Shown here in pieces: positions 1 to 64,000 of a DNA stretch of 64,000 nt (the stretch's first letter is position 1; each line of letters starts with the position of its first letter). The notes below the pieces were generated by a model that saw only the letters and a program-made list of their open reading frames with translations, ran no database searches and was not told the origin of the DNA. The stretch covers positions 708,583-772,582 of the forward strand of contig OZ252291.1 of NCBI GenBank assembly GCA_965250155.1. The letters run 5' to 3'. Source of the stretch: Gemmatimonadales bacterium (GTDB taxonomy: Bacteria; Gemmatimonadota; Gemmatimonadetes; Gemmatimonadales; GWC2-71-9). The translations under genes were made by a program, and so were the position numbers.

Positions 1-106
1 TTCTCCGGGACTCTCTCCCCCCAGTCCGAGGAGTCGGACAAACGCACCGGCGAGGGCCAGCGCGAGGAGCAGGAAAGCGGCCCTCGTGTCATCCCTGGTG
101 GCCATG
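1..106 (-). CDS. hypothetical protein, N-terminal fragment (gene runs off the window start)
   Basis: The reverse strand reads ATG(104-106) MATRDDTRAAFLLLALALAGAFVRLLGLGGESPGE, a signal/TM-like N-terminus. Only 35 codons are visible. Confidence 0.3.
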
Positions 107-181
107 CATTCAAGGTCGCCTAGAGAACCCGGCTTCGGATGATCAAAACGTTGAAGAGCTGTATCGCTCTATTGCGACCGC

Positions 182-1078
182 TCAGCGGACGAGGGCCAGG
201 GCGACGCTGCCCACGATTGCGAGGCTGCGAGCGCTGATCTTGTCGAGGGTGTCGTCCGTGGTGTGATGCTGGGGGTAGGTGAAATCGATGACGTCGATCG
301 CGCGGATCCCGGCCTGCTGGAGCGGGATATGATCGTCCGTCACCCAGCTTCCGACATCTTGGCGGAAGATGCTGCCCCAGCCAAGGTCTCGCGCTTTCTG
401 CCATATGCGATCGACCACCTCGGGTGCTCCGTCAACGGAATAGCCTTCCTTGGGAATCTGCAAATCGGCGTCACCCACCATGTCGAACAGCACGGCATAG
501 AGGGGCTGATAGCCCTCGGGTAGATTGGCCGAGAAATGCTTCGACCCGAGCAACACATCGGTTCTCGCTGTCCAGTCGCCGTAATCTTCACCGTCTACGA
601 ACAACAGATCGACGCCGAAGGCCGGCGGCTCTTTCTTGAGCTCGTCCGCTATTCCCAGCAAGATGGCGACACCAGACCCGCCGTCGTTGGCGCCCGGTGT
701 AGGCAGCCTTTGCCGGCCCAGATTGGTGTCCTTCTCGGCTACGGGCCGGGTGTCCCAGTGGGCTAGGAACAGAATCCGTTCCAACAGGTCCGGGCGAAAG
801 CTGGCGATGAAGTTTCTGAGGTGGAGGGTGTCTCCGGCGGCCGTCACGTGGGTGAATCGTTGCACCTCGGTGGAATCGGCTCGCGACTGCAGATGGGCGA
901 GTATCCAGTGGCCGGTGCGTCTATGCGCTTCCGTGTTTGGAATTCGGTTCCCGAAGTTCATTTGTGTCTCGACGTACGACAGCGCCACAGCGCCATCGAA
1001 CTGCAGCGCGGCCTCACCACCGCTGCCACACGCTACGAGCAACCCAACCGTCATCGCGGCAGAGAGGTTCTTCATCAT
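182..1078 (-). CDS. M28-family metallopeptidase-fold lipoprotein, glutaminyl-cyclase-like
   Basis: 298 aa ORF with lipobox LLVACGS. Motifs LFLAHWDTRP, GANDGGSGVAILLGIADEL and DLLFVDGEDYG fit the M28 fold and type II glutaminyl cyclases. Its ATG overlaps the sprA stop (ATGA at 1075-1078). Confidence 0.75.
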   Translation of the reverse strand: MMKNLSAAMTVGLLVACGSGGEAALQFDGAVALSYVETQMNFGNRIPNTEAHRRTGHWILAHLQSRADSTEVQRFTHVTAAGDTLHLRNFIASFRPDLLERILFLAHWDTRPVAEKDTNLGRQRLPTPGANDGGSGVAILLGIADELKKEPPAFGVDLLFVDGEDYGDWTARTDVLLGSKHFSANLPEGYQPLYAVLFDMVGDADLQIPKEGYSVDGAPEVVDRIWQKARDLGWGSIFRQDVGSWVTDDHIPLQQAGIRAIDVIDFTYPQHHTTDDTLDKISARSLAIVGSVALALVR

Positions 1079-4000
1079 CGCACCTGACTCGCCAGAAAGT
1101 TTATGTTCAAGAATACCGTGAAAACCATTTGTGAGAATTGGCTCGACGTGTGCCGTTCTTCGGTCAGCACGTAAGTGAAGTTTGCGCCGCCCCGCATGCT
1201 GGGTGGTAAGGCGGTGTCCAACCGGAAATCCAACTGGTGCCGGCTGCTCTCAGATACGGAAGCGCACTCTGCACTCCCGCTCCGCTGCAAGCACACGCTG
1301 TCGTCCGTGGCACTTGCCGTGAACGACGTGCGGATTTCACTCGGGAGCCGAACCAACCAGCCGGGCGCTTTGACCGAGAAATTGAGACTCGCTCCCAAAC
1401 GTTGCACATCATTCACGGTGAGATTACCCGATGTGAGCACGTCGCTCTGAAAACGTGTATACTCGACCCTGCTCACCACGCCTGCCACCCACGTCAACGT
1501 AACCGTCGGTGCGAAGTTCGTGGATATGGTTTCCGTAAACACTCCCGTGGTACTGCTTCCGTCGGCGCTGGTTCCCTGTCCCGGCAGACCGAGTGCACCC
1601 GGTTGGAAGCTAGAAGCCAGAGTGCGTCGATACCGCGCCCGGGCCGTCACACTAGACAACAGGTTTCGCATACCCCTCGGGGGAGTGAACACCCACGACA
1701 CCGTACCAGACGGCCACTGGCGAAAGCTCTGTTCGATTCGTGTCTGTTGGTCGCCTCGCCGCGCCCACGTGTTGGTCTTCGTCCGGCGAAAGTCAAATCG
1801 CGCGTCGAACCCCAAGGGGAGCCTGGATCCCCCCGCGAACGTCCACTGCTTCGACTCGACGGCCGATGTTGCAAGTACGCCCTCTTGCTCCCGAAACTCG
1901 TCAGCTCCCCCGAGGGCGAGCTGATAACGCAATGTGGGCTCGAACGGGATGCGGTCGAAGGTAGAACCTCTGGTGGTGCGGAACGAAACGTCGGCTGGAA
2001 CAATCCCCTTGAAAACGCGTGCTACAGTACTCGATGCTCCGGCAGCGGCTTCGACCAGTCTGCGTAGGTTGAACGTCGCACCCATGACACGATCTCTCGA
2101 GTTGGAAAGGGCTTCCGGAATGCGAAACGTCGTGCCCGAATCACTTACCACCTGAACGGCAACGCGCCCGTTCGGGTCGCGATGGAATACATAGTTGCTG
2201 GAGAAACTAAACCTCGGTCGCAACCAGCCATTGATGACTGGAGTGGTCGTTAGGCGAGTTGACAGCGTGCGATCCCGCTCAAAGCCGATATCCCTGCCGG
2301 CGAAAGTGCCGCGATGGTCCTTCACCAACCTTCCGATCTGTGTCGAATCACCATAGTCTTGCAAGTCCCGAGTCGTAATGTAGTCCACACGTAACCCCAG
2401 CGAGGAAAACGGACGCAAGTCTGCACCTGTCGTATTACGCCAGGTATGAACCACGCTTCGCAGAGGGGCCCGCGACTGATCGTCCGGCAGCGTCACCGGT
2501 ACGCGGAAGGTGCGTCGTTCGGTCAGGTTGGTGGTGAGTTCGGACCTCATGCGTACTTGATAAGGATTCCACCGCACTCTAGACGTTCGCAGCCCCTTGC
2601 CGAATTCACTCTCTCTCAGCCATCTGGGCAACCGCTCCACGAGCTGGACCAAGAAACCGGGCACCGCCGGGACTGTCTCAGGCGGCGGCCGGTTGTCATA
2701 CTCAGCCCGGACTTGGCGATTCTTCGTCGCTGCCGTGCTCAGTTCCGAGACGTTTTGCGCATTCAGGCGCGCCGCGGCCAGCGACAGCGGGTCCAACAAC
2801 AATCGCTCGGCGAAGCTGTTGCCACGTCGCGTTCGGCGTAGCCCCACTTGATACGAGCTGACCGAATTCCCGGGGGTTCTTAGATTCACAAGCGATTGCG
2901 CCCGCACGTCACTGTTTCGAACGAAGAACGGATCTGTGGCAAGACGCTGATATTGGACGGAGAAGGGAATGCTCATTCCCCACGACTCCGGAAGCAATTT
3001 GTCGATACGCACGGTCGAGCCGAAGCGCGTTCGGGCATCTGCGAGGTAGTCAGGCAATTGATCGATCGTGCGGAAGCGATCGTCGGTACTGACGAACGAA
3101 AAGTCGATTTCGGCAAAGTCGGCGGCGGTCAAGCGAGCCTCGACCGCGCCAGCCACACCCACGTCGGCCACCACATCGCTCAGGCGGATGTCGTCAACCC
3201 ACAACTCCGCTTGGGGTATGAAAATGGATTGTTCCACGCGCAAGATACCGACCGCAACTTCCGAAACACGCGCCAGATTGGGCGGTCGAACACCGGGATC
3301 CTTAACCTGAATCAGGTACGGCCCATCGCACCTCACAAATGCCTCCGAGTCGCCACCGCCACAATCGATAGACCCAGACGGATTTTCGCCGGCCAGCCAC
3401 GCGTTCTCCACCTCCTCCCGTAGTGTCAGCCAGCGATCCAAGTCCACGACCACCTCGGGTTCCCAACCGACCGTCCGAGCCGGCGTGCTGTAGAAATAGA
3501 AATTGTCTTCGTCACTGCCGACCTTGATGAAAAAGTTGAGATCGCCGGCCTCCCAACCGGATCCCCGCCCCCTGGCCCAAACACGCAGCTTCCTGTATTG
3601 GAGAAAGTTCTTGTCCGCCGCCCCCGCAAACCGCAAAAACGCCTCGGCCCGTTCTCCCACGCGCAGGTCGCGCGCGATGAGGCGTAACGACCGCTCATTG
3701 ATCTGCTGCGAGCCAAACTCGAAAGCAGCACCCCGGCGTTCGGCCACATCGATCACGCCCGGCGGCGAAGTGTACCCCAGATCTCTATCCGCCGTCGAGA
3801 CGACGGACGCGATAACTTCGCCGTGCAACTCCCCTTGCGCGCCGCCAAGACCCACGATAGGCGTCGCCGCCAGCTTCAGCCACGGCGCCCCCACCAGGGT
3901 CAAGCGCGCCAATGCCAGCGCCACTTCCCTCTCGTCACCCGGACGAGTGGGCGCCACCATTGTGATCCGAAGCGCGCGGATCCGTCTCAAGTCGGGAGAA

Positions 4001-7000
4001 CCGATCTGCACGGTGTCCCGCCGGAATGGAATGCGATAGAGCTTCCACTGCCGGGCAAAACCGTCGACCTGAGATGGCTGGAGCTCGCTACCGTCCCGAA
4101 CCACGAAGCGAGGGTCACCGAGTTGCACAACGTACCGCATGACGTCCTCCTGGGTGACCCCGATGGTGAGATCCAGCCGATTATCACCGTTGAGATCCTC
4201 AGAATCCACGAATCCGTTGCTGCGTGTACACCGAGCGCTGAGATCACCACGGGGAAAAGCGGGGATCGTCACGCCGGTGAACACGCGCTCACACATGGGG
4301 AAATCAGTCAACACCTGCCCAGTGTTGATGTTGTAGATGGACGGAAGCAGGTCTCCGTGAACACCAACATCATTCACTGAGGCGTTGAACAAGTTGGTGA
4401 ACGGATTCTTCTCCGAATCCAGCGTTCCGGCGCCGATCTGCTGAAAGCCCGAGAATATCGTGTCATTGCCGACGACCCTGAAGGAATCGGGCCCGAACGC
4501 GACCGCATCCTCCAGCACGGTGCCGAAATCGAACACGAGGTTGATTTCTTGAGCCCTGCCGAGCCCCGTTTCCATCAAGGCCCAGAACTCGAGAAACTCG
4601 ATGCGGGACAGGTCAACGCCGAGACCCGAACGGTCGAGCGGCTGCGTGATGCTGCGCCACCGCGGGCCCGGCGTGGACGGGCGGATCCAGCGCGCACGGC
4701 CAGTCAGGGGATCGGGACCTCCCCCCACCGTATCCAGCTTGAGCGTCAGCCAAAGAAGCGTCTCTTTCGGCCGCGACGCGCCCGTCAGCACGATGCTGGA
4801 GTCGATCTCCTGGGGGCCGACTTCGAACGGCTCACCGTCGCTTTTCTCGATGGCGTTTTGCCACACGAACGTCACGGCGTCGTTGGTATCGAATTCGCCG
4901 AGTGTGGAGAGATGCGTCGCCGGAACACCCCTTCCGGACACCGGACGGCCACCGAGCTGAAACTTCTGCTCGTTGAGATTGATAACAGTCGACGACTGAG
5001 CCTCGAACTCCTCCAGGTACGCCTGCCTGGTGAGATTTGGGTTGGGGCGGGACACGGCAACCTCCCCGCTGATCTCGAGCGTAGAGGGCACGTTTGTGCT
5101 CAACAGAGGAAGGGCGTCGAGAGCGCGCGTGAGTCCATCGGCACGAAACCGCAGCTCCGTGCTGAGGCCGCCGAGGAACATGGCTTGCGGTTCGAAGCCC
5201 AAAGTGGGACGGGTGAAGATCGTTCGCTCTCGCTGGAACAGCGTCGTTGCGTCGATACGCACCCGCGAGCCGAGATTGTAGGTACCCTGAAACCCGAACA
5301 CGTTGCTCGGAGCGACATCAAACAACTGATTCTGTTCAAAGCGTGCTTGCACGCGTGTTGGACCAGTGAATAGAGAATCGGGATTGAGAAACGTCACCAC
5401 GCCCAGGTCATATGAGATTTCGTAATCCCGCCCGCGGACGAGGTCGCGATTCCCGATACGGATTTGCTCGCTGCCGATCCGGATCTGCGGCGCGCCGAGG
5501 CTCAGGCGCGATCGATCGCCGGAGCCCGCAGCCTGATAATCCCAAATGAAGCGAAACCGCGGAGCAGGCCCCTCGGTGTTGCGAAGGAACGTGGGTGTGC
5601 GGTAAATCGAGTCGTTGCGCTCGCCCTCCAGCAGGCGTGACCTGTCGGCCAAAGGCTGTAAGTGCGGAAACACGACGAAGAGATCACGCAGGGGTGATCC
5701 GCCACCGGGATCCCGCTCGCGGGGGAAAACGCGATTGAACTCGTCGAGTTGGCTCGGATCGGTGGACGTGACCAGCCCGAGCCGTGCCAGATACGTTCCC
5801 ACTCCATCCAAGGGACGTTCTGAATCGTTCACTACGAGCGATAAATGGATCGTCGTTCGACTGATGCCGCCACCGACCCGATAGAAGTTCCTCATCTCAT
5901 GGAGGAACGTGGGAACCTCCGGACCGCGCCGCGGCTCGTGAATCAGAAACAAAGTGTCGCTCGGGCCGGTCACCGACGGAAAAGTACCCACGGTGTCTCC
6001 GGCAACTGTCACATAAGAAACAGCCAGGAACTCGTCTAGCCCCACCCGATTCTGCAACCCGAACCAGATGCCGGACGGGTCGAGGTAATAATCCCGACCC
6101 TCGACCAAGAGATCCCAAAAGTAGGGACCGACAAGCTGCGGACTGTCGTCACGCCGGGCCACGGCTTCGATGCCGCGCAGGCTGGGGTTGATGCCGACTT
6201 GCCCGCTTTGCGCGCGGAGACGATATACTCGGACTTGGACGAGCTGGAGCACGAGCGGCAGCGCTTCGGGCACGATGTTCAACACATCGACGTTGGGGTA
6301 CGCCGGCAGGAACAGCGGGTTCACGATGAAGAAAAACCGGCTGTCCTCGAACTCCACGTCACGCGACTCCCGTTCGATCACCTGCGTCGCCTCGTCGCCC
6401 ACCGTGAATACTCGGACTCTCACAGACGACCCCTTCTGCTGTGCCAAGATGGACCGGAACTCCAGTGGTCCGAGCTGAGCTTCGGCCTGGATCCCAAACG
6501 AATTGGCGGGGATCGCCGATGTGATGAATCGTGATGACGGTAGCCGAAAGTCGAGGTTCCCCACCTCCACCCGGCGCAGGATGTCATCTTCGAGACCCTG
6601 GTACCACACGTTGATCCGGTTGTTTGCGCTGAACTCGCGTTGGCTGTCGAAATCCACGTTGACGTGGAGTCGGTCGCCGATCACCCCGCCTACGCGAAGT
6701 GCGAATTCCTGGTCCAGCAGCGGAGTCGGAAAGCCTCCCTGACAACCGGACGCAGGATTGGAGGCGTCGAGGGCCGTACAGTTGAGATTGCGGAGGCGGT
6801 CCAATCGGCTTTCGAGCCGCGCGTTCAGCTCGATGCTCAGATCCGCATAGCGTGCCAGGGCCTCCAGGGAGGGGGGGGGGGCTACCACCTCGGACGGATC
6901 GACCGGCGGGACGGGCCGCCGCTGCCCCGCTTCGCCGGTGGTGTCTTCCGGAAAGGGGGCCAATTTGCTCAACAAGCGTAGCTTCCAGCTGAGAACGCGG

Positions 7001-7275
7001 TTGCGCGACATGAGGCGCCGCGTACCCTCGGCCCAGCGCTGGGCCACCAATCGGGGCGTGGAACGACGATCCCACAGCTCCCCCGGCCGTAGCGCCGGAG
7101 GCGGTCGCATTTGTAATGTGTCAGTGACGAGGTAGAAGCGAACACCGGTCCCGCCAATCTGGGCGCTGGCACCGGCGGGCAAGAACAGGCTCATGCCCAG
7201 CACGACCGCCGGCCACGACACTTTCGTGGCGGACGGGGTGTAAGCCATAGTAAGCAGGGAAGCGAGACTCCTCAC
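1075..7275 (-). CDS. sprA: T9SS translocon / cell-surface protein SprA
   Basis: 2066 aa ORF with signal peptide ...PAGASA/QIGG. The block NVWYQGLEDDILRRVEVGNLDFRLPSSRFITSAIPANSFGIQAEAQLGPLEFRSILAQQKG recalls the conserved N-terminal SprA segment. Size and beta-rich composition also fit. Confidence 0.8.
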   Translation of the reverse strand: MRSLASLLTMAYTPSATKVSWPAVVLGMSLFLPAGASAQIGGTGVRFYLVTDTLQMRPPPALRPGELWDRRSTPRLVAQRWAEGTRRLMSRNRVLSWKLRLLSKLAPFPEDTTGEAGQRRPVPPVDPSEVVAPPPSLEALARYADLSIELNARLESRLDRLRNLNCTALDASNPASGCQGGFPTPLLDQEFALRVGGVIGDRLHVNVDFDSQREFSANNRINVWYQGLEDDILRRVEVGNLDFRLPSSRFITSAIPANSFGIQAEAQLGPLEFRSILAQQKGSSVRVRVFTVGDEATQVIERESRDVEFEDSRFFFIVNPLFLPAYPNVDVLNIVPEALPLVLQLVQVRVYRLRAQSGQVGINPSLRGIEAVARRDDSPQLVGPYFWDLLVEGRDYYLDPSGIWFGLQNRVGLDEFLAVSYVTVAGDTVGTFPSVTGPSDTLFLIHEPRRGPEVPTFLHEMRNFYRVGGGISRTTIHLSLVVNDSERPLDGVGTYLARLGLVTSTDPSQLDEFNRVFPRERDPGGGSPLRDLFVVFPHLQPLADRSRLLEGERNDSIYRTPTFLRNTEGPAPRFRFIWDYQAAGSGDRSRLSLGAPQIRIGSEQIRIGNRDLVRGRDYEISYDLGVVTFLNPDSLFTGPTRVQARFEQNQLFDVAPSNVFGFQGTYNLGSRVRIDATTLFQRERTIFTRPTLGFEPQAMFLGGLSTELRFRADGLTRALDALPLLSTNVPSTLEISGEVAVSRPNPNLTRQAYLEEFEAQSSTVINLNEQKFQLGGRPVSGRGVPATHLSTLGEFDTNDAVTFVWQNAIEKSDGEPFEVGPQEIDSSIVLTGASRPKETLLWLTLKLDTVGGGPDPLTGRARWIRPSTPGPRWRSITQPLDRSGLGVDLSRIEFLEFWALMETGLGRAQEINLVFDFGTVLEDAVAFGPDSFRVVGNDTIFSGFQQIGAGTLDSEKNPFTNLFNASVNDVGVHGDLLPSIYNINTGQVLTDFPMCERVFTGVTIPAFPRGDLSARCTRSNGFVDSEDLNGDNRLDLTIGVTQEDVMRYVVQLGDPRFVVRDGSELQPSQVDGFARQWKLYRIPFRRDTVQIGSPDLRRIRALRITMVAPTRPGDEREVALALARLTLVGAPWLKLAATPIVGLGGAQGELHGEVIASVVSTADRDLGYTSPPGVIDVAERRGAAFEFGSQQINERSLRLIARDLRVGERAEAFLRFAGAADKNFLQYRKLRVWARGRGSGWEAGDLNFFIKVGSDEDNFYFYSTPARTVGWEPEVVVDLDRWLTLREEVENAWLAGENPSGSIDCGGGDSEAFVRCDGPYLIQVKDPGVRPPNLARVSEVAVGILRVEQSIFIPQAELWVDDIRLSDVVADVGVAGAVEARLTAADFAEIDFSFVSTDDRFRTIDQLPDYLADARTRFGSTVRIDKLLPESWGMSIPFSVQYQRLATDPFFVRNSDVRAQSLVNLRTPGNSVSSYQVGLRRTRRGNSFAERLLLDPLSLAAARLNAQNVSELSTAATKNRQVRAEYDNRPPPETVPAVPGFLVQLVERLPRWLRESEFGKGLRTSRVRWNPYQVRMRSELTTNLTERRTFRVPVTLPDDQSRAPLRSVVHTWRNTTGADLRPFSSLGLRVDYITTRDLQDYGDSTQIGRLVKDHRGTFAGRDIGFERDRTLSTRLTTTPVINGWLRPRFSFSSNYVFHRDPNGRVAVQVVSDSGTTFRIPEALSNSRDRVMGATFNLRRLVEAAAGASSTVARVFKGIVPADVSFRTTRGSTFDRIPFEPTLRYQLALGGADEFREQEGVLATSAVESKQWTFAGGSRLPLGFDARFDFRRTKTNTWARRGDQQTRIEQSFRQWPSGTVSWVFTPPRGMRNLLSSVTARARYRRTLASSFQPGALGLPGQGTSADGSSTTGVFTETISTNFAPTVTLTWVAGVVSRVEYTRFQSDVLTSGNLTVNDVQRLGASLNFSVKAPGWLVRLPSEIRTSFTASATDDSVCLQRSGSAECASVSESSRHQLDFRLDTALPPSMRGGANFTYVLTEERHTSSQFSQMVFTVFLNINFLASQVR

Positions 7276-7322
7276 CGGAGCACCAATTCGTTCACATATA
7301 GAGAGTTACGCGACTTCACCAA

Positions 7323-8825
7323 GTGACGATACTCAGCAAATACCTCCTCAGCCAGCATCTGGTTCCGTTCGTGTTCGCCATGTCGGCGTGTACCAGCATC
7401 ATGATCCTGAACCAGATCGCGAAACGGCTTCCCGATCTCGTGGGCAAGGGCTTGCCCTGGTCTGTGATAGTGGAGGTATTCGCACTTTCGGTCCCGTTTG
7501 TGGTCGCGATGACCATACCGATGGCCGTCCTCGTCGCCGTCTTGTACGTGGTGAGCCGACTGGCGGCGGAAAACGAACTCACCGCGTTGCACGCCGGCGG
7601 AGTTTCCCTAGGGCGGCTGATGCGTCCCCTGCTGGTCGGCGGGGTCTTTATGACATTAGTGGCGTTTCTTTTCGGCGACCAGGTGCTGCCCCGATCCAAC
7701 CACCGTCTCAAGACCCTGTTGACCGATATCGCCCGCACCAAACCGACTTTCTCGCTCGAAGAGCAGGTCATCAATGAAGTGCAGCGTGATAGATTCTTCC
7801 TCCGAGCCAACCGCATCAACCGAGCGACCTATCAGCTCCGGGACGTTACGATCTACGACCTCACGAATCAAACCAGGAAGCGCACCATCTACGCAGACAG
7901 CGGCACGATGGGGTTCGGTGCCGATCAACGGGATCTCTACCTCACGCTGTTCGACGGCACCATGCACGAGTCGAACCGCCAGGATCCGCGGCAATTCCAG
8001 GTGATGGATTTCCGCCGGCAGATCATCCGCGTCAAAGGTATCGGCGGCAACTTCTCACGCAGCGAGGCCGATCGGTTCAAGGGTGATCGGGAAATGAGCG
8101 TGTGCGAGATGGACTCGGTGATCGTCGTGGCACGTCGAGAGGGGCGCTCCGCGGAGCGGCGCGCCGCCGGTATTGAGCTGAACAGTTTACGCGGCTTGGT
8201 CGGCCTGGCACCTGTCCCGATCGACTCGAGCGATCTCGACTCCAGACCGACGGTTTATTGCCGCGCGTTGCGAGACATCGCAGAATGGCTTGCCCCGAAG
8301 GCGGCGGAAGCACAGGAACAGGGCTCCGACTCCACCGCGGAGGCGTCCGTCGAGGACGAGCATACCGGCGAACCGGGTCGCGTAGTGTACGCCAGCGGGG
8401 TCAGCCCACCGAACGCTCGATCCGCACAGTCGCTCCGCGATCGCGCACGCAGCGCAAAAATCCGTGCGGCGAATTATCTCGTCGAAGTACACAAGAAGTA
8501 CGCTATGGCCGCAGCGTCGTTCGTATTCGTAATCGTCGGCGCGCCGGTGGCGATTCGGTTTCAGCGAGCGGGTGTGGGCCTCGTCATCGGTGTGAGCCTC
8601 GGCGTCTTCACCATTTATTATGTCGGCCTCATTGCGGGTGAGTCTCTCGCCAACCAGCTCGTCGTGCCTGCTGTATGGGCGATGTGGACGCCGAATATCG
8701 TTTTCGGTTTGTTGGGGCTCGCCGGGCTGCGCCACATTCGCCGGCGGACCACCACGGCTCGCGGCGGGGGCGCTCTCCTAGCCGCTATGCGCGCCAAACT
8801 CCAGACCCGCCGGCGGGACCCATGA
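7323..8825 (+). CDS. LptF/LptG-family LPS export permease (YjgP/YjgQ)
   Basis: 500 aa. The N-terminus MTILSKYLLSQHLVPFVFAMSACTSIMILNQ and a periplasmic insert followed by C-terminal TM helices are typical of the family. The next paralog starts at an ATGA overlap. Confidence 0.8.
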   Translation: MTILSKYLLSQHLVPFVFAMSACTSIMILNQIAKRLPDLVGKGLPWSVIVEVFALSVPFVVAMTIPMAVLVAVLYVVSRLAAENELTALHAGGVSLGRLMRPLLVGGVFMTLVAFLFGDQVLPRSNHRLKTLLTDIARTKPTFSLEEQVINEVQRDRFFLRANRINRATYQLRDVTIYDLTNQTRKRTIYADSGTMGFGADQRDLYLTLFDGTMHESNRQDPRQFQVMDFRRQIIRVKGIGGNFSRSEADRFKGDREMSVCEMDSVIVVARREGRSAERRAAGIELNSLRGLVGLAPVPIDSSDLDSRPTVYCRALRDIAEWLAPKAAEAQEQGSDSTAEASVEDEHTGEPGRVVYASGVSPPNARSAQSLRDRARSAKIRAANYLVEVHKKYAMAAASFVFVIVGAPVAIRFQRAGVGLVIGVSLGVFTIYYVGLIAGESLANQLVVPAVWAMWTPNIVFGLLGLAGLRHIRRRTTTARGGGALLAAMRAKLQTRRRDP

Positions 8826-9904
8826 AATTCGGGTTGCTCGATCGTTACCTGCTGTGGGAGTGGACCAAGATCTTCGTGGCCACCGCTGCCGGCTTCCCGT
8901 TGTTCGTGATCGTCATTGATGTCACCGAAAAGATGAATGACTACCTGCTGCAAGGGATTGCTCCGGGAGATCTGGCGCTGAGTTATGTCTTCAGCTTCCC
9001 CGCAAACCTCAGCCTCGTTCTTCCCGCAGCAGTGCTCTTCGCCACTGTCTTCAGCATCGGTGCATTCAGCCGCCATTCCGAATTGAGCGCGGCCAAAGCG
9101 TCGGGACAAAGCTTCTACCGCCTCATCGTCCCTATTCTGATGGCGTCTCTCCTGGCCACCGGATTGGCACTGGGCGTCGGCGAGATCGCTCCTGCAGCTA
9201 CTCGAAAGCAAATGGAGCTGCTCGGCGAGCGCGAACGGCAATCCGGTTCTCGGCGGTTCAACTTCGTGTACCGGGCCGAAGAGGGTTGGGTTTATGTGAT
9301 CTCTTCTATCGACGAGTCGGAGCGGCTGGTGCGCGACATTCAAATGGAGCGTGAAGGCACCGGGGAGGAATACCCAACTCTGATCGTCCAGAGTCGCCGC
9401 GGAACCTACTCCGATTCCCTCGCGCGTTGGACTTTGCGCGGAGGGCGCTTTCGCATCCTCACCGGCGGCCATGCAGCGTTGACGTTCGAGTTCGACTCGA
9501 TGCGCGTGCAACATTTTTCAGAAGAGCCCGCAGCGCTCCTCGCCGAGCCGGCGCGGCCCGAAGAGATGGACTACGTGGAGCTGGGCCGGTATATCGACGC
9601 GCTGGAACGCTCGGGCGGAGATGGCAGGAAGCTTCGAGTGGGGCAGGAACTCAAGATCGCTATTCCCTTCACGTGCCTGATCATCGCCATCTTCAGCGCG
9701 CCACTCGCCGTTACCTCCCCACGAGTGAGTGGCGCGTTCGGCATCGGAGTCGGCCTCGGCACCACGATCGTATTTCTCTTGTTGGTGCAGCTCTCTCAGG
9801 GAATCGGCACCGGCGGGTTGCTGCCACCGGTGTGGGCGGCATGGATGCCCAATATCTTGTTCTTTTTCGCCGGTCTCTGGCTGATGATCAAGGTGAGGAC
9901 CTAA
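8822..9904 (+). CDS. LptF/LptG-family LPS export permease
   Basis: The internal Met MKFGLLDRYLLWEWTKIFVATAAGFPLFVIVID (ATG 8822) overlaps the upstream stop. It has the same architecture as the upstream gene. Confidence 0.8.
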   Translation: MKFGLLDRYLLWEWTKIFVATAAGFPLFVIVIDVTEKMNDYLLQGIAPGDLALSYVFSFPANLSLVLPAAVLFATVFSIGAFSRHSELSAAKASGQSFYRLIVPILMASLLATGLALGVGEIAPAATRKQMELLGERERQSGSRRFNFVYRAEEGWVYVISSIDESERLVRDIQMEREGTGEEYPTLIVQSRRGTYSDSLARWTLRGGRFRILTGGHAALTFEFDSMRVQHFSEEPAALLAEPARPEEMDYVELGRYIDALERSGGDGRKLRVGQELKIAIPFTCLIIAIFSAPLAVTSPRVSGAFGIGVGLGTTIVFLLLVQLSQGIGTGGLLPPVWAAWMPNILFFFAGLWLMIKVRT

Positions 9905-9917
9905 CCTCAACCAGCAG

Positions 9918-10784
9918 CTATTCTGACTCTAACTCGATTTCGAAGCTGATTGAAACGATATCGGGAGCATACGTAAGAGCGCCGATCGAAATCCGCCGCG
10001 CACCGGCCTCGGCATACTGGCGTGCGGTGTCGGGTGTGATGCCGCCCGAAGCTTCTATGGTGACCTCCGGCCCGCCGCGCCGCGACCACGCGGCGATCGT
10101 TTCCGGCGTTTGATTGTCCGCCAGAATCCAATCAACACCAGCGTCCAGTACTGCATCAAGCTGTTGCTCGTCTTCGACCTCAACACACACCCTCACCCCT
10201 TCCGCCACACCGCGTAACAACTCGGCCAGACCTCGGCCTTCCCGATTCCCCAACAGTTCCCAATGGTTGTCCTTCCAGAGAACCACATCTGCCAACGATG
10301 CCCGGTGATTCTCACCACCACCGACACGCACCGCGTATTTCTCCAGTCCCCTGAGTCCCGGCGTCGTCTTGCGCGTGTCCGTGATGACCGCGCCGGTTCC
10401 TGCCACCGCTTCCACCGCACGACGCGTCATGGTGGCGATGCCGCTGAGTCGCTGGAGGTAGTTCAAAGCGACACGTTCGCCGGAAAGCAGTGCGCCACCA
10501 GGCCCGCGAACCACCGCCACACTGTCTCCCACTGCGACCCTGCCTCCTTCGGCAACCATCGGCTCGACGGATGTTGACCCATCCAGCTCCCGAAACACGG
10601 CTGCCACCAACGGAAGGCCCGCCACCACGAAGCCGCTTTCCGCACGGAATCGCCCTGCCGCAGGCCGTGCGGCACGCTCACCCAGCAAGGCCGTGGTGAC
10701 GTCCTGACGGGCACAGTCTTCTTCCAGTGCCCGCTGAGCGTACTCCTCCCAGTTCGGCTCTCTGATCGCCATCGCTCCACTCAT
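9918..10784 (-). CDS. nadC: nicotinate-nucleotide pyrophosphorylase (quinolinate phosphoribosyltransferase)
   Basis: Motifs ALEEDCARQDVTT, NYLQRLSGIATMT, TDTRKTTPGLR, MLDN-like ILADN and ASGGIT. The start was taken at MSGAMAIREP (10784), giving 288 aa. Confidence 0.85.
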   Translation of the reverse strand: MSGAMAIREPNWEEYAQRALEEDCARQDVTTALLGERAARPAAGRFRAESGFVVAGLPLVAAVFRELDGSTSVEPMVAEGGRVAVGDSVAVVRGPGGALLSGERVALNYLQRLSGIATMTRRAVEAVAGTGAVITDTRKTTPGLRGLEKYAVRVGGGENHRASLADVVLWKDNHWELLGNREGRGLAELLRGVAEGVRVCVEVEDEQQLDAVLDAGVDWILADNQTPETIAAWSRRGGPEVTIEASGGITPDTARQYAEAGARRISIGALTYAPDIVSISFEIELESE

Positions 10785-10833
10785 TTTCCGCCCCCACAAG
10801 ATACGATTCGGAACGTCCGGCCGCCGGTTTAAA

Positions 10834-11820
10834 TTGGCCTCGGATGAAACCAAATCCTTGGCCCGGCCGCGCGGGTTGCCTGCCGAGGGCAGGTTGACGA
10901 TCCTTGGCGCCATGCAAATCATACGATTCCTCGCATTCGTGGCGAGCGGGGCCTCCTACCTGCTCATCGTTCTCGGTGGATGGGTTCGGATCTCCGGTTC
11001 AGGACTCGGCTGTGGTGACGACTGGCCGCTGTGTAACGGTCGGATCATCCCTCAGCTTTCCGATATGGCCACGCTCATCGAGTGGGCGCATCGCCTGGTG
11101 GCCCTTGGTGTGAGTGCCTTGGTTGTAGGCCTTGCCGTCGTGGCGTACACGCAGAGACAAACCCCCGGCGTGAGCGGCCGGGGCGGCCCGCTTCGCCCAG
11201 CGACACTTGCCGCGGCGCTGTTGGTGATTCAGGTGCTCCTCGGAGCAATCACCGTGTGGCTGGAATTGGCTTCATCCGTCGTCGTCCTGCATTTGGGCAC
11301 GGCGATGGCCATGCTGGCCGCGTTGATCGTTGTCGGGCTGCGGGCCGGAGAGCGCCAAGGGAAAAATCCGTGGACCGGCGACCCGGCCACGTGGCGCAGT
11401 GCCGCCGTGGCCCTCGGCCTCGGGGGCCTCGTCGTGCTCATGGGAAGCTTGACCGCCAACCTGGGGGCCGCTGGAGCGTGCCTCGGTTTTCCCCTCTGCA
11501 GCGGTGAGATATTCCCCAATGAATCGAACGGCGGGCTGGCGCACATCCACTGGTTCCATAGGCTCGTGGCCTATGGGCTCACGCTCCACCTGATTGGCAT
11601 CGCGGCTCGGGTCACTCGCCGAAAGACCCCGCCGCCGGTCAAACGAGCAGCGCTCGCTGCGCTCGCCATCACCCTGGTTCAGGTGGCGGTGGCTGCCGGC
11701 ATGATGTGGAGTGTCTTGCAGCCACATTGGCGGGTAACGCACGTGGCCGCGGGAACCGCGGTGTGGACCGCCTTGGTGGCGTTCGCGTGGTTTACCTGGC
11801 CTAGGAAGGCCGCTGCGTAA
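10834..11820 (+). CDS. ctaA: heme A synthase (COX15/CtaA)
   Basis: Motif GSGLGCGDDWPLCNG, a second pair ACLGFPLCSG, multiple TM helices and conserved His residues. The start may instead be the MQIIRF Met at 10912. Confidence 0.8.
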   Translation: MASDETKSLARPRGLPAEGRLTILGAMQIIRFLAFVASGASYLLIVLGGWVRISGSGLGCGDDWPLCNGRIIPQLSDMATLIEWAHRLVALGVSALVVGLAVVAYTQRQTPGVSGRGGPLRPATLAAALLVIQVLLGAITVWLELASSVVVLHLGTAMAMLAALIVVGLRAGERQGKNPWTGDPATWRSAAVALGLGGLVVLMGSLTANLGAAGACLGFPLCSGEIFPNESNGGLAHIHWFHRLVAYGLTLHLIGIAARVTRRKTPPPVKRAALAALAITLVQVAVAAGMMWSVLQPHWRVTHVAAGTAVWTALVAFAWFTWPRKAAA

Positions 11821-13183
11821 TGAGGTCCTGCTGACGCTCCACCGGTGTCGGTTCGGGACCAGTTTCGTGCAGGTAGACGTTGATCTCGCTCCTGATGCCG
11901 AAACGGCCCGTCAAGTAGATGCCTGGCTCGATGGAAAAACCGGTGCCGGGCAGAAGCTCCCGCACATCGTTGGTTTCGAAGTTGTCCAGATTCGGTCCCG
12001 ATCCATGCAGCTCGATATCGATGGAGTGGCCCGTACGATGCACAAAGGCATCGCCGTACCCGTGCTTCGAGATGTGGCCCCTCGCCACGTCGTCCAGATC
12101 GGCCCCCGTCACCGGACGACCCTCGGCGAACCCCCGCTCCAAGTGCTGCAAAGCCACGTCGCGAGCATCGCGAGTGGTGGTCCAGGCGTGCATCACGTCA
12201 TCCGGTGGCGTAGGACCCGCGAAACCCATCCACGTCTGATCCGCGAAGACGGAGTGGAGGGTCTTACCACCCCATAGATCGACGAGAACCACCTCACCTT
12301 CCCTGAGTTCGGCGTCGGATCCGTCGCGAGGCTCATAGTGGGGATTCGCCGCATTCGGACCGAAGGCCACGATCGGCGGATGGTCTGTGGTCAATCCGGC
12401 GTTCTCCATCGCCTGCAACACTTCTCGCTGCACTTCCGCTTCGCGGGCCTCCCCAACCCGTCCCACCACATCCTGAATCGTGCGCCGCCCGATGTCCGCT
12501 ATCGTCTCGGCCGCCGCCCTGTGCCCTTCCAGCTCTGCCACGGACCACCGCGCCGCAAACAACGACACCATAGCGGCCGAGGATACCACCGTCCCGCCCA
12601 ATCGCTCCACCAGAGACACAACACCCGCCGGCACCCGGTCCAAGGAGGGGACGGCATTGTCCGGCGAGGTTTCCATCGCCAATTTCTTCCCGTTCACGAC
12701 TTCCCCGAGCAGTTGGTGAAGTTCCTGCCATGCGGCGTAAGGTCGCACTTCACCCGGGAATCCCTCGATGCCCTGCAGCTCTATGCGGTGCGCCAGCGCC
12801 ACCGGCGCCCCGACCTTCGGGAGCCAGACAAACAGCCGCCTGGTTGTCATCCCTGAATATCCAACGACCCTTTTCGCGATCGGGTTGATGCCGTGAAAAT
12901 CGAACAGCAGCCATCCATCTACGTCGTTGGCGGCGATGGCAGGGCCAACGGCATCCAGATCAATCCCTGAAAACAGCGACGTTTCAAGCCTCTCGTTCTT
13001 GTGTCGTGCTCCACCTGCAGGTCCCGTCTCCCCGGGCTCGGCACGCCATCCGAAAGTAAGCGCCGTCAAACGCAGTGAAGGTACGCAGCAGCTCGGCCAA
13101 TCCCGATCCGTAGAGCCCGCACGGCCCACCCCCGGGGATGGCTTGCGCGCCACACGCATCGACGGCGGAGGCGTTAGATCCAT
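11801..13183 (-). CDS. M24-family Xaa-Pro peptidase; true start uncertain
   Basis: C-terminal pita-bread motifs VLVDLWG, HRTGHSIDIELHG and GFSIEPGIY. The homologous region begins near 12990. The ATG-defined ORF overlaps the upstream gene by about 200 bp. Confidence 0.75.
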   Translation of the reverse strand: MDLTPPPSMRVARKPSPGVGRAGSTDRDWPSCCVPSLRLTALTFGWRAEPGETGPAGGARHKNERLETSLFSGIDLDAVGPAIAANDVDGWLLFDFHGINPIAKRVVGYSGMTTRRLFVWLPKVGAPVALAHRIELQGIEGFPGEVRPYAAWQELHQLLGEVVNGKKLAMETSPDNAVPSLDRVPAGVVSLVERLGGTVVSSAAMVSLFAARWSVAELEGHRAAAETIADIGRRTIQDVVGRVGEAREAEVQREVLQAMENAGLTTDHPPIVAFGPNAANPHYEPRDGSDAELREGEVVLVDLWGGKTLHSVFADQTWMGFAGPTPPDDVMHAWTTTRDARDVALQHLERGFAEGRPVTGADLDDVARGHISKHGYGDAFVHRTGHSIDIELHGSGPNLDNFETNDVRELLPGTGFSIEPGIYLTGRFGIRSEINVYLHETGPEPTPVERQQDLITQRPS

Positions 13184-13586
13184 CGTGAGCTATTGTGATG
13201 TCGAAGACGCACGCCGCCGCCCGACGCACCAACCGCCGGCCTATCCGATCTCGCAAATCTCGGGTTAGCGCCCTGTGTAGCATGCGTAGCGGCAGCGCCG
13301 TCCGCTCTGCCGCGTGTCGGCCCGCACGACGCCCGGCGTCGCCAAAGACAAGATCGGCGTCAGACCTTCGCGACACCAGAGTGAACAGCCCAGCGAGTTC
13401 CTCCGCGCTAACAGCGCCATTGCGCCGCACCATCGCCGAATATCGGTCGATCTGAGCAGCAACGCTGGCGGTCCGCCCCAGCTTTACGGCTCCCTGGCCA
13501 GGATGATCCTCGTCGCGAGGATCCCCCTTCGCCAAATCGGAGGCGCGCACAGCTTCTAGTACCGACAGGGCGATGATTGGGTGCAT
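12984..13586 (-). CDS. V4R-like (4-vinyl reductase type) small-molecule-binding domain protein
   Basis: The C-terminal pattern GGPCGLYGSGLAELL...MACRARGDGTCRW resembles the V4R Cys motif. The start was taken at MHPIIALSV. Confidence 0.45.
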   Translation of the reverse strand: MHPIIALSVLEAVRASDLAKGDPRDEDHPGQGAVKLGRTASVAAQIDRYSAMVRRNGAVSAEELAGLFTLVSRRSDADLVFGDAGRRAGRHAAERTALPLRMLHRALTRDLRDRIGRRLVRRAAACVFDITIAHDGSNASAVDACGAQAIPGGGPCGLYGSGLAELLRTFTAFDGAYFRMACRARGDGTCRWSTTQEREA

Positions 13587-13715
13587 TGAGTTTACGGAGT
13601 TGTCGTGGTTCCGTGCGGACTCGGACCGGGGTAAAGCTAATCGCTGAACGCCGAGTGTTAAGGGCGGATTACGCCATTGCGCGAGCCGGTGAGGTAGGCG
13701 ATTGTACACCTGGTT

Positions 13716-14309
13716 GTGCCCGAAACGGTAAAGGTTGCCCCCATGGGATTGTCTCCGGACGAAAAGCGAGAGGCGTTCGAGAAAGAGGCGATACCGTATC
13801 TGGACACGGTGTACCGGGTAGCGCTTCGTCTAGCCGGCGACTCGACACAGGCCGACGATCTGACCCAGGAAACCATGCTCAAGACCTACAAGGCATGGCA
13901 CCAATACAAGCGGGGAACGAACGTCCGAGCGTGGCTCCTGACGATCCTGCGCCACACGTTCATTAACGAATACCGTCGCGAAAAGAGCCGCGGGACCACC
14001 GTCGACATCACCGAGTTCGAGCAATTCACGGTTTTCCACGACGTCCAGGAAGTTGATCCGGAAGGCCGATTCTTCGACAAGATCGTCGATGAGGAAGTGG
14101 TTCGGGCCATCGATCAACTACCCGAGGGGTTCCGCGAGTGTCTCGTACTGAGCGACATTGCCGATCTCAGCTACGCGGAGATCGCCGATGTCATGAAGGT
14201 TCCCGTGGGTACGGTGAAGTCGTGTCTCTTCCGCGCCCGCCAGGCGCTGCAGCGTGTGCTGTACGACTACGCAGTGGAGGCCGGATACATAAAGCGGAGC
14301 GTGCGATGA
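13716..14309 (+). CDS. ECF-type RNA polymerase sigma-70 factor
   Basis: Region 2 (YRVALRLAGDSTQADDLTQETMLKTYKAW) and region 4 (YAEIADVMKVPVGTVKSCLFRARQAL). GTG start, with an alternative ATG at 13743. Confidence 0.85.
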   Translation: MPETVKVAPMGLSPDEKREAFEKEAIPYLDTVYRVALRLAGDSTQADDLTQETMLKTYKAWHQYKRGTNVRAWLLTILRHTFINEYRREKSRGTTVDITEFEQFTVFHDVQEVDPEGRFFDKIVDEEVVRAIDQLPEGFRECLVLSDIADLSYAEIADVMKVPVGTVKSCLFRARQALQRVLYDYAVEAGYIKRSVR

Positions 14310-14569
14310 CATCTGAGCCCATGCAAATCGATTGTAAAGAAGCGGCGAAACGCCTTCATGAACTAATAGACGGCGAACTCACACCGGAAGTCGAAGAAAC
14401 GATAGAGCACCACCTGAGAGATTGTGCCCGGTGCATGGCCGTGTACGAATTCGAGGAAGCGTTCTGTCGCTTTGTGAAGATCAAGGCCAAAGGTCAAACC
14501 ACGCCCGGAGACTTGAAGGAGCGGATCTTGAAGGAACTCGGCCTCTCCGGGAATTCCTGCAACGAATGA
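14306..14569 (+). CDS. zinc-binding anti-sigma factor (ZAS, RsrA-like, soluble)
   Basis: 87 aa with an ATGA overlap to the sigma gene. It has Cys10 plus H36-x3-C40-x2-C43 (HHLRDCARC) and no TM segment. Confidence 0.75.
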   Translation: MTSEPMQIDCKEAAKRLHELIDGELTPEVEETIEHHLRDCARCMAVYEFEEAFCRFVKIKAKGQTTPGDLKERILKELGLSGNSCNE

Positions 14570-15351
14570 CCCCCGTGGCAGCCTTCGGGGCTGCCGGCAT
14601 CGTCGCCGTCGCGGCAGGAAGTCTCGGATGGCTCACCCGGGGAGGCGTGGCGGCAGCCTTCTTCGTAGGGGGAGCAGTCCTGACGGGGAGCGGTGTCCAG
14701 GGCGGTATGCTGCTCGGCCTTTTTTTTGTATCAGGCAGCATCCTCACCAGACGATCGCAACGCTCAGGCTTTGTGACGGATGATGCAAAGGACGGGGGCA
14801 GCAAACGCGACGCCGCGCAAGTGGCCGCGAACGGCTTCTGGGCGGCTGCAGGCGCCCTGGCGATCCCCTATGCACCAGTGTTCTGGGGTGGTCGGCCTTG
14901 ACCGGCGCGCTGGCGGCGGCCCAGGCCGATACGTGGGCCACCGAGATCGGCGCCCTGGCAGCTCGGCCACCGCGTCTCATCACCACCAGCGAACGCGTGC
15001 CCCGGGGGACCATCTGGAGGGGTGACCCCACTGGGCACCGGCGGAGGGGTGGCGGGAGCCCTCCTGATGTCATTCATCGGCGCCGCGGGTCAAGTGCCGT
15101 TGCCGGCCGCGGTGTCGGGCCTGTTGGGCGGCATTCTCGGCATGCTGGTCGATTCGCTGCTCGGCGCGACAGTTCAAGTCAAGAAGCCGCTCCCCAGCGA
15201 CTCCGCGATCCCCCGCCAAGCGCGAGTTGCTTCGCAGAGAGCGTGGGATAGAGGGTGGGCCTGGTGTACGAACGATGCGGTCAACTTCGCGTGTACGGGT
15301 ACCGGCGCGGCCGTAGCAGCAGGTCTTGCCTGGGCGTGGTCTCTGACATGA
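14566..15351 (+). pseudogene. DUF92/TMEM19-family membrane protein, disrupted by two compensating frameshifts
   Basis: Homology runs in frame 1 (14566-~14890) and then frame 0 (AAQADTWATEIGALAARPPRLITTSERVPRGT). It returns to frame 1 from 15013 (SGGVTPLGTGGGVAGALL...DSLLGATVQ). Frame 1 has a TGA at 14899-14901. Confidence 0.6.
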
Positions 15352-15394
15352 CGACACCCCTGCCCACTCGCCGACCGGAGCACCACAGTGAGGT

Positions 15395-15913
15395 GTGGTG
15401 GTGACCCCTCCCGCAGATTCCCAGTTGTTCCGGTCGCTGCTGGGTTGTTTTGCCACGGGCGTGACGGTGGCTACCACACTGGACACCGCCGGACGCGCAT
15501 ATGGGATGACGGCCAGTGCGGTCGCCGCCGTTTCCCTCGAGCCACCGCTGCTATTGATCTGCGTGGATAGAGACGCGAAGTTCCACGCCGCAGTCGGCGC
15601 CGGGCTGGGGTTTGCGCTCAACGTTTTGGCATCCGACCAGGAATACCTGTCCCAGATCTTCGCCAGCAGCGCGGCCGATCCCTTTTCCGAGGTCGAGTTC
15701 CACAGAGCGAGTGGCGGGTTTCCGCTCCTGGACGGGGTTGTCGCACATATCATCTGCGCGGCGTGGGGATCCCACGAAGCCGGAGACCATACCATTTTCT
15801 TCGGAACGGTGATCGAAGGAGAGATGTTCGACCGGCCGCCACTGCTGCACTATAAGAGCCAGTACACGACGATACGGTCGGACGGTCGGACGGTCGGACA
15901 GCCGGAAAGTTGA
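15395..15913 (+). CDS. flavin reductase family protein (FMN-binding split barrel)
   Basis: Motifs LFRSLLGCFATGVTVATT, MTASAVAAVSLEPPLLLICV and GDHTIFFGTV. Confidence 0.8.
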   Translation: MVVTPPADSQLFRSLLGCFATGVTVATTLDTAGRAYGMTASAVAAVSLEPPLLLICVDRDAKFHAAVGAGLGFALNVLASDQEYLSQIFASSAADPFSEVEFHRASGGFPLLDGVVAHIICAAWGSHEAGDHTIFFGTVIEGEMFDRPPLLHYKSQYTTIRSDGRTVGQPES

Positions 15914-15983
15914 TTTGTTACGTACCTGAGACTGACTGCCCAACTTTGGTTCGTCGCTAATCAGTCACAACGGGAGAGTATTT

Positions 15984-16664
15984 ATGGGTGCGAAGCTCCG
16001 ACCTCTTACGGCAGAGTTCATCGGGACGTTCGGCCTCGTTTTCATCGGTGCGGGATCGATTGTCGTGAACGAAGCCAGGTCGGGCGCTCTCGGGTTGCTC
16101 GGCGTCGCTCTCGCCCACGCCATCGTCCTATCGGTCATGGTGACGGCACTCATGCGCATTTCCGGTGCCCACTTCAACCCGGCGGTGACATTCGGGCTTT
16201 GGTTGGGCAATAAGATCGAGGCCAAGGACGCCGGTTTCTACGTGTTGACGCAGCTGGTGGCCGCGGTGGTGGCCGCCTTGCTGGTGAAGACGCTCCTCCC
16301 ATCCGTGGCCGGCGAAATCACCGGGTATGGCGTACCACGAATTGCGGGTGATGTAGATCTGATTCAGGCCATCCTGCTCGAGGCCATCCTCACCTTCTTC
16401 TTGGTGTCCGCGGTGTTCGGGACGGCGGTCTCACCCGAGGCGCCGAGCGGCATCGGTGGGTTCGGCATAGGTCTCGTGTTGTTGTTTGACATCCTGGTCG
16501 GCGGCCCGCTCACGGGTGCGGCCATGAATCCCGCGCGCGCGTTCGGGCCTGCCGCGATCGCAAACGATTGGGTAGGCCAAAGCGCCTATTGGATCGGCCC
16601 GCTGCTCGGTGGGGCAGTGGCTGCGTTGGTGTGGGGAAAGGTGTTGCTGCCGAAAGACGGGTAG
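15984..16664 (+). CDS. aqpZ: MIP-family aquaporin
   Basis: Two NPA boxes (HFNPAVTF and MNPARAF) and six TM helices. Confidence 0.9.
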   Translation: MGAKLRPLTAEFIGTFGLVFIGAGSIVVNEARSGALGLLGVALAHAIVLSVMVTALMRISGAHFNPAVTFGLWLGNKIEAKDAGFYVLTQLVAAVVAALLVKTLLPSVAGEITGYGVPRIAGDVDLIQAILLEAILTFFLVSAVFGTAVSPEAPSGIGGFGIGLVLLFDILVGGPLTGAAMNPARAFGPAAIANDWVGQSAYWIGPLLGGAVAALVWGKVLLPKDG

Positions 16665-16689
16665 GGGCCCGGCATGCTCGGCCCCTACC
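16660..16689. terminator. GC-rich hairpin between convergent aqpZ and ccmD
   Basis: GGTAGGGGCC (16660-16669) pairs perfectly with GGCCCCTACC (16680-16689) across a 10-nt loop. The arms contain the aqpZ TAG and the ccmD stop. Confidence 0.5.
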
Positions 16690-16792
16690 GTAGCTTGCGG
16701 ACCCTCCAAGCCAACAACGCGGCGTAGGCCAACACCACCACCGCCACTACGACATACGCCGCCATCAGGTAGCCACTATTTTCAGGAGTCAC
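16685..16792 (-). CDS. ccmD: heme exporter protein CcmD (small ORF absent from the ORF track)
   Basis: Hand translation gives (GTG)TPENSGYLMAAYVVVAVVVLAYAALLAWRVRKLR*, a single TM helix followed by a basic tail. The start overlaps the ccmC stop. Confidence 0.55.
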   Translation of the reverse strand: MTPENSGYLMAAYVVVAVVVLAYAALLAWRVRKLR

Positions 16793-17483
16793 GTAACATC
16801 TCCTCTTCTCGCATTTCCTGTAGGGCCGCCACCGCGTAACGCTGGGTCAAAAAACCTACATACAAGAGGATGAACACCCCCATCGACGACAGCAAGGTCA
16901 CCAACATCACCCCGGGCATCGACGGGGCACTTGGCTTGATGAGTGTGGGATCCGGGTGCAGAGTGCGAAACAGATACACCGTCAAGTGAATGAACGGCAC
17001 GAGCACCAAACCCATGATGCCGATGACCGCAGAGAATCGCGCGCGTTGATCCGGATCGATCACGGAGTCGCGCATGATCAAATATCCGACGAACAACAAA
17101 AAGATGAACAGGGTAGACGTGAGTCGCGCGTCCCACGTCCACCAAGTGCCCCACACGGGCTTTCCCCATATGGGGCCCGTGATCAACATGGCAACCGAAA
17201 GCGCCACGCCTACCTCCGCCGATGCCGCTGCGGCCCGATCGAGACGTCGATCCCTCATCGCCAGATAGATGAGGCTGAGCACTCCGCAAACGGCAAATGC
17301 CATGAGAGACGTGAACGCGACTGGAGCGTGAATGTACAGGATCTTCTGGGCCGGCCCCTGCAACCGATCGACCGGAGTGAACGCCAGGGCCCGCACAAAG
17401 ACACCGGCAAGCGCAAGCAGCGAAATAACCGTGACGATTTGCCCGGTGCGAGCCATGCCGAGGGCTCTCTCGCGACGCGTCAT
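16782..17483 (-). CDS. ccmC: heme exporter protein CcmC
   Basis: WWD motif WGKPVWGTWWTWDARLTS plus conserved His residues in the flanking loops. Confidence 0.9.
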   Translation of the reverse strand: MTRRERALGMARTGQIVTVISLLALAGVFVRALAFTPVDRLQGPAQKILYIHAPVAFTSLMAFAVCGVLSLIYLAMRDRRLDRAAAASAEVGVALSVAMLITGPIWGKPVWGTWWTWDARLTSTLFIFLLFVGYLIMRDSVIDPDQRARFSAVIGIMGLVLVPFIHLTVYLFRTLHPDPTLIKPSAPSMPGVMLVTLLSSMGVFILLYVGFLTQRYAVAALQEMREEEMLRDS

Positions 17484-18160
17484 TCGTCTAACGTGGCCTC
17501 AAAAAGGAGTACAGTAAGGACGCAAAAAACGATATCGAACCCGGCAAGCAACTTAAGCCAGCCCATCATCTCACTCAAGGGACGCCCCGCCAATATCCGC
17601 GCAGTCACCTGTACGGCGCACACCACAGGCGGGATGAGGAACGGAAGCAACAGCACGGGTAGCATCAACTCCGCAAATCGTGTCCGCACTACCATCGCGC
17701 TGAGCAACGTCCCAACCGCAACGAACGCCACGGTCGCCATCGCGGTCACGACTATCAACTGGGGCAAGCGCGCGGCCAAGGACACGTTGTAGAACAGGAT
17801 GAACAGAGGAATGCTGATCGCCTCGACGAGCGCCACGAACAGCAGATTCCCCCCCATCTTGCCCACGAAGATGGCCGTGCGCGAGATGGGAGTGAGTAAC
17901 ATGCCGTCCATGGCGCCGTTTTCACGTTCCAGCAAGAAGGCACGGTTGAGACCTACCATCGCCGCAAACGTGAAGGTGACCCATAGAGCACCCGGGGCCA
18001 CGTCCAACGAACTCACCGCCGTGGGATCGCGGGCGAAGAAAAGGATCGACAGAACCAGTATCGCGAACACCATGGCCGACAAGAAGGCCGTCTTGGTTCG
18101 CCATTCGACCATCGCGTCTTTGGCGATGATCGCCCAAACCACTCTCGCATAATCACCCAC
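17480..18160 (-). CDS. ccmB: heme exporter permease CcmB
   Basis: Six-TM protein between ccmA and ccmC. The GTG at 18160 overlaps the ccmA stop (GTGGGTGA), giving 226 aa. The longer ATG ORF would overlap ccmA. Confidence 0.8.
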   Translation of the reverse strand: MGDYARVVWAIIAKDAMVEWRTKTAFLSAMVFAILVLSILFFARDPTAVSSLDVAPGALWVTFTFAAMVGLNRAFLLERENGAMDGMLLTPISRTAIFVGKMGGNLLFVALVEAISIPLFILFYNVSLAARLPQLIVVTAMATVAFVAVGTLLSAMVVRTRFAELMLPVLLLPFLIPPVVCAVQVTARILAGRPLSEMMGWLKLLAGFDIVFCVLTVLLFEATLDE

Positions 18161-18827
18161 TGGCAAGGAGACTCCGGTATTTGTGCGAGACGACCTCCGG
18201 TGCACGCCCGTCGAAGGGCTCCGGACCTTCGAGCAACCCTCCCACGAGGTATCCCACGCTGGTCGCGACGGCCGCAATCCGCTCGAACTGATGGGTGACC
18301 ACCGCAATCGCCCGCCCGCGTTCGGCTAGCTCATCAATCACCTGCAAGACCACTTCGGCTCCGGGCTCATCGAGACTGTTCAGGGGCTCGTCCAGCAGCA
18401 GGATGCCCGGATCGTGAACGAGCGCCCTGGCAATCGCCAAGCGTTGAATCATGCCGCGGCTGAAGGCGGCAGTCCGCATCTCGCCCCACTTGGACAGTCC
18501 GAGCCGGTCGAGCAGTCGGTCAATTCGGTCTGTCTCGGAGACGCCCCACAACCGCGCCGCAAAGGCAAGATTCTCCCGCGCCGTCAATGCATCGTACCCC
18601 ATGGAGTGGTGGGCCACGAGCCCGATCATGCCGTTACGCCGCACACTTCCTGTGGTGGGTTTCAACAGGCCAGCCAGGACCCGCAGCAGCGTCGTCTTGC
18701 CCGCACCGTTCGGGCCCACCAAGGCCAACACTTCTCCCGGCTCCAGGGTGAGGGTGACATTGCTGAAGATCTGGCGGTACCCGAACCGCCGGGAAACGTC
18801 CTGAGCGGCGAGAAGCGGCGCGCTCAC
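18153..18827 (-). CDS. ccmA: heme ABC exporter ATP-binding protein CcmA
   Basis: Walker A GPNGAGKTT, signature FSRGMIQR and Walker B ILLLDEP. Confidence 0.85.
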   Translation of the reverse strand: MSAPLLAAQDVSRRFGYRQIFSNVTLTLEPGEVLALVGPNGAGKTTLLRVLAGLLKPTTGSVRRNGMIGLVAHHSMGYDALTARENLAFAARLWGVSETDRIDRLLDRLGLSKWGEMRTAAFSRGMIQRLAIARALVHDPGILLLDEPLNSLDEPGAEVVLQVIDELAERGRAIAVVTHQFERIAAVATSVGYLVGGLLEGPEPFDGRAPEVVSHKYRSLLASG

Positions 18828-18881
18828 TAGCTGGACCTACTCAAAAGCTGCTGCGACCTCCAGAGTCGGGGGGCGGGGGGG

Positions 18882-19310
18882 TCAGCTCTTGGAGGGACGC
18901 TCCCGCAACCCCGAGAGAGCGGTAGCGAATACGCTGAAGACCAGGACGGCTACTAGTATGCACCACCGGCACCAGGCTTTGAGAACAAATGCCTCCAGGT
19001 AGGTGAGGTAGAGACTGAAGGCGCCGCCGCCGCCGCTCAAGGCCACCAACAGCTTTGTGGGACCCTGTTTTCCCACGAAGCCCGGCCGCAAACCTACGAG
19101 GCTCACTACCAGCAGCGCCAGGAACCCGGCCACTCCGAAAAAGGCGACCGGTATCCCGAACAAATAGGCGAACCGGCTCATCTGCACCACCTCGCATGAA
19201 CCCACACCGCACACCAGCGGCCCCATTAGCCCGATCTTCCACAGCGAGAGATAGAGCGCCACGTAAAGCCCGATGAGGGACAACGCGGCGATCACCATCC
19301 TATGCTTCAT
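18882..19310 (-). CDS. vitamin K epoxide reductase (VKOR) family protein
   Basis: Four TM helices, loop cysteines CGVGSC and the active-site motif CRWC. Confidence 0.8.
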   Translation of the reverse strand: MKHRMVIAALSLIGLYVALYLSLWKIGLMGPLVCGVGSCEVVQMSRFAYLFGIPVAFFGVAGFLALLVVSLVGLRPGFVGKQGPTKLLVALSGGGGAFSLYLTYLEAFVLKAWCRWCILVAVLVFSVFATALSGLRERPSKS

Positions 19311-19978
19311 TGGCTAGCGACAGCAGTAAGGCTGTCTACGATGGCCTTTATCCGATCATACGAAATCCCACCGTAGAGCCTGTTGCCGATAATGAAGGTC
19401 GGGGTGCTGTTGACGCCGAGAGCCGCGCCGCCCTCGATACTGGCCTGGATACGGCCTCGATATCTCCCCTCTTCCATGCAGGCGTCGTACTGGCCTAGAT
19501 CGACGCCGATGTCGCCGGCATAGCGTCGGAACCGGATTTCGGCGCCCGAACGCCCGGTCCATTCGTCTTGCATCACAAACAGCTTGTCGTGCATTTGTTG
19601 GAACATTCCCTGTTCGGCCGCGCAGGCCGCGGCGTGATGCGCCGGGCGGGAGTTCACGTGCATGCTGAGGGGGAAGTCACGAAACGCATACCGAACCCGT
19701 CCAGTCGCCACCAGCCGCTGCTTCACGTCTTGGACAGTCAGCACCCACTGTACCCTACAGGCGGGGCATTCGAAATCCGCGTATTCGATGATCTCAACCG
19801 GAGCATCGGCATCACCCACCACATAGCCCCCCCATCCCCGGCCGGTCTCGATCGCCGCGACGTCTATCGGTCCGCTGGGCAGTTCGGCTGCCCCCCGGCC
19901 CATCGCCACCAGCAACACACCGGCCCCGCCGACCACCAGCGCCCCGAATCCGACATAAAACCCCTTCATTCCAGCCAT
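19307..19978 (-). CDS. DsbA-family thiol:disulfide oxidoreductase, membrane anchored
   Basis: CPAC in EYADFECPACRVQW with an N-terminal TM helix. 4-nt overlap with the VKOR gene. The start may be the MKGFYV Met at 19969. Confidence 0.8.
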   Translation of the reverse strand: MAGMKGFYVGFGALVVGGAGVLLVAMGRGAAELPSGPIDVAAIETGRGWGGYVVGDADAPVEIIEYADFECPACRVQWVLTVQDVKQRLVATGRVRYAFRDFPLSMHVNSRPAHHAAACAAEQGMFQQMHDKLFVMQDEWTGRSGAEIRFRRYAGDIGVDLGQYDACMEEGRYRGRIQASIEGGAALGVNSTPTFIIGNRLYGGISYDRIKAIVDSLTAVASQ

Positions 19979-20295
19979 GGGTCGTTTTCCTCCGAGTCTC
20001 CCAACTCAAATTCGCTGCTATCGGGCAGATCGAGTTGATCTGCTGACTTTTTCGCCTGCTCCACGATCCTCCGTGATTCCCTAAGCTCAGGAGAATCGTA
20101 CGTGCACCGGACCTCGTAATGGAAGAGTTCGCTGCGGGCGTCACCCATGAGCCTGATCAGCTCGGGGCCGGCGTCCACGAGGTCACCGTGCGCCTTGAGC
20201 GCCTTGATGCGGGCGGCCAGCACTTTGAGAAGCCCCAGAAGGCGTTTTGCCCGGTCGTCATCGTAAACCTGTTCATGTGCCATAGACAGCTCCAC
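19966..20295 (-). CDS. hypothetical acidic protein
   Basis: 109 aa ORF heading the dsbA-VKOR-ccm string. It has coding-like composition and no recognised domain. Confidence 0.45.
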   Translation of the reverse strand: MELSMAHEQVYDDDRAKRLLGLLKVLAARIKALKAHGDLVDAGPELIRLMGDARSELFHYEVRCTYDSPELRESRRIVEQAKKSADQLDLPDSSEFELGDSEENDPWLE

Positions 20296-20488
20296 ATTTC
20301 CAGCGACCCGACCCGAAACGAGGAAAAGGACGCGTCGACATGGGTATTTTCAAGGGTAATTTAATCTCGTTACCGGCTCGGTGTGGTGTGCCACAGACAG
20401 GGTCGCGGCTCGGGCTTGAAACGGCCGCAGCAGCCGGATACACTTGCAGGCTGTATGAAATGCATCACCGAGAGGAGATACCATTCGA

Positions 20489-20758
20489 ATGGCCAGTAGG
20501 AAACCCGGGAACCGCACCGAAACACCCTCCAGCGTATTCGAACAAGCCAGGGACGAGCTTTTCAGCCATATCCTCCGTTGCGGGGTGTTGCAGGCCACCG
20601 TCGACCACCAAAAGGAGTGGTTTGACGATACCATGGACTACCTGTCCGATCGATACGACACGCTGCCGGATAATGAACTGGGCCGCGTTCGGCGTTTGGG
20701 CGAGCAGTACTGCCGCCCCGTCATCCGGAACAGTGATCCCGTCACGGCTGGCAGCTGA
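20489..20758 (+). CDS. hypothetical protein
   Basis: 89 aa ORF with balanced composition. A CGCGCG...CGCGCG hairpin lies just downstream. No recognised domain. Confidence 0.4.
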   Translation: MASRKPGNRTETPSSVFEQARDELFSHILRCGVLQATVDHQKEWFDDTMDYLSDRYDTLPDNELGRVRRLGEQYCRPVIRNSDPVTAGS

Positions 20759-20983
20759 ACCAGTTGCCACAAAGATATTAATCTCTCCCACGCGCGCAGC
20801 AAACGCGCGGTTTCCCCATCCACTCCATACCCTAACCGCATCGAACGGCACTCAGGGATCGCTGGACACTTCTACGTCGTACGTAATCTCCACGTCGGTG
20901 CGCCAGCGTATGCATCACGGAGCACCGGAACCTCAACCCCTCTCCCGCCCAGTCGAGTCGAGCCGAACGCTTCGGACCGGCGG

Positions 20984-21553
20984 TCAACCTCCCCTCCGAG
21001 TGGTCAACCCGAAGAACAAGCGGTGGCGGTTGAGCGCGTCCTCCGCATGGTATTCCAGGAGCCAATTCATGCTGCTCCGGAACCCCACCTCGAACCCCAG
21101 CACGAACTGAAGCCACGCCTCGGGACAGCTTGGTCCGGTGCTGCAGTCGTCACGGCCGGCGAGGGCGAGGCCGAATCCCACATAAGGGATCGCCTTTTCC
21201 GTATCCGGAGTGAAGCGATAGAGGATTTCAGCGCTTACCACGTAGGTGTCTACGTCCTCAGCGAAGCCGATCTCTGCAGATGGCCGCAGGCGCACCCGGT
21301 CGGAGCCCAAATCCCCCAAATCGACTGTGATGCTGATGATGCCTTCACCGTCCTCAAGATCCCACCCGAGACGGGTACCGAAGCCGTACAAACCAATCTT
21401 GATCTTCGAGCCCTGATCGGACTCCTGTCCGCCAACCTCCGGCGGAGTGAACTCTTGGGCCGACAACTTCCCGACTGGCGTTACTCCCGCCAGGAAAAGG
21501 AGCGGCCACGCCACAGGCTTTGTCGCCGAATGGGCCGATGATTTGCTCGTCAC
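20984..21553 (-). CDS. outer-membrane beta-barrel protein (OmpA/OmpW-like barrel)
   Basis: Signal peptide ...VGKLSA/QEF, alternating beta-strand pattern and an aromatic-rich C-terminal strand RHRLFFGLTTRRGG. Confidence 0.5.
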   Translation of the reverse strand: MTSKSSAHSATKPVAWPLLFLAGVTPVGKLSAQEFTPPEVGGQESDQGSKIKIGLYGFGTRLGWDLEDGEGIISITVDLGDLGSDRVRLRPSAEIGFAEDVDTYVVSAEILYRFTPDTEKAIPYVGFGLALAGRDDCSTGPSCPEAWLQFVLGFEVGFRSSMNWLLEYHAEDALNRHRLFFGLTTRRGG

Positions 21554-22086
21554 GGACGCCAGGCCTCCCGAGTGTAATCATATATAGCATACACGGATAC
21601 CGCTCCCGTCGCCCACGCCAGGGGCCGCAGCAAGTCCGAACCGGCAAGAAACGCAACCAAGGTGAGCCCCTGCAGGATCGTGACCGCCTTCCCTCCGGCG
21701 CGAGCCGGCAGCGCAGTAGCCTTACGCCGTACGACCGTTGTCAAGAAGGCCACAGCCGCGGTAAGGTCACGAATCAGCACACCCGCGACTTCCACCAGCG
21801 ATAGCACGCCACCCTGTAACACAACCACAAACGCCGCCAACATGAAGAGCTTGTCGGCAATCGGATCTAACACGGCACCAGCACGAGATCCGCCGATGCG
21901 ACGCGCCCATATCCCGTCAGCTACATCGCTGGCAGCCACTACAAGGATGATACCCAACCGCACGGCGGCGCTTTCGAACGCGAGGAACCCCACTGCCAAC
22001 GGGATCCTGAGGCCTGTAACAATGTCCGGAGCTTTGAATAACGGAACTGCTTGCCCGGCAATCGGTGCCCCTGTAGCTTGCGACAA
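21550..22086 (-). CDS. CDP-alcohol phosphatidyltransferase family protein
   Basis: Motif DVADGIWARRIGGSRAGAVLDPIADKL (D-G-x2-A-R...G-x3-D-x3-D) in a multi-TM protein. Confidence 0.8.
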   Translation of the reverse strand: MSQATGAPIAGQAVPLFKAPDIVTGLRIPLAVGFLAFESAAVRLGIILVVAASDVADGIWARRIGGSRAGAVLDPIADKLFMLAAFVVVLQGGVLSLVEVAGVLIRDLTAAVAFLTTVVRRKATALPARAGGKAVTILQGLTLVAFLAGSDLLRPLAWATGAVSVYAIYDYTREAWRP

Positions 22087-22117
22087 TTAGAACGCTCCTC
22101 CGATAGAACGGCTGCGA

Positions 22118-22576
22118 ATGGATCTCACTATGCTCAAGAATGCGCAGGTCTTTGCAGACCTCGACGACGAAGAACTCGCCACCGTTGCAGAAATCTGCTC
22201 CGCGCAATCGTTCAAATTCGGAGAGAAGATCTTCAAAGAGGGCGATCCCAGTAACCGATTGTTTATCATCGCCGAAGGCGAAGTCCGCATTTCCCGCGAT
22301 GTGCCCGGTTCCGGCGAAGAAGCTCTCGCCGTCTTGAAACCGGGTGCCTGCTTCGGCGAGATGGCCGTGTTCAATCGCTCTGAACGATCCACCGACGCCA
22401 TTGCCAACGTTGATTGCAAGCTCATCACGATTATCCGCGCCGATTTTGAGATGCTGATGGACTTCAACCGCGACCTGGCTTACAAGGTTCTCTGGTCGGT
22501 CGTGCGACTATTGTGCGAACGGTTACGCATCACGAACGACAATCTTCGTTCATTCCTCGCGATGTCCATGTTCTAG
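22118..22576 (+). CDS. cyclic-nucleotide-binding domain protein
   Basis: Motifs IFKEGDPSNRLFIIAEGEVRI and FGEMAVFNRSERSTDA. It is stand-alone, with no HTH domain. Confidence 0.8.
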   Translation: MDLTMLKNAQVFADLDDEELATVAEICSAQSFKFGEKIFKEGDPSNRLFIIAEGEVRISRDVPGSGEEALAVLKPGACFGEMAVFNRSERSTDAIANVDCKLITIIRADFEMLMDFNRDLAYKVLWSVVRLLCERLRITNDNLRSFLAMSMF

Positions 22577-25191
22577 CCCCCCCTCACTCCTCCCGTCTCC
22601 CGTCCCACCACCACAAACTCCGCCCGTTCCTCAGCGCGAAAGGTAGCGGCTGCGACCCGACGCACATCGTCCGAAGTAACCGCCCGCAGGCTCTCGGGCA
22701 ATGCCGGCAGCGACTCGAGATCGCCGTGAACCCACGCATCCAATATTTCGCCGGCCAGGGCCCGGCTGCTCTGGAGGCGAAGCTGCAGGGCTCCTGCCGC
22801 GTAATTCCTAGCCCGCTCGATGTCTTCCTTGGCTATGGTCGCTACACCCATCTCCGCCAGCTTCTGAAGCATGGCCTCCCGCGCCTCGCGTTCTTTCTCC
22901 GGCGAAGTGGCAATGTAGGTCAACACGGCCCCCGTATTGCGCTTCAGCCAGGGCATCGCGGCCACCGTATAGGCCAACGCACGAACTTCCCGAAGCTCCT
23001 TGAACAGGGTGCCCGCGAGCCCGCTCAATAGCGAGCCGGCGACGACGAGCGGAAACCGATCTGCCGATTGGTACGACGCACTGGGGAACGCCATTGCTAT
23101 AGCGGTTTGAGCCTTCTCGCGCGTCTCGCGGGCACGCCCCGCATGCCAAGTGCCGGCCGGAACGCCGGCGGTGCCGGCCTCGCCGCCAGTCCAGGATCCG
23201 AAAGCTCGGAGAGAGTCGATCATCTCCTCAACGCCGAGGTCGCCGACGGCGACCACAGTCAGCCTCCGGTTGCGAAGTTTCTCCGCCCAGAGAGCGACCA
23301 ATTGGTCACTCATGCCAAGCACCGTCTCAGGCGTCCCAAGAGCCGGAAGGCCGTATGCCGAATCGGGCAACGCCAAGGCTAGGGCGCGCTGGATGGGATA
23401 TCCAAACATGTCATCCCGTTGCCGCACCGCATCGCTGGCCTGTAGCGACCGCTCGACGGAGAGATCGTGAGGGCGCAAGTCGGGCTCGGCGGCAACCGTG
23501 TACAGTAGGCGGGCTGCCTCGCCCAACGCCGCCGGCCGCACGGTCATGCCCCAACCCACCAAGTCTGCGGAGGCGGAAGCCGCTATGGACCCACCCAACC
23601 TCTCGGCCGCCAGCGCCAGCTCCTCGGAATCCATCCCACCCGCGCCGCGAATTGCGGACCGCGCGAGCAGGGTGGATACGCCGGCCGTTTCCGCCGTCTC
23701 GCCGGCGCGCAGACCGAGAACGTAGGCACCCACGAATACCAATCCCGAGCCGGATTTCGAGCGCACCAGGAGATCGGCACCGTCGAGCGCCAGATGATAC
23801 ACGTTCCCCACCGGAATCGGGTGACCGCCGCCCGATTTCCTCCCACCCCGTGGCCTGAAGCTGATGTCGGGAGCCGCCACGCCGGACACCGGATCCCCCT
23901 TGTTCGAAGCCGGCGGCCACGTCGAATCCTCGAACCGTGTCTCGAAGGCGTCTCCTCCGTACATCACCGCAGACGATTTCTCTACCGCCAGGTAAGACTC
24001 GGCGGCCTCGCGAACCTCGCTCGTCGTCGTCTCCATCATGCGGCGATAGAATTCGTCCACCAGGGCGTACCCTCCGAGCGCCTCCGCCTCCGCCCATAGG
24101 CTCGCCCGGCCGTCCATCGACTCGACACGACGCGACCACTGTACGGTCATCATGGCACGGACCCGCTCCACGTCACTGTCAGCCGGTCCCTCTTCACGCA
24201 ACTGCGCCACCAGATCGAGGCTCCGGGAGACGGCGTCATCGATACGCCGCTCATCACCATCCAGCACCATCTCGAAAACACCCACTTCCGACGTCGCGTA
24301 GTGAAACGCCCGGGCGCTACTCGCCAGCCCCGGTGTCCGCACGGCACGTGACAGCCATGAGCCCCGTCCGGAGCCCAGAACCGCCCCCGCAAAGTCCAGC
24401 GCTGTCGCCGCGGGGTGTAGCGCGTCCACACTGCGCCAGCCGATCACCGCAATCGGTCGCTCCACATCTCCCCTGAGAACGCGGACTGCCGGGGCCGGCG
24501 AATTCACCTCATCGGGCGATGCTTCACCATGCGGGGCATCGGTGCGCCAATTGCTATAGGTGGCGCCCGCCAAATTGAGTGCGTGCCCTACGTCGAGGTC
24601 GCCCACGAGCGCTACGATGGTGCGCTCGGGCGTGTACCGCGTTCGGTAGTAGCTGCGGAGATCATCAGCGGTGAGTGCCCGAAGGACTTCCTCGGAGCCG
24701 ATGCGCCAGCGGCGAATCCGGTGTTGGGCGTACAGCAGCCCGTAGAGCGTTTCGCCGGCCACGGCCGACGGCGTATCGAGCTTGCGCTTTGCTTCCTGGA
24801 TGATGACCTCCAGCTCGCGCGACAGCTCATCCTCGTGGAACTCCGCATGCATGAGCGCATCGCCTTGGAGGTCCACCGCTCTTGCTAGGGCATCGTCCGC
24901 GGCCGGAAGTACGGTGTAGTAGACCGTCTTGTCGTAGATGGTTCCGGCGTTCAGGTATCCACCCAGCCGTTGCGTCTCGCGCGCAAGCTCGCCTGCCGGG
25001 CGTGTCGGAGTGCCCTTGAAATACATGTGCTCCAGCACGTGCGAGATCCCAACCCACTTGTCCGGCTCGTCGAAGTAACCGGCCTTCAAGTGGGTGACCG
25101 CAGCCACCACGGGTGCAGAACCGTTCCGCTCGACCAGAAGGGTCAGTCCGTTGGGGAGTACACGTCGCACTACGTTCGACACTAGTGACAT
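22573..25191 (-). CDS. M16-family (pitrilysin/insulinase) zinc peptidase, tandem M16 units
   Basis: HxxEH motif GISHVLEHMYFKGT and the downstream Glu region. At 872 aa it has room for two M16 halves. Confidence 0.85.
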   Translation of the reverse strand: MSLVSNVVRRVLPNGLTLLVERNGSAPVVAAVTHLKAGYFDEPDKWVGISHVLEHMYFKGTPTRPAGELARETQRLGGYLNAGTIYDKTVYYTVLPAADDALARAVDLQGDALMHAEFHEDELSRELEVIIQEAKRKLDTPSAVAGETLYGLLYAQHRIRRWRIGSEEVLRALTADDLRSYYRTRYTPERTIVALVGDLDVGHALNLAGATYSNWRTDAPHGEASPDEVNSPAPAVRVLRGDVERPIAVIGWRSVDALHPAATALDFAGAVLGSGRGSWLSRAVRTPGLASSARAFHYATSEVGVFEMVLDGDERRIDDAVSRSLDLVAQLREEGPADSDVERVRAMMTVQWSRRVESMDGRASLWAEAEALGGYALVDEFYRRMMETTTSEVREAAESYLAVEKSSAVMYGGDAFETRFEDSTWPPASNKGDPVSGVAAPDISFRPRGGRKSGGGHPIPVGNVYHLALDGADLLVRSKSGSGLVFVGAYVLGLRAGETAETAGVSTLLARSAIRGAGGMDSEELALAAERLGGSIAASASADLVGWGMTVRPAALGEAARLLYTVAAEPDLRPHDLSVERSLQASDAVRQRDDMFGYPIQRALALALPDSAYGLPALGTPETVLGMSDQLVALWAEKLRNRRLTVVAVGDLGVEEMIDSLRAFGSWTGGEAGTAGVPAGTWHAGRARETREKAQTAIAMAFPSASYQSADRFPLVVAGSLLSGLAGTLFKELREVRALAYTVAAMPWLKRNTGAVLTYIATSPEKEREAREAMLQKLAEMGVATIAKEDIERARNYAAGALQLRLQSSRALAGEILDAWVHGDLESLPALPESLRAVTSDDVRRVAAATFRAEERAEFVVVGRETGGVRGG

Positions 25192-25267
25192 ACAGCAACC
25201 GATTTCGAGTGGGTTTACGTGGCCGTCAGATCTGTTCCACAGCCGACAAATCTAGCCGGGGGAGGTA

Positions 25268-25298
25268 GGGGAGTGGGGAGTGGGGAGTGGGGAGTGGG
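25268..25298. repeat. tandem heptamer GGGGAGT x4 (plus a partial fifth copy)
   Basis: Perfect copies at 25268-74, 25275-81, 25282-88 and 25289-95, preceded by GGGGG at 25258-62. It is intergenic, between the TPR gene stop and the M16 gene start. Confidence 0.9.
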
Positions 25299-25304
25299 AA
25301 GCCG

Positions 25305-26453
25305 TCAGGCCGAGATTTGCAGCAATCCCGCCTCGGCGATTCCGCGGATGAAGCTCTCGGCGTCGGTGGACGGAACGGCGATGCCGGTTTGCTCCCGACT
25401 GCGGCGCGCCACGTCTTCCATATACTGGGCGAGCGACCCTCCCACCCATTGGTCGTCGTCCTTGACGATCTGAAGGACGATTTGTTCCCAGGTTCCTTGA
25501 TACGTCACCCCATCCTTCATCGTGACATTGTGGATTTCGCCGACGCGCCGGCGACGCATCGCCTGAGGCAGGGAGAGTTGGGCCGCGAAGAAGTCGAGTT
25601 GGTGCGGGTCGAGAAAGGTTCCGTCCGCGAGCGTTGCCTCGATCTCGGCCAGCACCCTGTCATCGCTGCTCATGGCAGCAGCAAGCTCTTGGAGGCGATC
25701 GACCCATGGGCGCACATCTGGATCGTCGGCATAGAGTCGGTACATCGATTTCTTCAGAGCGACGTAGCGCCAGAGGGCAAGCTCCTCCAAGTGATCCTGG
25801 GGACTCGTATTATCAAAGTGTTCGAGCGCGCCGTCGAAATCGCCACCGTCGTACAACACATTGCCGAGGTAGATCTGAGCCTCGGCGTCGTTGGGGTCCA
25901 ACTCCAGCGCGCGCCTGATCCACCGCACGGCGCCCTCGTCATCACCCAGCCGATGTGCGGCATACCCCAGGCAGGCCGCGGCTTCAGCCGAGTCCGGATG
26001 TGCCACCAACACAAGCCCGAAGAAATCCCGCGCCCGATCGAACACCCCCTCGCGGAAAAGGGTCCGCCCCACTTGCTGCATCAGGTCATGGTCCTCGCGA
26101 AACCCCAGGGCCAAGATCACGTCGAAGCACCGCAGGGCCCGGTCAAGCTTCCCGACCTTCAACAGAACCTCGCCTAGCCCGGCGAGTCCGTCTTCGTTTT
26201 TCGGTTCGAGAGCCAGGCCTTCGTTGAAAGATTGAAGCGCCCAGGCAATCTCGTCCCGAGCAAGGTGGGCGTACGCAATCCCAACGTGCAGTTCTGCTGC
26301 CTGAGGAAAAATGTCGATGGCTTCTCGCAGGACGTCGAGAGCGTCGTCGTAGCGGCCGTCGGTGTATAACCGATGCGCCTTTTCAGCGTAGTCGTCGGAA
26401 CTCAGGAATGAATCCGAAATCCGCCGGTCTCCAAGTGGAAAGTCGCACCACAA
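25305..26453 (-). CDS. tetratricopeptide-repeat protein
   Basis: Repeated 34-aa A/Y/L-patterned units, for example AEAQIYLGNVLYDGGDFDGALEHF. Confidence 0.75.
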   Translation of the reverse strand: MWCDFPLGDRRISDSFLSSDDYAEKAHRLYTDGRYDDALDVLREAIDIFPQAAELHVGIAYAHLARDEIAWALQSFNEGLALEPKNEDGLAGLGEVLLKVGKLDRALRCFDVILALGFREDHDLMQQVGRTLFREGVFDRARDFFGLVLVAHPDSAEAAACLGYAAHRLGDDEGAVRWIRRALELDPNDAEAQIYLGNVLYDGGDFDGALEHFDNTSPQDHLEELALWRYVALKKSMYRLYADDPDVRPWVDRLQELAAAMSSDDRVLAEIEATLADGTFLDPHQLDFFAAQLSLPQAMRRRRVGEIHNVTMKDGVTYQGTWEQIVLQIVKDDDQWVGGSLAQYMEDVARRSREQTGIAVPSTDAESFIRGIAEAGLLQISA

Positions 26454-26580
26454 TATAACGCAACTGCTTTTTGCACAAGCGGTTGCCGCACTGTCACGCT
26501 ATCACCAGGTTGCGCCTGTGCCGCCTCTGATCATGCTGCCCAAAGGTAGCATCAGGGTGGCGTGCGCAGCGGCGTCAGGG

Positions 26581-27060
26581 CTATGGATTCACTGAAATAT
26601 GTTGTGTGTGAATCCTCCAGAGGCCATCCTCGGAATCCTTCACGAACACCAAGGTTCCGAACCCAGCCCACACGTCGCGCCTCGTGTCAAACCACTGCAC
26701 GTCCACAGAGTGTCTGAACGTGACGACCGCCACCGTGGAGCTCAGCACCTCGACATGGGCACTTTGCGCCGCGAAGTTCATGAAGCGGGCGCGGCCGTAG
26801 AAATCCGCAATCATAGCCTCGTACTCTTCGAAGCCGACCGCTTTGGCGCCTTCGAGCCACATGACCGTCAGATCCGGAGAGTTCTCATACATTCCCGCCA
26901 GATCCTCGAATTCTTTGTTGTTCAAGGCCTTCGTCCAAGCGTTTACGCGACCTTGCACGAACTGCTCCTCGACGGCCCTCTGTCGCCGAGTCAGATCCGG
27001 GGACTCGCAACCCAAGAGAGCAACGCTCGCAATGGCCGTTGACAGTATCGACCGGCGCAT
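26581..27060 (-). CDS. NTF2/SnoaL-like (DUF4440-type) lipoprotein
   Basis: Lipobox ALLGCES and the C-terminal pattern GLWRIHTQHIS, typical of NTF2-like folds. Confidence 0.55.
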   Translation of the reverse strand: MRRSILSTAIASVALLGCESPDLTRRQRAVEEQFVQGRVNAWTKALNNKEFEDLAGMYENSPDLTVMWLEGAKAVGFEEYEAMIADFYGRARFMNFAAQSAHVEVLSSTVAVVTFRHSVDVQWFDTRRDVWAGFGTLVFVKDSEDGLWRIHTQHISVNP

Positions 27061-27247
27061 CTATCGCCTCCATGGCATCGGGAAATCCGAAGTACAAGCT
27101 ACCCGCGGTGAGCCTTGCGTCAATCCGTGGCGCCCTGTAAGGTTGCCTCCGCCCTTGATACGGATCGGCCGGGATTACCGCACACATTTTCCGACACGTT
27201 GTCGCCCACCCGGGGCATCGGGGCGGCCAGGCGGTGGAAAGGCTACC

Positions 27248-28225
27248 CTATAACTCGACCACCACCCCTAGGTCTCCTGCTTCCGCTCGCTGCAACGCAC
27301 GCGCCGCGGCACACAGGTCTTGCGCGGCCAAGCCCACCGACTTGAACACCGTTATCTCATCCCTTCCCTGCCTGCCGGGACGCGCGCCATCGACTATCGG
27401 GCCCAACTCGACCAGTTCGTCTTCGCGAATCAGTCCTTTCCGCACCGCAGCAATCACCTCGCCGGCCTGTTCCAACGTCGCCCGGACCTGATCTACCACA
27501 AGCCGGGCTCGGGGAAGCAAGCGTGGATCCAGCTCCTGCATCGATGCCGTGTACGACCCCACGGCGTTGATGTGTGTTCCGGGGCAAACATCGTCACTCG
27601 AGAGAACGGGCGTGGAAGCGGTCGTCGCGGTACAGACAATGTCTGAATCCCGGACCACTTCGGCGGCCGAAGACGCCACGTGAATGGTGTCCAGGACGTT
27701 CCCAACGCCCTGCATCTCCTCTGCAAACGGCTGCGCGCCGCCCGGGGAATAGACGGCCACCTGCTCGATGGTTCTGGCGCAGCAGACCGCCTCGAGCTGC
27801 GTTCTGGCCTGGGTACCCGACCCGATGATCCCCACCCGTGACGCATCCGCCTTCGCAAGCAGCGAGGTTGCCAGCCCCGACGCCGCGCCGGTGCGAATGG
27901 CTGTCAGCGCCGTTCCCTCGAGCAATCCCGTGGGACGCCCCGTACGCGCGTCGAACATCACCATTAGTCCCTGAATGAAAGGCAGACCGCTATCCGGATT
28001 GTTGGGAAACAGCGTCAGCAGCTTGGTGCCGAGCCGGACGGGCCCGCTGGTGGCTGCAGGCATGGTGAGCATGGCTCCGTCCCCGCCTTGCAGGGCTAGG
28101 TGCGTTCTCAGTGGCAACACGACCCGGCCACTGGATACGGCTGTGAAGGCCTCCCGCATCGCCTCGATGGCCTCCGCCATGGGGAGGGCGGCGCGAACGT
28201 CGTCGGCCGTTAGCAGTCGTATCAT
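27248..28225 (-). CDS. ornithine cyclodeaminase / mu-crystallin family protein
   Basis: MIRLLTADDVRAALPMAEAIEAMREAF, Rossmann motif VGIIGSGTQA and KSVGLAAQD. The start was taken at the internal Met (28225). Confidence 0.8.
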   Translation of the reverse strand: MIRLLTADDVRAALPMAEAIEAMREAFTAVSSGRVVLPLRTHLALQGGDGAMLTMPAATSGPVRLGTKLLTLFPNNPDSGLPFIQGLMVMFDARTGRPTGLLEGTALTAIRTGAASGLATSLLAKADASRVGIIGSGTQARTQLEAVCCARTIEQVAVYSPGGAQPFAEEMQGVGNVLDTIHVASSAAEVVRDSDIVCTATTASTPVLSSDDVCPGTHINAVGSYTASMQELDPRLLPRARLVVDQVRATLEQAGEVIAAVRKGLIREDELVELGPIVDGARPGRQGRDEITVFKSVGLAAQDLCAAARALQRAEAGDLGVVVEL

Positions 28226-28314
28226 CTCGGATCCTTGGAGTCGTGAGCAGTGAGCCGGCCACGCCCCTCCACTATTGGGTGGTGGGCGGCCCCGCTTATC
28301 TCTCACCGCTCACG

Positions 28315-29151
28315 TCAGTGTCGCGGCTGCGGCAGGCTCTGCTTGAGAACGACAGAGCCCTCCGGCTCATCCACCGCGTGCCATTTGAAGAACAGAATAG
28401 TCGCGGCGGTAAACACCGCAACGGCGCCTCCGAGCTTCATGATCAAGCCCGCGATCAGTTGATCCTCTCCCGCGGAAATCCATCCGACCCGTGGAGCCAA
28501 CTCGTACAGCTCGTACAGGGGATACGTGGCAAAGATGAGAAACGCGGCCGGCGCCGCCGGCACGATGATCGAGACGAGGAGATATCCCAGGCGACCAGGG
28601 TAGGAGAGTCCGTTCATTTCAGGCATCGGGTTGATCACCGGCCACCACAGGGCAAACCCGGCGACGATCCATGCCAGATCCAGCCCAAAGGTGCCGAGCT
28701 GCGTTGGCATCCAGCCGTCCACCACCTCCGGAAAGTGAGTGGCAACGACCAGAACGTTGAAGGTTACAAGGGCAATCAATGGCCGCGTCACCAGCTCCGC
28801 CACTCGCCGCACGTGGCGGGGCCGAAAGGCGCGCCGCCAGATGGCGGATGAAGTTCCCAGCAACAGCAGTGGTGGAGCCACCATGGTGAACAACACGAAC
28901 TGGGCTTGGTGCACGGAGAGCAGATATCCAGCGCCGAGGGCGCCCACCGGCCAGTCGGCACCAATCCACAAGTACAGCAGGCCTACAAAAAAGAACCGTT
29001 TCTCGCGGGGCGTGGCCCTGTCACTCGGCTCGAGACCGGCGTTGGCCCGCAGATACGCGGCCGCCACGGCCGCAACCAGCAACCACACTCCGGGGTAGGG
29101 CCGCCACTCCCAGGTCCACGGCAGTCCTTGGGCCGAGCACCACCAGGTCAT
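28315..29151 (-). CDS. ctaG: cytochrome c oxidase assembly factor CtaG (caa3-type, membrane)
   Basis: N-terminus WTWEWRPYPGVWLLV in a multi-TM protein with the VHQAQFVLFT pattern. 4-nt overlap with the SCO gene. Confidence 0.7.
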   Translation of the reverse strand: MTWWCSAQGLPWTWEWRPYPGVWLLVAAVAAAYLRANAGLEPSDRATPREKRFFFVGLLYLWIGADWPVGALGAGYLLSVHQAQFVLFTMVAPPLLLLGTSSAIWRRAFRPRHVRRVAELVTRPLIALVTFNVLVVATHFPEVVDGWMPTQLGTFGLDLAWIVAGFALWWPVINPMPEMNGLSYPGRLGYLLVSIIVPAAPAAFLIFATYPLYELYELAPRVGWISAGEDQLIAGLIMKLGGAVAVFTAATILFFKWHAVDEPEGSVVLKQSLPQPRH

Positions 29152-29774
29152 TCGTGCGACGGCGGCCCGTTCTCGACCAGCATGGGAAGATCGTGGGCCC
29201 AGTCCTCCTGGCGCGTCCCGAAGGCGTACATCACGTGGGCCTTGTTGTCGGTCGTGTATGCCAGGACCTGTGCGGCATGAGCCATCCCATATTCACCGGA
29301 CGGCATCTCTTCCCGAAACGCCGGGCCGAGTCCGATGGAAGCCTGTATGGCGTTCACCTCGTCCAATGTGCCACGGAGTCCTACGAATTTGCGATCGAAA
29401 TGGCCGAGCCATTCGCGCAGCCTCTCGGGAGTGTCTCTCTCCGGGTCCGTCGTCACGAACACCACTTTGATCTGATTGGCCACGTCGGGAGTGAGCTTCT
29501 TCAGTACCGCGCTGATGTTTGCCATGTGTAACGGGCAGATGTCCGGGCAGTACGTGTAGCCGAAGAAGAGCAGTGTGACGAAGCCCTCTGTTTCCTTTAG
29601 AAACGAGAAGTCGTCGCCGTTCATGGATTCGAGGGTGAAGTCCGCCTTGGGGAGCGGGTCGTCTACGATCCAGCCGCGCAGCTCCGAGGGCTTCCAGGAC
29701 TTCCGTCCTTCTATGGCGCAGCCGCCCAGCAGCAGGGCGACCGCGCCTGTCAGTATCGCGCCTCGCCGAATCAT
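29148..29774 (-). CDS. SCO1/SenC copper chaperone lipoprotein
   Basis: Lipobox LLGGCA and CxxxC in FFGYTYCPDICP, with a downstream conserved His. Confidence 0.85.
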   Translation of the reverse strand: MIRRGAILTGAVALLLGGCAIEGRKSWKPSELRGWIVDDPLPKADFTLESMNGDDFSFLKETEGFVTLLFFGYTYCPDICPLHMANISAVLKKLTPDVANQIKVVFVTTDPERDTPERLREWLGHFDRKFVGLRGTLDEVNAIQASIGLGPAFREEMPSGEYGMAHAAQVLAYTTDNKAHVMYAFGTRQEDWAHDLPMLVENGPPSHE

Positions 29775-29897
29775 CTATGCCTCCTGAAGCTGCGTTCTTC
29801 GATTTCGAGTGGGCCGGGGGCGTAAGATAACCGTCGTTCCCCGGGCTGTCGCCCCGGGGTTAGCTCTGGCAGCCGGAGGGTGAGGGGTGCGGAGGAC

Positions 29898-30587
29898 CTA
29901 CCACTCCAACCCACAGGCCTCGGCCAAAAACCGCATGAACGGCTTGGCTGCAGTGCAGGTTTTCGTAAAGCGGTCGAGGAACGCGGGCGCCACGAGGTCT
30001 TTCTCCTTCAGCTTAGTCACCGCGATGAAGTCCTTGCGTCGAAGATCTTCGATCAACGGGTGGCCCGGGTCGTAGCCCTTGGGTGCGCGCTTCAGCGAGT
30101 CTCCGGCCAGTTCAAATCTCTCGGCGAAGGCCTTGGCCGATTCGGCTCGTTTCCATTTGGCTGGACTCTCGACGATGGCGTCGCGCAGCAGCTTCAACGT
30201 GTCCGAATCGGGATGCCAGATCCCAACCCCGATAAAAGCCTGCTGGGGCTCGATGTGAAGGTAGAAGCCCGGGGCGTGAACGTCCTTGGCCCGCTCGTGG
30301 CGAAACTGCACACCGGCGTAGGTCTTGTACGGGCGCTTGTCGTGGGAGAATCGTGTGTCGCGGTGAATGCGAAACAGAGAGCCGCCGACTTTGCTGGGAT
30401 TAGCAACGAAGTGGGGGCTGATCTTGGCGAGGCGTGGGCCGAATGCCTCGATGAATTTCAAAAGCGGCTGGCGTACGTCGCTCTCGTAGCGATCCTTGTT
30501 CTTCTGAAACCACTCGCGGTTGTTGTTTGTCTTGAGCTGTTTGAGGAACTGGAGGAGTCCTGGTTGAAGATGAGCGGTCTTCGGCAT
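29898..30587 (-). CDS. DUF2461 (TIGR02453) family protein
   Basis: Motifs FLKQLKTNNNREWFQKNKDRYE and SLFRIHRDTRFSHDKRPYKT. The start was taken at MPKTAHL. Confidence 0.75.
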   Translation of the reverse strand: MPKTAHLQPGLLQFLKQLKTNNNREWFQKNKDRYESDVRQPLLKFIEAFGPRLAKISPHFVANPSKVGGSLFRIHRDTRFSHDKRPYKTYAGVQFRHERAKDVHAPGFYLHIEPQQAFIGVGIWHPDSDTLKLLRDAIVESPAKWKRAESAKAFAERFELAGDSLKRAPKGYDPGHPLIEDLRRKDFIAVTKLKEKDLVAPAFLDRFTKTCTAAKPFMRFLAEACGLEW

Positions 30588-30731
30588 GCTGGGGTCCGTG
30601 CGAGAGTCGGAGGGAAGATAAGCCGCGTGCCGGGATTCTGGATGCCCAAGAAAAAGGGCGGCTCCCAAAGGAACCGCCCTTGTACACCTCTGTCTCTCTT
30701 TCAGCTACCTCTCCCTACTATGTCGCCATCG

Positions 30732-30992
30732 CTAGATTTTCACTTTTCTGCATCCGCCCGACCCGTTTGCTTCGGCGCACGTGCCGTCTGCGTTGAAGAT
30801 GATCCCTACACCTTGAAGATTGCCACCGATCTCCACATGGAAGGAGACGTATCTCCGCTCAGGGTTCGAGAGGTCGACCACGCCCGTTAAGTCAACCCTG
30901 TCCACCAAGACTTCGAACTTTCCGTCATCTTTGATGTTCATGTGCTTGATCCCGCTGACCTTGCCCTTCAGTTTGAACTCGAATAAACCCAA
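30732..30992 (-). CDS. hypothetical small Lys-rich protein
   Basis: 86 aa ORF in a locally less GC-rich stretch. No signal peptide or recognised domain. Confidence 0.35.
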   Translation of the reverse strand: MGLFEFKLKGKVSGIKHMNIKDDGKFEVLVDRVDLTGVVDLSNPERRYVSFHVEIGGNLQGVGIIFNADGTCAEANGSGGCRKVKI

Positions 30993-31354
30993 GCGGGGTA
31001 CGAACTCAAAGTCGCTCGCTCTAAGAGATCCGTGGTGTCAGTCAACGTGTAAGAATCCTTGACAGTGCAAGCTGCTAGAATATCCGTCAGGTCGCATGTC
31101 GGCTAGGGGTCGGTGTCTAGGCCAAGTGGGGGCACCGTCAGTAAGTTGTTCTAATGGCCGAATTTCCGATGCCAAGGGGGAGAGCGCCTTGCCGGGTGCC
31201 CGGCGACGGGAACGCTCGCCGCCCTCCGAGCGCTTTCTTAGGGACGGGGTGTCTCAAAAAAAGTGTTGTGAAGCGTTTCACTCATTGCCTGGCCGAGCAT
31301 GACAGGCGAGCTTGCCATGGGACGGAGCCGCCGCCCGTAACATGAGGATGGGGT

Positions 31355-33652
31355 TTGGTGATCACACTAATCGACGACGTTCAGGACATTCTGGGTGACC
31401 GCTACACGGTCGAGCGGGAGATCGGCCGGGGAGGTATGGCCACCGTCCTTCTCGCCCGGGAGCATCGGCCGCCGCGGCAAGTGGCGATCAAGGTGCTGCG
31501 TCAGGAACTCGCCCAAGGGATGGGTCGGGAGCGTTTTATCCGGGAGGTGGAGTTCTCTTCGCAATTAACGCATCCCAACATCATTCCCATTTTCACGGCG
31601 GACGAAGTCGGCGATCTGCTGTACTACACGATGCCCTACATCGAGGGCGATTCGTTGCGGTTGCGGCTGGCCAGAGACGGCAGCTTGTCGGTCGACGAAG
31701 CGTTGCAGATCGCCCAGGAGGTAGGCGATGCGCTGCACTATGCGCACGGGCAGGGCGTGGTGCATCGCGACATCAAGCCGGAGAACATCCTACTGTCACA
31801 CGGGCACGCATTGGTAGCCGACTTTGGTGTGGCCAGAGCGGTGTGCGTGGCGTGCGACGACAACATTACGATAGCGGGCATCCCGATCGGCACGCCGGGC
31901 TACATGAGCCCGGAACAGACCAAGGGACTGGACGTGGATCCGCGCACCGACGTGTACAGTCTGGGTTGTGTGGTGTACGAGATGCTGACGGGGACACCAC
32001 CGTTCCGGGGTCCGACCATCGAAGCGATCATCGAGGCCAGGTATTCGCAGCCGACTCCAACGCTGAGTGGGGCCGGCTGGACGCTCTCGGCAACGATCGA
32101 CCGGGCGGTGCGCCGGGCGATGGATCTCGATCTCGACAAGCGCTTCGAGACGGCGGCGGATTTCATGGAGGTGTTGCGGCCAAAGATTTCCGGGGGCGGG
32201 CTCGTTGCGTCGCTCCCCCAGGATACGATCCTCCCCACTCAGGATGCTCCTGCTTCCACGCCCGGCAACAAGACTGTCGCGGTACTGCCTTTCGCCAACC
32301 TGAGCGCCGATCCGGAGAACGAGTATTTCAGCGACGGTATTACCGATGACATCATTAGCCAGCTCTCCAAGCTTGCCGATCTCGAAGTGACCTCACGCAC
32401 TTCCATAATGCAATACAAGAATACGACCAACAGCCTGGGCCAGATTGGAAACGAGCTCCAGGTGGCGTCCATTCTCGAGGGCACCGTTCGCCGCGCCGGC
32501 AACCGCGTGCGGGTCGTGGCTCAGCTCATCGACTCGAAAACCGACAAGCACTTGTGGGCCGAGCGATACGACCGAGAGCTGACCGACATCTTCGAGATCC
32601 AAAGTGAAATTGCGGAGCGCATAGCCGATGCATTGCAGGCAACGCTGTCGCCAGACGAAAAAGCGAAGCTCTCGCAAAAGCCCACCGCCAACATGGAGGC
32701 GTACAACCTCTACCTCCAAGGCCGGTTCTACTGGAACAAGTTCACCGGGGAGGGCGTCGAGCGCGCAATCGAACTCTTCGAGCGAGCGGCAGATCTCGAC
32801 GAACACTACGCCCTCGCGTACGCCGGTTTGGCGGATTGTTATCTCCTCATGTCAGTGACGGTGGGGCAGCTGCCTCCCACCGACGGGCTACCCAAGGCTA
32901 GAGTCGCAGCACTCAAGGCGATCCAACTAGACGAGACACTCGCGGACGCGCACGCCACGCTGGGCGTTGTGTGCATGTGGTACGATTTCGACTGGAACGG
33001 CGCCCAACAGGCGTTGCAACGCGCGCTGGAACTCGATCCCGAAGGTGAGAAGCCGCTCTTGATGCACAACCTCTACCTTGCGGCAATGGGCCGCCACGAG
33101 GAAGCCATCGAGTCTGCCAAGAAAGCCGCCGATCTCTTCCCCGTCTCGATGCTCACCAGTTCGCACCTTGGGCTCCAGTACTACTGGGCGCGGCGATTCG
33201 ACGAGGCCGTAGAGCATTTGAAGCAAACCCACGAGATGGATCCCAACTTCCCGCCGGCGCATTATCTCCTCGGCTGGCCGTATCTCCAACTGGGGCGCTA
33301 CGACGAAGCCATCGTCGAAGCGGAACACGCCATCGAAATGATGGGCGACACCCCTCGACGACGCGCGGCGCTGGGCACGATACTCGCGTCGGCCGGCCGC
33401 AAACAGGAGGCAGCCGAAATCCTCACGGACCTGGAACGCATCGCTGCAAGTGACGGAGACTACGTTTCGGCGGCCGATATCGCGATGCTGCACTGCGCCC
33501 TCGACCAGCGCGACCAGGCATTCGAGTGGCTGCACAAGGCCGTCGACCAACGGTCGGGGTGGCTCGGGTATCTCAACGTGGATCCCATCTGGGACCCAAT
33601 CCGGTCAGACCCTCGATTTGCGGACGTGCTTCAGCGCACCGGTTTGAGTTAG
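31355..33652 (+). CDS. Ser/Thr protein kinase with periplasmic-type middle domain and C-terminal TPR array
   Basis: Kinase motifs GRGGMATV, AIK, HRDIKPEN, DFG and GTPGYMSPE. These are followed by VAVLPFANLSADPENEYFSDGITDDII and then TPR repeats. Confidence 0.85.
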   Translation: MVITLIDDVQDILGDRYTVEREIGRGGMATVLLAREHRPPRQVAIKVLRQELAQGMGRERFIREVEFSSQLTHPNIIPIFTADEVGDLLYYTMPYIEGDSLRLRLARDGSLSVDEALQIAQEVGDALHYAHGQGVVHRDIKPENILLSHGHALVADFGVARAVCVACDDNITIAGIPIGTPGYMSPEQTKGLDVDPRTDVYSLGCVVYEMLTGTPPFRGPTIEAIIEARYSQPTPTLSGAGWTLSATIDRAVRRAMDLDLDKRFETAADFMEVLRPKISGGGLVASLPQDTILPTQDAPASTPGNKTVAVLPFANLSADPENEYFSDGITDDIISQLSKLADLEVTSRTSIMQYKNTTNSLGQIGNELQVASILEGTVRRAGNRVRVVAQLIDSKTDKHLWAERYDRELTDIFEIQSEIAERIADALQATLSPDEKAKLSQKPTANMEAYNLYLQGRFYWNKFTGEGVERAIELFERAADLDEHYALAYAGLADCYLLMSVTVGQLPPTDGLPKARVAALKAIQLDETLADAHATLGVVCMWYDFDWNGAQQALQRALELDPEGEKPLLMHNLYLAAMGRHEEAIESAKKAADLFPVSMLTSSHLGLQYYWARRFDEAVEHLKQTHEMDPNFPPAHYLLGWPYLQLGRYDEAIVEAEHAIEMMGDTPRRRAALGTILASAGRKQEAAEILTDLERIAASDGDYVSAADIAMLHCALDQRDQAFEWLHKAVDQRSGWLGYLNVDPIWDPIRSDPRFADVLQRTGLS

Positions 33653-33673
33653 GGTTATCGGCATTGCTTCACC

Positions 33674-33697
33674 GGGGTGAGGCGAAAGGGTCACCCC
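33674..33697 (+). terminator. candidate hairpin after the kinase gene
   Basis: GGGGTGA (33674-80) pairs with TCACCCC (33691-97) across a 10-nt loop. There is no T-run. Confidence 0.3.
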
Positions 33698-33798
33698 TGT
33701 CCAAGCTCCCCTTCCCAGCGCACTATTAGCCCGCCAATACTACGCCCGGTTCATTCCCCGGACGGCTCGGAAGGCAACCACGAGACGAGCAGCGCCAG

Positions 33799-35226
33799 AT
33801 GAGTTCGACACCTGAGCAGCAACTCACACCTCCCCCACCGGAAGCCTGGCCACGTGCCCGTCGACTGGCACAGACCGTCTCTCAACCGGTCGAGCGGTTC
33901 GTGCACATCGAGGCGAGCAGCGGCATCATCCTTCTGACGACGGCAGTCGCTGCCATCGTGTGGGCAAATTCTCCATGGGCCGAAAGCTATCACGCACTGT
34001 GGCGTACTCCACTCAGCTTGGGATTGGGGAGTTGGGTCTTCGAGCGGGATCTGCATTTCTGGATCAACGACTTTCTGATGGCGATTTTCTTTCTCGTCGT
34101 TGGCCTGGAAATCAAACGAGAGCTTGCCGAAGGAGCACTATCGGAGCTTAAGCGGGCCACCTTACCCCTGGCCGCGGCTTTGGGTGGCATGCTGGTCCCG
34201 GCCCTCCTGTTTTTTGCGTTCAATCCTTCGGGTCCCGGACGAACAGGATGGGGCGTGCCGATGGCGACCGACATCGCCTTCGCCGTCGGGATCCTCACGC
34301 TGCTGGGAAGCCGAGTCTCTGCGACATTGCGCGTCCTCCTGCTGGCCCTCGCCATCATCGACGACGTCGGCGCCATAGTCGTCATAGCGATCTTCTACTC
34401 TGCCGGCATCGACGTCAGCGCACTGATTTGGGTCGGGGCGGGCATCTTCGGGATCTTCGCCCTCCAGACAATCGGTATTCGCCCCGGTTTCGTCTTCGCG
34501 ATTCCGGGAATCGTGCTGTGGGCGGGGATGTTGCAGCTCGGCGTGCACCCGACGATTGCCGGAGTCATCATCGGCCTCATGACGCCGGTCAAGCCTTGGT
34601 ATGGCAAGGAGGGGTTCCTACGAGCCGCACGCAAAGCAATCGACGACTTCCAGTTGAGAGTGGACCGTCCGGATCACGACGATCACGAACTGCTTGAACC
34701 GCTGGGGCGGCTGGAACGTGCACGTAGGGAGGCCATCTCCCCCGCCAAGCGAATCGAAGCAAGCCTCCACCCTTGGGTTGCCTTCGGCATAATGCCTCTC
34801 TTTGCGCTGGCAAACGCCGGTGTCACGGTCTCGGGAGTTCAGCTTGGCGACACCACTTCGCTGGCGGTGTTCATGGGGGTGGCCCTAGGATTGGTCGTGG
34901 GAAAACCGCTGGGAATAGTCGGCTTCAGCTGGGTTTCGACACGACTCGGCTGGTGCATGCTTCCCCAGGGTGTCACGTGGGCCGGTATGTATGTGGTTGG
35001 TGCAGCCGGGGGAATCGGGTTCACGATGGCCATTTTCATCGGCGAGCTGGCATTCAGCGACGCCATGCTGACGGTAGGCAAGCTCGGCGTTCTGGTTGGG
35101 ACCATCGTCGCATCCGCGTTGGCCCTCGTTGCCGGAGTGGTTCTCTTGCCCAGGAGGCGGGCCGAAAAGGTCGACGAAATTACGCTCTCCGACGCCGAGG
35201 GAGAAACCGTGTATTGGACAGAATAG
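33799..35226 (+). CDS. nhaA: Na+/H+ antiporter NhaA
   Basis: Motifs WINDFLMAIFFLVVGLEIKRE and IIDDVGAIVVIA, with 12 TM helices. Confidence 0.9.
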   Translation: MSSTPEQQLTPPPPEAWPRARRLAQTVSQPVERFVHIEASSGIILLTTAVAAIVWANSPWAESYHALWRTPLSLGLGSWVFERDLHFWINDFLMAIFFLVVGLEIKRELAEGALSELKRATLPLAAALGGMLVPALLFFAFNPSGPGRTGWGVPMATDIAFAVGILTLLGSRVSATLRVLLLALAIIDDVGAIVVIAIFYSAGIDVSALIWVGAGIFGIFALQTIGIRPGFVFAIPGIVLWAGMLQLGVHPTIAGVIIGLMTPVKPWYGKEGFLRAARKAIDDFQLRVDRPDHDDHELLEPLGRLERARREAISPAKRIEASLHPWVAFGIMPLFALANAGVTVSGVQLGDTTSLAVFMGVALGLVVGKPLGIVGFSWVSTRLGWCMLPQGVTWAGMYVVGAAGGIGFTMAIFIGELAFSDAMLTVGKLGVLVGTIVASALALVAGVVLLPRRRAEKVDEITLSDAEGETVYWTE

Positions 35227-35239
35227 GACGGCCTACTCA

Positions 35240-35806
35240 ATGCTTTCAACGCTGGCAAGATCACGATTGGGCGTACTCGCGCTTAGCCTCCTGCTCGCCA
35301 CGGCGGCCCAGGCACAAGTCGACCTCCACCCATCCACCGTAAAGCCAGCCGCCTGGGAGCGCTTTGCCCTGCGGGCGATCAACCAGACCGACACCGCCTT
35401 CGTGGCCGTTCGGCTCACGGTGCCGGAGGCCATCATGATTCTCGGCGTCGAGCCGTTGCCCGGATGGGAGTTCCGGCTCATTGCCGGCAGTGACACCACA
35501 CCGCAGATCATCGAGTGGTCGGGCGGAGAACTCCTGAGAGGCGAGTTTCTGGAATTCGCCTTCTTCGGCCGTCTTCCCGGCGACGCGCGGCGCCGGGAGC
35601 TGGTGTTCCCGGTTCACCTCACCCGGGCGAGCGGATCGGTGGTTGCGTGGGACAACCGCTCCGGAGGCGGCGAAGCTCCAACCGTACGGATCCTGGGTAC
35701 CACCACCGTCACCGCCTGGGGGTCGCTGGCCTTGGCGGGGGTGGCCGTGGGATTGTCGGTGCTTGCAATCGCGCTGGCGGTTGGCAAGCGGCGGGGCGAG
35801 TCCTAG
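35240..35806 (+). CDS. YcnI-like DUF1775 domain protein (copper-related), C-terminal TM anchor
   Basis: Signal peptide ...TAAQA/QVDLHPSTVKPAAWERFALRAINQTD, PGWEF and a C-terminal TM helix. ATG at 35240. Confidence 0.55.
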   Translation: MLSTLARSRLGVLALSLLLATAAQAQVDLHPSTVKPAAWERFALRAINQTDTAFVAVRLTVPEAIMILGVEPLPGWEFRLIAGSDTTPQIIEWSGGELLRGEFLEFAFFGRLPGDARRRELVFPVHLTRASGSVVAWDNRSGGGEAPTVRILGTTTVTAWGSLALAGVAVGLSVLAIALAVGKRRGES

Positions 35807-36990
35807 AGTTTTTCTATCAGCAGAGCGGCACACCTGCCTCCAAAACTCTCTGCGAGAAGCAGAACTTTTTTCGCCTCACTTTCCTCGAACGTCCGCTGCA
35901 CCGTGCATGGGGGCAGGAGGGGGTCGAGCTCTTCGAGATCCAGGGTCGCTGGAATGAATCCCCCGTCGAGGGCCAAGACTGCTGCTACACCTTCAACGGC
36001 ACCAGATGCTCCCAGACAATGCCCAAAGATCGGCTTCAGGCTCGTGAGTGGAATCGCACGGAGTCGGTCTCCGAACACCGCAGCCAGACCGTTGCACTCT
36101 GCCGCGTCGTTCGCAGGGGTTCCCGTACCATGCGTCTTTATCCAACCCACGGGGGTTCCATTGCCACTCGCGAGGGCCTGCTGCGCAGCGATAGTCACTC
36201 CCGTACCATCCGGCTGCGGAGAGATCATCGAATACGCCTCACTCGCGAAGCCATAACCAGTAACGGCACCGAGTGGGACGGCACCGCGTCGACGCGCGTG
36301 GTCAGCCGCTTCGAGCACTAGCACCCCAGCTCCTTCGCCCAGCACGGTTCCGGACCGTCGTGCATCGAAAGGGCGACAAACACCATCGCGCGTGATCACA
36401 CCGGCTGCACGAAAGTTGTTGACCACGTCGGCTTGCAGTGGGCACTCGGCTCCACCCGTGACCATCAGATCCACCAGTCCTGCAGAGATTTTCTGGAATG
36501 CCTCTCCAATGGCGCAGACTGCCGAAACCGAACCAGCGGATACATGCAGCACGGGGCCCCGAAGGTCTTGAAGCTGGGAAAACGCCGCACCACCGGCGCC
36601 TGTCATGAAGCGAATGAGCGCGGTGGGCCCAATCCGCGCACCGGGCTCGGCGAGCTGTTCCCGATACACGTCCAGCAATTCCGCCATTGGGCCGAGCGAC
36701 GATCCCTCGATCACTCCGCACCGAGTTGCGTTGACCGGCCCGTCTCCGAGACCGGCGTTCTGCCAAGCCTCCAGGGCGGCGGTCAGGAAGAAGCTGGCGC
36801 TTCGGTCGAGACGCCGTGCCGCCCGGGGGATCGGAGCATCCGGCGCCCGGCCGACAGGGAGGGAGCCCAGGTCGGGCGCCCTCCGCACACCACTCGTGCC
36901 GTCGTGCAGCATAGTGCTGAGTGGATCCAGGCCCACGCCCGCCGCTGTCACAGCGCCCATCCCGGTTATCCAAACTTCGTGGGTCATCAT
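35803..36990 (-). CDS. beta-ketoacyl-ACP synthase II-like protein with Ser in place of the catalytic Cys
   Basis: A gapless alignment with E. coli FabF can be made between the RGP and GGAE anchors. THGTGTPAND and GHCLGASG retain both catalytic His residues. The codon at 36529-36531 is TCG (Ser) where FabF has Cys163. ATGA overlap with the upstream gene. Confidence 0.8.
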   Translation of the reverse strand: MMTHEVWITGMGAVTAAGVGLDPLSTMLHDGTSGVRRAPDLGSLPVGRAPDAPIPRAARRLDRSASFFLTAALEAWQNAGLGDGPVNATRCGVIEGSSLGPMAELLDVYREQLAEPGARIGPTALIRFMTGAGGAAFSQLQDLRGPVLHVSAGSVSAVCAIGEAFQKISAGLVDLMVTGGAECPLQADVVNNFRAAGVITRDGVCRPFDARRSGTVLGEGAGVLVLEAADHARRRGAVPLGAVTGYGFASEAYSMISPQPDGTGVTIAAQQALASGNGTPVGWIKTHGTGTPANDAAECNGLAAVFGDRLRAIPLTSLKPIFGHCLGASGAVEGVAAVLALDGGFIPATLDLEELDPLLPPCTVQRTFEESEAKKVLLLAESFGGRCAALLIEKL

Positions 36991-38546
36991 TGGGTCCTCA
37001 CTCCGAAAACCTGCCACGCCTCGTTCATTCGCCTCACCGAGATCCGCGACGCCGCATCGCGATCGCTCACGGTCTCCCTGAGCAGCGTGATCTGTGGTGC
37101 AGCCGTCGGGGATGTGTGTACCCGGTACCACCCGGTCGACTGCAGCACGAAGCTCCGTGTCTTGCCCGGTTCCGCCGGAGGCAAGTCGAACTGCAACTCC
37201 ACATAGTCCCCCGTTTCCATAACAAGTTCGCGCTCATCGACGGCAGCGAGCAGATGCCGTACGTCACGCCCCGCATGATCGATGGCCCGCGTTGCGTTGA
37301 TTTCTTGCACCGTGAGTGGCTGCGACGTCGTGTAGTCCAACGCGACCTGGTCTATGAGCCAGAAAGACGGAGCGGACTCGAGCCGCACCCTCACCGTGTC
37401 GCCGCGCACCCGCCACAGATCCAGAGGAAACACCTGCCGCTTGGCGATCTCCGGCCCCACCTCCCAGACGTATCCCTGGTGTTCCCAACCTGCAGCGGTG
37501 TGCATGGAAACACCGAGGAACCCGGTATGCGCCGCCAGCGATGCAAACTGCTGCCGGAATCGGGGCTGTGTGTCGAGGGAGTCGTACCAGGCGTCCGTAG
37601 CAGTTCCGTGGGCCTCGACAAGCTCGGTCAACATGTAGGATGCCCAAGTCGTGTTCCGCCCGTCGATGACCAACTTCCCCGTATTCACGCCTGCCGGGCG
37701 CACGAAGCTGAGCACCAGACCGTCACGAACGTCTTCAGCCCGGTCGGGGCTTCGACCGAATGGCGCCGACTGCCAGTTCAGCCCGTCTGCAGCAGCAACC
37801 AGCTGGAGCACATCGCCTCCTCGAAAGTCGCTGGCGCCAAGTGGAGTTTGCAACTTGCCGAGACTGTGTAGGTTGCCGTCACCGTCCGGCGCAACTGTGA
37901 CGTCCGGATCGTGATCCACCACGAGCACAGAGAGGGCGTCCACGTGGTCGGTCTCGTCGAGTTCATTGGCGAGTTTGAGGCGCAACCTACCGCCGTCCGA
38001 AGCGGCGTATACGAGGTTGTCCACGTCGGTACGCGTGGCGGCCCGTGTGATCGCACCGCCGAATGTTCCGGAATCCAACCGCCAGGCTTCACCATCCCAG
38101 CTATAGACCAGTGGGCATGAGACGTACTCACCCCCCCCACCCGAACTCGTGCGTCGTGGCGGGGGGTCGTCTTGAGCAGCTGCGGCAACTGCGGCCGCAA
38201 CGGCCAGGCCTGCGATTCCCAAGCCTACGACTAGCGCCGTCGTTTTTCCATCGTCGATCCCCCGAGTCTCGACGATGCGGATGTCGTCTAGCGCCACCGC
38301 CGCGAAGAAACGCCTCGAGCCCGGGCGGGTTCCCACAATGCTGTCGCCCACGATGCGCGGGTTCGTAATCTCAACACGCGATCCGTCCAGCCGGGTGAGC
38401 CTGATTCGTTTCGGATGCTCGTCCAGGATCACGGCTTGCGCCGGGAATGATTGAGCGCGCCAGGTGGTGCAGGCGGGCAGATAGAGCACAAACAGTGCCA
38501 ATGCAACGCCTCGCACGAACGGCGCACGTTTTCTGAATACAGTCAT
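36987..38546 (-). CDS. hypothetical lipoprotein (519 aa)
   Basis: Lipobox LYLPACT, one internal hydrophobic helix (ALVVGLGIAGLAVAAAVAAAA) and motif SCPLVYSWDGEAW. No family recognised. Confidence 0.6.
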   Translation of the reverse strand: MTVFRKRAPFVRGVALALFVLYLPACTTWRAQSFPAQAVILDEHPKRIRLTRLDGSRVEITNPRIVGDSIVGTRPGSRRFFAAVALDDIRIVETRGIDDGKTTALVVGLGIAGLAVAAAVAAAAQDDPPPRRTSSGGGGEYVSCPLVYSWDGEAWRLDSGTFGGAITRAATRTDVDNLVYAASDGGRLRLKLANELDETDHVDALSVLVVDHDPDVTVAPDGDGNLHSLGKLQTPLGASDFRGGDVLQLVAAADGLNWQSAPFGRSPDRAEDVRDGLVLSFVRPAGVNTGKLVIDGRNTTWASYMLTELVEAHGTATDAWYDSLDTQPRFRQQFASLAAHTGFLGVSMHTAAGWEHQGYVWEVGPEIAKRQVFPLDLWRVRGDTVRVRLESAPSFWLIDQVALDYTTSQPLTVQEINATRAIDHAGRDVRHLLAAVDERELVMETGDYVELQFDLPPAEPGKTRSFVLQSTGWYRVHTSPTAAPQITLLRETVSDRDAASRISVRRMNEAWQVFGVRTQ

Positions 38547-38643
38547 GAGAGACTCCTGTGTCGCGGGAGGTAGCCAAGGCTACACAGGGGTCGTCAAGGG
38601 AACGTCAAGCGGCGGACGGGAGCGCGGAAGCGCAACGTTGCCG

Positions 38644-38832
38644 CTAGCGCCTCAGAAACCGCTTCAGATTCCGCAGGTAGTAGCTCAACCCAAGCGCCGC
38701 AATGCCGAACGAGATTCCCAGAACGAGCAGCGCCACGCTGCCGTTGCCCCAGAACGCCAACAGCATCCAAACGCCGAGTCCGGCGCAGAAGAAAATGGCC
38801 GTTGCGATGAGGAAGCGGTGAAAGCCGATCAT
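38644..38832 (-). CDS. small two-TM membrane protein
   Basis: 62 aa with two hydrophobic helices. ATGA overlap with the ctaB stop. Confidence 0.5.
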   Translation of the reverse strand: MIGFHRFLIATAIFFCAGLGVWMLLAFWGNGSVALLVLGISFGIAALGLSYYLRNLKRFLRR

Positions 38833-39701
38833 ATGCGCGATCCCATGAGGATCAGGAGCAAGGGCAAGTAGGCTAGGGAGTATGTGAAGACACGGCGTGC
38901 TTTCGCCATGGTACAGTGCCTCACGGCGGAGAAACTGGCGTACAGAAAGGCACCGGACAGCGCCATCGCCCCCACGAAGTACGCCGTACCGGCCATGCCC
39001 ACGATCGTCGGGGTGAGGCTCACCGGCACGAGCGCGGCAGCGTAGAGTGTGGAGTACCCGAAGGTCATGCGGCCGTCCGGATCCCCCACGCTCAAGATCT
39101 TGAATCCGGCGCGGGCATAGTCGTCACGATACATCCAAGCGAGGGCCAGGAAGTGGGGCAGCTGCCACAGAAAGAGGATCCAGAACAGCACCCAGACCTC
39201 ACCGCTCAACGTTCCCCGCACCGCCGTCCACCCACCAACGATCGGCAAGGCCCCCGGCACTGCCCCCACGAGTGTCGCTATCGACGTGCGCTTTTTCAGG
39301 GGCGTATACACGAAGGCGTACGACATCAGAGTGGCCGCTGCGATACCGGCGGTGAGGATGTTGGCGAAAGCACCCAGATACGCCACACCAGCTACCCCCG
39401 TCACCCAGGCAAAGGCACTCGCCGCCGCCACACTGAGGCGTCCCGCCGGGACCGGCCGGCCTCGGGTCCGGTGCATGAGGGCATCGGCCTCCCGCTCGCT
39501 AACCTGGTTGAGGGCGTTTGTGCCCGATGCGACCAGCACCGTTCCCACCAGCACGTGGAACAACACCATAGCCTGGTGCGCCTCCGGCCCCGCGAGCCAG
39601 AATCCCGCCGCGGCCGTGAGCATCACCATTACCACGATCCTGGGCTTTGCCAACTCGGCAAAGTCATGAAGCTGGAATCTGTCTAAAGAAAGCTTTACCA
39701 A
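38829..39701 (-). CDS. ctaB: protoheme IX farnesyltransferase (heme O synthase)
   Basis: UbiA-family motifs NALNQVSEREADALMHRTRGRP and YRDDYARAG in a multi-TM protein. Confidence 0.9.
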   Translation of the reverse strand: MVKLSLDRFQLHDFAELAKPRIVVMVMLTAAAGFWLAGPEAHQAMVLFHVLVGTVLVASGTNALNQVSEREADALMHRTRGRPVPAGRLSVAAASAFAWVTGVAGVAYLGAFANILTAGIAAATLMSYAFVYTPLKKRTSIATLVGAVPGALPIVGGWTAVRGTLSGEVWVLFWILFLWQLPHFLALAWMYRDDYARAGFKILSVGDPDGRMTFGYSTLYAAALVPVSLTPTIVGMAGTAYFVGAMALSGAFLYASFSAVRHCTMAKARRVFTYSLAYLPLLLILMGSRI

Positions 39702-39973
39702 ACGTACTCCGTGAGCACGGCCACTATTATGACGATAGTTAACGGCAAAGGCGCAATGGCGAATATCCGCATCCTGTTGCCCTCAAACTTCAAATGCATG
39801 AAGTACAGCGCTACCAGGAGCGCCTTCCAGATGGCAAGCACGAGCAGGACGAGCAGCTGAATCTCCTTCGACCAGGGGAGGAAAGCCACTCCCAGCTCGA
39901 CGACGGTGAGCACCAACAGATAGGCCCAAATCGTCCAATACTTCGGTTGTGTGTGCGCCACTCCGTCGGACAT
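39695..39973 (-). CDS. cytochrome c oxidase subunit IV family protein
   Basis: 92 aa from MSDGVAHTQPKYW, with three TM helices and the pattern YFMHLKFE. Confidence 0.7.
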   Translation of the reverse strand: MSDGVAHTQPKYWTIWAYLLVLTVVELGVAFLPWSKEIQLLVLLVLAIWKALLVALYFMHLKFEGNRMRIFAIAPLPLTIVIIVAVLTEYVW

Positions 39974-39990
39974 AGATCCTCCCAGCCTGC

Positions 39991-40650
39991 TCAAACGAGA
40001 TAGACGATGGTGAACAAGATTATCCAGACCAGATCCACGAAGTGCCAATACAGGCCGACCACCTCAACTCCGCGATGATCTTCCTTCGTATACGCGCCTC
40101 TGTAGGCCTTCCAAGTCACAAAGCTCATGCAGATGACGCCCATGGTGACGTGAAAGCCATGGAATCCCGTCATGGTGTAGAACGACGAGCCGTAGACCCC
40201 CACAGACACCGGCAACAAGCCTTCGGCCGCTCGCTCCGCCAGCTCGCTCCCGGGACCGTACCCCGAAGGCAAGAATCCCGCGTGAACGAGATGGGTGTAC
40301 TCGTAGACCTGCACGCCGACGAAGGCCGCACCGATCGCAACGGTGGCCAGCAGGTACAGTTTGAGGAGGCGCTGGTCGCCGTCTTGAATCGCGGCGAACG
40401 CCTTCACCATCGTCACGCTGCTACAGATCAGGAGGAACGTGTTGACCGCAGTGAGCGGAACGTTGAGGATCTGTCCCGGAGCGCCCCACTGCTCGGGGCT
40501 GCCGAAGCGCAGAATGATGTACGATCCGATCAGGGCCGTGAAGAACAGCACTTCCGACCCCAGGAAGACCCACATGCCCAGCTTCTCGCTGTAGACATCC
40601 GCGCCGATCTCGCGTCGGGCCGGTGGACTCATCAAGGCAGGGTGAGCCAT
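39991..40650 (-). CDS. ctaE: cytochrome c oxidase subunit III
   Basis: Motifs FLGSEVLFF, TGFHGFHVTMG and YWHFVDLVWI. Confidence 0.9.
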   Translation of the reverse strand: MAHPALMSPPARREIGADVYSEKLGMWVFLGSEVLFFTALIGSYIILRFGSPEQWGAPGQILNVPLTAVNTFLLICSSVTMVKAFAAIQDGDQRLLKLYLLATVAIGAAFVGVQVYEYTHLVHAGFLPSGYGPGSELAERAAEGLLPVSVGVYGSSFYTMTGFHGFHVTMGVICMSFVTWKAYRGAYTKEDHRGVEVVGLYWHFVDLVWIILFTIVYLV

Positions 40651-40664
40651 ATTTCTCGTCCCTC

Positions 40665-42425
40665 CTATGCGCCGGCCGCAGCCGAATCGACGTCAGATAC
40701 CAGCTTGCGGGTTTGCGGGAGGAAGTCCTCCTCCACCAGCGGCGAGCTGTACTCGTAGGGACCGCGATACACCGTCGGTACCTTGGCAAAGTTGCCATGG
40801 GGCGGCGGAGAGGGAACCGTCCATTCCAGCCCGTTGGCATCCCACGGGTTCTCGGCAGCCTTCTCGCCCTTGAACCAGCTCATGATGAAATTCACCACGA
40901 ACAGTATTTGCACAATCAACAGCAACAACGCACTCACCGTAATGAACCTGTTGAGCGGGGCGAGCGACTGTAGGAATTCGTATTGCGAGGGGTCGTAAAT
41001 GCGTCGCATGTGTCCGCTGATGCCTAGATTGTGCATCGGGAAGAACGTCAGGTTGTAGAAAAGGAAAGTCAGCCAGAAATGGATCTTGCCCAGGGTGGCG
41101 TTCATCATCCGGCCGAACATCTTCGGGTACCAATATGTCACCGCCGCAAAGATGGCGAAGAGGCTTCCGCCGAACAGTACGTAGTGGATATGAGCCACGA
41201 TGAAGTAGGTATCGTGGATGTAGATGTCCACAGGCGTGGCAGCCATGAAGATTCCGCTCAGGCCGCCAATCACGAACATCGCCACAAACCCGACCGCGTG
41301 GAGCATCGGTACGTGGAAGCGAATGTTCCCCCGCCACATCGTTCCCATCCAATTGAACACCTTGATAGCCGACGGCACCGCGATGATCATGGTGGATATC
41401 ATGAACGTCATGCCCAACGTGGGATTCATGCCGCTCTGGAACATGTGGTGGCCCCACACGACCCATCCCAGAAAGGCGATGGAGATGAGCGCGAACACCA
41501 TCGAGTAGTAACCGAACACCGGCTTGCGCGATCCGTTCGCAATGATGTCCGAGACCATGCCCATCGCCGGCAGGATGAGGATGTAGACCTCAGGGTGCCC
41601 GAAGTACCAGAACAGGTGTTGCCAGAGGATCACTTGGCCGCCGTCCGTCCAATCAAAGAAGTGCGTCCCGATAGTCTGGTCGAAGAAGAGCATGATCGCC
41701 GCCCCCGAGAGGATGGGGATGGCAAGCAGCACAAGGATCGCCGTGACGAAGAGTGACCAGATCGACAGTGGCATCCTGAACCAGGTCATCCCGGGAGCCC
41801 GCAGGTTTACCACCGTCGTGATGTAGTTCACGGCACCCAAGATCGACGCTAGACCGAGGATCGCCAGGCTCAGCAGCCAGATTTGTTGTCCCCCCCTTAC
41901 GCCGGTCCATTCGGGATCCGCGCTGAGCGGCGCGTACGCCGTCCAGCCCGCAGCCGCGTGGCCGCCTTCGACGAAGAAGCCTGCCATCATCAAGATCCCG
42001 GCAGAGAAGGCAATCCAGAACGACGCCATATTGAGTCGCGGAAATGCCATGTCCGGCGCGCCGATCTTGAGTGGGATCAAGAAATTCCCGAACACGCCGA
42101 CCAGCAGCGGCATGATGGCGAAGAACACCATGATCGTGCCGTGCATAGTGACCAGCGAGTTATAGAATTCGGGAAGCAGGATCCCGTCGGGCGCCATGGT
42201 CTCGGGAAGCAGCTGCCCCGCCGGGAGCGGCCGGTCCGGAAATCCGAGTTGCCATCGGATCATCATCGCCATCAACCCGCCGAACAGCAGGAACACAAAG
42301 CTCATCAGCAGGAATTGAATGCCGATGATCTTGTGGTCGGTCGAGAAGATGTACTTTCGCAGGAAAGATAGCTCGTGGGCTTCCACGTGCGCTGCGGGTT
42401 CCAAAGAAACCGCGGAAGTCGCCAT
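40665..42425 (-). CDS. ctaD: cytochrome c oxidase subunit I
   Basis: Motifs WYFGHPEVYILILP, GHHMF, FVIGGLSG and VAHIHYVLFGG. Confidence 0.95.
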   Translation of the reverse strand: MATSAVSLEPAAHVEAHELSFLRKYIFSTDHKIIGIQFLLMSFVFLLFGGLMAMMIRWQLGFPDRPLPAGQLLPETMAPDGILLPEFYNSLVTMHGTIMVFFAIMPLLVGVFGNFLIPLKIGAPDMAFPRLNMASFWIAFSAGILMMAGFFVEGGHAAAGWTAYAPLSADPEWTGVRGGQQIWLLSLAILGLASILGAVNYITTVVNLRAPGMTWFRMPLSIWSLFVTAILVLLAIPILSGAAIMLFFDQTIGTHFFDWTDGGQVILWQHLFWYFGHPEVYILILPAMGMVSDIIANGSRKPVFGYYSMVFALISIAFLGWVVWGHHMFQSGMNPTLGMTFMISTMIIAVPSAIKVFNWMGTMWRGNIRFHVPMLHAVGFVAMFVIGGLSGIFMAATPVDIYIHDTYFIVAHIHYVLFGGSLFAIFAAVTYWYPKMFGRMMNATLGKIHFWLTFLFYNLTFFPMHNLGISGHMRRIYDPSQYEFLQSLAPLNRFITVSALLLLIVQILFVVNFIMSWFKGEKAAENPWDANGLEWTVPSPPPHGNFAKVPTVYRGPYEYSSPLVEEDFLPQTRKLVSDVDSAAAGA

Positions 42426-42459
42426 TGTTATTCCTTACGTCGAAGTGTTCTTACCCTCG

Positions 42460-43134
42460 CTACTCCTCGTCGGCCGCCACGGTCCTGTCCGACAGCCACT
42501 GTTGGTAATCTTCCGCCAAGTGGACGATCACCCTGGCCCGCATGAGATAGTGACCCAGACCGCACAGCTCGGCACAAGCAATCTCGTACTCCCCTACTTC
42601 CGTCGCTTCGAACCACACCTTGATGTCCATACCCGGCACCGCGTCCTGCTTGACGCGGAACGCAGGGACGAAGAATGAGTGTATCACGTCTTCGGCAATC
42701 AGCTGCAGCTCCACAGGCCGGTTCACCGGAATGTGAAGCTGGTTTCTCAGCGTGAAATCGTCGCCGGTCCCGAGCTGCCCATCGGGACCCCGATAAGTGA
42801 AGTTCCACTCGAACTGCTTGGCATGGACTTCGTACGGGATGGCGTTCGGCGGAATGCTGTTCCGGCCCCTGACGTGATTCCACACCCCGCCGCTCATGAG
42901 TCCGATGATTACCAGCGTCACAGCCGGAACCGCAGTCCAAACAATCTCGGCCCTTATGCTTCCTTCGATGTATTGGGCCTTGCGGCCCGGCCGGGCCCGA
43001 TACTTGATCGCGAACACAACCAGCCCGACTTCGACCACCACAAACGCTATACCGGTAATGACGAGAATGACGTAATACAAAAAATCGATATCACCGGCGA
43101 ACGTGGACGCACTGGATGGTAGAATCCAACTCAT
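42460..43134 (-). CDS. ctaC: cytochrome c oxidase subunit II (no fused cytochrome c domain)
   Basis: Two TM helices with CuA ligands VIHSFFVP and CAELCGLGHYLM. The protein ends about 30 aa after the CuA motif. Confidence 0.9.
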   Translation of the reverse strand: MSWILPSSASTFAGDIDFLYYVILVITGIAFVVVEVGLVVFAIKYRARPGRKAQYIEGSIRAEIVWTAVPAVTLVIIGLMSGGVWNHVRGRNSIPPNAIPYEVHAKQFEWNFTYRGPDGQLGTGDDFTLRNQLHIPVNRPVELQLIAEDVIHSFFVPAFRVKQDAVPGMDIKVWFEATEVGEYEIACAELCGLGHYLMRARVIVHLAEDYQQWLSDRTVAADEE

Positions 43135-43146
43135 GCCGGAATCTCC

Positions 43147-43902
43147 TCAGCCGCCGAACGTGAAGTGCAGACTCGCCGAGCCGTCAGCTGCCATCGTGAC
43201 TTCGCCCGACTGCGTACCGAACGTTTCGTGCCAGGCCTCGACCTGGTAGGTCCCCGCCGGCAACCCGCCGATGGTGAACGAGCCGTCGGCAGCAGATGTT
43301 GCGAAGTAGGGATGCTCCACCACGCCCACGTACGCGTTCATCCACCCGTGCACGTTGCACTCCATGGGAATCATGATTTCGGGCGTGGCGAAACTGCGCC
43401 GCGATGTCATTCCCACGCGCGGCTGGCTGATATTGAAGCCACGGTTTTCGGTCGGGACCGCCTTGATGTTGTGAAGCAGCGGGTCGCTGTTGGTGATTTC
43501 CAGAGTCTGGCCCACCATCACCCCCACCACTCGAGGCGAGTAGAGGCATCCGTTTTGGTCTATGGTTGCGGCTTCACTGGGCTCCGGATACGGCCCGCCG
43601 GGCAGTCCGCCCACGATGCGGATGAACACATTTGCCAATTTGCCGTCCGTCACCACCACAATCGGGTCCGTGGGTCCGTCGCTGTGTTTGGCGGCGCAAT
43701 CCGGTTCCTCTGCCATGTCGATGGCCGGGTTCGTTGGCACGCTGCCGGCAAAACTGATTACACCTGTGATACTGCTGTTACCCAGCGGCGCCGCAGATGC
43801 CGCGGCACCACCGCTCCCACCCGAGCCCCCGTCGCCCCCACCACACGCGAGAAACGCGAACAAGCACGAGGTTACCCAAAAACGTCGCATCTTTCCTCCC
43901 AA
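43147..43902 (-). CDS. cupredoxin-like (type 1 copper) lipoprotein with C-terminal carboxypeptidase-regulatory-like beta domain
   Basis: Lipobox FLACGGG. Putative ligands are LLHNI ... ECNVHGWM (C-x2-H-x2-M, as in amicyanin). The C-terminus ADGSFTIGGLPAGTYQVEAWHE fits the regulatory-like beta domain. Confidence 0.6.
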   Translation of the reverse strand: MGGKMRRFWVTSCLFAFLACGGGDGGSGGSGGAAASAAPLGNSSITGVISFAGSVPTNPAIDMAEEPDCAAKHSDGPTDPIVVVTDGKLANVFIRIVGGLPGGPYPEPSEAATIDQNGCLYSPRVVGVMVGQTLEITNSDPLLHNIKAVPTENRGFNISQPRVGMTSRRSFATPEIMIPMECNVHGWMNAYVGVVEHPYFATSAADGSFTIGGLPAGTYQVEAWHETFGTQSGEVTMAADGSASLHFTFGG

Positions 43903-43914
43903 TAGAGAACGATT

Positions 43915-45510
43915 CTATGCCCCGCGTTCCCGTCGCTGGGCGCGCCAGACGATGCCGAATCCAAGTCCTGCACTCAGCACAACAGCAACGATTGGTGCCA
44001 CAAACACGCGAGGCGGTGTCGGCACATCCAAATAGATCGCATACCAGGCACTGATCGAGCCGCGCACACCGTCCTCACCGGCGGTGCCGTCTGCGGCAAA
44101 GAAACCGATCGGCAACGGCTCACCCGGCGTGAATGGGACGGCACCGCTCGGGTCAGCCGGGGCCAACACCCGCATGAACTGCACCTGCCACTGGCCATCC
44201 GCAAATGTAGCCGAATGTGCAACCTGAGGCGCCCCGGCGATGGGCGCGAACGAACCCATTCCGGTAGCCGTGCCCTCTCGAACCCGATCCGGCGAGCTGG
44301 TCCACTGCCACATGTACACCGGGTGCCGCGGGTCGCCGCCCATAAAGAAGGGTAACTCCAATCCCTCGGGCGGGTCGAGCGGGAACTGAATTCCAATCCG
44401 GTCGGGACCCTGCTCCCCGACGTGGGGCGCATCGACATCTGGGAGCGTCTCGACGATGCCCTGGAAGAATGCGTCCCATTCCGGATCGGGACTTCGGGAC
44501 GGATCGTTCCACGTGAGCTTCACGGTCAGGTTCTGGTCGTCGTGCGCGGCTCGCACCCAAATGCCGTCCACCGTGGGCGCGAACCACCGTGGCTTGATAG
44601 TAATCTGACCGACCATCGGGATGTAATACGGTTCGACGTTGTCCCACAGCGGATCCTCCGGACCGGACGGCAACGCCCCGTCAAACCGCGCCGCACGCAC
44701 CACGTCGCGAGGCTGGGGCGCCTCGTCGGGCGAAAGACTCAGCACGTACTGCGCAACCCGCCAAAGCTGCTCGTCGGTAATGATTCCAGCGTCTATGACA
44801 TCACTGTTGGAGGGCATCGGTGTTCCATCCAACCCCGTCCGCATCCGGAGGTAGATGTCGTCGACCGTACCGCCGCCGTTGAAATTCCAGTTTTCCGAGA
44901 GATCGGCTGCCCGAACCGGGAACCCCCAGTCGTCGGTCAACTCCGGGGCGGAGTTCCCATCGCCGCGGCCCTCATCGCCATGGCAGCGGAGGCATTCCAG
45001 CTCATCCACAAACACGCGCCGCCCTTCCTCGAGGTCTGCTTCGGAGGGCCGCCCGGGCTTGCGCCCTACACTGATCGGCTCGGGCGGGGCGCCGTCGAAG
45101 AATCTCGAAAACGTCTTGATATACGCGATCACGTCATCCCGCTCGCCGCCGCTCAGCTTGTCAGCCCACCCCGGCATAGCCGTGCCAGGCATTCCATTGT
45201 CGATGACGGCGCGCATATCGTCATCCGTAGGCAACTCGCCGCTCGCAGTCGTTCTCACCTGGTAGACGGCCGTCGTGAAGTCGCGCGGTCGCGGCAACAT
45301 GAACGCCGCTGCCTCGCCGTCTCCGGCACCCGTGTCTCCGTGACACCCGGCGCACCATTTCTCGTAGAGCTGCTCGCCACGGTCTAGGTCTTGGGCAAGG
45401 ACGGAGGGGGGAGCAGGGAGGAGGAACGCCCCGGCCAGGAGCAGGAAGGCCGCGCACGGCAAGACTCCTCCCACCTCCCACCTCCCACCTCCCTTGACCG
45501 GCCGGATCAC
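43915..45510 (-). CDS. diheme cytochrome c fused to an ethylbenzene-dehydrogenase-gamma/DOMON-like (EB_dh) domain
   Basis: CAGCHG and CLRCHG, followed by IWVRAAHDDQNLTVKLTWND...DRIGIQFP. The GTG start at 45510 has AAGGAGAG upstream and overlaps the upstream stop (GTGA). Signal peptide ...SVLA/QDL. Confidence 0.7.
   Translation of the reverse strand: MIRPVKGGGRWEVGGVLPCAAFLLLAGAFLLPAPPSVLAQDLDRGEQLYEKWCAGCHGDTGAGDGEAAAFMLPRPRDFTTAVYQVRTTASGELPTDDDMRAVIDNGMPGTAMPGWADKLSGGERDDVIAYIKTFSRFFDGAPPEPISVGRKPGRPSEADLEEGRRVFVDELECLRCHGDEGRGDGNSAPELTDDWGFPVRAADLSENWNFNGGGTVDDIYLRMRTGLDGTPMPSNSDVIDAGIITDEQLWRVAQYVLSLSPDEAPQPRDVVRAARFDGALPSGPEDPLWDNVEPYYIPMVGQITIKPRWFAPTVDGIWVRAAHDDQNLTVKLTWNDPSRSPDPEWDAFFQGIVETLPDVDAPHVGEQGPDRIGIQFPLDPPEGLELPFFMGGDPRHPVYMWQWTSSPDRVREGTATGMGSFAPIAGAPQVAHSATFADGQWQVQFMRVLAPADPSGAVPFTPGEPLPIGFFAADGTAGEDGVRGSISAWYAIYLDVPTPPRVFVAPIVAVVLSAGLGFGIVWRAQRRERGA
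45467..45494. repeat. tandem heptamer CCTCCCA x3 plus one imperfect copy (TGGGAGG on the coding strand)
   Basis: Copies at 45467-73, 45474-80 and 45481-87, then CCTCCCT at 45488-94. It lies in codons 6-15 (KGGGRWEVGG) of the cytochrome gene. Confidence 0.9.
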
Positions 45511-46286
45511 TGCTCTCCTTCCACTTCCCACGTCCTCGGCTCCAACCCCGCCTGCTCGTAGATGAAGATGATCACGGACCAGATCTCGTCCTCGGTAAGG
45601 AAATCCTCCCACACCGGCATCGCCGAATTCCACGGCGTCCCTTCAGGCGGCAACCCCGGACCGCCCTTTGCTATGCGCCAGAAGAGGAAGCTCTCTTGCA
45701 GTTGATCGATCGTGCCTGCCTCGAACGCCAGCGGTGTCGGGTTGAAACCGTGGCCGAAGTGCCCTTGCCCGTCCAACAGATCGCCGTGACAAGGCAGGCA
45801 ATTCTGATAGTAGACCCGCCTTCCCTCCAAGTAATGCTCTTCCATGGAGCCGCGCGACCGCAGCGGGTTCTCCAGGCCGGCTAACTTGATAGTCTTATCG
45901 CCGAACCTGATGGTCGCAGGCGGCGCCGGGTGAATCGACCGCAGCTGAGCCGTCGAGCCCACTTTCGGCCGTGCCATGTTGAATGTCGCCAGCCCGATCA
46001 GCACTGAAATCGCCGCAAGCAATGCGCCTCGCAGCGCGCGCTTGTCCGCATCCACCAGCGTCGCCTGTATCGGCTCCTTGAACCTCTTCCAGCGCTCCTC
46101 GTTCTCGCTCACAAAGATGAGTATTCCCAGCAACGCAATGAGCATGTACTCCAACACCACGCTGTTCGGTACGGCGGCGCTCCCGGGAAACAACGGAATC
46201 CCATAATTGAAAAACAGAAATGCGCCAAGCGAAAGCGCGACCGCCTGACCGAACGGATGCTTCATCCAACCCAGGATTCTCTTCAC
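45507..46286 (-). CDS. membrane-anchored monoheme cytochrome c
   Basis: Three N-terminal hydrophobic helices, CLPCHG, and AMPVWEDFLTEDEIWSVIIFIY (class I cytochrome c C-terminal pattern). The GTG start overlaps the upstream TAG by 1 nt. Confidence 0.75.
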   Translation of the reverse strand: MKRILGWMKHPFGQAVALSLGAFLFFNYGIPLFPGSAAVPNSVVLEYMLIALLGILIFVSENEERWKRFKEPIQATLVDADKRALRGALLAAISVLIGLATFNMARPKVGSTAQLRSIHPAPPATIRFGDKTIKLAGLENPLRSRGSMEEHYLEGRRVYYQNCLPCHGDLLDGQGHFGHGFNPTPLAFEAGTIDQLQESFLFWRIAKGGPGLPPEGTPWNSAMPVWEDFLTEDEIWSVIIFIYEQAGLEPRTWEVEGEQ

Positions 46287-47080
46287 TATCGCCGTCCTGC
46301 CAGGAACTGAACCATGGCTTCTAGCTGCTGGGCCGACAGTTTCTGCCCGAAGTCAACCGGCATCATGCCTGCAAATTGTTCAAAGCCGTCGGAAATTTCT
46401 GCATTTGGATCGAGAATAGCGCTCCTTATCTGATCCGCCGTGAGCCGGGCGCCAATCCCGTCGAACGACGGCCCGATCGGAATCGAGATTCCGTTGATGC
46501 CGTGGCAACCGATGCACACATTCTGTGTGAGCAGCTGCATTGGATCTGTGGTCGAGCTGAAAGTGGCCGGCACCGCCGCAGCCGCGGCCGGCTCCGCGGA
46601 TTCGCCTCCGCCTGGCTGGATGTCGGCGGCCGTTACCGTAACCTCACCCCCTTGATCCTGGAGATAGGCGATGATGGCCCAGATCTGGTCAGCCGAGAGT
46701 TGTCGCCGAGCATCCGGCATGATAGCGGTGAATCCGTCTACCAGGTACTCGGCCGGCTGAGTGAGCGATTCGTAGAGATATGCTTTGCAATCCATCCCCG
46801 GCTTAGAATCGCCACACCGCTGCCCAATCGTCCCCTGGCCGGCGTGATCCGTGCGGAGATTCGGCGCCCGGGTACCCAACCCATGGCACACCGTGCAGCC
46901 ACCCGCACCGCTGAAGAGCGCCTCACCGGCAGGTACCAGCACCTCAGGAGTGACCCCTGCACTCAGATCCAGCACCTCCGGCACGGCAGATTGCAGTTGC
47001 GGAATGATCTGTGCCACCATCGTGTAAAACCCCAGCACGATGGCGGCGAGCAACAGCACCCTGAGATTCGTCTTCCACAT
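46286..47080 (-). CDS. diheme cytochrome c, N-terminal anchor/signal
   Basis: CTVCHG and CIGCHG, with DQIWAIIAYLQ and QLEAMVQFL helices. The start was taken at MWKTNLRVLLL, 4 nt after the upstream stop. Confidence 0.8.
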   Translation of the reverse strand: MWKTNLRVLLLAAIVLGFYTMVAQIIPQLQSAVPEVLDLSAGVTPEVLVPAGEALFSGAGGCTVCHGLGTRAPNLRTDHAGQGTIGQRCGDSKPGMDCKAYLYESLTQPAEYLVDGFTAIMPDARRQLSADQIWAIIAYLQDQGGEVTVTAADIQPGGGESAEPAAAAAVPATFSSTTDPMQLLTQNVCIGCHGINGISIPIGPSFDGIGARLTADQIRSAILDPNAEISDGFEQFAGMMPVDFGQKLSAQQLEAMVQFLAGRR

Positions 47081-47084
47081 AACG

Positions 47085-48839
47085 CTACTCCACGAGAGTC
47101 GCGGGTTGTGTCTGCCGCGCAAGCGGCGCCGCCTTGGACTCCGATGCGATCCCCTCGGCCAGGCCGCCCAGCCAAAAGATGAACGTGACCAAGCTCAAGA
47201 AGATTACGACACACACGGTTATCATGTTCGCGGCGTACCCCAACGCCGGCGTGACGGCATAGTCGCTGGTGTCGCGCATGACCTCCCACACGTGCCAGTG
47301 CTGCCGAATGCCGCTGCGTGCGAAGCCCATCAACCCCATGAGCCAGGTGAAAGTGATCGCTAGAACGAAGATCGCGTATTGCGACCGCTCGGGCATCTCA
47401 CCCCAGCGAATCTCGCCTTTCGACCCCGCTCCTCGGAGGATGAACACGTCGATCACCGTCACCCCGATGATACACGCGAGCACCGCAACCACCTGTAACG
47501 GGCTGAGTACGGCGACCCGTGTGATGGTCTCGACCCCGAACGACACACCGAAGAGATCGAATTTGTATCCAATGATTCCCAAGAACAGCACGACGCCCCC
47601 GGACAGCACGAACATCGCCCCCTGGATAAGGGTCCCCGTCTTGGCCCAGGGGACCGTAGGAATCCTGTTCGCCCGCCGATACAGCAAGAAGGAAAGGAAA
47701 GTGGTCAGAATCATGAAATTAACGGCGGTGTTCTTCGCGCTCATCAGGCCGAGCACACCGAGGAAGGGATGGCGGCTGCCCCCCATTGCCGCGAATTCGT
47801 CACGCGTAGCGATCAGGGTGTTCGGAGTGCCCCATACTATCCAACAGATGATCAGGACCACCAGCATCCACTTCGTGTAGGGCATGAATCGTTCGGCTCC
47901 GGGTATTCGCCCCATCCCCGTCCACAGGTAGTAATTGGCCGACAGGAACAGTACGCCGATGAGAATGGCTTGGACGATCCACAACCAGCTCATGAAGCCA
48001 CCCATCATCGTAATGCCCAGCTGTTGGTTGTACTCGTAAATCTCCCGTCCCAGGTAATAGCCCGCGAAGGGCAGCACGATAAACATCGAGATGGCGATGA
48101 ACGTCCCCACGTATCCCATCCAATCGTAGTGGGCACGCTCTTCATCGGTCTTGGCCGCCAAGAAACGATACGCCGCGTACGCCGCGACGATCGAGCCACC
48201 GAACACGGCGTTGGCAATCATGCGGTGTATGTTGATCGGCATCCAAGTGGCGTTGGCGATGGCGTTCCACAACCCGACGCCCTCGGGCAGGCCTTGCACG
48301 GTGGTGCCCTCGGGCGGCGACATCATGTAGGTAAGCCATCCATTGGCAATGAACATGACGGCGGTGCCCCACACGTTCAGCAGCAGGCCGAGCCCCCAGT
48401 GCCCCCATTTGGCGCGACCTTCCTTCCACTTGTCCCAGCCGTAGTAATAGAGGTATAGCGTGAACGATTCGATGAAGAACAGGCCGGCATAGATCCACAT
48501 TGACAGATGGAAGATCTCCGCCATGTGGCCCCAGAACGCCGGGTAGAGCGTTGACAGAAGAAACAGCAGCAACCCGCCCCACAGAGCGGTGGCGCTGTAG
48601 GCGAAAACCAACAGCCGCGTGAACTCTTTCGAGAGCTTGTCGTATTTCGAGTCCTTGCCGACGATTCCGATGAACTCGGTGATCACGGCAAACATGGGCA
48701 CGCCGAGTACAAACGCGGCGAACATCAGGTGGATTTCCGCCGCAATCCAAACCGCGCCCCGCGCACCAATGCCCGGGAAGTCGCCGTACTGGCGGGCGCC
48801 ATCCGCGGCTCCCTGGATCAGGCTCAGCGCGTCAATCAT
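47085..48839 (-). CDS. cytochrome bd-like membrane protein (CydA family, no Q-loop, no CydB partner)
   Basis: The N-terminal ~190 aa are collinear with E. coli CydA (EIHLMF, FFIESF, YYYGWDKW, FIANGWLTYMM, NIHRMI). About 13-14 hydrophobic spans. Degenerate GIRQHW stands in place of GRQPW. Confidence 0.75.
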   Translation of the reverse strand: MIDALSLIQGAADGARQYGDFPGIGARGAVWIAAEIHLMFAAFVLGVPMFAVITEFIGIVGKDSKYDKLSKEFTRLLVFAYSATALWGGLLLFLLSTLYPAFWGHMAEIFHLSMWIYAGLFFIESFTLYLYYYGWDKWKEGRAKWGHWGLGLLLNVWGTAVMFIANGWLTYMMSPPEGTTVQGLPEGVGLWNAIANATWMPINIHRMIANAVFGGSIVAAYAAYRFLAAKTDEERAHYDWMGYVGTFIAISMFIVLPFAGYYLGREIYEYNQQLGITMMGGFMSWLWIVQAILIGVLFLSANYYLWTGMGRIPGAERFMPYTKWMLVVLIICWIVWGTPNTLIATRDEFAAMGGSRHPFLGVLGLMSAKNTAVNFMILTTFLSFLLYRRANRIPTVPWAKTGTLIQGAMFVLSGGVVLFLGIIGYKFDLFGVSFGVETITRVAVLSPLQVVAVLACIIGVTVIDVFILRGAGSKGEIRWGEMPERSQYAIFVLAITFTWLMGLMGFARSGIRQHWHVWEVMRDTSDYAVTPALGYAANMITVCVVIFLSLVTFIFWLGGLAEGIASESKAAPLARQTQPATLVE

Positions 48840-50154
48840 CGCGCGAGAAGAAAGGCAGACGTTTCGAGAAATCCACCGGCATATTGCGGCGCACCTCCCG
48901 CATCAGTTCGGCGGTAACCTCGGTGTGCCCCTCGCGCCGCGCGTAATCCTCCAGCCGTTTCACGACCACGCCGCGTACAAACGAGGGGATGCGTTGAATC
49001 CGCGCCTCAGCCTCATCCGACCACTGCAATTTGGCGGTGACCACCGCCCCATAGGTCACGGCGCGCGAGGTGACGAGCGGACGAGTCTCGTCCGGCTCAT
49101 AGGCACAGGAAGAATCTTCCGCCATGTAGTCGCCGCTCGAGCTGTAAGCCCGGGCACGACACCCACCACAAATCGCTCGGTATTCACAGCGACCGCACTT
49201 TCCGCCTAGCGCTCCCCGGCGCAGATCGTGAAACAGCTCCGAGTTGTTCCACACCTCGGCGAACGACGACTCACGGAGATCGCCGGCCGGGAGCGGCATA
49301 TAAGGACACGCCGTGAGCTTGCCGTCTGGTGTTATGCGCCCGTACTGCACGCCGCACGGGCAGCGGGTGGCATAATTGAGAATCGGAGACTCCGGAGCGC
49401 GCTGGTGCACCAGCCGCATGAAATGCGGTGCACACTTGGCTCGCACCATCATTCGCCCCATGTACTCGATATGAAGGTCCACGAGCTCGCCCAACGAATC
49501 CTCGTATTCCTCCGGCGACAACTCCGCCATCTTAGCGCCGCGCCCCGTGGAAACCACGAAATACGCGTTGAACGACACGGCGCCCTTCTCGGCGGACCAC
49601 GCAACCAGTCCAGGCAGCTCGCGACGGTTCCCCTTGGTGAGCGTGGTTTGTATGACGAAATCGAGACCGTGCACTACCAACCTGTCCACTGCAGCCAGCG
49701 TCGCATCGAGCGAACCGTGGCCGTGCCGGAAGCGGTCGTGATACTTCACGTCGAGCGACTCGACACTCACGGCAACACCGGTCACGCCGGCGTCCTGTAA
49801 CGCGGCGATTTTCTCGGAGGTGAGCAAAGTGCCATTGGTGCCTACGACCACTGTAGCTCCACCCTTCGCCGCATGCGAAGCTATCTCCGAGAGATCCTCA
49901 CGCAGCAGGGGCTCGCCGCCCGACAGGATAAACATGGGATTGGGATTGAGGGCGAGAATCTCGTCTGCGATGCGCAGGCACTCGTCGGTAGACAGCTCAT
50001 CGTCGGCGGATTCGGAGGGGCCCGCCGAGATATAGCAGTGCGCACACTGGAGATTACACCGGCGCGTGAGATTCCACGCGACAACATGGGGCAAGTAGTT
50101 GCCCGCTTGGCGATCACCGGCCGGCGCCTCTCCCAACGCCGCGAGTGACGTCAC
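48832..50154 (-). CDS. radical SAM/SPASM enzyme of the NirJ/AhbC/AhbD type with C-terminal PCP_red-like domain
   Basis: VVAWNLTRRCNLQCAHCY, ILSGGEPLLREDL and the SPASM Cys cluster GKCGRCEYRAICGGCRARAY. The C-terminus reads WSDEAEARIQRIPSFVRGVVVKRLEDYARREGHTEVT. Confidence 0.8.
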   Translation of the reverse strand: MTSLAALGEAPAGDRQAGNYLPHVVAWNLTRRCNLQCAHCYISAGPSESADDELSTDECLRIADEILALNPNPMFILSGGEPLLREDLSEIASHAAKGGATVVVGTNGTLLTSEKIAALQDAGVTGVAVSVESLDVKYHDRFRHGHGSLDATLAAVDRLVVHGLDFVIQTTLTKGNRRELPGLVAWSAEKGAVSFNAYFVVSTGRGAKMAELSPEEYEDSLGELVDLHIEYMGRMMVRAKCAPHFMRLVHQRAPESPILNYATRCPCGVQYGRITPDGKLTACPYMPLPAGDLRESSFAEVWNNSELFHDLRRGALGGKCGRCEYRAICGGCRARAYSSSGDYMAEDSSCAYEPDETRPLVTSRAVTYGAVVTAKLQWSDEAEARIQRIPSFVRGVVVKRLEDYARREGHTEVTAELMREVRRNMPVDFSKRLPFFSRDD

Positions 50155-52139
50155 TCGTCTCCTGTTTTCAGCAACTTTTCGACCGCTGCCTTGGCGTCAG
50201 CCACCGACACTGTTTTAAAGTCAACGGGACAGGCCGACGCTTTTTCCTCTATATCCCTTATGGGACACCTGGTGACCCCGGACGCCTTCGCCTCTTCGAT
50301 AAATTGCCGCATCTCCCGCGACAGTCCATCTCCACCCTCGGCTTCCGCACGAATCTGCTTGGCGCGCAGCTCCCGGAACATCCCCATCATTGTCTCCGCA
50401 TCGAACTCGTCCGCCTCGATCATCGCCTGTTTGTTCTCGTCCATGACCGAAGTGGTGACGCGCCACATCTCATGACCACTGGCGAATTTCTCCACCGCAT
50501 TGCGGGCCAGCGGACGGGCGATCAAGGGAACCGTTCTGAGGCGCTCGAAAGCTTCGACGGTCCAGACAGTGGAGTCTGCCACTTTACGTTCGCGCGTCGT
50601 CATGTGACCGGTCATGGGGCACTTTACGTCGACCACGGCCCCCGCGATTTCGCTGTCTGCCTCATTCCCCAGCACCAGCGTTTTGGCCATCTGCTCCTCG
50701 GCCTTGATTTCGGCACGAGCCAGCTCCTCTGCGTCACCGACGCCCATCAGCAACTGCATGTGAGTCGGCAACAACTTCCGGATGGCCTCGTCCAACCATT
50801 TGTTCGTCACCAGGTCGGCGCCGTGCTCAATGGTGTACTCCTCAACCGCGCGGCGCGCTATCCCCTGTGCGAACGGAGGCACGCGCTGAATTCGCACCTC
50901 GGCGTCCGGGGCCCACGGAATTCCCTCTTTGCCGTCCTCTTCGAGCCAGGGAATGTCCTCGGGCCTTACACCGACCGTCCCGGTAACCAGCAGATTGCAC
51001 GGGGCGAGTCGCAGCAGGTTCTCTACCTGAGAGCCCATCTCCGTTCCATCGATCCGGTGTGCGCCGTGTCGCCCCACGATCAACAGGCTTGGTTGAATCT
51101 CCTCGACCCACTGCAGAATGACTTGGAACGGTTTGCCTATGAGAATCTGCGTTTCGAACCGAACATCGGGAAACTCTTTTGCGATCGCCTCAGCACGCTT
51201 GATGTTCGCTTGGCTGAGCTTCAGGAGTCCCTTGTCGATGATGTTGTTGTGAAGCTCCTCCTGCTCTTCGAACTTGAAGACCTTGGACGCCTTCTCGGAG
51301 AGTACATCCTTGATGTTGTTGAAGACGGCGTGATGATATTCGACGTCGAACGCACTGCAAACGTATACCATCGCATCAAAGTCGCGGGCAAGTTCCAGAG
51401 CGACTCTCATCGTCCTGTAGCTGTACGCGGACCCGTCGACGCAAACCATGAACTTGCCGCGACGCAGTGGCTTGTCGTTGCGGATGATGAGCATGTCCTT
51501 TTCAATGCGCCTTGCCGCCCTGGCAACTACACCGCCAATCTGCGAGTACGGCTGGCGGCCGATGCCGTGTGCGCCCATCAATACCAGATCGTATTGCCGC
51601 CCCGACGCGCCGGCGAGTTTGTCAGCCTGATCTTCGTCCTCACCAACTATGCGTCCGTCGGCACCCAGCCGGACGTCAGAACGAACCCGCTCGCCCCCGT
51701 CGTAATTGGCCGCGATGTTCGGATCGAACCCGATCAGGCTGGGTAGTTGACCCGCTCCACGATTAACCTCGTTAACAATTTCCTCGTAGTTGATTCCCTC
51801 GAGGAGTTGTCGCCGCAACGGAACATCCGCAGCCGCGCAGCGCCGCTCCACCTGGTCGAGGAACGAGTCGGAGATGAGTTGCAGGCCCTTCTCGATCAGC
51901 TTGTCGTGGACTTTGCGCTGGCGCTTGATCTCGGCGGGCGTCTGAAATTGTGCTGGAAGGCCTGTCTCGAGCTGGCGGAATCGAACGTCGTGAAGCCGCG
52001 CCGCGTAGACATGGTTGCCGGTGATGCGCCCTTGGGATTTCGAGCACACCTCGATTGCGCGGGCCACGGCCCAATCGGAGCATTGGGAGTTATCAACTGG
52101 AACGAGAACTTCACTGTACATACCCCCGCCCTTCGGCAA
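50151..52139 (-). CDS. tandem universal-stress-protein domains fused to two PCP_red-like domains
   Basis: Usp patterns VLVPVDNS...DLVLMGAHG and FMVCVDGS...SLLIVGRHG. The PCP_red-like copies are at aa 407-455 and 525-570. The C-terminal tail carries CPIRD...ACP. Confidence 0.7.
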   Translation of the reverse strand: MPKGGGMYSEVLVPVDNSQCSDWAVARAIEVCSKSQGRITGNHVYAARLHDVRFRQLETGLPAQFQTPAEIKRQRKVHDKLIEKGLQLISDSFLDQVERRCAAADVPLRRQLLEGINYEEIVNEVNRGAGQLPSLIGFDPNIAANYDGGERVRSDVRLGADGRIVGEDEDQADKLAGASGRQYDLVLMGAHGIGRQPYSQIGGVVARAARRIEKDMLIIRNDKPLRRGKFMVCVDGSAYSYRTMRVALELARDFDAMVYVCSAFDVEYHHAVFNNIKDVLSEKASKVFKFEEQEELHNNIIDKGLLKLSQANIKRAEAIAKEFPDVRFETQILIGKPFQVILQWVEEIQPSLLIVGRHGAHRIDGTEMGSQVENLLRLAPCNLLVTGTVGVRPEDIPWLEEDGKEGIPWAPDAEVRIQRVPPFAQGIARRAVEEYTIEHGADLVTNKWLDEAIRKLLPTHMQLLMGVGDAEELARAEIKAEEQMAKTLVLGNEADSEIAGAVVDVKCPMTGHMTTRERKVADSTVWTVEAFERLRTVPLIARPLARNAVEKFASGHEMWRVTTSVMDENKQAMIEADEFDAETMMGMFRELRAKQIRAEAEGGDGLSREMRQFIEEAKASGVTRCPIRDIEEKASACPVDFKTVSVADAKAAVEKLLKTGDE

Positions 52140-52261
52140 TGTTGGTGGGTTCCACCAAAAACCAGACTTGGAGGCCGCCTCACGGCACTAGATTGACCTG
52201 ACCTGCTCCGCCCGATTTTGCGCGCGATTATATAGCCCTCGGACCATCTGTCAAGACCGTT

Positions 52262-52507
52262 TCACGGCACGAGTTGCTTTCCGTCGCCATCGAAAACCGT
52301 GAGAGCGTCAACCGGACAAATCTCACACGCTCGAAGGAGTCTCTCGCGCTCTACCGACTCGGGATGCTCGCCGAACACGGCGATGTCATCAGCATCCAGC
52401 TGGAACCCCTCCGGCGCCTCGGACACGCAATCTCCGAAGCCAACGCAGAGACCTCGGTCGATTTGGATTCTCAGCCCTGCGATCGTGCGCTCGTCAATCT
52501 CGGACAC
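52262..52507 (-). CDS. single-cluster ferredoxin
   Basis: 81 aa with CVGFGDC ... CEICP (a CxxFxxC...CP pattern, suggesting 3Fe-4S or a 4Fe-4S cluster with a non-Cys ligand). Confidence 0.8.
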   Translation of the reverse strand: MSEIDERTIAGLRIQIDRGLCVGFGDCVSEAPEGFQLDADDIAVFGEHPESVERERLLRACEICPVDALTVFDGDGKQLVP

Positions 52508-52948
52508 CTACATCGCCTCCAGACCCAGATCGGCACGGGCTTCATCCATGACGGCGGGAGTAATCTCGGCAATCCCGTGTTCGGCCGCCCACTCCACATA
52601 AATCTTCTTGACCATCCCCCGAACGAACTTGGGCACCCTGGTCAGCCGTTCCTCGCTTTCGGCGCTCCAACGCACGCCGCCGGGTCCGCCGGGTGCGGCA
52701 TCCTCGAACGCGTCTTCCCGACCGATCATGGAGCGGCGCGTGAGTTCCATGGGCTGCTCGTCCAGCGTCCGCCCTCCAATCTGCACACCGAGGGCCCCCA
52801 CCAACTGCGTTTCCATGGGATTCGCCAACATCGCTACCTTGTACCCGCACTTCGGACAGCTAAACGATGCGCCAAATGTTCCGTCGCCGGGTTCTTGCCT
52901 CTCCTCGAACGTCATCTGCTCGTCGCAACCGACGCATAGGAACTTCAT
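52508..52948 (-). CDS. zinc-ribbon + PCP_red-like domain protein
   Basis: CVGC...CPKC at the N-terminus. The C-terminus reads VRWSAESEERLTRVPKFVRGMVKKIYVEWAAEHGIAEIT. It abuts the ferredoxin start. Confidence 0.6.
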   Translation of the reverse strand: MKFLCVGCDEQMTFEERQEPGDGTFGASFSCPKCGYKVAMLANPMETQLVGALGVQIGGRTLDEQPMELTRRSMIGREDAFEDAAPGGPGGVRWSAESEERLTRVPKFVRGMVKKIYVEWAAEHGIAEITPAVMDEARADLGLEAM

Positions 52949-52985
52949 GCCAACGCTCCCAAAAACGGTGATCGAAGGGACAACA

Positions 52986-53828
52986 TTACCGGACGCACCC
53001 CCAAAAGGCGTCTACCAGGCCGGGCGTATCACAGCTCGCCGGCCCGGCGCCCGGCGTGAACGGAACGCGCGCCAGCAGGGGCACGCCAAACTCCTCAGAC
53101 AGGTCGTTGCCCGCCGTTCCATCGAACAACGCACGCAGCGCACCACACTCATCACATCGATAACTGCTCATGTTTTCCACGATCCCGAGGAGGGGTATGC
53201 CGGCTTCCGACGCCGAGCACATGGTTCGAGCGACCGATCTACGAGACTCCTCGCTGGGGATCGTGACGACGAGGGCACCGGTCAGGTTGGGAACCATCTG
53301 CTTGAGATCCACACCGCCGTCCGCACCGGGAGGCAGGTCGACCAGCAGCAGGTCAAGGGCTCCCCACACCACGTCGCTCAGGAACTCTCTCAGCGTACCG
53401 GTCTCCAGCACACCCCGCCACACAAAGCGCTCGGTGGTCGGCTCACGCCAACGCAGCGGTTGGCTTTCCTCCAGGAGCAAGTCCGTCGACACCACACGAA
53501 CGCCGACCGTACCTATGGCTGGTTCGATGCCGTCTTCGGTGACGCGCAAGGGGCCGCTCACCGCCAGAAGTCTCGCCACGGTGGGGCTGCGCAGGTCGGC
53601 GTCCAGAACACCCACTCCCTGTTCGAGACGTGAGGCCAGGCCGGCTGCCAGAGTCGCCGTCAGATGGCTCTTGCCGACGCCGCCCTTGCCGCTCATCACG
53701 GCCACAACCTGTCGCACGGATGCCAGTCGACGACCCACTCTCTCACGCTGGGCTACCACCTGCGCGTACAACTGCGACCGATCTTCGCCCCCGACGTCGT
53801 GATAGGTGCGGAAACTCATAGATCCCAT
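52986..53828 (-). CDS. Mrp/NBP35 (ApbC)-family Fe-S cluster carrier ATPase
   Basis: Deviant Walker A SGKGGVGKS, LLLVDLPPG and ENMSSYRCDECG (CxxC). Confidence 0.85.
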   Translation of the reverse strand: MGSMSFRTYHDVGGEDRSQLYAQVVAQRERVGRRLASVRQVVAVMSGKGGVGKSHLTATLAAGLASRLEQGVGVLDADLRSPTVARLLAVSGPLRVTEDGIEPAIGTVGVRVVSTDLLLEESQPLRWREPTTERFVWRGVLETGTLREFLSDVVWGALDLLLVDLPPGADGGVDLKQMVPNLTGALVVTIPSEESRRSVARTMCSASEAGIPLLGIVENMSSYRCDECGALRALFDGTAGNDLSEEFGVPLLARVPFTPGAGPASCDTPGLVDAFWGCVR

Positions 53829-54244
53829 CCAGCCCGTGCGAGCATCCAGAGGTTGATCGTCACGACCACGATCGCCGCCATGTGGAAACCAGGCGGTGCG
53901 CGACTATCGGCGGCCGCGAAAAACGCCCCTTCGATCAAGAACGGGAGCCGAAGACCGTGGATCGGCCATATCACGCGGGCAAACCACACGTTACGCCACC
54001 TATACAGCCCAACGAACACAAGTCCGGCCACGAAGGCGCCGACCCCGAGCCAAAACCAGGCACGGACTCCGGTGGGCACCCCACCGCCCCCCATCATCAC
54101 ATACGCCGCCGCCTCGTAGAGGATGGCAACGTGCAGGTACACGAACGCCGCTTGGCGAAATTTCGCCACGCGAGCGTCAGGCCAATCCTGTTTTAGTATG
54201 AACCCTGCCATCGCACCACAACAATCCACCCCAACGCCACGCAT
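53816..54244 (-). CDS. hypothetical integral membrane protein
   Basis: 142 aa with 3-4 hydrophobic helices. It is the first gene of the minus-strand string. No family recognised. Confidence 0.45.
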   Translation of the reverse strand: MRGVGVDCCGAMAGFILKQDWPDARVAKFRQAAFVYLHVAILYEAAAYVMMGGGGVPTGVRAWFWLGVGAFVAGLVFVGLYRWRNVWFARVIWPIHGLRLPFLIEGAFFAAADSRAPPGFHMAAIVVVTINLWMLARAGWDL

Positions 54245-54277
54245 GGCAAGGGCCTATTGCGTTAGTTTGCTAGACCC

Positions 54278-54901
54278 ATGCCGGCATTGTTGCATCCCAT
54301 GAGAAGCGAGCGCGGGATTGCCGCCGCACCGATCCTGCTCCTCACCGGTTTCGGACTCTTTGTGATCGTCATCGGTTTTCTGGTGGTGTCATCGATGATG
54401 CCCAGAGAGGCCTTGGTGTTCGAGCCCACACCGATCTGGCCAACTCCCGCCCCGGTACAAACACTGCTGCACGACACGGTGACGATCGACTCGCAAGAGC
54501 CGACTATCTGGCACTTCTTCGACTTCGATCGCGCTTCCATCGTGCTACCACCGGACACGGCCGGATGGGACCTGGCGATCCGGCGGTTTGCGGTGATAGC
54601 GGCGGATGCGGTGGCCGACATGGGCCCGGCGGCGTTTGACGAGGTGACCGAAGCCCCTGTAGCCGGCTTCGTCGAAACGTCATTTGGCCGGGATACCCTC
54701 AACGCAGCTATCGACCGGTGGTACCGCTACAGCATGGTATCCCACCTATTGGAGCCCAACGATCATGTGTACGTGGTGCGGACACGCGAGTCCCGATTTG
54801 CGAAGTTGGAGTTCCTCAGCTACTACTGTCCCGGGGTCGTCGCGGGCTGCCTGACGTTTCGCTATGTGTATCAGCCGAATGGCGAGAGGGAGTGGCAGTA
54901 G
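54278..54901 (+). CDS. membrane-anchored HmuY-like domain protein (tentative)
   Basis: N-terminal TM helix. GWDLAIRRFAVIA and VYVVRTRESRFAKLEFLSYYCPG resemble HmuY-like family blocks as I recall them. Confidence 0.4.
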   Translation: MPALLHPMRSERGIAAAPILLLTGFGLFVIVIGFLVVSSMMPREALVFEPTPIWPTPAPVQTLLHDTVTIDSQEPTIWHFFDFDRASIVLPPDTAGWDLAIRRFAVIAADAVADMGPAAFDEVTEAPVAGFVETSFGRDTLNAAIDRWYRYSMVSHLLEPNDHVYVVRTRESRFAKLEFLSYYCPGVVAGCLTFRYVYQPNGEREWQ

Positions 54902-54904
54902 GCA

Positions 54905-54947
54905 GTACCGCCCTACCGCCTTACCGCCTGCGTGGGTGGGGTGGGGC
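54905..54947. repeat. tandem octamer NTACCGCC x3 followed by a G-run tract
   Basis: GTACCGCC, CTACCGCC and TTACCGCC at 54905-54928, then TGGGTGGGGTGGGGC at 54933-54947. Together they occupy almost all of a convergent intergenic gap. Confidence 0.85.
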
Positions 54948-55447
54948 TACTCTCCGTCCGCCGTCTCGCCGAGGGGATGCTCGATCAGATCCTGTCTGAT
55001 CTCTGGATGGACGGTCCACAGGTAGTACCCCATACCCACCGCGGCAATCAAGTTGCCCACCGCAACACTCGACCATGCCAAATGTCCCAGCAGCGCCGCC
55101 GCCATGGTGGCAACGACGATATAGAAGCCCACCTCGAAGATCGCAAAAAAGACGACAGCCAGGAACAGCGTCGATGGAAATTTATGGATTACGCAGGCAA
55201 GCGCCGACGCGATCATTCCCACAAAGGCAAAGAGCAGCACATGCAGCATCGTGTAGGCGATCACGGTGGGGAAATTGATCTCGACCAGGGCCGGATCCCG
55301 CAATCCCCAAAAGACCGCCGATCCCAACATAGACGGCGTGTAGAACGGGTTGCCGCCGATCAAGTCGACCAGGAAGAACCAGAGTGCCACGGCGGCCGCC
55401 CCAACCAGCCCGGCAACGAAACCCTCCCGAATGATGCGTGCGAACAT
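54947..55447 (-). CDS. hypothetical four-TM membrane protein
   Basis: 166 aa with four clear hydrophobic helices. No family recognised. Confidence 0.55.
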   Translation of the reverse strand: MFARIIREGFVAGLVGAAAVALWFFLVDLIGGNPFYTPSMLGSAVFWGLRDPALVEINFPTVIAYTMLHVLLFAFVGMIASALACVIHKFPSTLFLAVVFFAIFEVGFYIVVATMAAALLGHLAWSSVAVGNLIAAVGMGYYLWTVHPEIRQDLIEHPLGETADGE

Positions 55448-55469
55448 ATGCTAGTATACTCCCTCCTCC

Positions 55470-56438
55470 CTATTCACCCAACACATACGAAAATATCAAC
55501 GGCGCAACGATTGTCGCGTCCGAGTTGATCATGAATTTCGGCGTGTCCACGTCGAGCTTGTACCACGTAATCTTCTCATTCGGCACGGCCCCTGAGTAGG
55601 AACCGTAGGAGGTGATGCTGTCGCCGATCTGGGCAAAATACGCCCAGAACGGAACTTCGCGCTTGAGGTCCTGGAGGATCAACGGCACCACACAGATCGG
55701 AAAATCCCCGGCGATGCCACCACCGATCTGAAAGAATCCCACCGGCGTCGACTCCTCAGCACGCCGCAGATACCACTCCACCAGCGTCTGCATCTGTTCC
55801 GTGCCCGTGCGTACGGCAGTGTGACCCTTGAGGTGCCCCCGGATAACACGCGCCGTGAAGATGTTCCCCAGCGTCGAGTCTTCCCAACCGGGTGTGAAAA
55901 TTGGAAGGTTCTTCTCCTTAGCGGCAAGCACCCACGAGTGTTCCGGGGGCACCTGAAAGTATTGCTCGAGTTCCTTGTGATCGAGCAGATCGTACACGTG
56001 CTCCCATGGAAACTTGGCCTCAGCACTGCCCTCGGCCGCTTTCCACAACTCGACCAGGATATTCTCGGTGTGGCGCATCACCGATTCCGGGATGCACGTA
56101 TCTGTCACCCGGTTGAACCCCTTGTCCCGCAGCTCCCGCTCGTCCTCGGGTCGGAGATCCTTATAATGCGGGACGAGAGCGTACTCCCTGTTGGCAAACA
56201 GATTGAACAAGTCTTCCTCTAAATTCGCTCCCGTAGCGCAGATTGCGTGCACCTTGCCCGCTCGGATCATCTTTGCCATCGAGATACCGAGCTCGGCCGA
56301 ACTCATGGCCCCGGCAACAGTCAGGAACATTTCGCCACCGTCATCGAGCAGCTTCTTCCACCCCTCCGCAGCCGCTACTGTCTCCCGGGCGTTGAAGTGC
56401 TTGAAGTGCGTTCCCATGAAAGAGCTGATCGTGCTCAT
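55470..56438 (-). CDS. deoxyhypusine synthase family protein
   Basis: Motifs FLTVAGAMSSAELG, VHAICATGANLEEDLFN and GGGIAGDFP. Confidence 0.85.
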   Translation of the reverse strand: MSTISSFMGTHFKHFNARETVAAAEGWKKLLDDGGEMFLTVAGAMSSAELGISMAKMIRAGKVHAICATGANLEEDLFNLFANREYALVPHYKDLRPEDERELRDKGFNRVTDTCIPESVMRHTENILVELWKAAEGSAEAKFPWEHVYDLLDHKELEQYFQVPPEHSWVLAAKEKNLPIFTPGWEDSTLGNIFTARVIRGHLKGHTAVRTGTEQMQTLVEWYLRRAEESTPVGFFQIGGGIAGDFPICVVPLILQDLKREVPFWAYFAQIGDSITSYGSYSGAVPNEKITWYKLDVDTPKFMINSDATIVAPLIFSYVLGE

Positions 56439-56495
56439 GGCGCCTTTCCTTGAACTAAGATCAAAATCAGCCGTTGAAGGCAGGATCGGTAAAAC

Positions 56496-56807
56496 ATGCG
56501 AAGTAATGAAACGCCGGGCGCTGTTTCACGCGAGGGCCACAGAGCCAAAGATGAACGGTCGCGCAACCTGAGCCCGCTGGAGCCGAGCGTGGTGACGGTT
56601 GGCATCGTCCGGGGCGGCACGCGGTTCAACATCATCCCCGATGAGGTGCATCTGGAGGGAACCGTGCGGAGCTACAACCCCGACGTGCGGGATATTGTAG
56701 AGCGCCACATGGGTGAAATTCTCGAGAGTATAACGGCAGCGGCCGGCGGCACGTACGAGTTGGACTACGACCGGGGGATCGCTCCGTGCAGCCAGCCTGC
56801 GCCGTAA
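56496..56807 (+). pseudogene. remnant of an M20D-family amidohydrolase (C-terminal dimerisation-domain piece only)
   Basis: SVVTVGIVRGGTRFNIIPDEVHLEGTVRSYNPDVRDIVERHMGEILESI matches only about 85 aa of a roughly 390-aa family. No catalytic N-terminal half is present upstream. Confidence 0.55.
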
Positions 56808-56961
56808 CGCGACCCTGCGACAACCAGCACGGACTCAGCCCTCGCGGGCCGAACACTGCGGATGTCTGGACCGGAAAGTCCAACTGGCGCTGCAACAGAC
56901 AACAATGCTATGCCGATCAATCCGTGGCGGACCGCCCCGCTGGACACTCGGAGTAACCTGG

Positions 56962-57994
56962 TCACATAGAACCATATAGTGCGCGTCCGGCAGTCTGCCG
57001 AGCCCTCTCATCGGCTACGCGACCAATCGCCTTTCCTACCCTCTGCTGCGGAGTGGGAGTGGTCGCTGCCTTCAACCCCTGCTTCGACTCGGCCATCGAC
57101 TGAAACCGGTGCACTAGGCGAAAGCCGAGAATTCCGAGCCTCTCCGACCAACGCCGGCAGGACCGGGTCATCACCGACGTGGGCGTCGCGTACTCTGACC
57201 CGACGGCGCGCATGAACCGGCCGACCGATGGAAAGCGCATCTGCGGGTTCACCGACATCGCCTTCGCCACCGCCAGTGAAATACCAGATGGGAGGCCCCG
57301 CACCAGCTCGTCGATGCGCGGCACGGGCTTGGTAAACCGATCTGCGATCGTGGCCTGGTCCGAGTCTCCCGCAAACGGAGCTTGTCCCGTCAGCATCTCG
57401 TACAACACGCACGCCAGGCTGTAGATGTCGCTCCGGGCGTCCAGATGGTCTCCCGTGGCTTGCTCCGGACTCACGTACGCCGGCGTCCCACCTGAGGAAT
57501 TTACCATCGCACGCCTAAGGACGGCCCTCTACGTGCTGGGCTCTGGCGACTCCGAAATCGGCCAGCACGGCGTGCCCCGCAGACATCAGGATGTTCTCCG
57601 GCTTGATGTCGCAGTGGATGAGACCGCTCTCGTGGGCGTGTTCCAATGCCTCGGCTACCGAAAGCCGCTTCTTCTCGTGCAGGAGATCCCGCAGCGATCC
57701 CGCCTTGAGGTACGGCATGACGTAGTACAGGCTGTCAGCGCCCTTTCCGGAATCGATCAACGGAAGGATGTGGGGATGCTGCAACTGGGCCGTCACCCGG
57801 ATCTCGCGACAGAACTGACGCTCCCCCACATCGGCGACGACCTCGGCCGACAGCGCCTTGATGGCGATCTGCCGTCCGTGCTTTACGTCGCGAGCCAGGA
57901 ATACGGTGCTCATCCCACCGCGCCCCAACACACGGTCGAAGATGTATCTGTCGGACAGGGCTGCCTGGAACCGAGCGTCAGCAAGCTGCGTCAT
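56962..57994 (-). pseudogene. Ser/Thr kinase paralog, frameshifted in the activation loop and internally shortened
   Basis: ORF 57515-57994 ends ...[15 protein letters not shown] different frame continues as (VLRRA)[16 protein letters not shown]. About 11 aa are missing before HCDIKPEN compared with the intact kinase at 31355. Confidence 0.7.
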
Positions 57995-58230
57995 GGTACA
58001 CGCTACGATGCAACTCTCGTGCCTGATTCAAGCAATCTATAACTTCATATAACACAATAGATTACCATAGTACATGTAAAGCTAATTCTACAGGTTCTGC
58101 GGTCGCTGCTGAAACCACCGTCCCAATATTCGGACACCACCAGCCGTCCTAACCCAGTCCCGAGTAGCCCAACCCACATACATGAGGATGCACCACCCAG
58201 CTCTACGGTCGCGGTCCCCCAAGAGGTGGA

Positions 58231-58260
58231 TTGACTATCCGGAGCCGCCCCGTGTATGCT
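58231..58260 (+). promoter_or_regulatory. candidate sigma-70-type promoter of the ferritin gene
   Basis: TTGACT (58231-36), an 18-nt spacer, then TATGCT (58255-60), about 65 nt upstream of the ATG. Confidence 0.3.
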
Positions 58261-58325
58261 CTTTCACAACACAGGCAATCCCTTTTCCATGTCAATGACC
58301 GGGTTCTCCCAGCCCTGAGGACGAA

Positions 58326-58832
58326 GTGATGCTCAGCAAGGCAATCCAGGAAGCTCTCAACGAACAGATCAAGCAAGAGTTTTTTTCTGCCAACGCCTAC
58401 CTGGCGATGACAGCCTATTTCGAGGACGGCAACTTCCCCGGCTTTGCCAAATGGACGCGGTTGCAGTACGAAGAGGAGATCTCCCACGGGATGCGGTTAT
58501 TCGACTTCGTGCATGCGCGCGGTGGTCATGCTACTGTCTATGCTATCGACCAACCCGCAAGCGGGTTTGCGTCGCCCCTCGACGTGTTCGAGAAGGCGCT
58601 GCAACAGGAGCAAAAAGTCACCGCGCTGATCGACAGGCTCTACGAATTGGCCCAGAAAGAGAAGGATTACGCTACGCAAATAGAGCTGCAGTGGTTCATC
58701 ACCGAGCAGATCGAGGAAGAGAGGATTTTCAACGAAGTCATTCAGACGCTCAAGCTGGCCGGCGACAACCAGGCCGCGCTGCTGCTACTCGATCGGCAGC
58801 TAGGTAGCCGGCAGGCCGAAGCTGTGAATTAG
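58326..58832 (+). CDS. ftnA: non-heme ferritin
   Basis: LNEQIKQEFFSANAYLAMTAYF and YEEEISHGMRLFDFV (ferroxidase-centre Glu/His pattern). Confidence 0.9.
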   Translation: MMLSKAIQEALNEQIKQEFFSANAYLAMTAYFEDGNFPGFAKWTRLQYEEEISHGMRLFDFVHARGGHATVYAIDQPASGFASPLDVFEKALQQEQKVTALIDRLYELAQKEKDYATQIELQWFITEQIEEERIFNEVIQTLKLAGDNQAALLLLDRQLGSRQAEAVN

Positions 58833-59076
58833 CGGGACGGTAGCCGACTGCGTCCGGTCAGCCGCTGATAATCGACCCCCGGTGGTAGCCCCTGGGGAAA
58901 TCGGGTATGCGGAGGCAAATCTCCACAGGAACACCCATACCTTCGCAGCTTGTCGCAGCCTTCGCATGGTGTCTTCCTCGATTGCGGGTTGGCGCTGGAC
59001 GTCGCAGGATACCGGTCGGCCCGGCATCCACTCGGCACCGGAGCGTCAAGCCGGCGTCAACCGGCAGCCAAATCGC

Positions 59077-59373
59077 CTAGGAAGATCCTGGAGGACGTGA
59101 CTCCCCGCCCGCTGACTCCAAGCCTGGGAAAAATATTCTCAGATTGCTTTCAGGGACTCGACGTGTGTAGCGCGATACGGCCAAGAAGAGAATCAGGCTG
59201 GTCACAACGCCCACCTCCACCGCGTCGATGCCGTGCGACGCGAATCCACGTTGGCCCGTGAGTTCCCAAGCCAGACACGCACCGAAGCCCCCCACCATCG
59301 ACGCCACCGCGCCACTCGCCGTACCACCGCGCCAGTTGAGACCGATCACTACTGGAACAAAGAAGAAACTCAC
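59077..59373 (-). pseudogene. C-terminal remnant of a sodium:solute symporter (SSS) family transporter
   Basis: FFFVPVVIGLNWRGGTASGAVASMVGG plus two TM helices. This is only the last ~80 aa of a ~500-aa family, and no upstream continuation was seen. Confidence 0.5.
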
Positions 59374-59654
59374 AATGAACTTCGCTTACTCCACTACAAT
59401 GGCTTGCACGTCACCGAACTCTTGAAGAGCGAGCGGCGGCAGGGCTGGCTGCCACTGCGCTGATAGCGACCACAGTGATATTCGCGTCATTGCGAACATC
59501 ACGGACACGCTCAGGGATTCTCGGGCCGAGTGGTGGATGGCGGTGCTAGCACTCATCTTATCTCTTCCCTGGGCAATCCGCTTCGTTCGGAATAGCTGGC
59601 CGGACGACGGGTGGGATTTGCCGTATCAAGCCGTTCGAGAGTAGGCAGTGGGCG

Positions 59655-60413
59655 GTGGGTAGTGGATTAGGAGCACCGGTGTCAAAGCAACACGTCCACA
59701 TCGAGCAAATCGATCGGGTAGCCGTGGTGAGGCTCGACCGTCCACCGGCGAACGCCCTCGATCTTTCCTTCACACGAGATCTCGAGGCAGCCCTGGGCGA
59801 AGTCGAGTCCGGTGACGCCGCCTCCCTCGTCCTCACCGGCTCGGGAGATTTCTTCTCGGCGGGTCTCGACCTGAAGGTGGTCCCCGGCTACTCCCGCGAG
59901 CACCAGCGCGACATGATCGTCGCCCTGGGAAGGCTGGTCGGCAGGCTGTATGGCAATCCACGGCCCACCGTTGCCGCGGTGAACGGCCACGGCGTCGCTG
60001 CGGGGACGCTCCTTGCGCTGGCGTGCGATTATCGGATCGGGCCTCTGGGGGATTACCGATTCGGTCTCACCGGAGCCCGTGTTGGAATCCCGTATCCTGT
60101 TGCGGCACAAGCTGTTATAGACTCAGAACTGGATCCCGCCGCGAGGCGGATCCTGCTCCTGGGAGTTGCCCGGTTGTCTCCCGATGAGGCGGCCGCCCGG
60201 GGCATCCTCGACGAGCTGCATCCCCCGGAGAGAGTCCTGGAACGGGCCATCGAGGTGGCCCGAGAGCGGGCCGAGTTACCCGCCGACGCCTACGCGAAGA
60301 TCAAGGGCCAGCTTCGCGGCGCGGCATTGCAACGTATTCGGGACGCGAACGACGGCGGCAACGACCCCTTGCTGCAATCCTGGATAACGGTCGACTCGGC
60401 AAATGGGCCGTAA
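59655..60413 (+). CDS. enoyl-CoA hydratase/isomerase (crotonase) family protein
   Basis: Motifs VAVVRLDRPPANAL, GSGDFFSAGLDL and AAVNGHGVAAG. The likely true start is the GTG at 59679, preceded by AGGAG. Confidence 0.8.
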   Translation: MGSGLGAPVSKQHVHIEQIDRVAVVRLDRPPANALDLSFTRDLEAALGEVESGDAASLVLTGSGDFFSAGLDLKVVPGYSREHQRDMIVALGRLVGRLYGNPRPTVAAVNGHGVAAGTLLALACDYRIGPLGDYRFGLTGARVGIPYPVAAQAVIDSELDPAARRILLLGVARLSPDEAAARGILDELHPPERVLERAIEVARERAELPADAYAKIKGQLRGAALQRIRDANDGGNDPLLQSWITVDSANGP

Positions 60414-60577
60414 ATTTATCCTTCCTGGACGCTCATGGCCCATCGGCATATCTTTACCCGGCAGAGGGATACGGCGCCGCGGACTCGGCCACCGGGTTTC
60501 GCGGCATTGATGTCTCTCGGAAGCAGCAGCGGCTAGTCGAGCGTTGGCGCGGTGATTCGATCCCTTCGGAGTAATCG

Positions 60578-62266
60578 ATGACTGTCCCTACCGACAAAGA
60601 GCTGTCGGCGCGCTGGCGCAACGAGCCGGCGCCGTTACTTCCTCTCCTGCACGCCTTCCACGACCGTGATGGTTACTTGTCGGACGACGCTATCGATCAC
60701 GTTTCGCAGGCGCTGAAAATTCCGATCGCTGATCTGTACGGAACCGTCACCTTCTATCACCACTTGTCACGGCGTGAAACCGGCAGCCATGCGCCCCATG
60801 GCGTTGCGGCACCCCGCGTATGCATGGGACCGATTTGCAGCCTCTGGGGTGGGGCCGAGATCCTGGAGGCTTTGAAGAGCGAAGGCGCGACCGCCATGCC
60901 CTGCGCCGGGCGATGCGACGAGCCGGTTCCCGTATTGTGGGGCGCAGAAGTTTTTGTAGGTATGACTCCAGAAACCTCGCAGGCTCGTTCTTCACCGATG
61001 CCGCCACCCAATCCCGGCGGCGTGGAAGAGTGCGTGTTCGCGGCGATTCGTGAGCCGGGCAGGGCAGGTATCGACGGTTATCGGAAGACGTGCGGGTACC
61101 AGGGGCTCGAGCGCACTGTGGCCGTGTCGCCCGATGAAGTGACAGAGATCATTTCCGAGAGCCAGCTCGCAGGGCGCGGCGGTGCCGGTTTTCCGACAGG
61201 TAGGAAGTGGAAGGCCGTGGCAGAGGCATCCGGCGAACCCAAGACCATCGTGTGCAACGCCGACGAGGGGGAGCCCGGTTGCTTCAAGGATCGCGCGATA
61301 CTCGACTACGACCCCCACGGGTTGATCGAGGGCATGGCCATCGCCGCATACGCGAGCGGCGCGACACGTGGGTTCATCTATCTGCGATACGAGTATCCGG
61401 AAACGAGGAATATTCTGGAGAGGGCGATTGGCGAGGCGGAGGCGGCAGGCTACCTGGGCGAGAGCATACTAGGGAAGGATTTTGACTTCCGCATCTACCT
61501 GCGGCGGGGAGCCGGAGCGTACATCTGTGGCGAAGAAGGATCGCTGCTCAACAGTCTCGAGGGCAAACATCCGTTCCCCCGCAATCGCCCCCCTTACCCA
61601 GTCACTCACGGTTACGAGAACCTTCCCACAGTCGTCAACAATGTCGAGACGCTGGCATCGGCACCGCACATCCTGCGGCGCGGCGCAGAGTGGTACCGAA
61701 GCCTCGGGCGGAACGGACATGCGGGAACGAAGCTGATCAGCCTGTCCGGCGACATCCGCAGGCCGGGAAACTACGAGGTTCCCCTCGGCCTCCCGTTGCA
61801 GACGCTGCTCCACGACTGGGCGGGGGGACCATGCGACGGTCGGTCGATTCGAGCCGTGACGATGGCCGGATTGTCCGGGGGGTTCCTCGCCGGCGACGAT
61901 CTCGATGTCACCCTCGACGAGCCGAGCATTCGGAGCGTGGGATCGATGCTGGGGGCGGGAGGGATAATGGTGTTCGACGACAGCCGGGACATGATGGCCG
62001 TATCCCACGCGGCCATGGAGTTTTTCGCCGAGGAATCGTGCGGCAAGTGTTTCCCGTGTCGCATTGGTACGCGGCGCCTCACCGAACGGCTGGCAGACGG
62101 GGGGCAGGGGCCCACGGACGTGACGGAATGGATCGATGAGGTTACGGATATCGGCCGAACCATGAAGGCGACCAGTGCTTGTGGGCTCGGAATGGCCGCA
62201 CCACTAATCACCGACAGCCTAATGCGTTATTTTCCACAGTTGGTTGCGGAGCACGTGAAGTCTTGA
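60578..62266 (+). CDS. fused NuoE-like/NuoF-like NAD(H)-binding flavoprotein (formate dehydrogenase beta-type subunit)
   Basis: N-terminal 2Fe-2S motif CMGPIC...CAGRC. Then GRGGAGFPTGRKW, CNADEGEPG and ESCGKCFPCRIGT. Confidence 0.85.
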   Translation: MTVPTDKELSARWRNEPAPLLPLLHAFHDRDGYLSDDAIDHVSQALKIPIADLYGTVTFYHHLSRRETGSHAPHGVAAPRVCMGPICSLWGGAEILEALKSEGATAMPCAGRCDEPVPVLWGAEVFVGMTPETSQARSSPMPPPNPGGVEECVFAAIREPGRAGIDGYRKTCGYQGLERTVAVSPDEVTEIISESQLAGRGGAGFPTGRKWKAVAEASGEPKTIVCNADEGEPGCFKDRAILDYDPHGLIEGMAIAAYASGATRGFIYLRYEYPETRNILERAIGEAEAAGYLGESILGKDFDFRIYLRRGAGAYICGEEGSLLNSLEGKHPFPRNRPPYPVTHGYENLPTVVNNVETLASAPHILRRGAEWYRSLGRNGHAGTKLISLSGDIRRPGNYEVPLGLPLQTLLHDWAGGPCDGRSIRAVTMAGLSGGFLAGDDLDVTLDEPSIRSVGSMLGAGGIMVFDDSRDMMAVSHAAMEFFAEESCGKCFPCRIGTRRLTERLADGGQGPTDVTEWIDEVTDIGRTMKATSACGLGMAAPLITDSLMRYFPQLVAEHVKS

Positions 62267-62282
62267 TGCGAGAGCGCAGACC

Positions 62283-64000
62283 ATGATCATGAAGTCCGGT
62301 ACAGCGGTGGCGAAGATGACCCTCGACGGGGAAGAAGTAGGCTTTACCCCCGGCGAGACGGTCTACGAGGTTGCGGAGCGCCACCGTAGGGAAATCCCGA
62401 CACTGTGCTACGATCCGCGGCTCGAGCCATTCGGGGGTTGCCGGCTGTGCGTGGTGGAGTTGGAGGGAGCCCGGGCCCCGGTCGCCTCCTGCACCACGAG
62501 GGCCGAGCCGGGCATGGTGATCCGCACCCGGACGGAAGCGATCGACGGGCACCGCAGAACCCTGCTCGAGATGGTGGCGTCGGAAAACCGGGAGAACGAT
62601 GTCGATCCGCTTCGCGGCTACGCATCGCAGGAGCTGGCCACCCTGCTCGATCGGTACGATGCCCGGACGGGACGTTTCGCCGGAAGTCACTCCGGCCGGA
62701 CCCGTGATGACGACGACAATCCGTTCATCCTACGAGACTACGATCTCTGCATCTCGTGCTACCGGTGCGTCCGCGTGTGCGCGGAGCAGCAGGGCGATTA
62801 CGCCATCAGCATCAAGAACCGGGGATTCGACACGGAAATCACGACGGAGTTCAGCGGATTACTGAGAGGATCCGCATGCGTGTTCTGCGGGCAGTGCGTT
62901 CAGACATGTCCGACAGGTGCCTTGGCCGATCGGAAGGCGTTGGCCAACGCGGAGGTCCCGGGTGAGATCGAAAAGACGCGAACGATTTGCCCGTACTGCG
63001 GGGTGGGATGCTCCATCGATGTCATGACGAAAAGCGAGAGGATCGTCGGCGTTCAGCCCGCAATGGACGGGCCCGCCAACGAGGGCGCGCTATGCGTGAA
63101 GGGGCAGTTCGCCTTCGATTTCGTCCATCATCACGAGCGGCTCGTGAGGCCGTACGTACGCGGTGAAGACGGGCGACTGCAGGAAGCCAGCTGGGAGGAA
63201 GCGCTGGACCGGGCGGCCCACGGGTTCCTCACGGCGGTGGACGAACACGGCCGCCACTCGGTGTACGGCGTCGCATCGGGGCGGGCGCCGCACGAGGCCG
63301 CCTACACCATGCAGAAGTTCATTCGTGTGGGGTTTGGCACCAATCAAATTGACAACTGTAGCCGTGCTTGACACTCCCCTACGGTTGCCGGTCTGGCAGC
63401 CACGATCGGACGGGGCGCCATGTCGAACCCTCTGGCCGACATGGATAAACCCGATGTGATCTTTTGCGTCGGCACCAACATGACGGAGTGCCATCCCGTT
63501 GCGGCGACCCGGCTCAAGCAGGCGCTGGCAAGGGGGGCAAAGATGATCGTTGCTGACCCACGTCACATAGGGCTCGCGGACCTCGCGGATGTGTACCTAC
63601 CGATCCGCGTTGGCTCAGATGTGGCACTGTTGTTGGCCATGGCCCATGTGATCGCACGGGACGGCCTCGTCGATCCCGTTTTCATCGCGGAGCGCACCAC
63701 CGGGAGCGAAGCGTTTTTCGAGCACGTCCGTAAATTCACGCCCCAATGGGCTGAGACCATCACGGAGGTTCCGGCGGCCGATATCGAGAAGGCCGCGCGC
63801 ATGTACGGCGAGGCCGACAAAGGCGCCATCTACTACACGCTGGGCGTCACGGAGCACATCTGCGGCGTCGACAACGTCCAGAGTCTTTGCAACCTCGTAC
63901 TGATGACAGGAAACATCGGCCGCGAGGGCACAGGCATCAATCCGATGCGCGGCCAAAACAACATTCAGGGGGCCGGCGACTGCGGAGCGCTGCCCAACAA
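62283..64000 (+). CDS. formate dehydrogenase alpha subunit (NuoG-like N-terminus + molybdopterin domain), selenocysteine-containing; 3' partial
   Basis: CYDPRLEPFGGCRLC, CISCYRCVRVC, CVFCGQCVQTCP and CPYCGVGCS. The read-through NQIDNCSRA-U-HSPTVAGLAATIGRGAMSNP... continues open to the window end. An alternative start is MTLDGEEV at 62316. Confidence 0.85.
63383..63401 (+). promoter_or_regulatory. SECIS hairpin for the UGA at 63369-63371
   Basis: GGUUGCC (63383-89), loop GGUCU, GGCAGCC (63395-401), giving a 7-bp stem including one G-U pair. The core GGUUGC-GGUCUG matches the E. coli fdhF SECIS as I recall it, at the same distance from the UGA. Confidence 0.65.

Follow-up and report, generated by a model that had tools for sequence, protein, structure and literature searches.

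The radical SAM gene (rSAM) at 48832..50154 of the 64,000-nucleotide stretch of DNA analysed here (the window) belongs to a separate and as yet uncharacterised clade that is sister to the heme synthase AhbD. We tentatively propose, with a probability of about 0.42, that its product decarboxylates tetrapyrrole propionates without oxygen and works within a PCP_red-linked module serving heme-rich respiratory operons. The domain content, clade, partners and neighbourhoods described below are observations made on the gene and its homologs.

A PCP_red-fused member of the AhbD branch

The rSAM gene and the parts of its product are as follows:

48832..50154, minus strand: AhbD-like radical SAM/SPASM/PCP_red gene, 440 aa (ORF, Pfam and NCBIfam)
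50035..50058, minus strand: CX3CX2C radical SAM cluster motif CNLQCAHC, residues 33-40 (translation)
49630..50073, minus strand: radical SAM core, residues 28-175 (Pfam PF04055, E = 3.3e-27)
49909-49920, minus strand: GGEP SAM motif, inside the radical SAM core
49105..49434, minus strand: SPASM region with eight invariant cysteines (Pfam PF13186, alignments)
48889..49023, minus strand: PCP_red domain, residues 378-422 (Pfam PF08369)

The Pfam domain matches of the rSAM protein are far past chance level. PF04055 scores 96.1 bits against a gathering score of 29.5, placing the protein in the radical SAM superfamily; PF13186 matches residues 265-324 with 34.2 bits against a cut-off of 21.5, placing it in the SPASM subgroup; and PF08369 identifies a PCP_red domain with 52.7 bits against a gathering score of 32.5 (E = 4.2e-14), the full 45-position profile being covered. 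The three domains are common to more than 120 homologs of at least 67% identity, and the AF2 model of the protein is confident (pLDDT 87.7, pTM 0.86). In two family alignments of 30-34 sequences, the cluster cysteines C33, C37 and C40, residues G79, G80, E81 and P82 of the SAM motif, the SPASM cysteines C241, C265, C283, C320, C323, C329, C332 and C350, and residues W378, A382, P390 and E402 of PCP_red are invariant. The eight SPASM cysteines would be enough for two auxiliary [4Fe-4S] clusters. The motifs named in the initial annotation are all present in the translation, namely CNLQCAHC within VVAWNLTRRCNLQCAHCY, a further motif ILSGGEPLLREDL, the SPASM-type cysteine blocks RCPCGVQYGRITPDGKLTACPY, GKCGRCEYRAICGGCRARAY and SCAYEP, and the C-terminal block W-x2-E-A-x2-R-I-x-R-I-P-x-F-V-R-G, found as WSDEAEARIQRIPSFVRG; the C-terminal extension, estimated there at about 65 residues, instead spans about 85 residues beyond the SPASM core (356-440).

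The PCP_red stretch matches the BchB C-termini of solved DPOR structures (3aek_B residues 447-520; 2kru) and is, judged by sequence, homologous to the C-terminal helical domain of the DPOR subunit BchB/ChlB. The match to that domain (PDB 3aek, 2ynm, 2kru) is clear over about 45 residues, but the settings differ: here PCP_red is found on three other kinds of protein (radical SAM, tandem USP and Zn-ribbon), in non-phototroph contexts and often in multiple copies.

Searches against NCBIfam place the rSAM protein nearest to AhbD (TIGR04545, 296.9 bits against an equivalog cut-off of 500), with NirJ2 (TIGR04055, 293.3 bits) as the second-best family match; we take NirJ2 to be an older name for AhbD-type genes. 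NirJ (TIGR04051) follows with 186.4 bits against a cut-off of 515 (E = 7e-55), and AhbC and NirJ1 (TIGR04546 and TIGR04054) with 168.8 and 155.8 bits against 650. Peptide maturase models score lower still relative to AhbD, namely MftC 133 against a cut-off of 265, PqqE 99.6 against 381, SkfB 75 against 300, and AlbA 69.7 against 850, and the protein thus falls below every curated family cut-off. Pfam detects no HemN_C domain in the protein, and no HemN or HemW model is among its 25 best NCBIfam matches. The comparison with NirJ, AhbC, AhbD and HemN/HemW that the initial annotation had called for ends at AhbD/NirJ2, and its assignment to the tetrapyrrole-type rather than the peptide-modifying SPASM enzymes is borne out by the scores (AhbD 297 and NirJ2 293 against PqqE 100 and AlbA 70 bits).

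Among unfused homologs, those closest to rSAM are of AhbD type and include an AhbD-AhbA-AhbB fusion. They share 35-41% identity with the rSAM protein, as well as the radical SAM core and a full SPASM domain with two auxiliary-cluster cysteine sets. The PCP_red-fused homologs nevertheless group in a clade of their own. By score, rSAM stays at 297 bits against the AhbD cut-off of 500, unfused neighbours reach 403-459 bits on the AhbD model, and a NirJ2-type representative reaches 533. Unlike AhbD, members of the clade bear one to four C-terminal PCP_red domains and are co-conserved with USP-PCP_red, Zn-ribbon-PCP_red and Mrp proteins, with no ahbA, ahbB or ahbC nearby. NirJ and AhbC, whose chemistry concerns iron tetrapyrrole side chains, share the SPASM tetrapyrrole branch with rSAM but match it far less well (186 and 169 bits), and rSAM has neither nir nor ahb gene context. 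The fused clade ranges over Gemmatimonadota, Nitrospirota, Nitrospinota, anammox Planctomycetota, Poribacteria, Acidobacteriota, Chloroflexota and Proteobacteria, and its members are publicly annotated merely as "radical SAM protein".

The gene array and its most constant partner

The rSAM gene lies in a long same-strand array with these elements:

52986..53828, minus strand: Mrp/ApbC/NUBPL-type Fe-S cluster carrier ATPase, 280 aa (Pfam ParA (NUBPL) 187 bits; NCBIfam MrpORP, ApbC)
52508..52948, minus strand: small protein, 146 aa, whose N terminus has a four-cysteine Zn-ribbon/rubredoxin-like motif and whose C terminus is a PCP_red domain (Pfam)
52262..52507, minus strand: small [4Fe-4S]-type ferredoxin, 81 aa (Pfam Fer4_13, Fer4_15)
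52227..52254, minus strand: sigma-70-like promoter TTGACA-16-TATAAT, 12/12 matches, upstream of the USP gene
50151..52139, minus strand: USP-USP-PCP_red-PCP_red protein, 662 aa (Pfam)
48832..48839, minus strand: 8-nt overlap ATGATTGA of rSAM stop and bd-like start (sequence)
47085..48839, minus strand: cytochrome bd-like subunit I homolog of OR-N2 type, 584 aa (weak PF01654, residue signature)
43915..47122, minus strand: three cytochrome c genes (Pfam, NCBIfam, CxxCH counts): 46286-47122, diheme; 45507-46286, monoheme; 43915-45633, diheme with a fused EB_dh/EbdC-like heme b domain
38829..43902, minus strand: CarboxypepD_reg-like gene, aa3-type oxidase COX2/COX1/COX3(/COX4) and heme O synthase CtaB (Pfam, synteny)

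The tightest partner of rSAM is the USP-PCP_red protein, not the bd-like gene. A USP-PCP_red gene is present in 56/80 rSAM loci and stands immediately upstream on the same strand in 39/64 informative ones. This partner is absent from the initial annotation. In the window, the USP-PCP_red and rSAM genes overlap by the 4 nt GTGA, in which the stop of the former meets the GTG start of the latter; an AGGAG lies 5 nt before that start. At its other end rSAM reads ...cgc gAT GAT TGA, so that the 8 nt ATGATTGA are common to its end and to the start of the bd-like gene (ATG at 48839), as the initial annotation had stated.

Farther upstream, the array is also conserved. TTGACA and a −10-like hexamer occur at the equivalent place in most Gemmatimonadota relatives examined, and the ferredoxin gene is syntenic in Gemmatimonadota. 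The four cysteines of the Zn-ribbon-PCP_red protein are 94-100% conserved among 16 orthologs, and the protein accompanies Mrp in Gemmatimonadota, Nitrospinota, Poribacteria, Chloroflexota and further groups. The window ORFs scanned and the recurrent neighbour families yielded no core heme-pathway gene such as those for ferrochelatase, ChdC or HemE, and the ORFs scanned in the window contained no ahbA/B/C or coproporphyrin-pathway (cgoX, cpfC) gene. The module lies beside several different heme-rich respiratory clusters: OR-N2; aa3/CtaB/SCO1; and an Aio-like Mo enzyme together with MauG-like diheme proteins.

Partial association with an OR-N2 bd-like gene

The bd-like protein resembles the OR-N2 complexes of Murali, Gennis and Hemp (2021) in residue signature and in an operon of several cytochromes c plus an EbdC homolog. 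PF01654 matches it weakly (61.6 bits) and no NCBIfam model does; residues H37, Y117, E124, Y131, Y133, H147 and H205 agree with the OR-N2 signature row (Murali et al., Supplementary Table 6). OR-N2 members keep His19, E107, H126 and H186, carry Tyr for E99, and have an operon with several cytochromes c and an EbdC homolog; in the bd-like protein H37, Y117, E124, H147 and H205 are spaced as in the OR-N2 reference row, and its neighbours are two cytochrome c genes and the diheme c-EB_dh fusion. A simple hydropathy scan gives about 12-14 hydrophobic segments, some of them merged, compared with 14 transmembrane helices for OR-N2. The cytochrome c/EbdC-like unit is kept with the bd-like gene in 80/80 metagenome loci. 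Unlike in our loci, radical SAM or PCP_red genes beside OR-N2 operons are not mentioned in the 2021 paper and its supplements. A canonical cytochrome bd quinol oxidase (CydAB) was considered and rejected, the PF01654 score being just 61.6 bits and the downstream genes being cytochromes c, with no cydB.

The association of rSAM with the bd-like gene is real but partial. A bd-like gene occurs in 19/80 rSAM loci, in six lineages and varied gene order, and rSAM in 14/29 OR-N2 contigs of at least 15 kb, about half being without it. The pairing emphasised in the initial annotation recurs far beyond chance; its exclusivity did not stand, as 61/80 rSAM loci have no bd-like gene within 10 kb. Specifically, all 12 of 12 Gemmatimonadota loci have the rSAM and USP genes next to the bdL-cytc1-cytc2-cytcEB unit, and pairing with the bd unit is also found, in varying positions and orientations, in Deltaproteobacteria-labelled MAGs, Anammoxibacter, Rhodospirillaceae, Vicinamibacterales and one Nitrospirota MAG. 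The bd-like gene is missing near rSAM in 26/27 Nitrospirota loci and in all Nitrospinota and Poribacteria loci, and most Proteobacteria have rSAM apart from any bd-like gene. In these groups rSAM instead neighbours a HemY-type oxidase or a CopD/HemJ-clan membrane protein. The earlier link to heme d, which may yet hold, likewise gains no support here: the bd-like protein is of OR-N2 type, the literature reports no heme d or other modified heme for OR-N enzymes, and a bd family member with b hemes alone is an active oxidase.

Proposed function and alternatives

As a propionate decarboxylase, rSAM would cleave SAM with its CX3CX2C cluster, and the 5'-deoxyadenosyl radical would take a hydrogen from the propionate beta-carbon on ring A or B of an iron tetrapyrrole, most likely Fe-coproporphyrin III. 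With CO2 lost and the electron leaving via the two auxiliary clusters of SPASM, the propionate would become a vinyl group; after a second such round the product would be heme b, made without O2 or H2O2. Knowledge of AhbD and CgdH is our basis for inferring which substrate is used, what is made and what PCP_red does. PCP_red in DPOR helps to enclose protochlorophyllide, and in rSAM it may cap the tetrapyrrole or dock partners that bear PCP_red. The module, consisting of rSAM with the USP-PCP_red protein, the Zn-ribbon-PCP_red protein, the ferredoxin and the Mrp-type Fe-S loader, would be co-transcribed with a respiratory supercluster (the OR-N2 bd-like protein, five c hemes, an EbdC-type heme b, aa3 oxidase and CtaB) and would supply it with heme b. 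AhbD can act as terminal heme synthase without other Ahb genes (PMC13564367; PMC7242693), and stand-alone AhbD is reported in organisms with a coproporphyrin-dependent pathway (PMC13564367). Since rSAM misses the AhbD equivalog cut-off (297 against 500) and belongs to a separate clade, it may act on another substrate. Nor is it obvious why a housekeeping heme synthase would require a PCP_red tail, a dedicated USP-PCP_red partner or a Zn-ribbon-PCP_red protein. The HemY-type and CopD/HemJ-clan neighbours of rSAM described below, and the variety of heme-rich clusters beside the module, speak for the decarboxylase reading; the failure to find core heme-pathway genes in the window ORFs scanned or the recurrent neighbour families speaks against it.

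An unlikely alternative, advanced in the initial annotation, is that rSAM is dedicated to tailoring or inserting the heme of the bd-like (OR-N) complex: it would alter a side chain of heme b or a precursor to give the OR-N2 active-site heme, d-type or other, and the PCP_red proteins would pass it to the membrane subunit. The rSAM/USP pair adjoins the bd-like unit across several lineages at differing positions and occurs in 14/29 long OR-N2 contigs, rSAM and the bd-like gene overlap by 8 nt in the window, small 2xPCP_red proteins adjoin bd-like genes without rSAM in loci L157, L161 and L164, and all module-bearing phyla are OR-N-positive in Murali et al., Supplementary Table 3, an overlap that is coarse at phylum level. 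The module is also carried by strictly anaerobic anammox lineages, in which any oxidised heme would need an O2-independent route. Tailoring is opposed by the 61/80 rSAM loci without a bd-like gene within 10 kb, by the half or so of long OR-N2 contigs without rSAM, and by the b-heme-only relative and the lack of reported modified hemes noted above. As far as we know, E. coli has no AhbD/NirJ homolog yet produces heme d. That rSAM repeatedly adjoins OR-N2 clusters in rearranged order, and that PCP_red-only proteins accompany bd-like genes where rSAM is missing, suggests a more specific task than general heme supply. We nonetheless consider it unlikely that the PCP_red module (USP-PCP_red and AhbD-like-PCP_red, with or without the Zn-ribbon-PCP_red protein, Mrp and ferredoxin) is an oxygen-independent machine making or installing a tailored active-site heme for OR-N bd-like complexes, with PCP_red as tetrapyrrole hand-off domain.

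An analog of coproporphyrinogen III dehydrogenase (CgdH/HemN), converting metal-free coproporphyrinogen III to protoporphyrinogen IX ahead of a HemY-type or HemJ-like oxidase, seems quite improbable. It would likewise perform oxidative propionate-to-vinyl decarboxylation, and the PCP_red source enzyme binds an iron-free tetrapyrrole. In 11 loci, all from Proteobacteria in the broad sense, which generally use the protoporphyrin route, a HemY/CgoX-type protein passes the protoporphyrinogen oxidase model (TIGR00562, 244 bits against a cut-off of 98), usually encoded directly downstream of rSAM. It misses the narrower PgoX equivalog models, however, and its gene also lies inside bd-like superclusters (L041, L082), so it is perhaps not a housekeeping oxidase. 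In 36 loci, including Nitrospirota and Poribacteria, rSAM adjoins a four-TM CopD/HemJ-clan protein with an invariant TM1 histidine, but this protein falls below every HemJ model (UPF0093 matches 5/14 members, best E = 2e-4), and rSAM itself lies outside the HemN family, its sequence relatives being coproheme-using AhbD enzymes. AhbD and CgdH do carry out analogous reactions (PMC7242693). It is very unlikely that rSAM is a peptide- or protein-modifying SPASM maturase, cross-linking or oxidising a residue in a neighbour (cytochrome, bd-like subunit or USP) or in a small peptide that is not annotated. Peptides are frequent substrates of SPASM enzymes, the partner proteins are co-conserved, and the closest solved structures are the RiPP/protein maturases SkfB, PqqE, SuiB and anSME. 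These structural hits, however, reflect only that AhbD and NirJ have no solved structure; maturase HMMs give 70-133 bits against about 295 for AhbD/NirJ2, and no sulfatase or conserved small precursor-like ORF accompanies rSAM in its neighbourhoods across phyla. We give almost no credence to a NirJ ortholog making heme d1 for cd1 nitrite reductase. The motif similarity noted in the initial annotation and the E value of 7e-55 favour it, but 186 bits against 515 ranks below AhbD and NirJ2, and nirS, nirF, nirD/L/G/H and nirN were not found among the window ORFs scanned or the recurrent neighbour families.

We know of no O2- and H2O2-independent route from coproheme to heme other than AhbD-type enzymes. 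Groups that are dominant in the environment (Nitrospira, Nitrospina, anammox bacteria, Gemmatimonadota, Poribacteria) widely carry the fused clade, and if it is their terminal heme synthase, the heme-pathway reconstructions for them need revision. Should heme tailoring for OR-N be true, bd-type acquisition of special hemes and OR-N heme content would be open to experiment, and a hand-off machine would offer the first genetic handle on non-b heme acquisition by bd-type enzymes, in anaerobes (anammox) and aerobes. Either way, the DPOR PCP_red domain has a new use in this family, as a tag common to the three PCP_red-bearing proteins of the gene array.

Gene array and protein architecture

The gene at 48832-50154 (-) encodes a 440-residue AhbD-like radical SAM/SPASM protein with a C-terminal PCP_red domain (rSAM), and lies in an array, 38829-53828, in which all genes occupy the minus strand.

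Genes of the array, assigned with family HMMs
52986-53828 (-), Mrp/ApbC-type Fe-S carrier
52508-52948 (-), four-cysteine Zn-ribbon and PCP_red protein (Zn-ribbon-PCP_red)
52262-52507 (-), ferredoxin
50151-52139 (-), USP-USP-PCP_red-PCP_red protein (USP-PCP_red)
48832-50154 (-), rSAM
47085-48839 (-), cytochrome bd-like protein
43915-47122 (-), three cytochrome c genes, the last with a fused EB_dh/EbdC-like heme b domain
38829-43902 (-), CarboxypepD_reg-like protein, COX2, COX1, COX3 and CtaB

The motifs quoted in the initial annotation are all present in the translated rSAM ORF. Pfam places Radical_SAM at residues 28-175 (E = 3.3e-27), SPASM at residues 265-324 and PCP_red at residues 378-422 (52.7 bits; gathering score 32.5), each above its gathering score. 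Solved BchB/ChlB chains match the PCP_red stretch at their C-termini, as does the isolated domain 2kru; the C-terminal extension that carries PCP_red is present as described, but spans about 85 residues rather than 65. In alignments, eight SPASM cysteines, three cluster cysteines, GGEP and the PCP_red residues W378, A382, P390 and E402 are invariant across the rSAM family. The AlphaFold2 model is confident (pLDDT 87.7, pTM 0.86), and its PDB neighbours in Foldseek are generic SPASM or twitch enzymes only, because neither AhbD nor NirJ has, to our knowledge, a solved structure.

The reported 8-nt overlap is confirmed: the rSAM stop codon and the ATG of the bd-like gene both fall within ATGATTGA. 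The rSAM GTG start follows AGGAG and shares 4 nt with the end of the gene upstream, stop codon included. The 122-nt gap between the ferredoxin and USP-PCP_red genes contains a perfect sigma-70 consensus, TTGACA-16-TATAAT, at 52227-52254 (-). Most Gemmatimonadota relatives examined retain the -35 box at this site, along with a -10-like box, and this conserved promoter suggests a transcription unit beginning with the USP gene. An Rfam search of the cluster returned no riboswitch.

The bd-like protein carries H37, Y117, E124, Y131, Y133, H147 and H205, the residue pattern of the OR-N2 type of Murali et al., and the operon make-up around its gene agrees with their OR-N2 description. Their paper and supplements mention no radical SAM gene. 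Within the literature collection searched, no paper joined radical SAM with either PCP_red or bd-like proteins, or AhbD with anammox, and nothing of use emerged on the heme pathways of Nitrospira or Kuenenia.

Several further features lie around the array. A divergent HmuY-like gene (heme-binding hemophore family) at 54278-54901 (+) adjoins the cluster, as it does in the Gemmatimonadota relatives L001, L002, L066 and L074. The 142-aa membrane ORF upstream of Mrp shows no similarity to the DUF420/CtaM-like gene at the equivalent Nitrospinota position. On the 3′ side of CtaB are a conserved 62-aa ORF, 38644-38832 (-), and a 519-aa ORF without Pfam match, 36987-38546 (-). Elsewhere in the window, SprA_N (gliding/type IX secretion translocon family) is the sole domain match of a 2066-aa ORF at 1075-7275 (-). 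In the close relative L001 (1256-7054), three 366-aa DDE transposase (IS) genes, one blastp family by our own clustering, lie in and beside the cluster; one separates the Mrp and Zn-ribbon-PCP_red genes, and the remainder of the cluster is intact.

Family placement of rSAM

rSAM scores below every curated NCBIfam cut-off, that of AhbD being 500 bits.

Scores of rSAM against NCBIfam models
AhbD, 296.9 bits
NirJ2, 293.3 bits
TIGR04053, 256 bits
NirJ, 186 bits
AhbC, 169 bits
MftC, 133 bits
PqqE, 100 bits
AlbA, 70 bits

Best matches to peptide maturases would have refuted the reading in the initial annotation; AhbD and NirJ2 instead top the ranking, ahead of MftC, PqqE and AlbA, so that this test does not refute it. 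A peptide maturase role is unlikely. A NirJ role is unlikely as well.

Searching 1.84 billion cluster representatives with HMMER gave 45,880 relatives, and our own domain HMM detected one to four PCP_red copies in 43 of the best 150 of these. In a neighbour-joining tree of catalytic cores, every fused representative falls in one clade, within which three apparently unfused sequences are nested. The nearest unfused representatives are AhbD types: P0283 scores 459 bits against the AhbD model, P0305 lies above the NirJ2 cut-off, and P0287 (704 aa) unites AhbD and both siroheme decarboxylase subunits, AhbA and AhbB, in one chain. Other unfused relatives of about 700 aa occur among the listed representatives. 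A PCP_red profile search yielded short fragments and mini-proteins only, and so did not bring other PCP_red architectures to light.

Genomic neighbourhoods seen from both sides

Close rSAM homologs (at least 67% identity) all come from Gemmatimonadota MAGs with identical synteny. A wider survey, with a diverse family alignment as query and one genome per GTDB species, gave 80 loci: 27 from Nitrospirota, 12 from Gemmatimonadota, 11 from Poribacteria, 6 from Nitrospinota, 4 from anammox and other Planctomycetota, and the remainder from Alpha-, Gamma-, Zeta- and "Delta"-proteobacteria, Vicinamibacterales and Anaerolineales. Taxa are named as in the records, and genes were called by cross-locus conservation, some of these calls being imperfect; in three Gemmatimonadota loci tblastn was needed to recover the bd-like gene.

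USP-PCP_red is present in 56 of the 80 loci. Of the 64 loci that extend far enough upstream, 39 have it directly upstream of rSAM on the same strand; in two further loci it is directly downstream, and in Poribacteria it lies a few genes away. Mrp and Zn-ribbon-PCP_red recur in Gemmatimonadota, Nitrospinota, Poribacteria, Chloroflexota and others. The bd-like gene occurs in 19/80 loci, including 12/12 Gemmatimonadota; in the others (L006 and L040, "Deltaproteobacteria"; L036, Anammoxibacter; L041, Rhodospirillaceae; L072 and L076, Vicinamibacterales; L080, Nitrospirota) the bd cluster lies upstream, not downstream, of rSAM. Heme-copper oxidase, CtaB or SCO1 genes are near rSAM in 15 loci. Eleven of the 80 loci, all from Proteobacteria sensu lato, hold a HemY-type FAD oxidase that passes the model for protoporphyrinogen oxidase (TIGR00562, 244 bits versus 98), usually directly downstream of rSAM (for example L075:3271-4677 (+)).

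A CopD-clan four-TM protein of about 170 aa (for example L025:11342-11854 (+)) adjoins rSAM in 36/80 loci, comprising 25/27 Nitrospirota and 11/11 Poribacteria. Its first TM helix carries an invariant histidine, with WxGG after it. Matches to CopD, DUF4149 and Urate_ox_N are weak, as are those of 5 of the 14 members to the HemJ family UPF0093; a role as a heme b membrane partner is conceivable. Homology to the first helices of the bd-like protein was ruled out (hhalign probability 0.2%).

From the other side, OR-N2-like proteins were aligned and used as the query against metagenomes; each of the 80 loci obtained retains the bd-like/cytochrome c unit. In 16 of them the retrieved DNA includes the USP-rSAM pair, which is divergently oriented in some (L101, L112, L124, L127). 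Among loci of at least 15 kb the pair is found in 14/29, versus a chance expectation of about 0.5% in 20 kb, assuming a roughly single-copy gene and a genome of a few Mb; the rSAM/bd-like association is therefore real. The pairing described in the initial annotation is recurrent but not universal: whole bd-like subclades, such as those with the arrangement bdL-cytc1-fused cytcEB (L118, L119, L121, L129, L138), are without USP-rSAM.

Individual loci hold further partners. The metagenome loci L086, L089, L093, L097, L099, L100 and L102 carry two tandem copies of the whole OR-N2 unit, each with a bd-like gene, two cytochromes c and cytochrome c-EbdC; the bd-like protein of the first copy is longer (about 720 aa), and the USP-PCP_red and rSAM genes follow. 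In L157:2953, L161:2911 and L164:2635 (+), a 164-166-aa 2xPCP_red protein adjoins a CarboxypepD_reg-like gene and two bd-like genes, and no rSAM is visible on these long contigs. L041 and L082 place the HemY-type oxidase within a bd-like/cytochrome c supercluster. In L045, L052, L067 and L081 (Alpha-/Gammaproteobacteria), several genes lie upstream of the USP-rSAM-HemY set, among them those for MauG/MbnH-like diheme peroxidases, a Rieske protein and a Mo subunit of arsenite-oxidase-like type (Rieske_3 and molybdopterin); these loci also hold a 746-aa PBS-lyase-type HEAT-repeat protein, a CarboxypepD_reg-like protein and an FGE-sulfatase-domain protein. One Nitrospira sublineage (L011-L039) has a B12-binding radical SAM protein, kin of cyanobacterial slr0320 (444 bits, under cut-off), just 5′ of USP-PCP_red (for example L032:2873-4498) and accompanied by a UbiE-type methyltransferase; the other sublineage has SAM synthetase and SAH hydrolase as neighbours. 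In L072 (Vicinamibacterales), the gene immediately 5′ of the bd-like gene, 1139-4405 (+), encodes a 1088-aa protein that contains a 4Fe-4S dicluster region, gives a faint match to molybdopterin binding (E 0.0085) and recalls ActB of Alternative Complex III. Possibly the OR-N2 unit belongs to a larger oxidoreductase acting on quinol or cytochrome c.

Possible roles of the PCP_red-fused enzyme

The stable unit is USP-PCP_red with rSAM-PCP_red, often accompanied by Mrp and Zn-ribbon-PCP_red, and the bd-like cluster is one frequent neighbour of several. The initial annotation had suggested that rSAM may carry out tetrapyrrole side-chain chemistry dedicated to the downstream bd-like protein, with a possible bearing on heme d. 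Such dedicated tailoring would account for the persistent though rearranged linkage to OR-N2 and for PCP_red proteins adjoining bd-like genes, but nothing in this analysis indicates heme d, which OR-N enzymes are not known to contain, and one bd family member is active with b hemes alone. We regard dedicated tailoring as rather doubtful. Less probable still is a CgdH-like action on metal-free coproporphyrinogen. The adjacent CtaB and aa3 oxidase genes, with no COX15/CtaA heme A synthase domain detected in the scanned cluster genes, raised the idea of an alternative heme A synthase; it was set aside because Nitrospira, which keeps the module, is not known to have heme A oxidases.

The neighbours of the USP/rSAM unit all relate to heme or heme-rich respiration. 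AhbD decarboxylates the ring A and B propionates of coproheme. It can also substitute for ChdC in coproporphyrin-pathway organisms without other Ahb genes (PMC7242693; PMC13564367). On these grounds we tentatively favour, at a probability of roughly 0.4, an AhbD-like decarboxylase: rSAM would remove propionate CO2 without oxygen from a coproheme-type substrate to form heme b, and PCP_red may cap the tetrapyrrole or act as a tag on which partner proteins dock.

What the first reader, a model, noticed from the sequence alone, without database searches (positions are those of the whole stretch)
48889..52948. Four copies of one ~45-aa PCP_red-like module spread over three consecutive proteins
Seen: four copies of the module.
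- (a) 48889-49029: LQWSDEAEARIQRIPSFVRGVVVKRLEDYARREGHTEVTAELMREV.
- (b) 50775-50921: IPWAPDAEVRIQRVPPFAQGIARRAVEEYTIEHGADLVTNKWLDEA.
- (c) 50430-50567: TVWTVEAFERLRTVPLIARPLARNAVEKFASGHEMWRVTTSVMDEN.
- (d) 52535-52675: VRWSAESEERLTRVPKFVRGMVKKIYVEWAAEHGIAEITPAVMDEA.

The shared pattern is W-x2-[ED]-A-x2-R-[IL]-x-R-[IV]-P-x-[FI]-[VA]-[RQ]-x5-[KRN]-x2-E-x5-G-x3-[IV]-T-x3-[ML].

The module is attached to three different partners: a radical SAM core, tandem Usp domains and a Zn ribbon.

Established: this pattern resembles Pfam PCP_red, the C-terminal helical domain of BchB/ChlB.

Inference: it may be a shared docking or tetrapyrrole-handling module that brings an enzyme, a nucleotide-sensing Usp scaffold and a small Zn protein to the same substrate or target.
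Basis: partly seen in the sequence, partly recalled or inferred. Interest (0 to 1): 0.65.

Follow-up and report, generated by a model that had tools for sequence, protein, structure and literature searches.

The report
PCP_red modules beside bd-like oxidase
Four copies of a small helical domain known only from a chlorophyll-synthesis enzyme sit on three neighbouring proteins that form a conserved, undescribed accessory gene set next to an uncharacterised family of respiratory oxidases, which suggests how those oxidases might get their haem cofactor.

Summary
All four segments are genuine PCP_red (PF08369) domains. Each scores above Pfam's cut-off. A profile built from the four alone finds BchB/ChlB C-termini in the PDB at E about 2e-8. 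An AlphaFold model of copy (d) superposes on the solved PCP_red domain 2KRU at 1.4 Å.

The carriers are a tandem ATP-type Usp protein, an AhbD/NirJ2-like radical SAM/SPASM enzyme and a Cys4-knuckle protein. All three are cytoplasmic. Their genes are tightly packed or overlapping and run straight into a cytochrome bd-like (probably OR-N type) oxidase with its c-type cytochromes.

The set recurs in about 80 Gemmatimonadota species. Diverged forms occur in Nitrospinota, Candidatus Manganitrophus, other Nitrospirota and SAR324. There the Usp protein carries up to 6 PCP_red copies, the radical SAM protein 1 to 4, and the knuckle-plus-PCP_red unit is fused into the Usp protein. The commonest total per locus is four modules.

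I found no paper describing this association.

Inferred mechanism: the modules tether a tetrapyrrole-modifying radical SAM enzyme, an ATP-binding scaffold and metal-knuckle units into one haem-maturation assembly. What PCP_red binds (a protein partner, a tetrapyrrole or an Mrp-type ATPase) is unresolved.

The parts
48889..49026 (-). PCP_red copy (a), C-terminal domain of the radical SAM/SPASM protein (aa 377-422)
   Evidence: PF08369 at 52.7 bits against a cut-off of 32.5. Translation checked. It scores best against the radical SAM-borne modules of distant loci.
50784..50921 (-). PCP_red copy (b), first module of the Usp protein (aa 407-452)
   Evidence: PF08369, best stretch 409-452. W409, A413, P421 and A436 are invariant or nearly invariant in 63 family members from several phyla. 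It scores best against the first modules of distant Usp proteins.
50430..50567 (-). PCP_red copy (c), second and most divergent module of the Usp protein (aa 525-570). It follows a degenerate knuckle, KCPMTGH.
   Evidence: Second PF08369 stretch. It scores 82.6 bits in my own four-copy HMM, which was built from the four copies and so includes this one. Type-ii relatives have an intact CxxC...CxxC knuckle at the same place.
52535..52675 (-). PCP_red copy (d), C-terminal domain of the Cys4-knuckle protein (aa 92-138)
   Evidence: PF08369 at 45.6 bits. In the AlphaFold model this part has pLDDT 86-90. Foldseek matches it to 2KRU (rmsd 1.4 Å), 2L09 and 2YNM_D.
48832..50154 (-). Radical SAM/SPASM enzyme of the AhbD/NirJ2 group, 440 aa, with C-terminal PCP_red
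   Evidence: Radical_SAM 96 bits and SPASM 34 bits. AhbD 297 bits and NirJ2 293 bits, both under the cut-off of 500. The CNLQCAHC motif is present. All 120 best homologues share the same architecture.
50151..52139 (-). Tandem Usp protein with two PCP_red modules, 662 aa. The true start is probably M7.
   Evidence: Usp 103.6 bits in two stretches. Foldseek matches UspE, Rv2623 and ATP-bound TTHA0350. Both G-x2-G-x9-G-S motifs are kept. Homologues start at MY.
52508..52948 (-). Cys4-knuckle (Zn-ribbon or rubredoxin-like) protein with PCP_red, 146 aa
   Evidence: C5, C8, C31 and C34 are invariant in 48 homologues. The N-terminal part resembles ZPR1 and NrdR Zn ribbons. NCBI names the homologues 'PCP reductase family protein'.
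52262..52507 (-). Small acidic single-cluster ferredoxin, 81 aa
   Evidence: Fer4_13 39.7 bits and Fer4_15. Present in 71 of 81 Gemmatimonadota loci.
52986..53828 (-). Mrp/NBP35/NUBPL-type P-loop ATPase (Fe-S cluster carrier type), 280 aa
   Evidence: PF10609 at 187 bits. MrpORP 186 bits against a cut-off of 450. A CxxC is at residue 225. It lies next to the small PCP_red gene in 70 of 72 Gemmatimonadota loci and 4 of 4 distant loci that have both.
47085..48839 (-). Cytochrome bd-like oxidase subunit (CydA homologue, probably OR-N type), 584 aa. Its start overlaps the radical SAM stop by 8 nt.
   Evidence: PF01654 at 61.6 bits. Polytopic membrane protein with no CxxCH. Overlap measured. Family description from 10.1101/2021.01.16.426971.
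43915..47122 (-). Three membrane-anchored c-type cytochromes. The last also carries an EB_dh haem b domain.
   Evidence: Cytochrom_C, Cytochrome_CBB3 and EB_dh hits. CxxCH counts of 2, 1 and 2. Conserved downstream of the bd-like gene.

Best explanation
The four segments are real PCP_red domains. These are small three-helix modules homologous to the C-terminal domain of BchB/ChlB, the B subunit of the dark protochlorophyllide reductase.

They sit on three cytoplasmic proteins of one conserved system:
- an ATP-type tandem Usp scaffold carrying a variable number of modules
- a radical SAM/SPASM enzyme of the tetrapyrrole-modifying AhbD/NirJ2 group
- Cys4-knuckle units, whose gene is paired with an Mrp-type Fe-S ATPase gene and, in Gemmatimonadota, with a ferredoxin gene

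The system is encoded next to, and probably co-translated with, an OR-N-type cytochrome bd-like oxidase.

Inferred mechanism: the PCP_red modules act as tethering or docking modules. They hold the radical SAM enzyme, the scaffold and the knuckle units in one assembly. That assembly makes, modifies or hands over a haem-type tetrapyrrole needed by the oxidase, and ATP binding to the Usp domains gates it.

Shown: the homology, the architectures, the conserved gene linkage, the fusions and the taxonomic spread.

Inferred: the tethering role, the tetrapyrrole substrate and the link to oxidase maturation.
For: Homology.

Operon structure: Usp to radical SAM overlap 4 nt, radical SAM to bd-like overlap 8 nt, bd-like to cytochrome c overlap 38 nt.

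Synteny in 81 Gemmatimonadota loci:
- radical SAM-PCP_red in 77
- bd-like in 71
- Mrp in 72
- knuckle-PCP_red in 76
- ferredoxin in 71

Distant relatives, 33-48% identical to the window protein, keep tandem Usp plus up to 6 PCP_red copies, often with rubredoxin-like knuckles between them.

In 80 metagenome loci, a radical SAM-PCP_red gene is adjacent in 52. A bd-like gene lies within the locus (up to 10 kb either side) in 18. One or the other is present in 60, and most of the remaining loci are short contigs.

The distant forms come from Nitrospinota, Candidatus Manganitrophus noduliformans, Nitrospirota and SAR324. OR-N oxidases have been reported in Nitrospinota and Nitrospirota.

Modules are redistributed between polypeptides while the commonest total stays at four: 2+1+1 in 70 loci and 3+1+0 in 29 loci. 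The knuckle-plus-PCP_red unit is fused inside the longer Usp proteins.

The radical SAM-borne module and the first Usp module each score best against modules at the same position in distant loci, so these placements are old.

Radical SAM proteins from four distant loci also match NirJ2 and AhbD best, at 263-347 bits.

The PCP_red carriers seen here and BchB, which acts on a tetrapyrrole, share that context: one of the carriers here belongs to a tetrapyrrole-modifying enzyme family.
Against: - No binding partner of PCP_red was tested or could be tested here.
- The radical SAM enzyme is below the equivalog cut-offs of both AhbD and NirJ2, so its substrate is unknown.
- 29 type-ii loci have the Usp and radical SAM pair with no bd-like gene within 10 kb. 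Two Gemmatimonadota-like loci (L018, L078) have the five-gene module without an adjacent oxidase. The system is therefore not strictly tied to the oxidase.
- Manganitrophus-type loci have Usp-PCP_red directly upstream of bd-like, Rieske and cytochrome b genes but no radical SAM gene nearby.
- The AlphaFold models are of modest confidence, mean pLDDT 65-68.
- OR-N membership of the oxidase was not tested by phylogeny.
Confidence: 0.45

Rival explanations
1. PCP_red is itself a tetrapyrrole-binding lid or carrier module. The Usp and knuckle proteins would be multi-site carriers that hold haem precursors and present them to the radical SAM enzyme, much as C-terminal parts of BchB help enclose protochlorophyllide.
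For: - The two enzyme types that carry the domain are BchB, which acts on a tetrapyrrole, and a radical SAM enzyme of the tetrapyrrole-modifying AhbD/NirJ group.
- The modules keep a basic motif, R-[LI]-x-[RK]-[VI]-P-x-F-[VA]-R-G, which could bind propionates.
- The surroundings are haem-rich: the bd-like oxidase, cytochromes c, an HmuY-like gene and CtaB.
Against: - No conserved His or Cys occurs in any of 46 columns over 516 modules. The most frequent Met reaches 45% at one column and the most frequent Tyr 39%.
- From memory, unverified: in BchB the protochlorophyllide-contacting helices lie upstream of the Pfam region.
- The Foldseek top 50 matched the domain only in the L-protein-bound complex 2YNM, not in the NB-only crystal structures 3AEK or 2XDQ. 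This suggests a mobile domain rather than a fixed pocket wall, but it is indirect evidence.
Confidence: 0.2
2. PCP_red docks a SIMIBI-class Fe-S ATPase dimer: BchL in the protochlorophyllide reductase, and the adjacent Mrp/NBP35 ATPase here. The modules would recruit Mrp, together with ferredoxin, to deliver [4Fe-4S] clusters or ATP-driven electrons to the three-cluster radical SAM enzyme.
For: - The Mrp gene and the small PCP_red gene are immediate neighbours in 70 of 72 Gemmatimonadota loci and in 4 of 4 distant loci that have both.
- Mrp has the CxxC typical of cluster-bridging dimers.
- Among DPOR entries in the Foldseek top 50, the PCP_red domain was matched only in the ADP-AlF3 L2-(NB)2 complex 2YNM.
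- Cryo-EM places BchL in contact with BchB only (PMC12022308).
Against: - Mrp was detected in only 7 of 80 distant loci. It is absent from type-i and type-ii loci, which still carry 3-5 modules.
- I could not inspect coordinates, so a contact between ChlB residues 479-516 and ChlL in 2YNM is unverified.
- No Mrp-PCP_red fusion was seen.
Confidence: 0.17
3. Ordinary reading. The radical SAM protein is simply the oxygen-independent coproheme decarboxylase (AhbD) of the coproporphyrin pathway. The Usp protein is a stress or energy sensor that regulates it or the oxidase. The PCP_red modules are only homotypic oligomerisation helices with no specific target.
For: - AhbD is the top NCBIfam hit for the window protein, and JGI names some homologues 'AdoMet-dependent heme synthase'.
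- AhbD replaces HemQ/ChdC in some organisms (PMC7242693).
- The N-terminal 390 aa is a standard tandem ATP-type Usp.
Against: - The AhbD score is 297 bits against a cut-off of 500, and NirJ2 scores equally.
- The Usp family has its own invariant His-rich insertions: H43, H269 and H297 are invariant, and H50, H78 and H361 nearly so.
- The modules scored match position-equivalent modules of distant loci best, and knuckles are interleaved with the modules. This argues for specific rather than generic contacts.
Confidence: 0.15

Closest known systems
C-terminal PCP_red domain of BchB/ChlB (DPOR subunit B; PDB 2KRU, 2YNM_D) and the stand-alone protein Asr4154 (2L09)
   Same: Same Pfam family. 30-37% identity to the R. 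sphaeroides BchB module. The same W...EA..R[LI]..[VI]P.F[VA]RG...E..A..G...[IV]T motif. The same three-helix fold, at rmsd 1.4-1.5 Å.
   Different: Here the module is attached to a radical SAM enzyme, a tandem Usp protein and a Cys4 knuckle, not to a nitrogenase-like Oxidored_nitro core. It occurs in up to 6 copies per protein. The organisms and loci show no chlorophyll genes nearby.
AhbD (haem b synthase, TIGR04545), NirJ2 (TIGR04055) and NirJ: radical SAM/SPASM tetrapyrrole enzymes
   Same: Full-length alignment to the AhbD and NirJ2 models (aa 24-354). CX3CX2C motif and SPASM cysteines. Scores are two to three times those of the peptide-modifying SPASM families.
   Different: Scores of 263-347 bits are well under the 500-bit equivalog cut-offs. 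There is an extra C-terminal PCP_red domain (in relatives up to four by my HMM). The gene is adjacent to a Usp scaffold and a bd-like oxidase, not to ahbABC or nir genes.
Tandem-type universal stress proteins (UspE, Rv2623, TTHA0350)
   Same: The fold and both ATP-binding glycine motifs.
   Different: Conserved His-rich insertions in both Usp domains and a C-terminal array of PCP_red modules and knuckles.
OR-N family of cytochrome bd-like oxidases (Murali, Gennis and Hemp, 10.1101/2021.01.16.426971)
   Same: A CydA homologue without haem c motifs, with cytochrome c genes adjacent. The accessory-protein relatives come from Nitrospinota, Nitrospirota/Manganitrophus, SAR324 and Gemmatimonadota.
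   Different: The cytoplasmic Usp, radical SAM and knuckle PCP_red gene set is not mentioned in the passages of that work that I read. A text search there found no occurrence of 'radical SAM'. The oxidase subfamily was not placed by phylogeny here.

Membership tests
Pfam PF08369 PCP_red | HMM score above the gathering cut-off of 32.5 bits | tested here: met
   52.7, 70.2 (two copies) and 45.6 bits.
Pfam PF08369 PCP_red | Three-helix fold as in the solved PCP_red domains 2KRU and 2L09 | tested here: met
   The AlphaFold model of copy (d) matches 2KRU at rmsd 1.4 Å with TM(target) 0.76. It also matches 2L09 and 2YNM_D. Copies (b) and (c) are predicted as helical triplets. Copy (a) was not modelled.
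BchB/ChlB (DPOR subunit B, TIGR01278 / NF002789) | Nitrogenase-like catalytic core and a full-length equivalog score | tested here: not met
   Only the last 45-60 model positions match. Scores are 38-44 bits against cut-offs of 490-509. No Oxidored_nitro domain is present.
AhbD haem b synthase (TIGR04545) | Equivalog score of at least 500 bits | tested here: not met
   297 bits for the window protein and 263-314 bits for four distant relatives.
AhbD/NirJ-type radical SAM/SPASM enzymes (broad group) | CX3CX2C radical SAM motif plus a SPASM auxiliary-cluster domain, with best similarity to the tetrapyrrole members | tested here: met
   CNLQCAHC motif. SPASM 34 bits. The top three NCBIfam hits are AhbD, NirJ2 and TIGR04053.
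NirJ2 (TIGR04055) | Equivalog score of at least 500 bits | tested here: not met
   293 bits for the window protein and up to 347 bits in relatives.
Tandem-type Usp (PF00582) | Two Usp domains with the ATP-binding G-x2-G-x9-G-[ST] motifs | tested here: met
   103.6 bits in two stretches. G189, G192 and G202-S203, and G356, G359 and G369-S370, are conserved. Foldseek matches UspE, Rv2623 and TTHA0350. Nucleotide binding itself cannot be tested here.
Mrp/NBP35/NUBPL Fe-S carrier ATPases (PF10609) | P-loop ATPase domain with a C-terminal CxxC for a bridging cluster | tested here: met
   187 bits. CxxC at residue 225. The MrpORP equivalog is not met, at 186 bits against a cut-off of 450.
OR-N cytochrome bd-like oxidases | A CydA homologue that lacks haem c motifs and has cytochrome c donors encoded alongside | tested here: met
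   PF01654 at 61.6 bits. No CxxCH. Three cytochrome c genes lie downstream.
OR-N cytochrome bd-like oxidases | Placement in the OR-N clade of the CydA tree and loss of the quinol-binding site | not tested

The most novel reading that the evidence does not exclude
The cluster encodes a dedicated, previously unrecognised pathway in which an AhbD/NirJ-like radical SAM enzyme makes a modified haem specific to OR-N bd-like oxidases. PCP_red would be a general hand-off or docking module of tetrapyrrole enzymology, used both here and in the dark protochlorophyllide reductase. It would couple the enzyme to Fe-S or ATPase electron and cluster donors on a multivalent, ATP-gated Usp scaffold.
Probability: 0.2. 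Interest if true: 0.85.

Novelty: new variant of a known kind. Interest (0 to 1): 0.6.

Why it matters
OR-N bd-like oxidases are the presumed terminal oxidases of nitrite oxidisers (Nitrospira, Nitrospina), manganese oxidisers (Candidatus Manganitrophus) and many Gemmatimonadota. Their subunit composition, cofactors and function remain unconfirmed (PMC10839748).

A conserved cytoplasmic gene set that contains a tetrapyrrole-type radical SAM enzyme gives a concrete and testable lead. Which haem do these oxidases use, and how is it made or inserted?

The finding also gives the first non-chlorophyll context in which to ask what the PCP_red domain of BchB does. I found no paper addressing that in the library searched.

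Tried and rejected
- **Literature.** Ten full-text searches (PCP_red, PF08369, Asr4154, bd-like with radical SAM or universal stress protein, Manganitrophus combinations, bd-like with protochlorophyllide) found nothing on this association. The DPOR structure papers (PMC2930732, PMC3568340) are not held. The DPOR papers I could read say nothing about the last 45 residues of BchB.
- **Alignment A2.** The 63-sequence alignment was too divergent for a locus scan, so I used the smaller A3 and A4.
- **Genome scan.** It returned only Gemmatimonadota because only the best 80 of 596 loci are kept. Distant contexts came from the metagenome scan and are therefore unnamed.
- **Neighbour clustering.** All-against-all clustering of neighbouring ORFs was polluted by antisense ORFs and by merging through the shared module. 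I used it only to pick ORFs for Pfam.
- **142-aa membrane protein.** It is not detectably related to the DUF4149/CopD-like protein of type-ii loci.
- **Chance or linker explanation.** Rejected on the E-values and shuffle z-scores.
- **Haem-iron ligation by the module.** Judged unlikely because no ligand residue is conserved.
- **Membership in BchB, AhbD, NirJ2 and MrpORP.** Tested and not met.

Full report
**1.

On the minus strand the four ranges translate to the quoted peptides, to within a codon. Pfam PF08369 (PCP_red) is matched above its 32.5-bit cut-off in all three proteins:
- 52.7 bits in the radical SAM protein (48832-50154, aa 378-422)
- 70.2 bits over two stretches in the Usp protein (50151-52139)
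- 45.6 bits in the small protein (52508-52948, aa 94-138)

The copies are 26-41% identical to each other, and their ungapped scores lie 6 to 9.6 sd above shuffles. A six-frame scan of the whole window with an HMM built from the four copies finds only these four. The next hit has E = 0.12.

A profile made from the four copies alone retrieves the C-termini of BchB/ChlB in the PDB (3AEK_B 474-519, 8VQI_B, 2XDQ_B, 2YNM_D). It also retrieves the two stand-alone PCP_red NMR structures, 2KRU and 2L09, at E of 2e-8 to 1e-6.

An AlphaFold model of the small protein has pLDDT 86-90 over the module. It superposes on 2KRU at 1.4 Å and on ChlB in 2YNM at 1.5 Å.

**2. Anatomy of the locus**

All genes are on the minus strand. 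The order is:
- a small membrane protein
- an Mrp/NBP35-type ATPase (52986-53828)
- the Cys4-knuckle-PCP_red protein
- an 81-aa acidic ferredoxin (52262-52507)
- the tandem-Usp protein with two PCP_red modules
- the radical SAM/SPASM-PCP_red protein
- a cytochrome bd-like subunit (47085-48839)
- three c-type cytochromes, the last with an EB_dh haem b domain
- a CarboxypepD_reg-domain protein
- an aa3-type COX2, COX1, COX3 set and CtaB

Usp overlaps radical SAM by 4 nt, radical SAM overlaps bd-like by 8 nt, and bd-like overlaps cytochrome c by 38 nt. These genes are therefore very probably co-transcribed and translationally coupled.

The three PCP_red proteins have no hydrophobic segments, so they are cytoplasmic. 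The bd-like protein is polytopic and has no CxxCH.

The radical SAM protein has CX3CX2C and a SPASM domain. It aligns end to end with the AhbD (297 bits) and NirJ2 (293 bits) models, well above the peptide-maturase families (about 100-140 bits) but below the 500-bit equivalog cut-offs.

The first 390 residues of the Usp protein form a standard tandem ATP-type Usp. Foldseek matches it to UspE, Rv2623 and ATP-bound TTHA0350.

**3. The three proteins are one system, and it is widespread**

The nearest homologues of all three proteins are Gemmatimonadota sequences with identical architectures.

A scan of one genome per species found 596 loci encoding relatives of the Usp protein. The best 80 are all Gemmatimonadota, from Gemmatimonadales and Longimicrobiales. 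My own annotation of those loci plus one further locus, 81 in all, shows the order Mrp, knuckle-PCP_red, ferredoxin, Usp-PCP_red, radical SAM-PCP_red, bd-like, three cytochromes c and COX in almost all loci long enough to tell. The counts are radical SAM 77, bd-like 71, Mrp 72, knuckle protein 76 and ferredoxin 71.

An exhaustive search of 1.84 billion representative proteins found 249 relatives at E < 1e-30. Those at 33-48% identity keep the tandem Usp. By my HMM they carry 0 to 5 PCP_red modules, and Pfam counts up to 6 in one protein. Rubredoxin-like CxxC...CxxC knuckles are often interleaved.

Source names place these forms in Nitrospinota, Candidatus Manganitrophus noduliformans (WP_168062883.1), Nitrospirota and SAR324. 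OR-N bd-like oxidases have been reported in Nitrospinota and Nitrospirota.

**4. Contexts of the distant forms**

I examined 80 metagenome loci. A radical SAM-PCP_red gene with 1 to 4 modules is adjacent in 52. A bd-like gene lies in the locus, within 10 kb, in 18. One or the other is present in 60, and most of the rest are short contigs.

Three layouts recur:
- **Type i:** Usp with 4-5 modules directly upstream of bd-like genes. In the one locus annotated in detail the order was bd-like, Rieske, cytochrome b, bd-like. The Usp length of about 890 aa matches the Manganitrophus cluster.
- **Type ii:** an slr0320-like B12 radical SAM gene, Usp with 3 modules, radical SAM with 1 module, and a DUF4149/CopD-like membrane protein.
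- **Type iii:** the full set with bd-like, cytochromes c, and sometimes Mrp and small PCP_red proteins, as in this window.

Radical SAM proteins from four of these distant loci again match NirJ2 and AhbD best, at 263-347 bits. They therefore form one distinct subfamily of the tetrapyrrole group.

**5. Behaviour of the module**

The commonest number of modules per locus is four, but the split differs: 2+1+1 (Usp, radical SAM, small protein) in 70 Gemmatimonadota loci and 3+1+0 in 29 type-ii loci. Totals from 1 to 10 also occur.

In a type-ii Usp protein an intact Cys4 knuckle precedes the second module. At the same place the window's Usp protein has a degenerate knuckle (KCPMTGH), while an intact knuckle plus module is encoded as the separate 146-aa protein. 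This is fusion and fission of a knuckle-plus-PCP_red unit. It is direct evidence that the small protein and the Usp protein work together.

The window's radical SAM module scores best against the radical SAM modules of distant loci, and its first Usp module scores best against their first Usp modules. Those two placements are therefore old rather than recent duplications.

Over 516 modules the consensus is ..Wt.EA..RL.rVP.FvRg.ar..ve.yAre.G...iT..vmdea. No column has a conserved His or Cys.

**6. What it most likely does**

Shown:
- homology to PCP_red
- conserved co-encoding and fusion of three PCP_red carriers
- a radical SAM enzyme of the tetrapyrrole-modifying group
- tight operon linkage to a bd-like oxidase in Gemmatimonadota
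- repeated linkage in other phyla

Inferred: the modules tether the radical SAM enzyme, the ATP-binding Usp scaffold and the knuckle units (with Mrp and ferredoxin where present) into one cytoplasmic assembly. That assembly makes, modifies or delivers a haem-type cofactor, most plausibly for the bd-like oxidase. I give this about 0.45.

Rivals:
- **The module itself binds the tetrapyrrole (0.2).** The two enzyme types carrying the domain both belong to tetrapyrrole chemistry. Against this, there is no conserved ligand residue, and most copies sit on a non-enzymatic scaffold.
- **The module docks a SIMIBI Fe-S ATPase, BchL in DPOR and Mrp here (0.17).** Mrp and the small PCP_red gene are neighbours in 70 of 72 and 4 of 4 loci. 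Within the Foldseek top 50, the DPOR domain was matched only in the L-protein-bound complex 2YNM. Against this, Mrp is absent from 73 of 80 distant loci.
- **The ordinary reading (0.15).** This would be a housekeeping AhbD plus a generic stress-sensor Usp.

**7. Limits**

- I could not read structure coordinates, so what the BchB module touches in DPOR is unknown to me.
- No multimer prediction was possible.
- The AlphaFold models are of modest confidence, and the conserved His-rich Usp insertions are below pLDDT 50.
- The oxidase was not placed in the CydA tree.
- Type-ii loci, L018 and L078 show that the Usp and radical SAM pair can occur without an adjacent oxidase.

**8. Novelty**

The domain family is known, and NCBI already names such proteins 'PCP reductase family protein'.

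The following were not found in any of the ten full-text searches or in the OR-N papers I read:
- the system itself, a Usp scaffold with repeated PCP_red modules
- the AhbD/NirJ2-like radical SAM enzyme carrying the same module
- the knuckle-module units
- the association of all these with OR-N-type oxidases across four or more phyla

I rate it a new variant of a known kind, with interest 0.6.

Noticed in passing
window 54278-54901 (+): An HmuY-like (haem-binding lipoprotein family) gene diverges from the cluster. The same gene sits beside the cluster in many Gemmatimonadota loci.
   Followed up: partly
window 38829-43134 (-): An aa3-type cytochrome c oxidase (COX2, COX1, COX3) and the haem O synthase CtaB follow directly downstream of the bd-like cluster. 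Two terminal oxidases are therefore encoded back to back.
   Followed up: partly
window 50151-52139 (-), residues 43-78 and 265-301 of the Usp protein: Both Usp domains carry an insertion with conserved histidines. H43, H269 and H297 are invariant and H50, H78 and H361 nearly invariant across 63 sequences spanning several phyla. AlphaFold gives pLDDT below 50 for residues 46-65 and 267-301. This could be a metal or cofactor site.
   Followed up: partly
window 50151-50640 (-) and 48832-48900 (-): The Usp C-terminus has three Cys-Pro motifs (C507, C625, C637) that are invariant in Gemmatimonadota. The Usp and radical SAM proteins both end in a conserved [C/M]-P-V-D-F motif.
   Followed up: partly
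L001 3228-9026 (same contig as L002): Three copies of one DDE_Tnp_1 insertion sequence lie within 6 kb. One sits between the Mrp and knuckle-PCP_red genes of an otherwise intact cluster.
   Followed up: no
L130 8135-9841 and 13663-14232; same layout in L101-L135: In type-ii loci the Usp and radical SAM pair is flanked by a B12-binding radical SAM protein and a DUF4149/CopD-like membrane protein. The B12 protein resembles slr0320, the 'photosystem II high light acclimation' protein (435 bits against a cut-off of 775).
   Followed up: partly
P0397 (672 aa, representative protein): One relative has a weak PNPOx-like split-barrel domain (23.8 bits, below cut-off) N-terminal to the Usp-PCP_red part.
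   Followed up: no
L018 and L078: Two contigs labelled Acidobacteriota carry the five-gene module (Mrp, knuckle, ferredoxin, Usp, radical SAM) at 73-75% identity. No bd-like homologue was detected on either. In L018 the ORFs downstream are a peptidase and unrelated genes.
   Followed up: partly
window 1075-7275 (-): A 2066-aa open reading frame, the largest in the window, was not examined.
   Followed up: no
window 55470-56438 (-) and 60578-63371 (+): A deoxyhypusine synthase-like gene lies upstream of the cluster. A NuoF-like and NuoG-like pair (the latter with a molybdopterin oxidoreductase N-terminus) lies near the window end.
   Followed up: no
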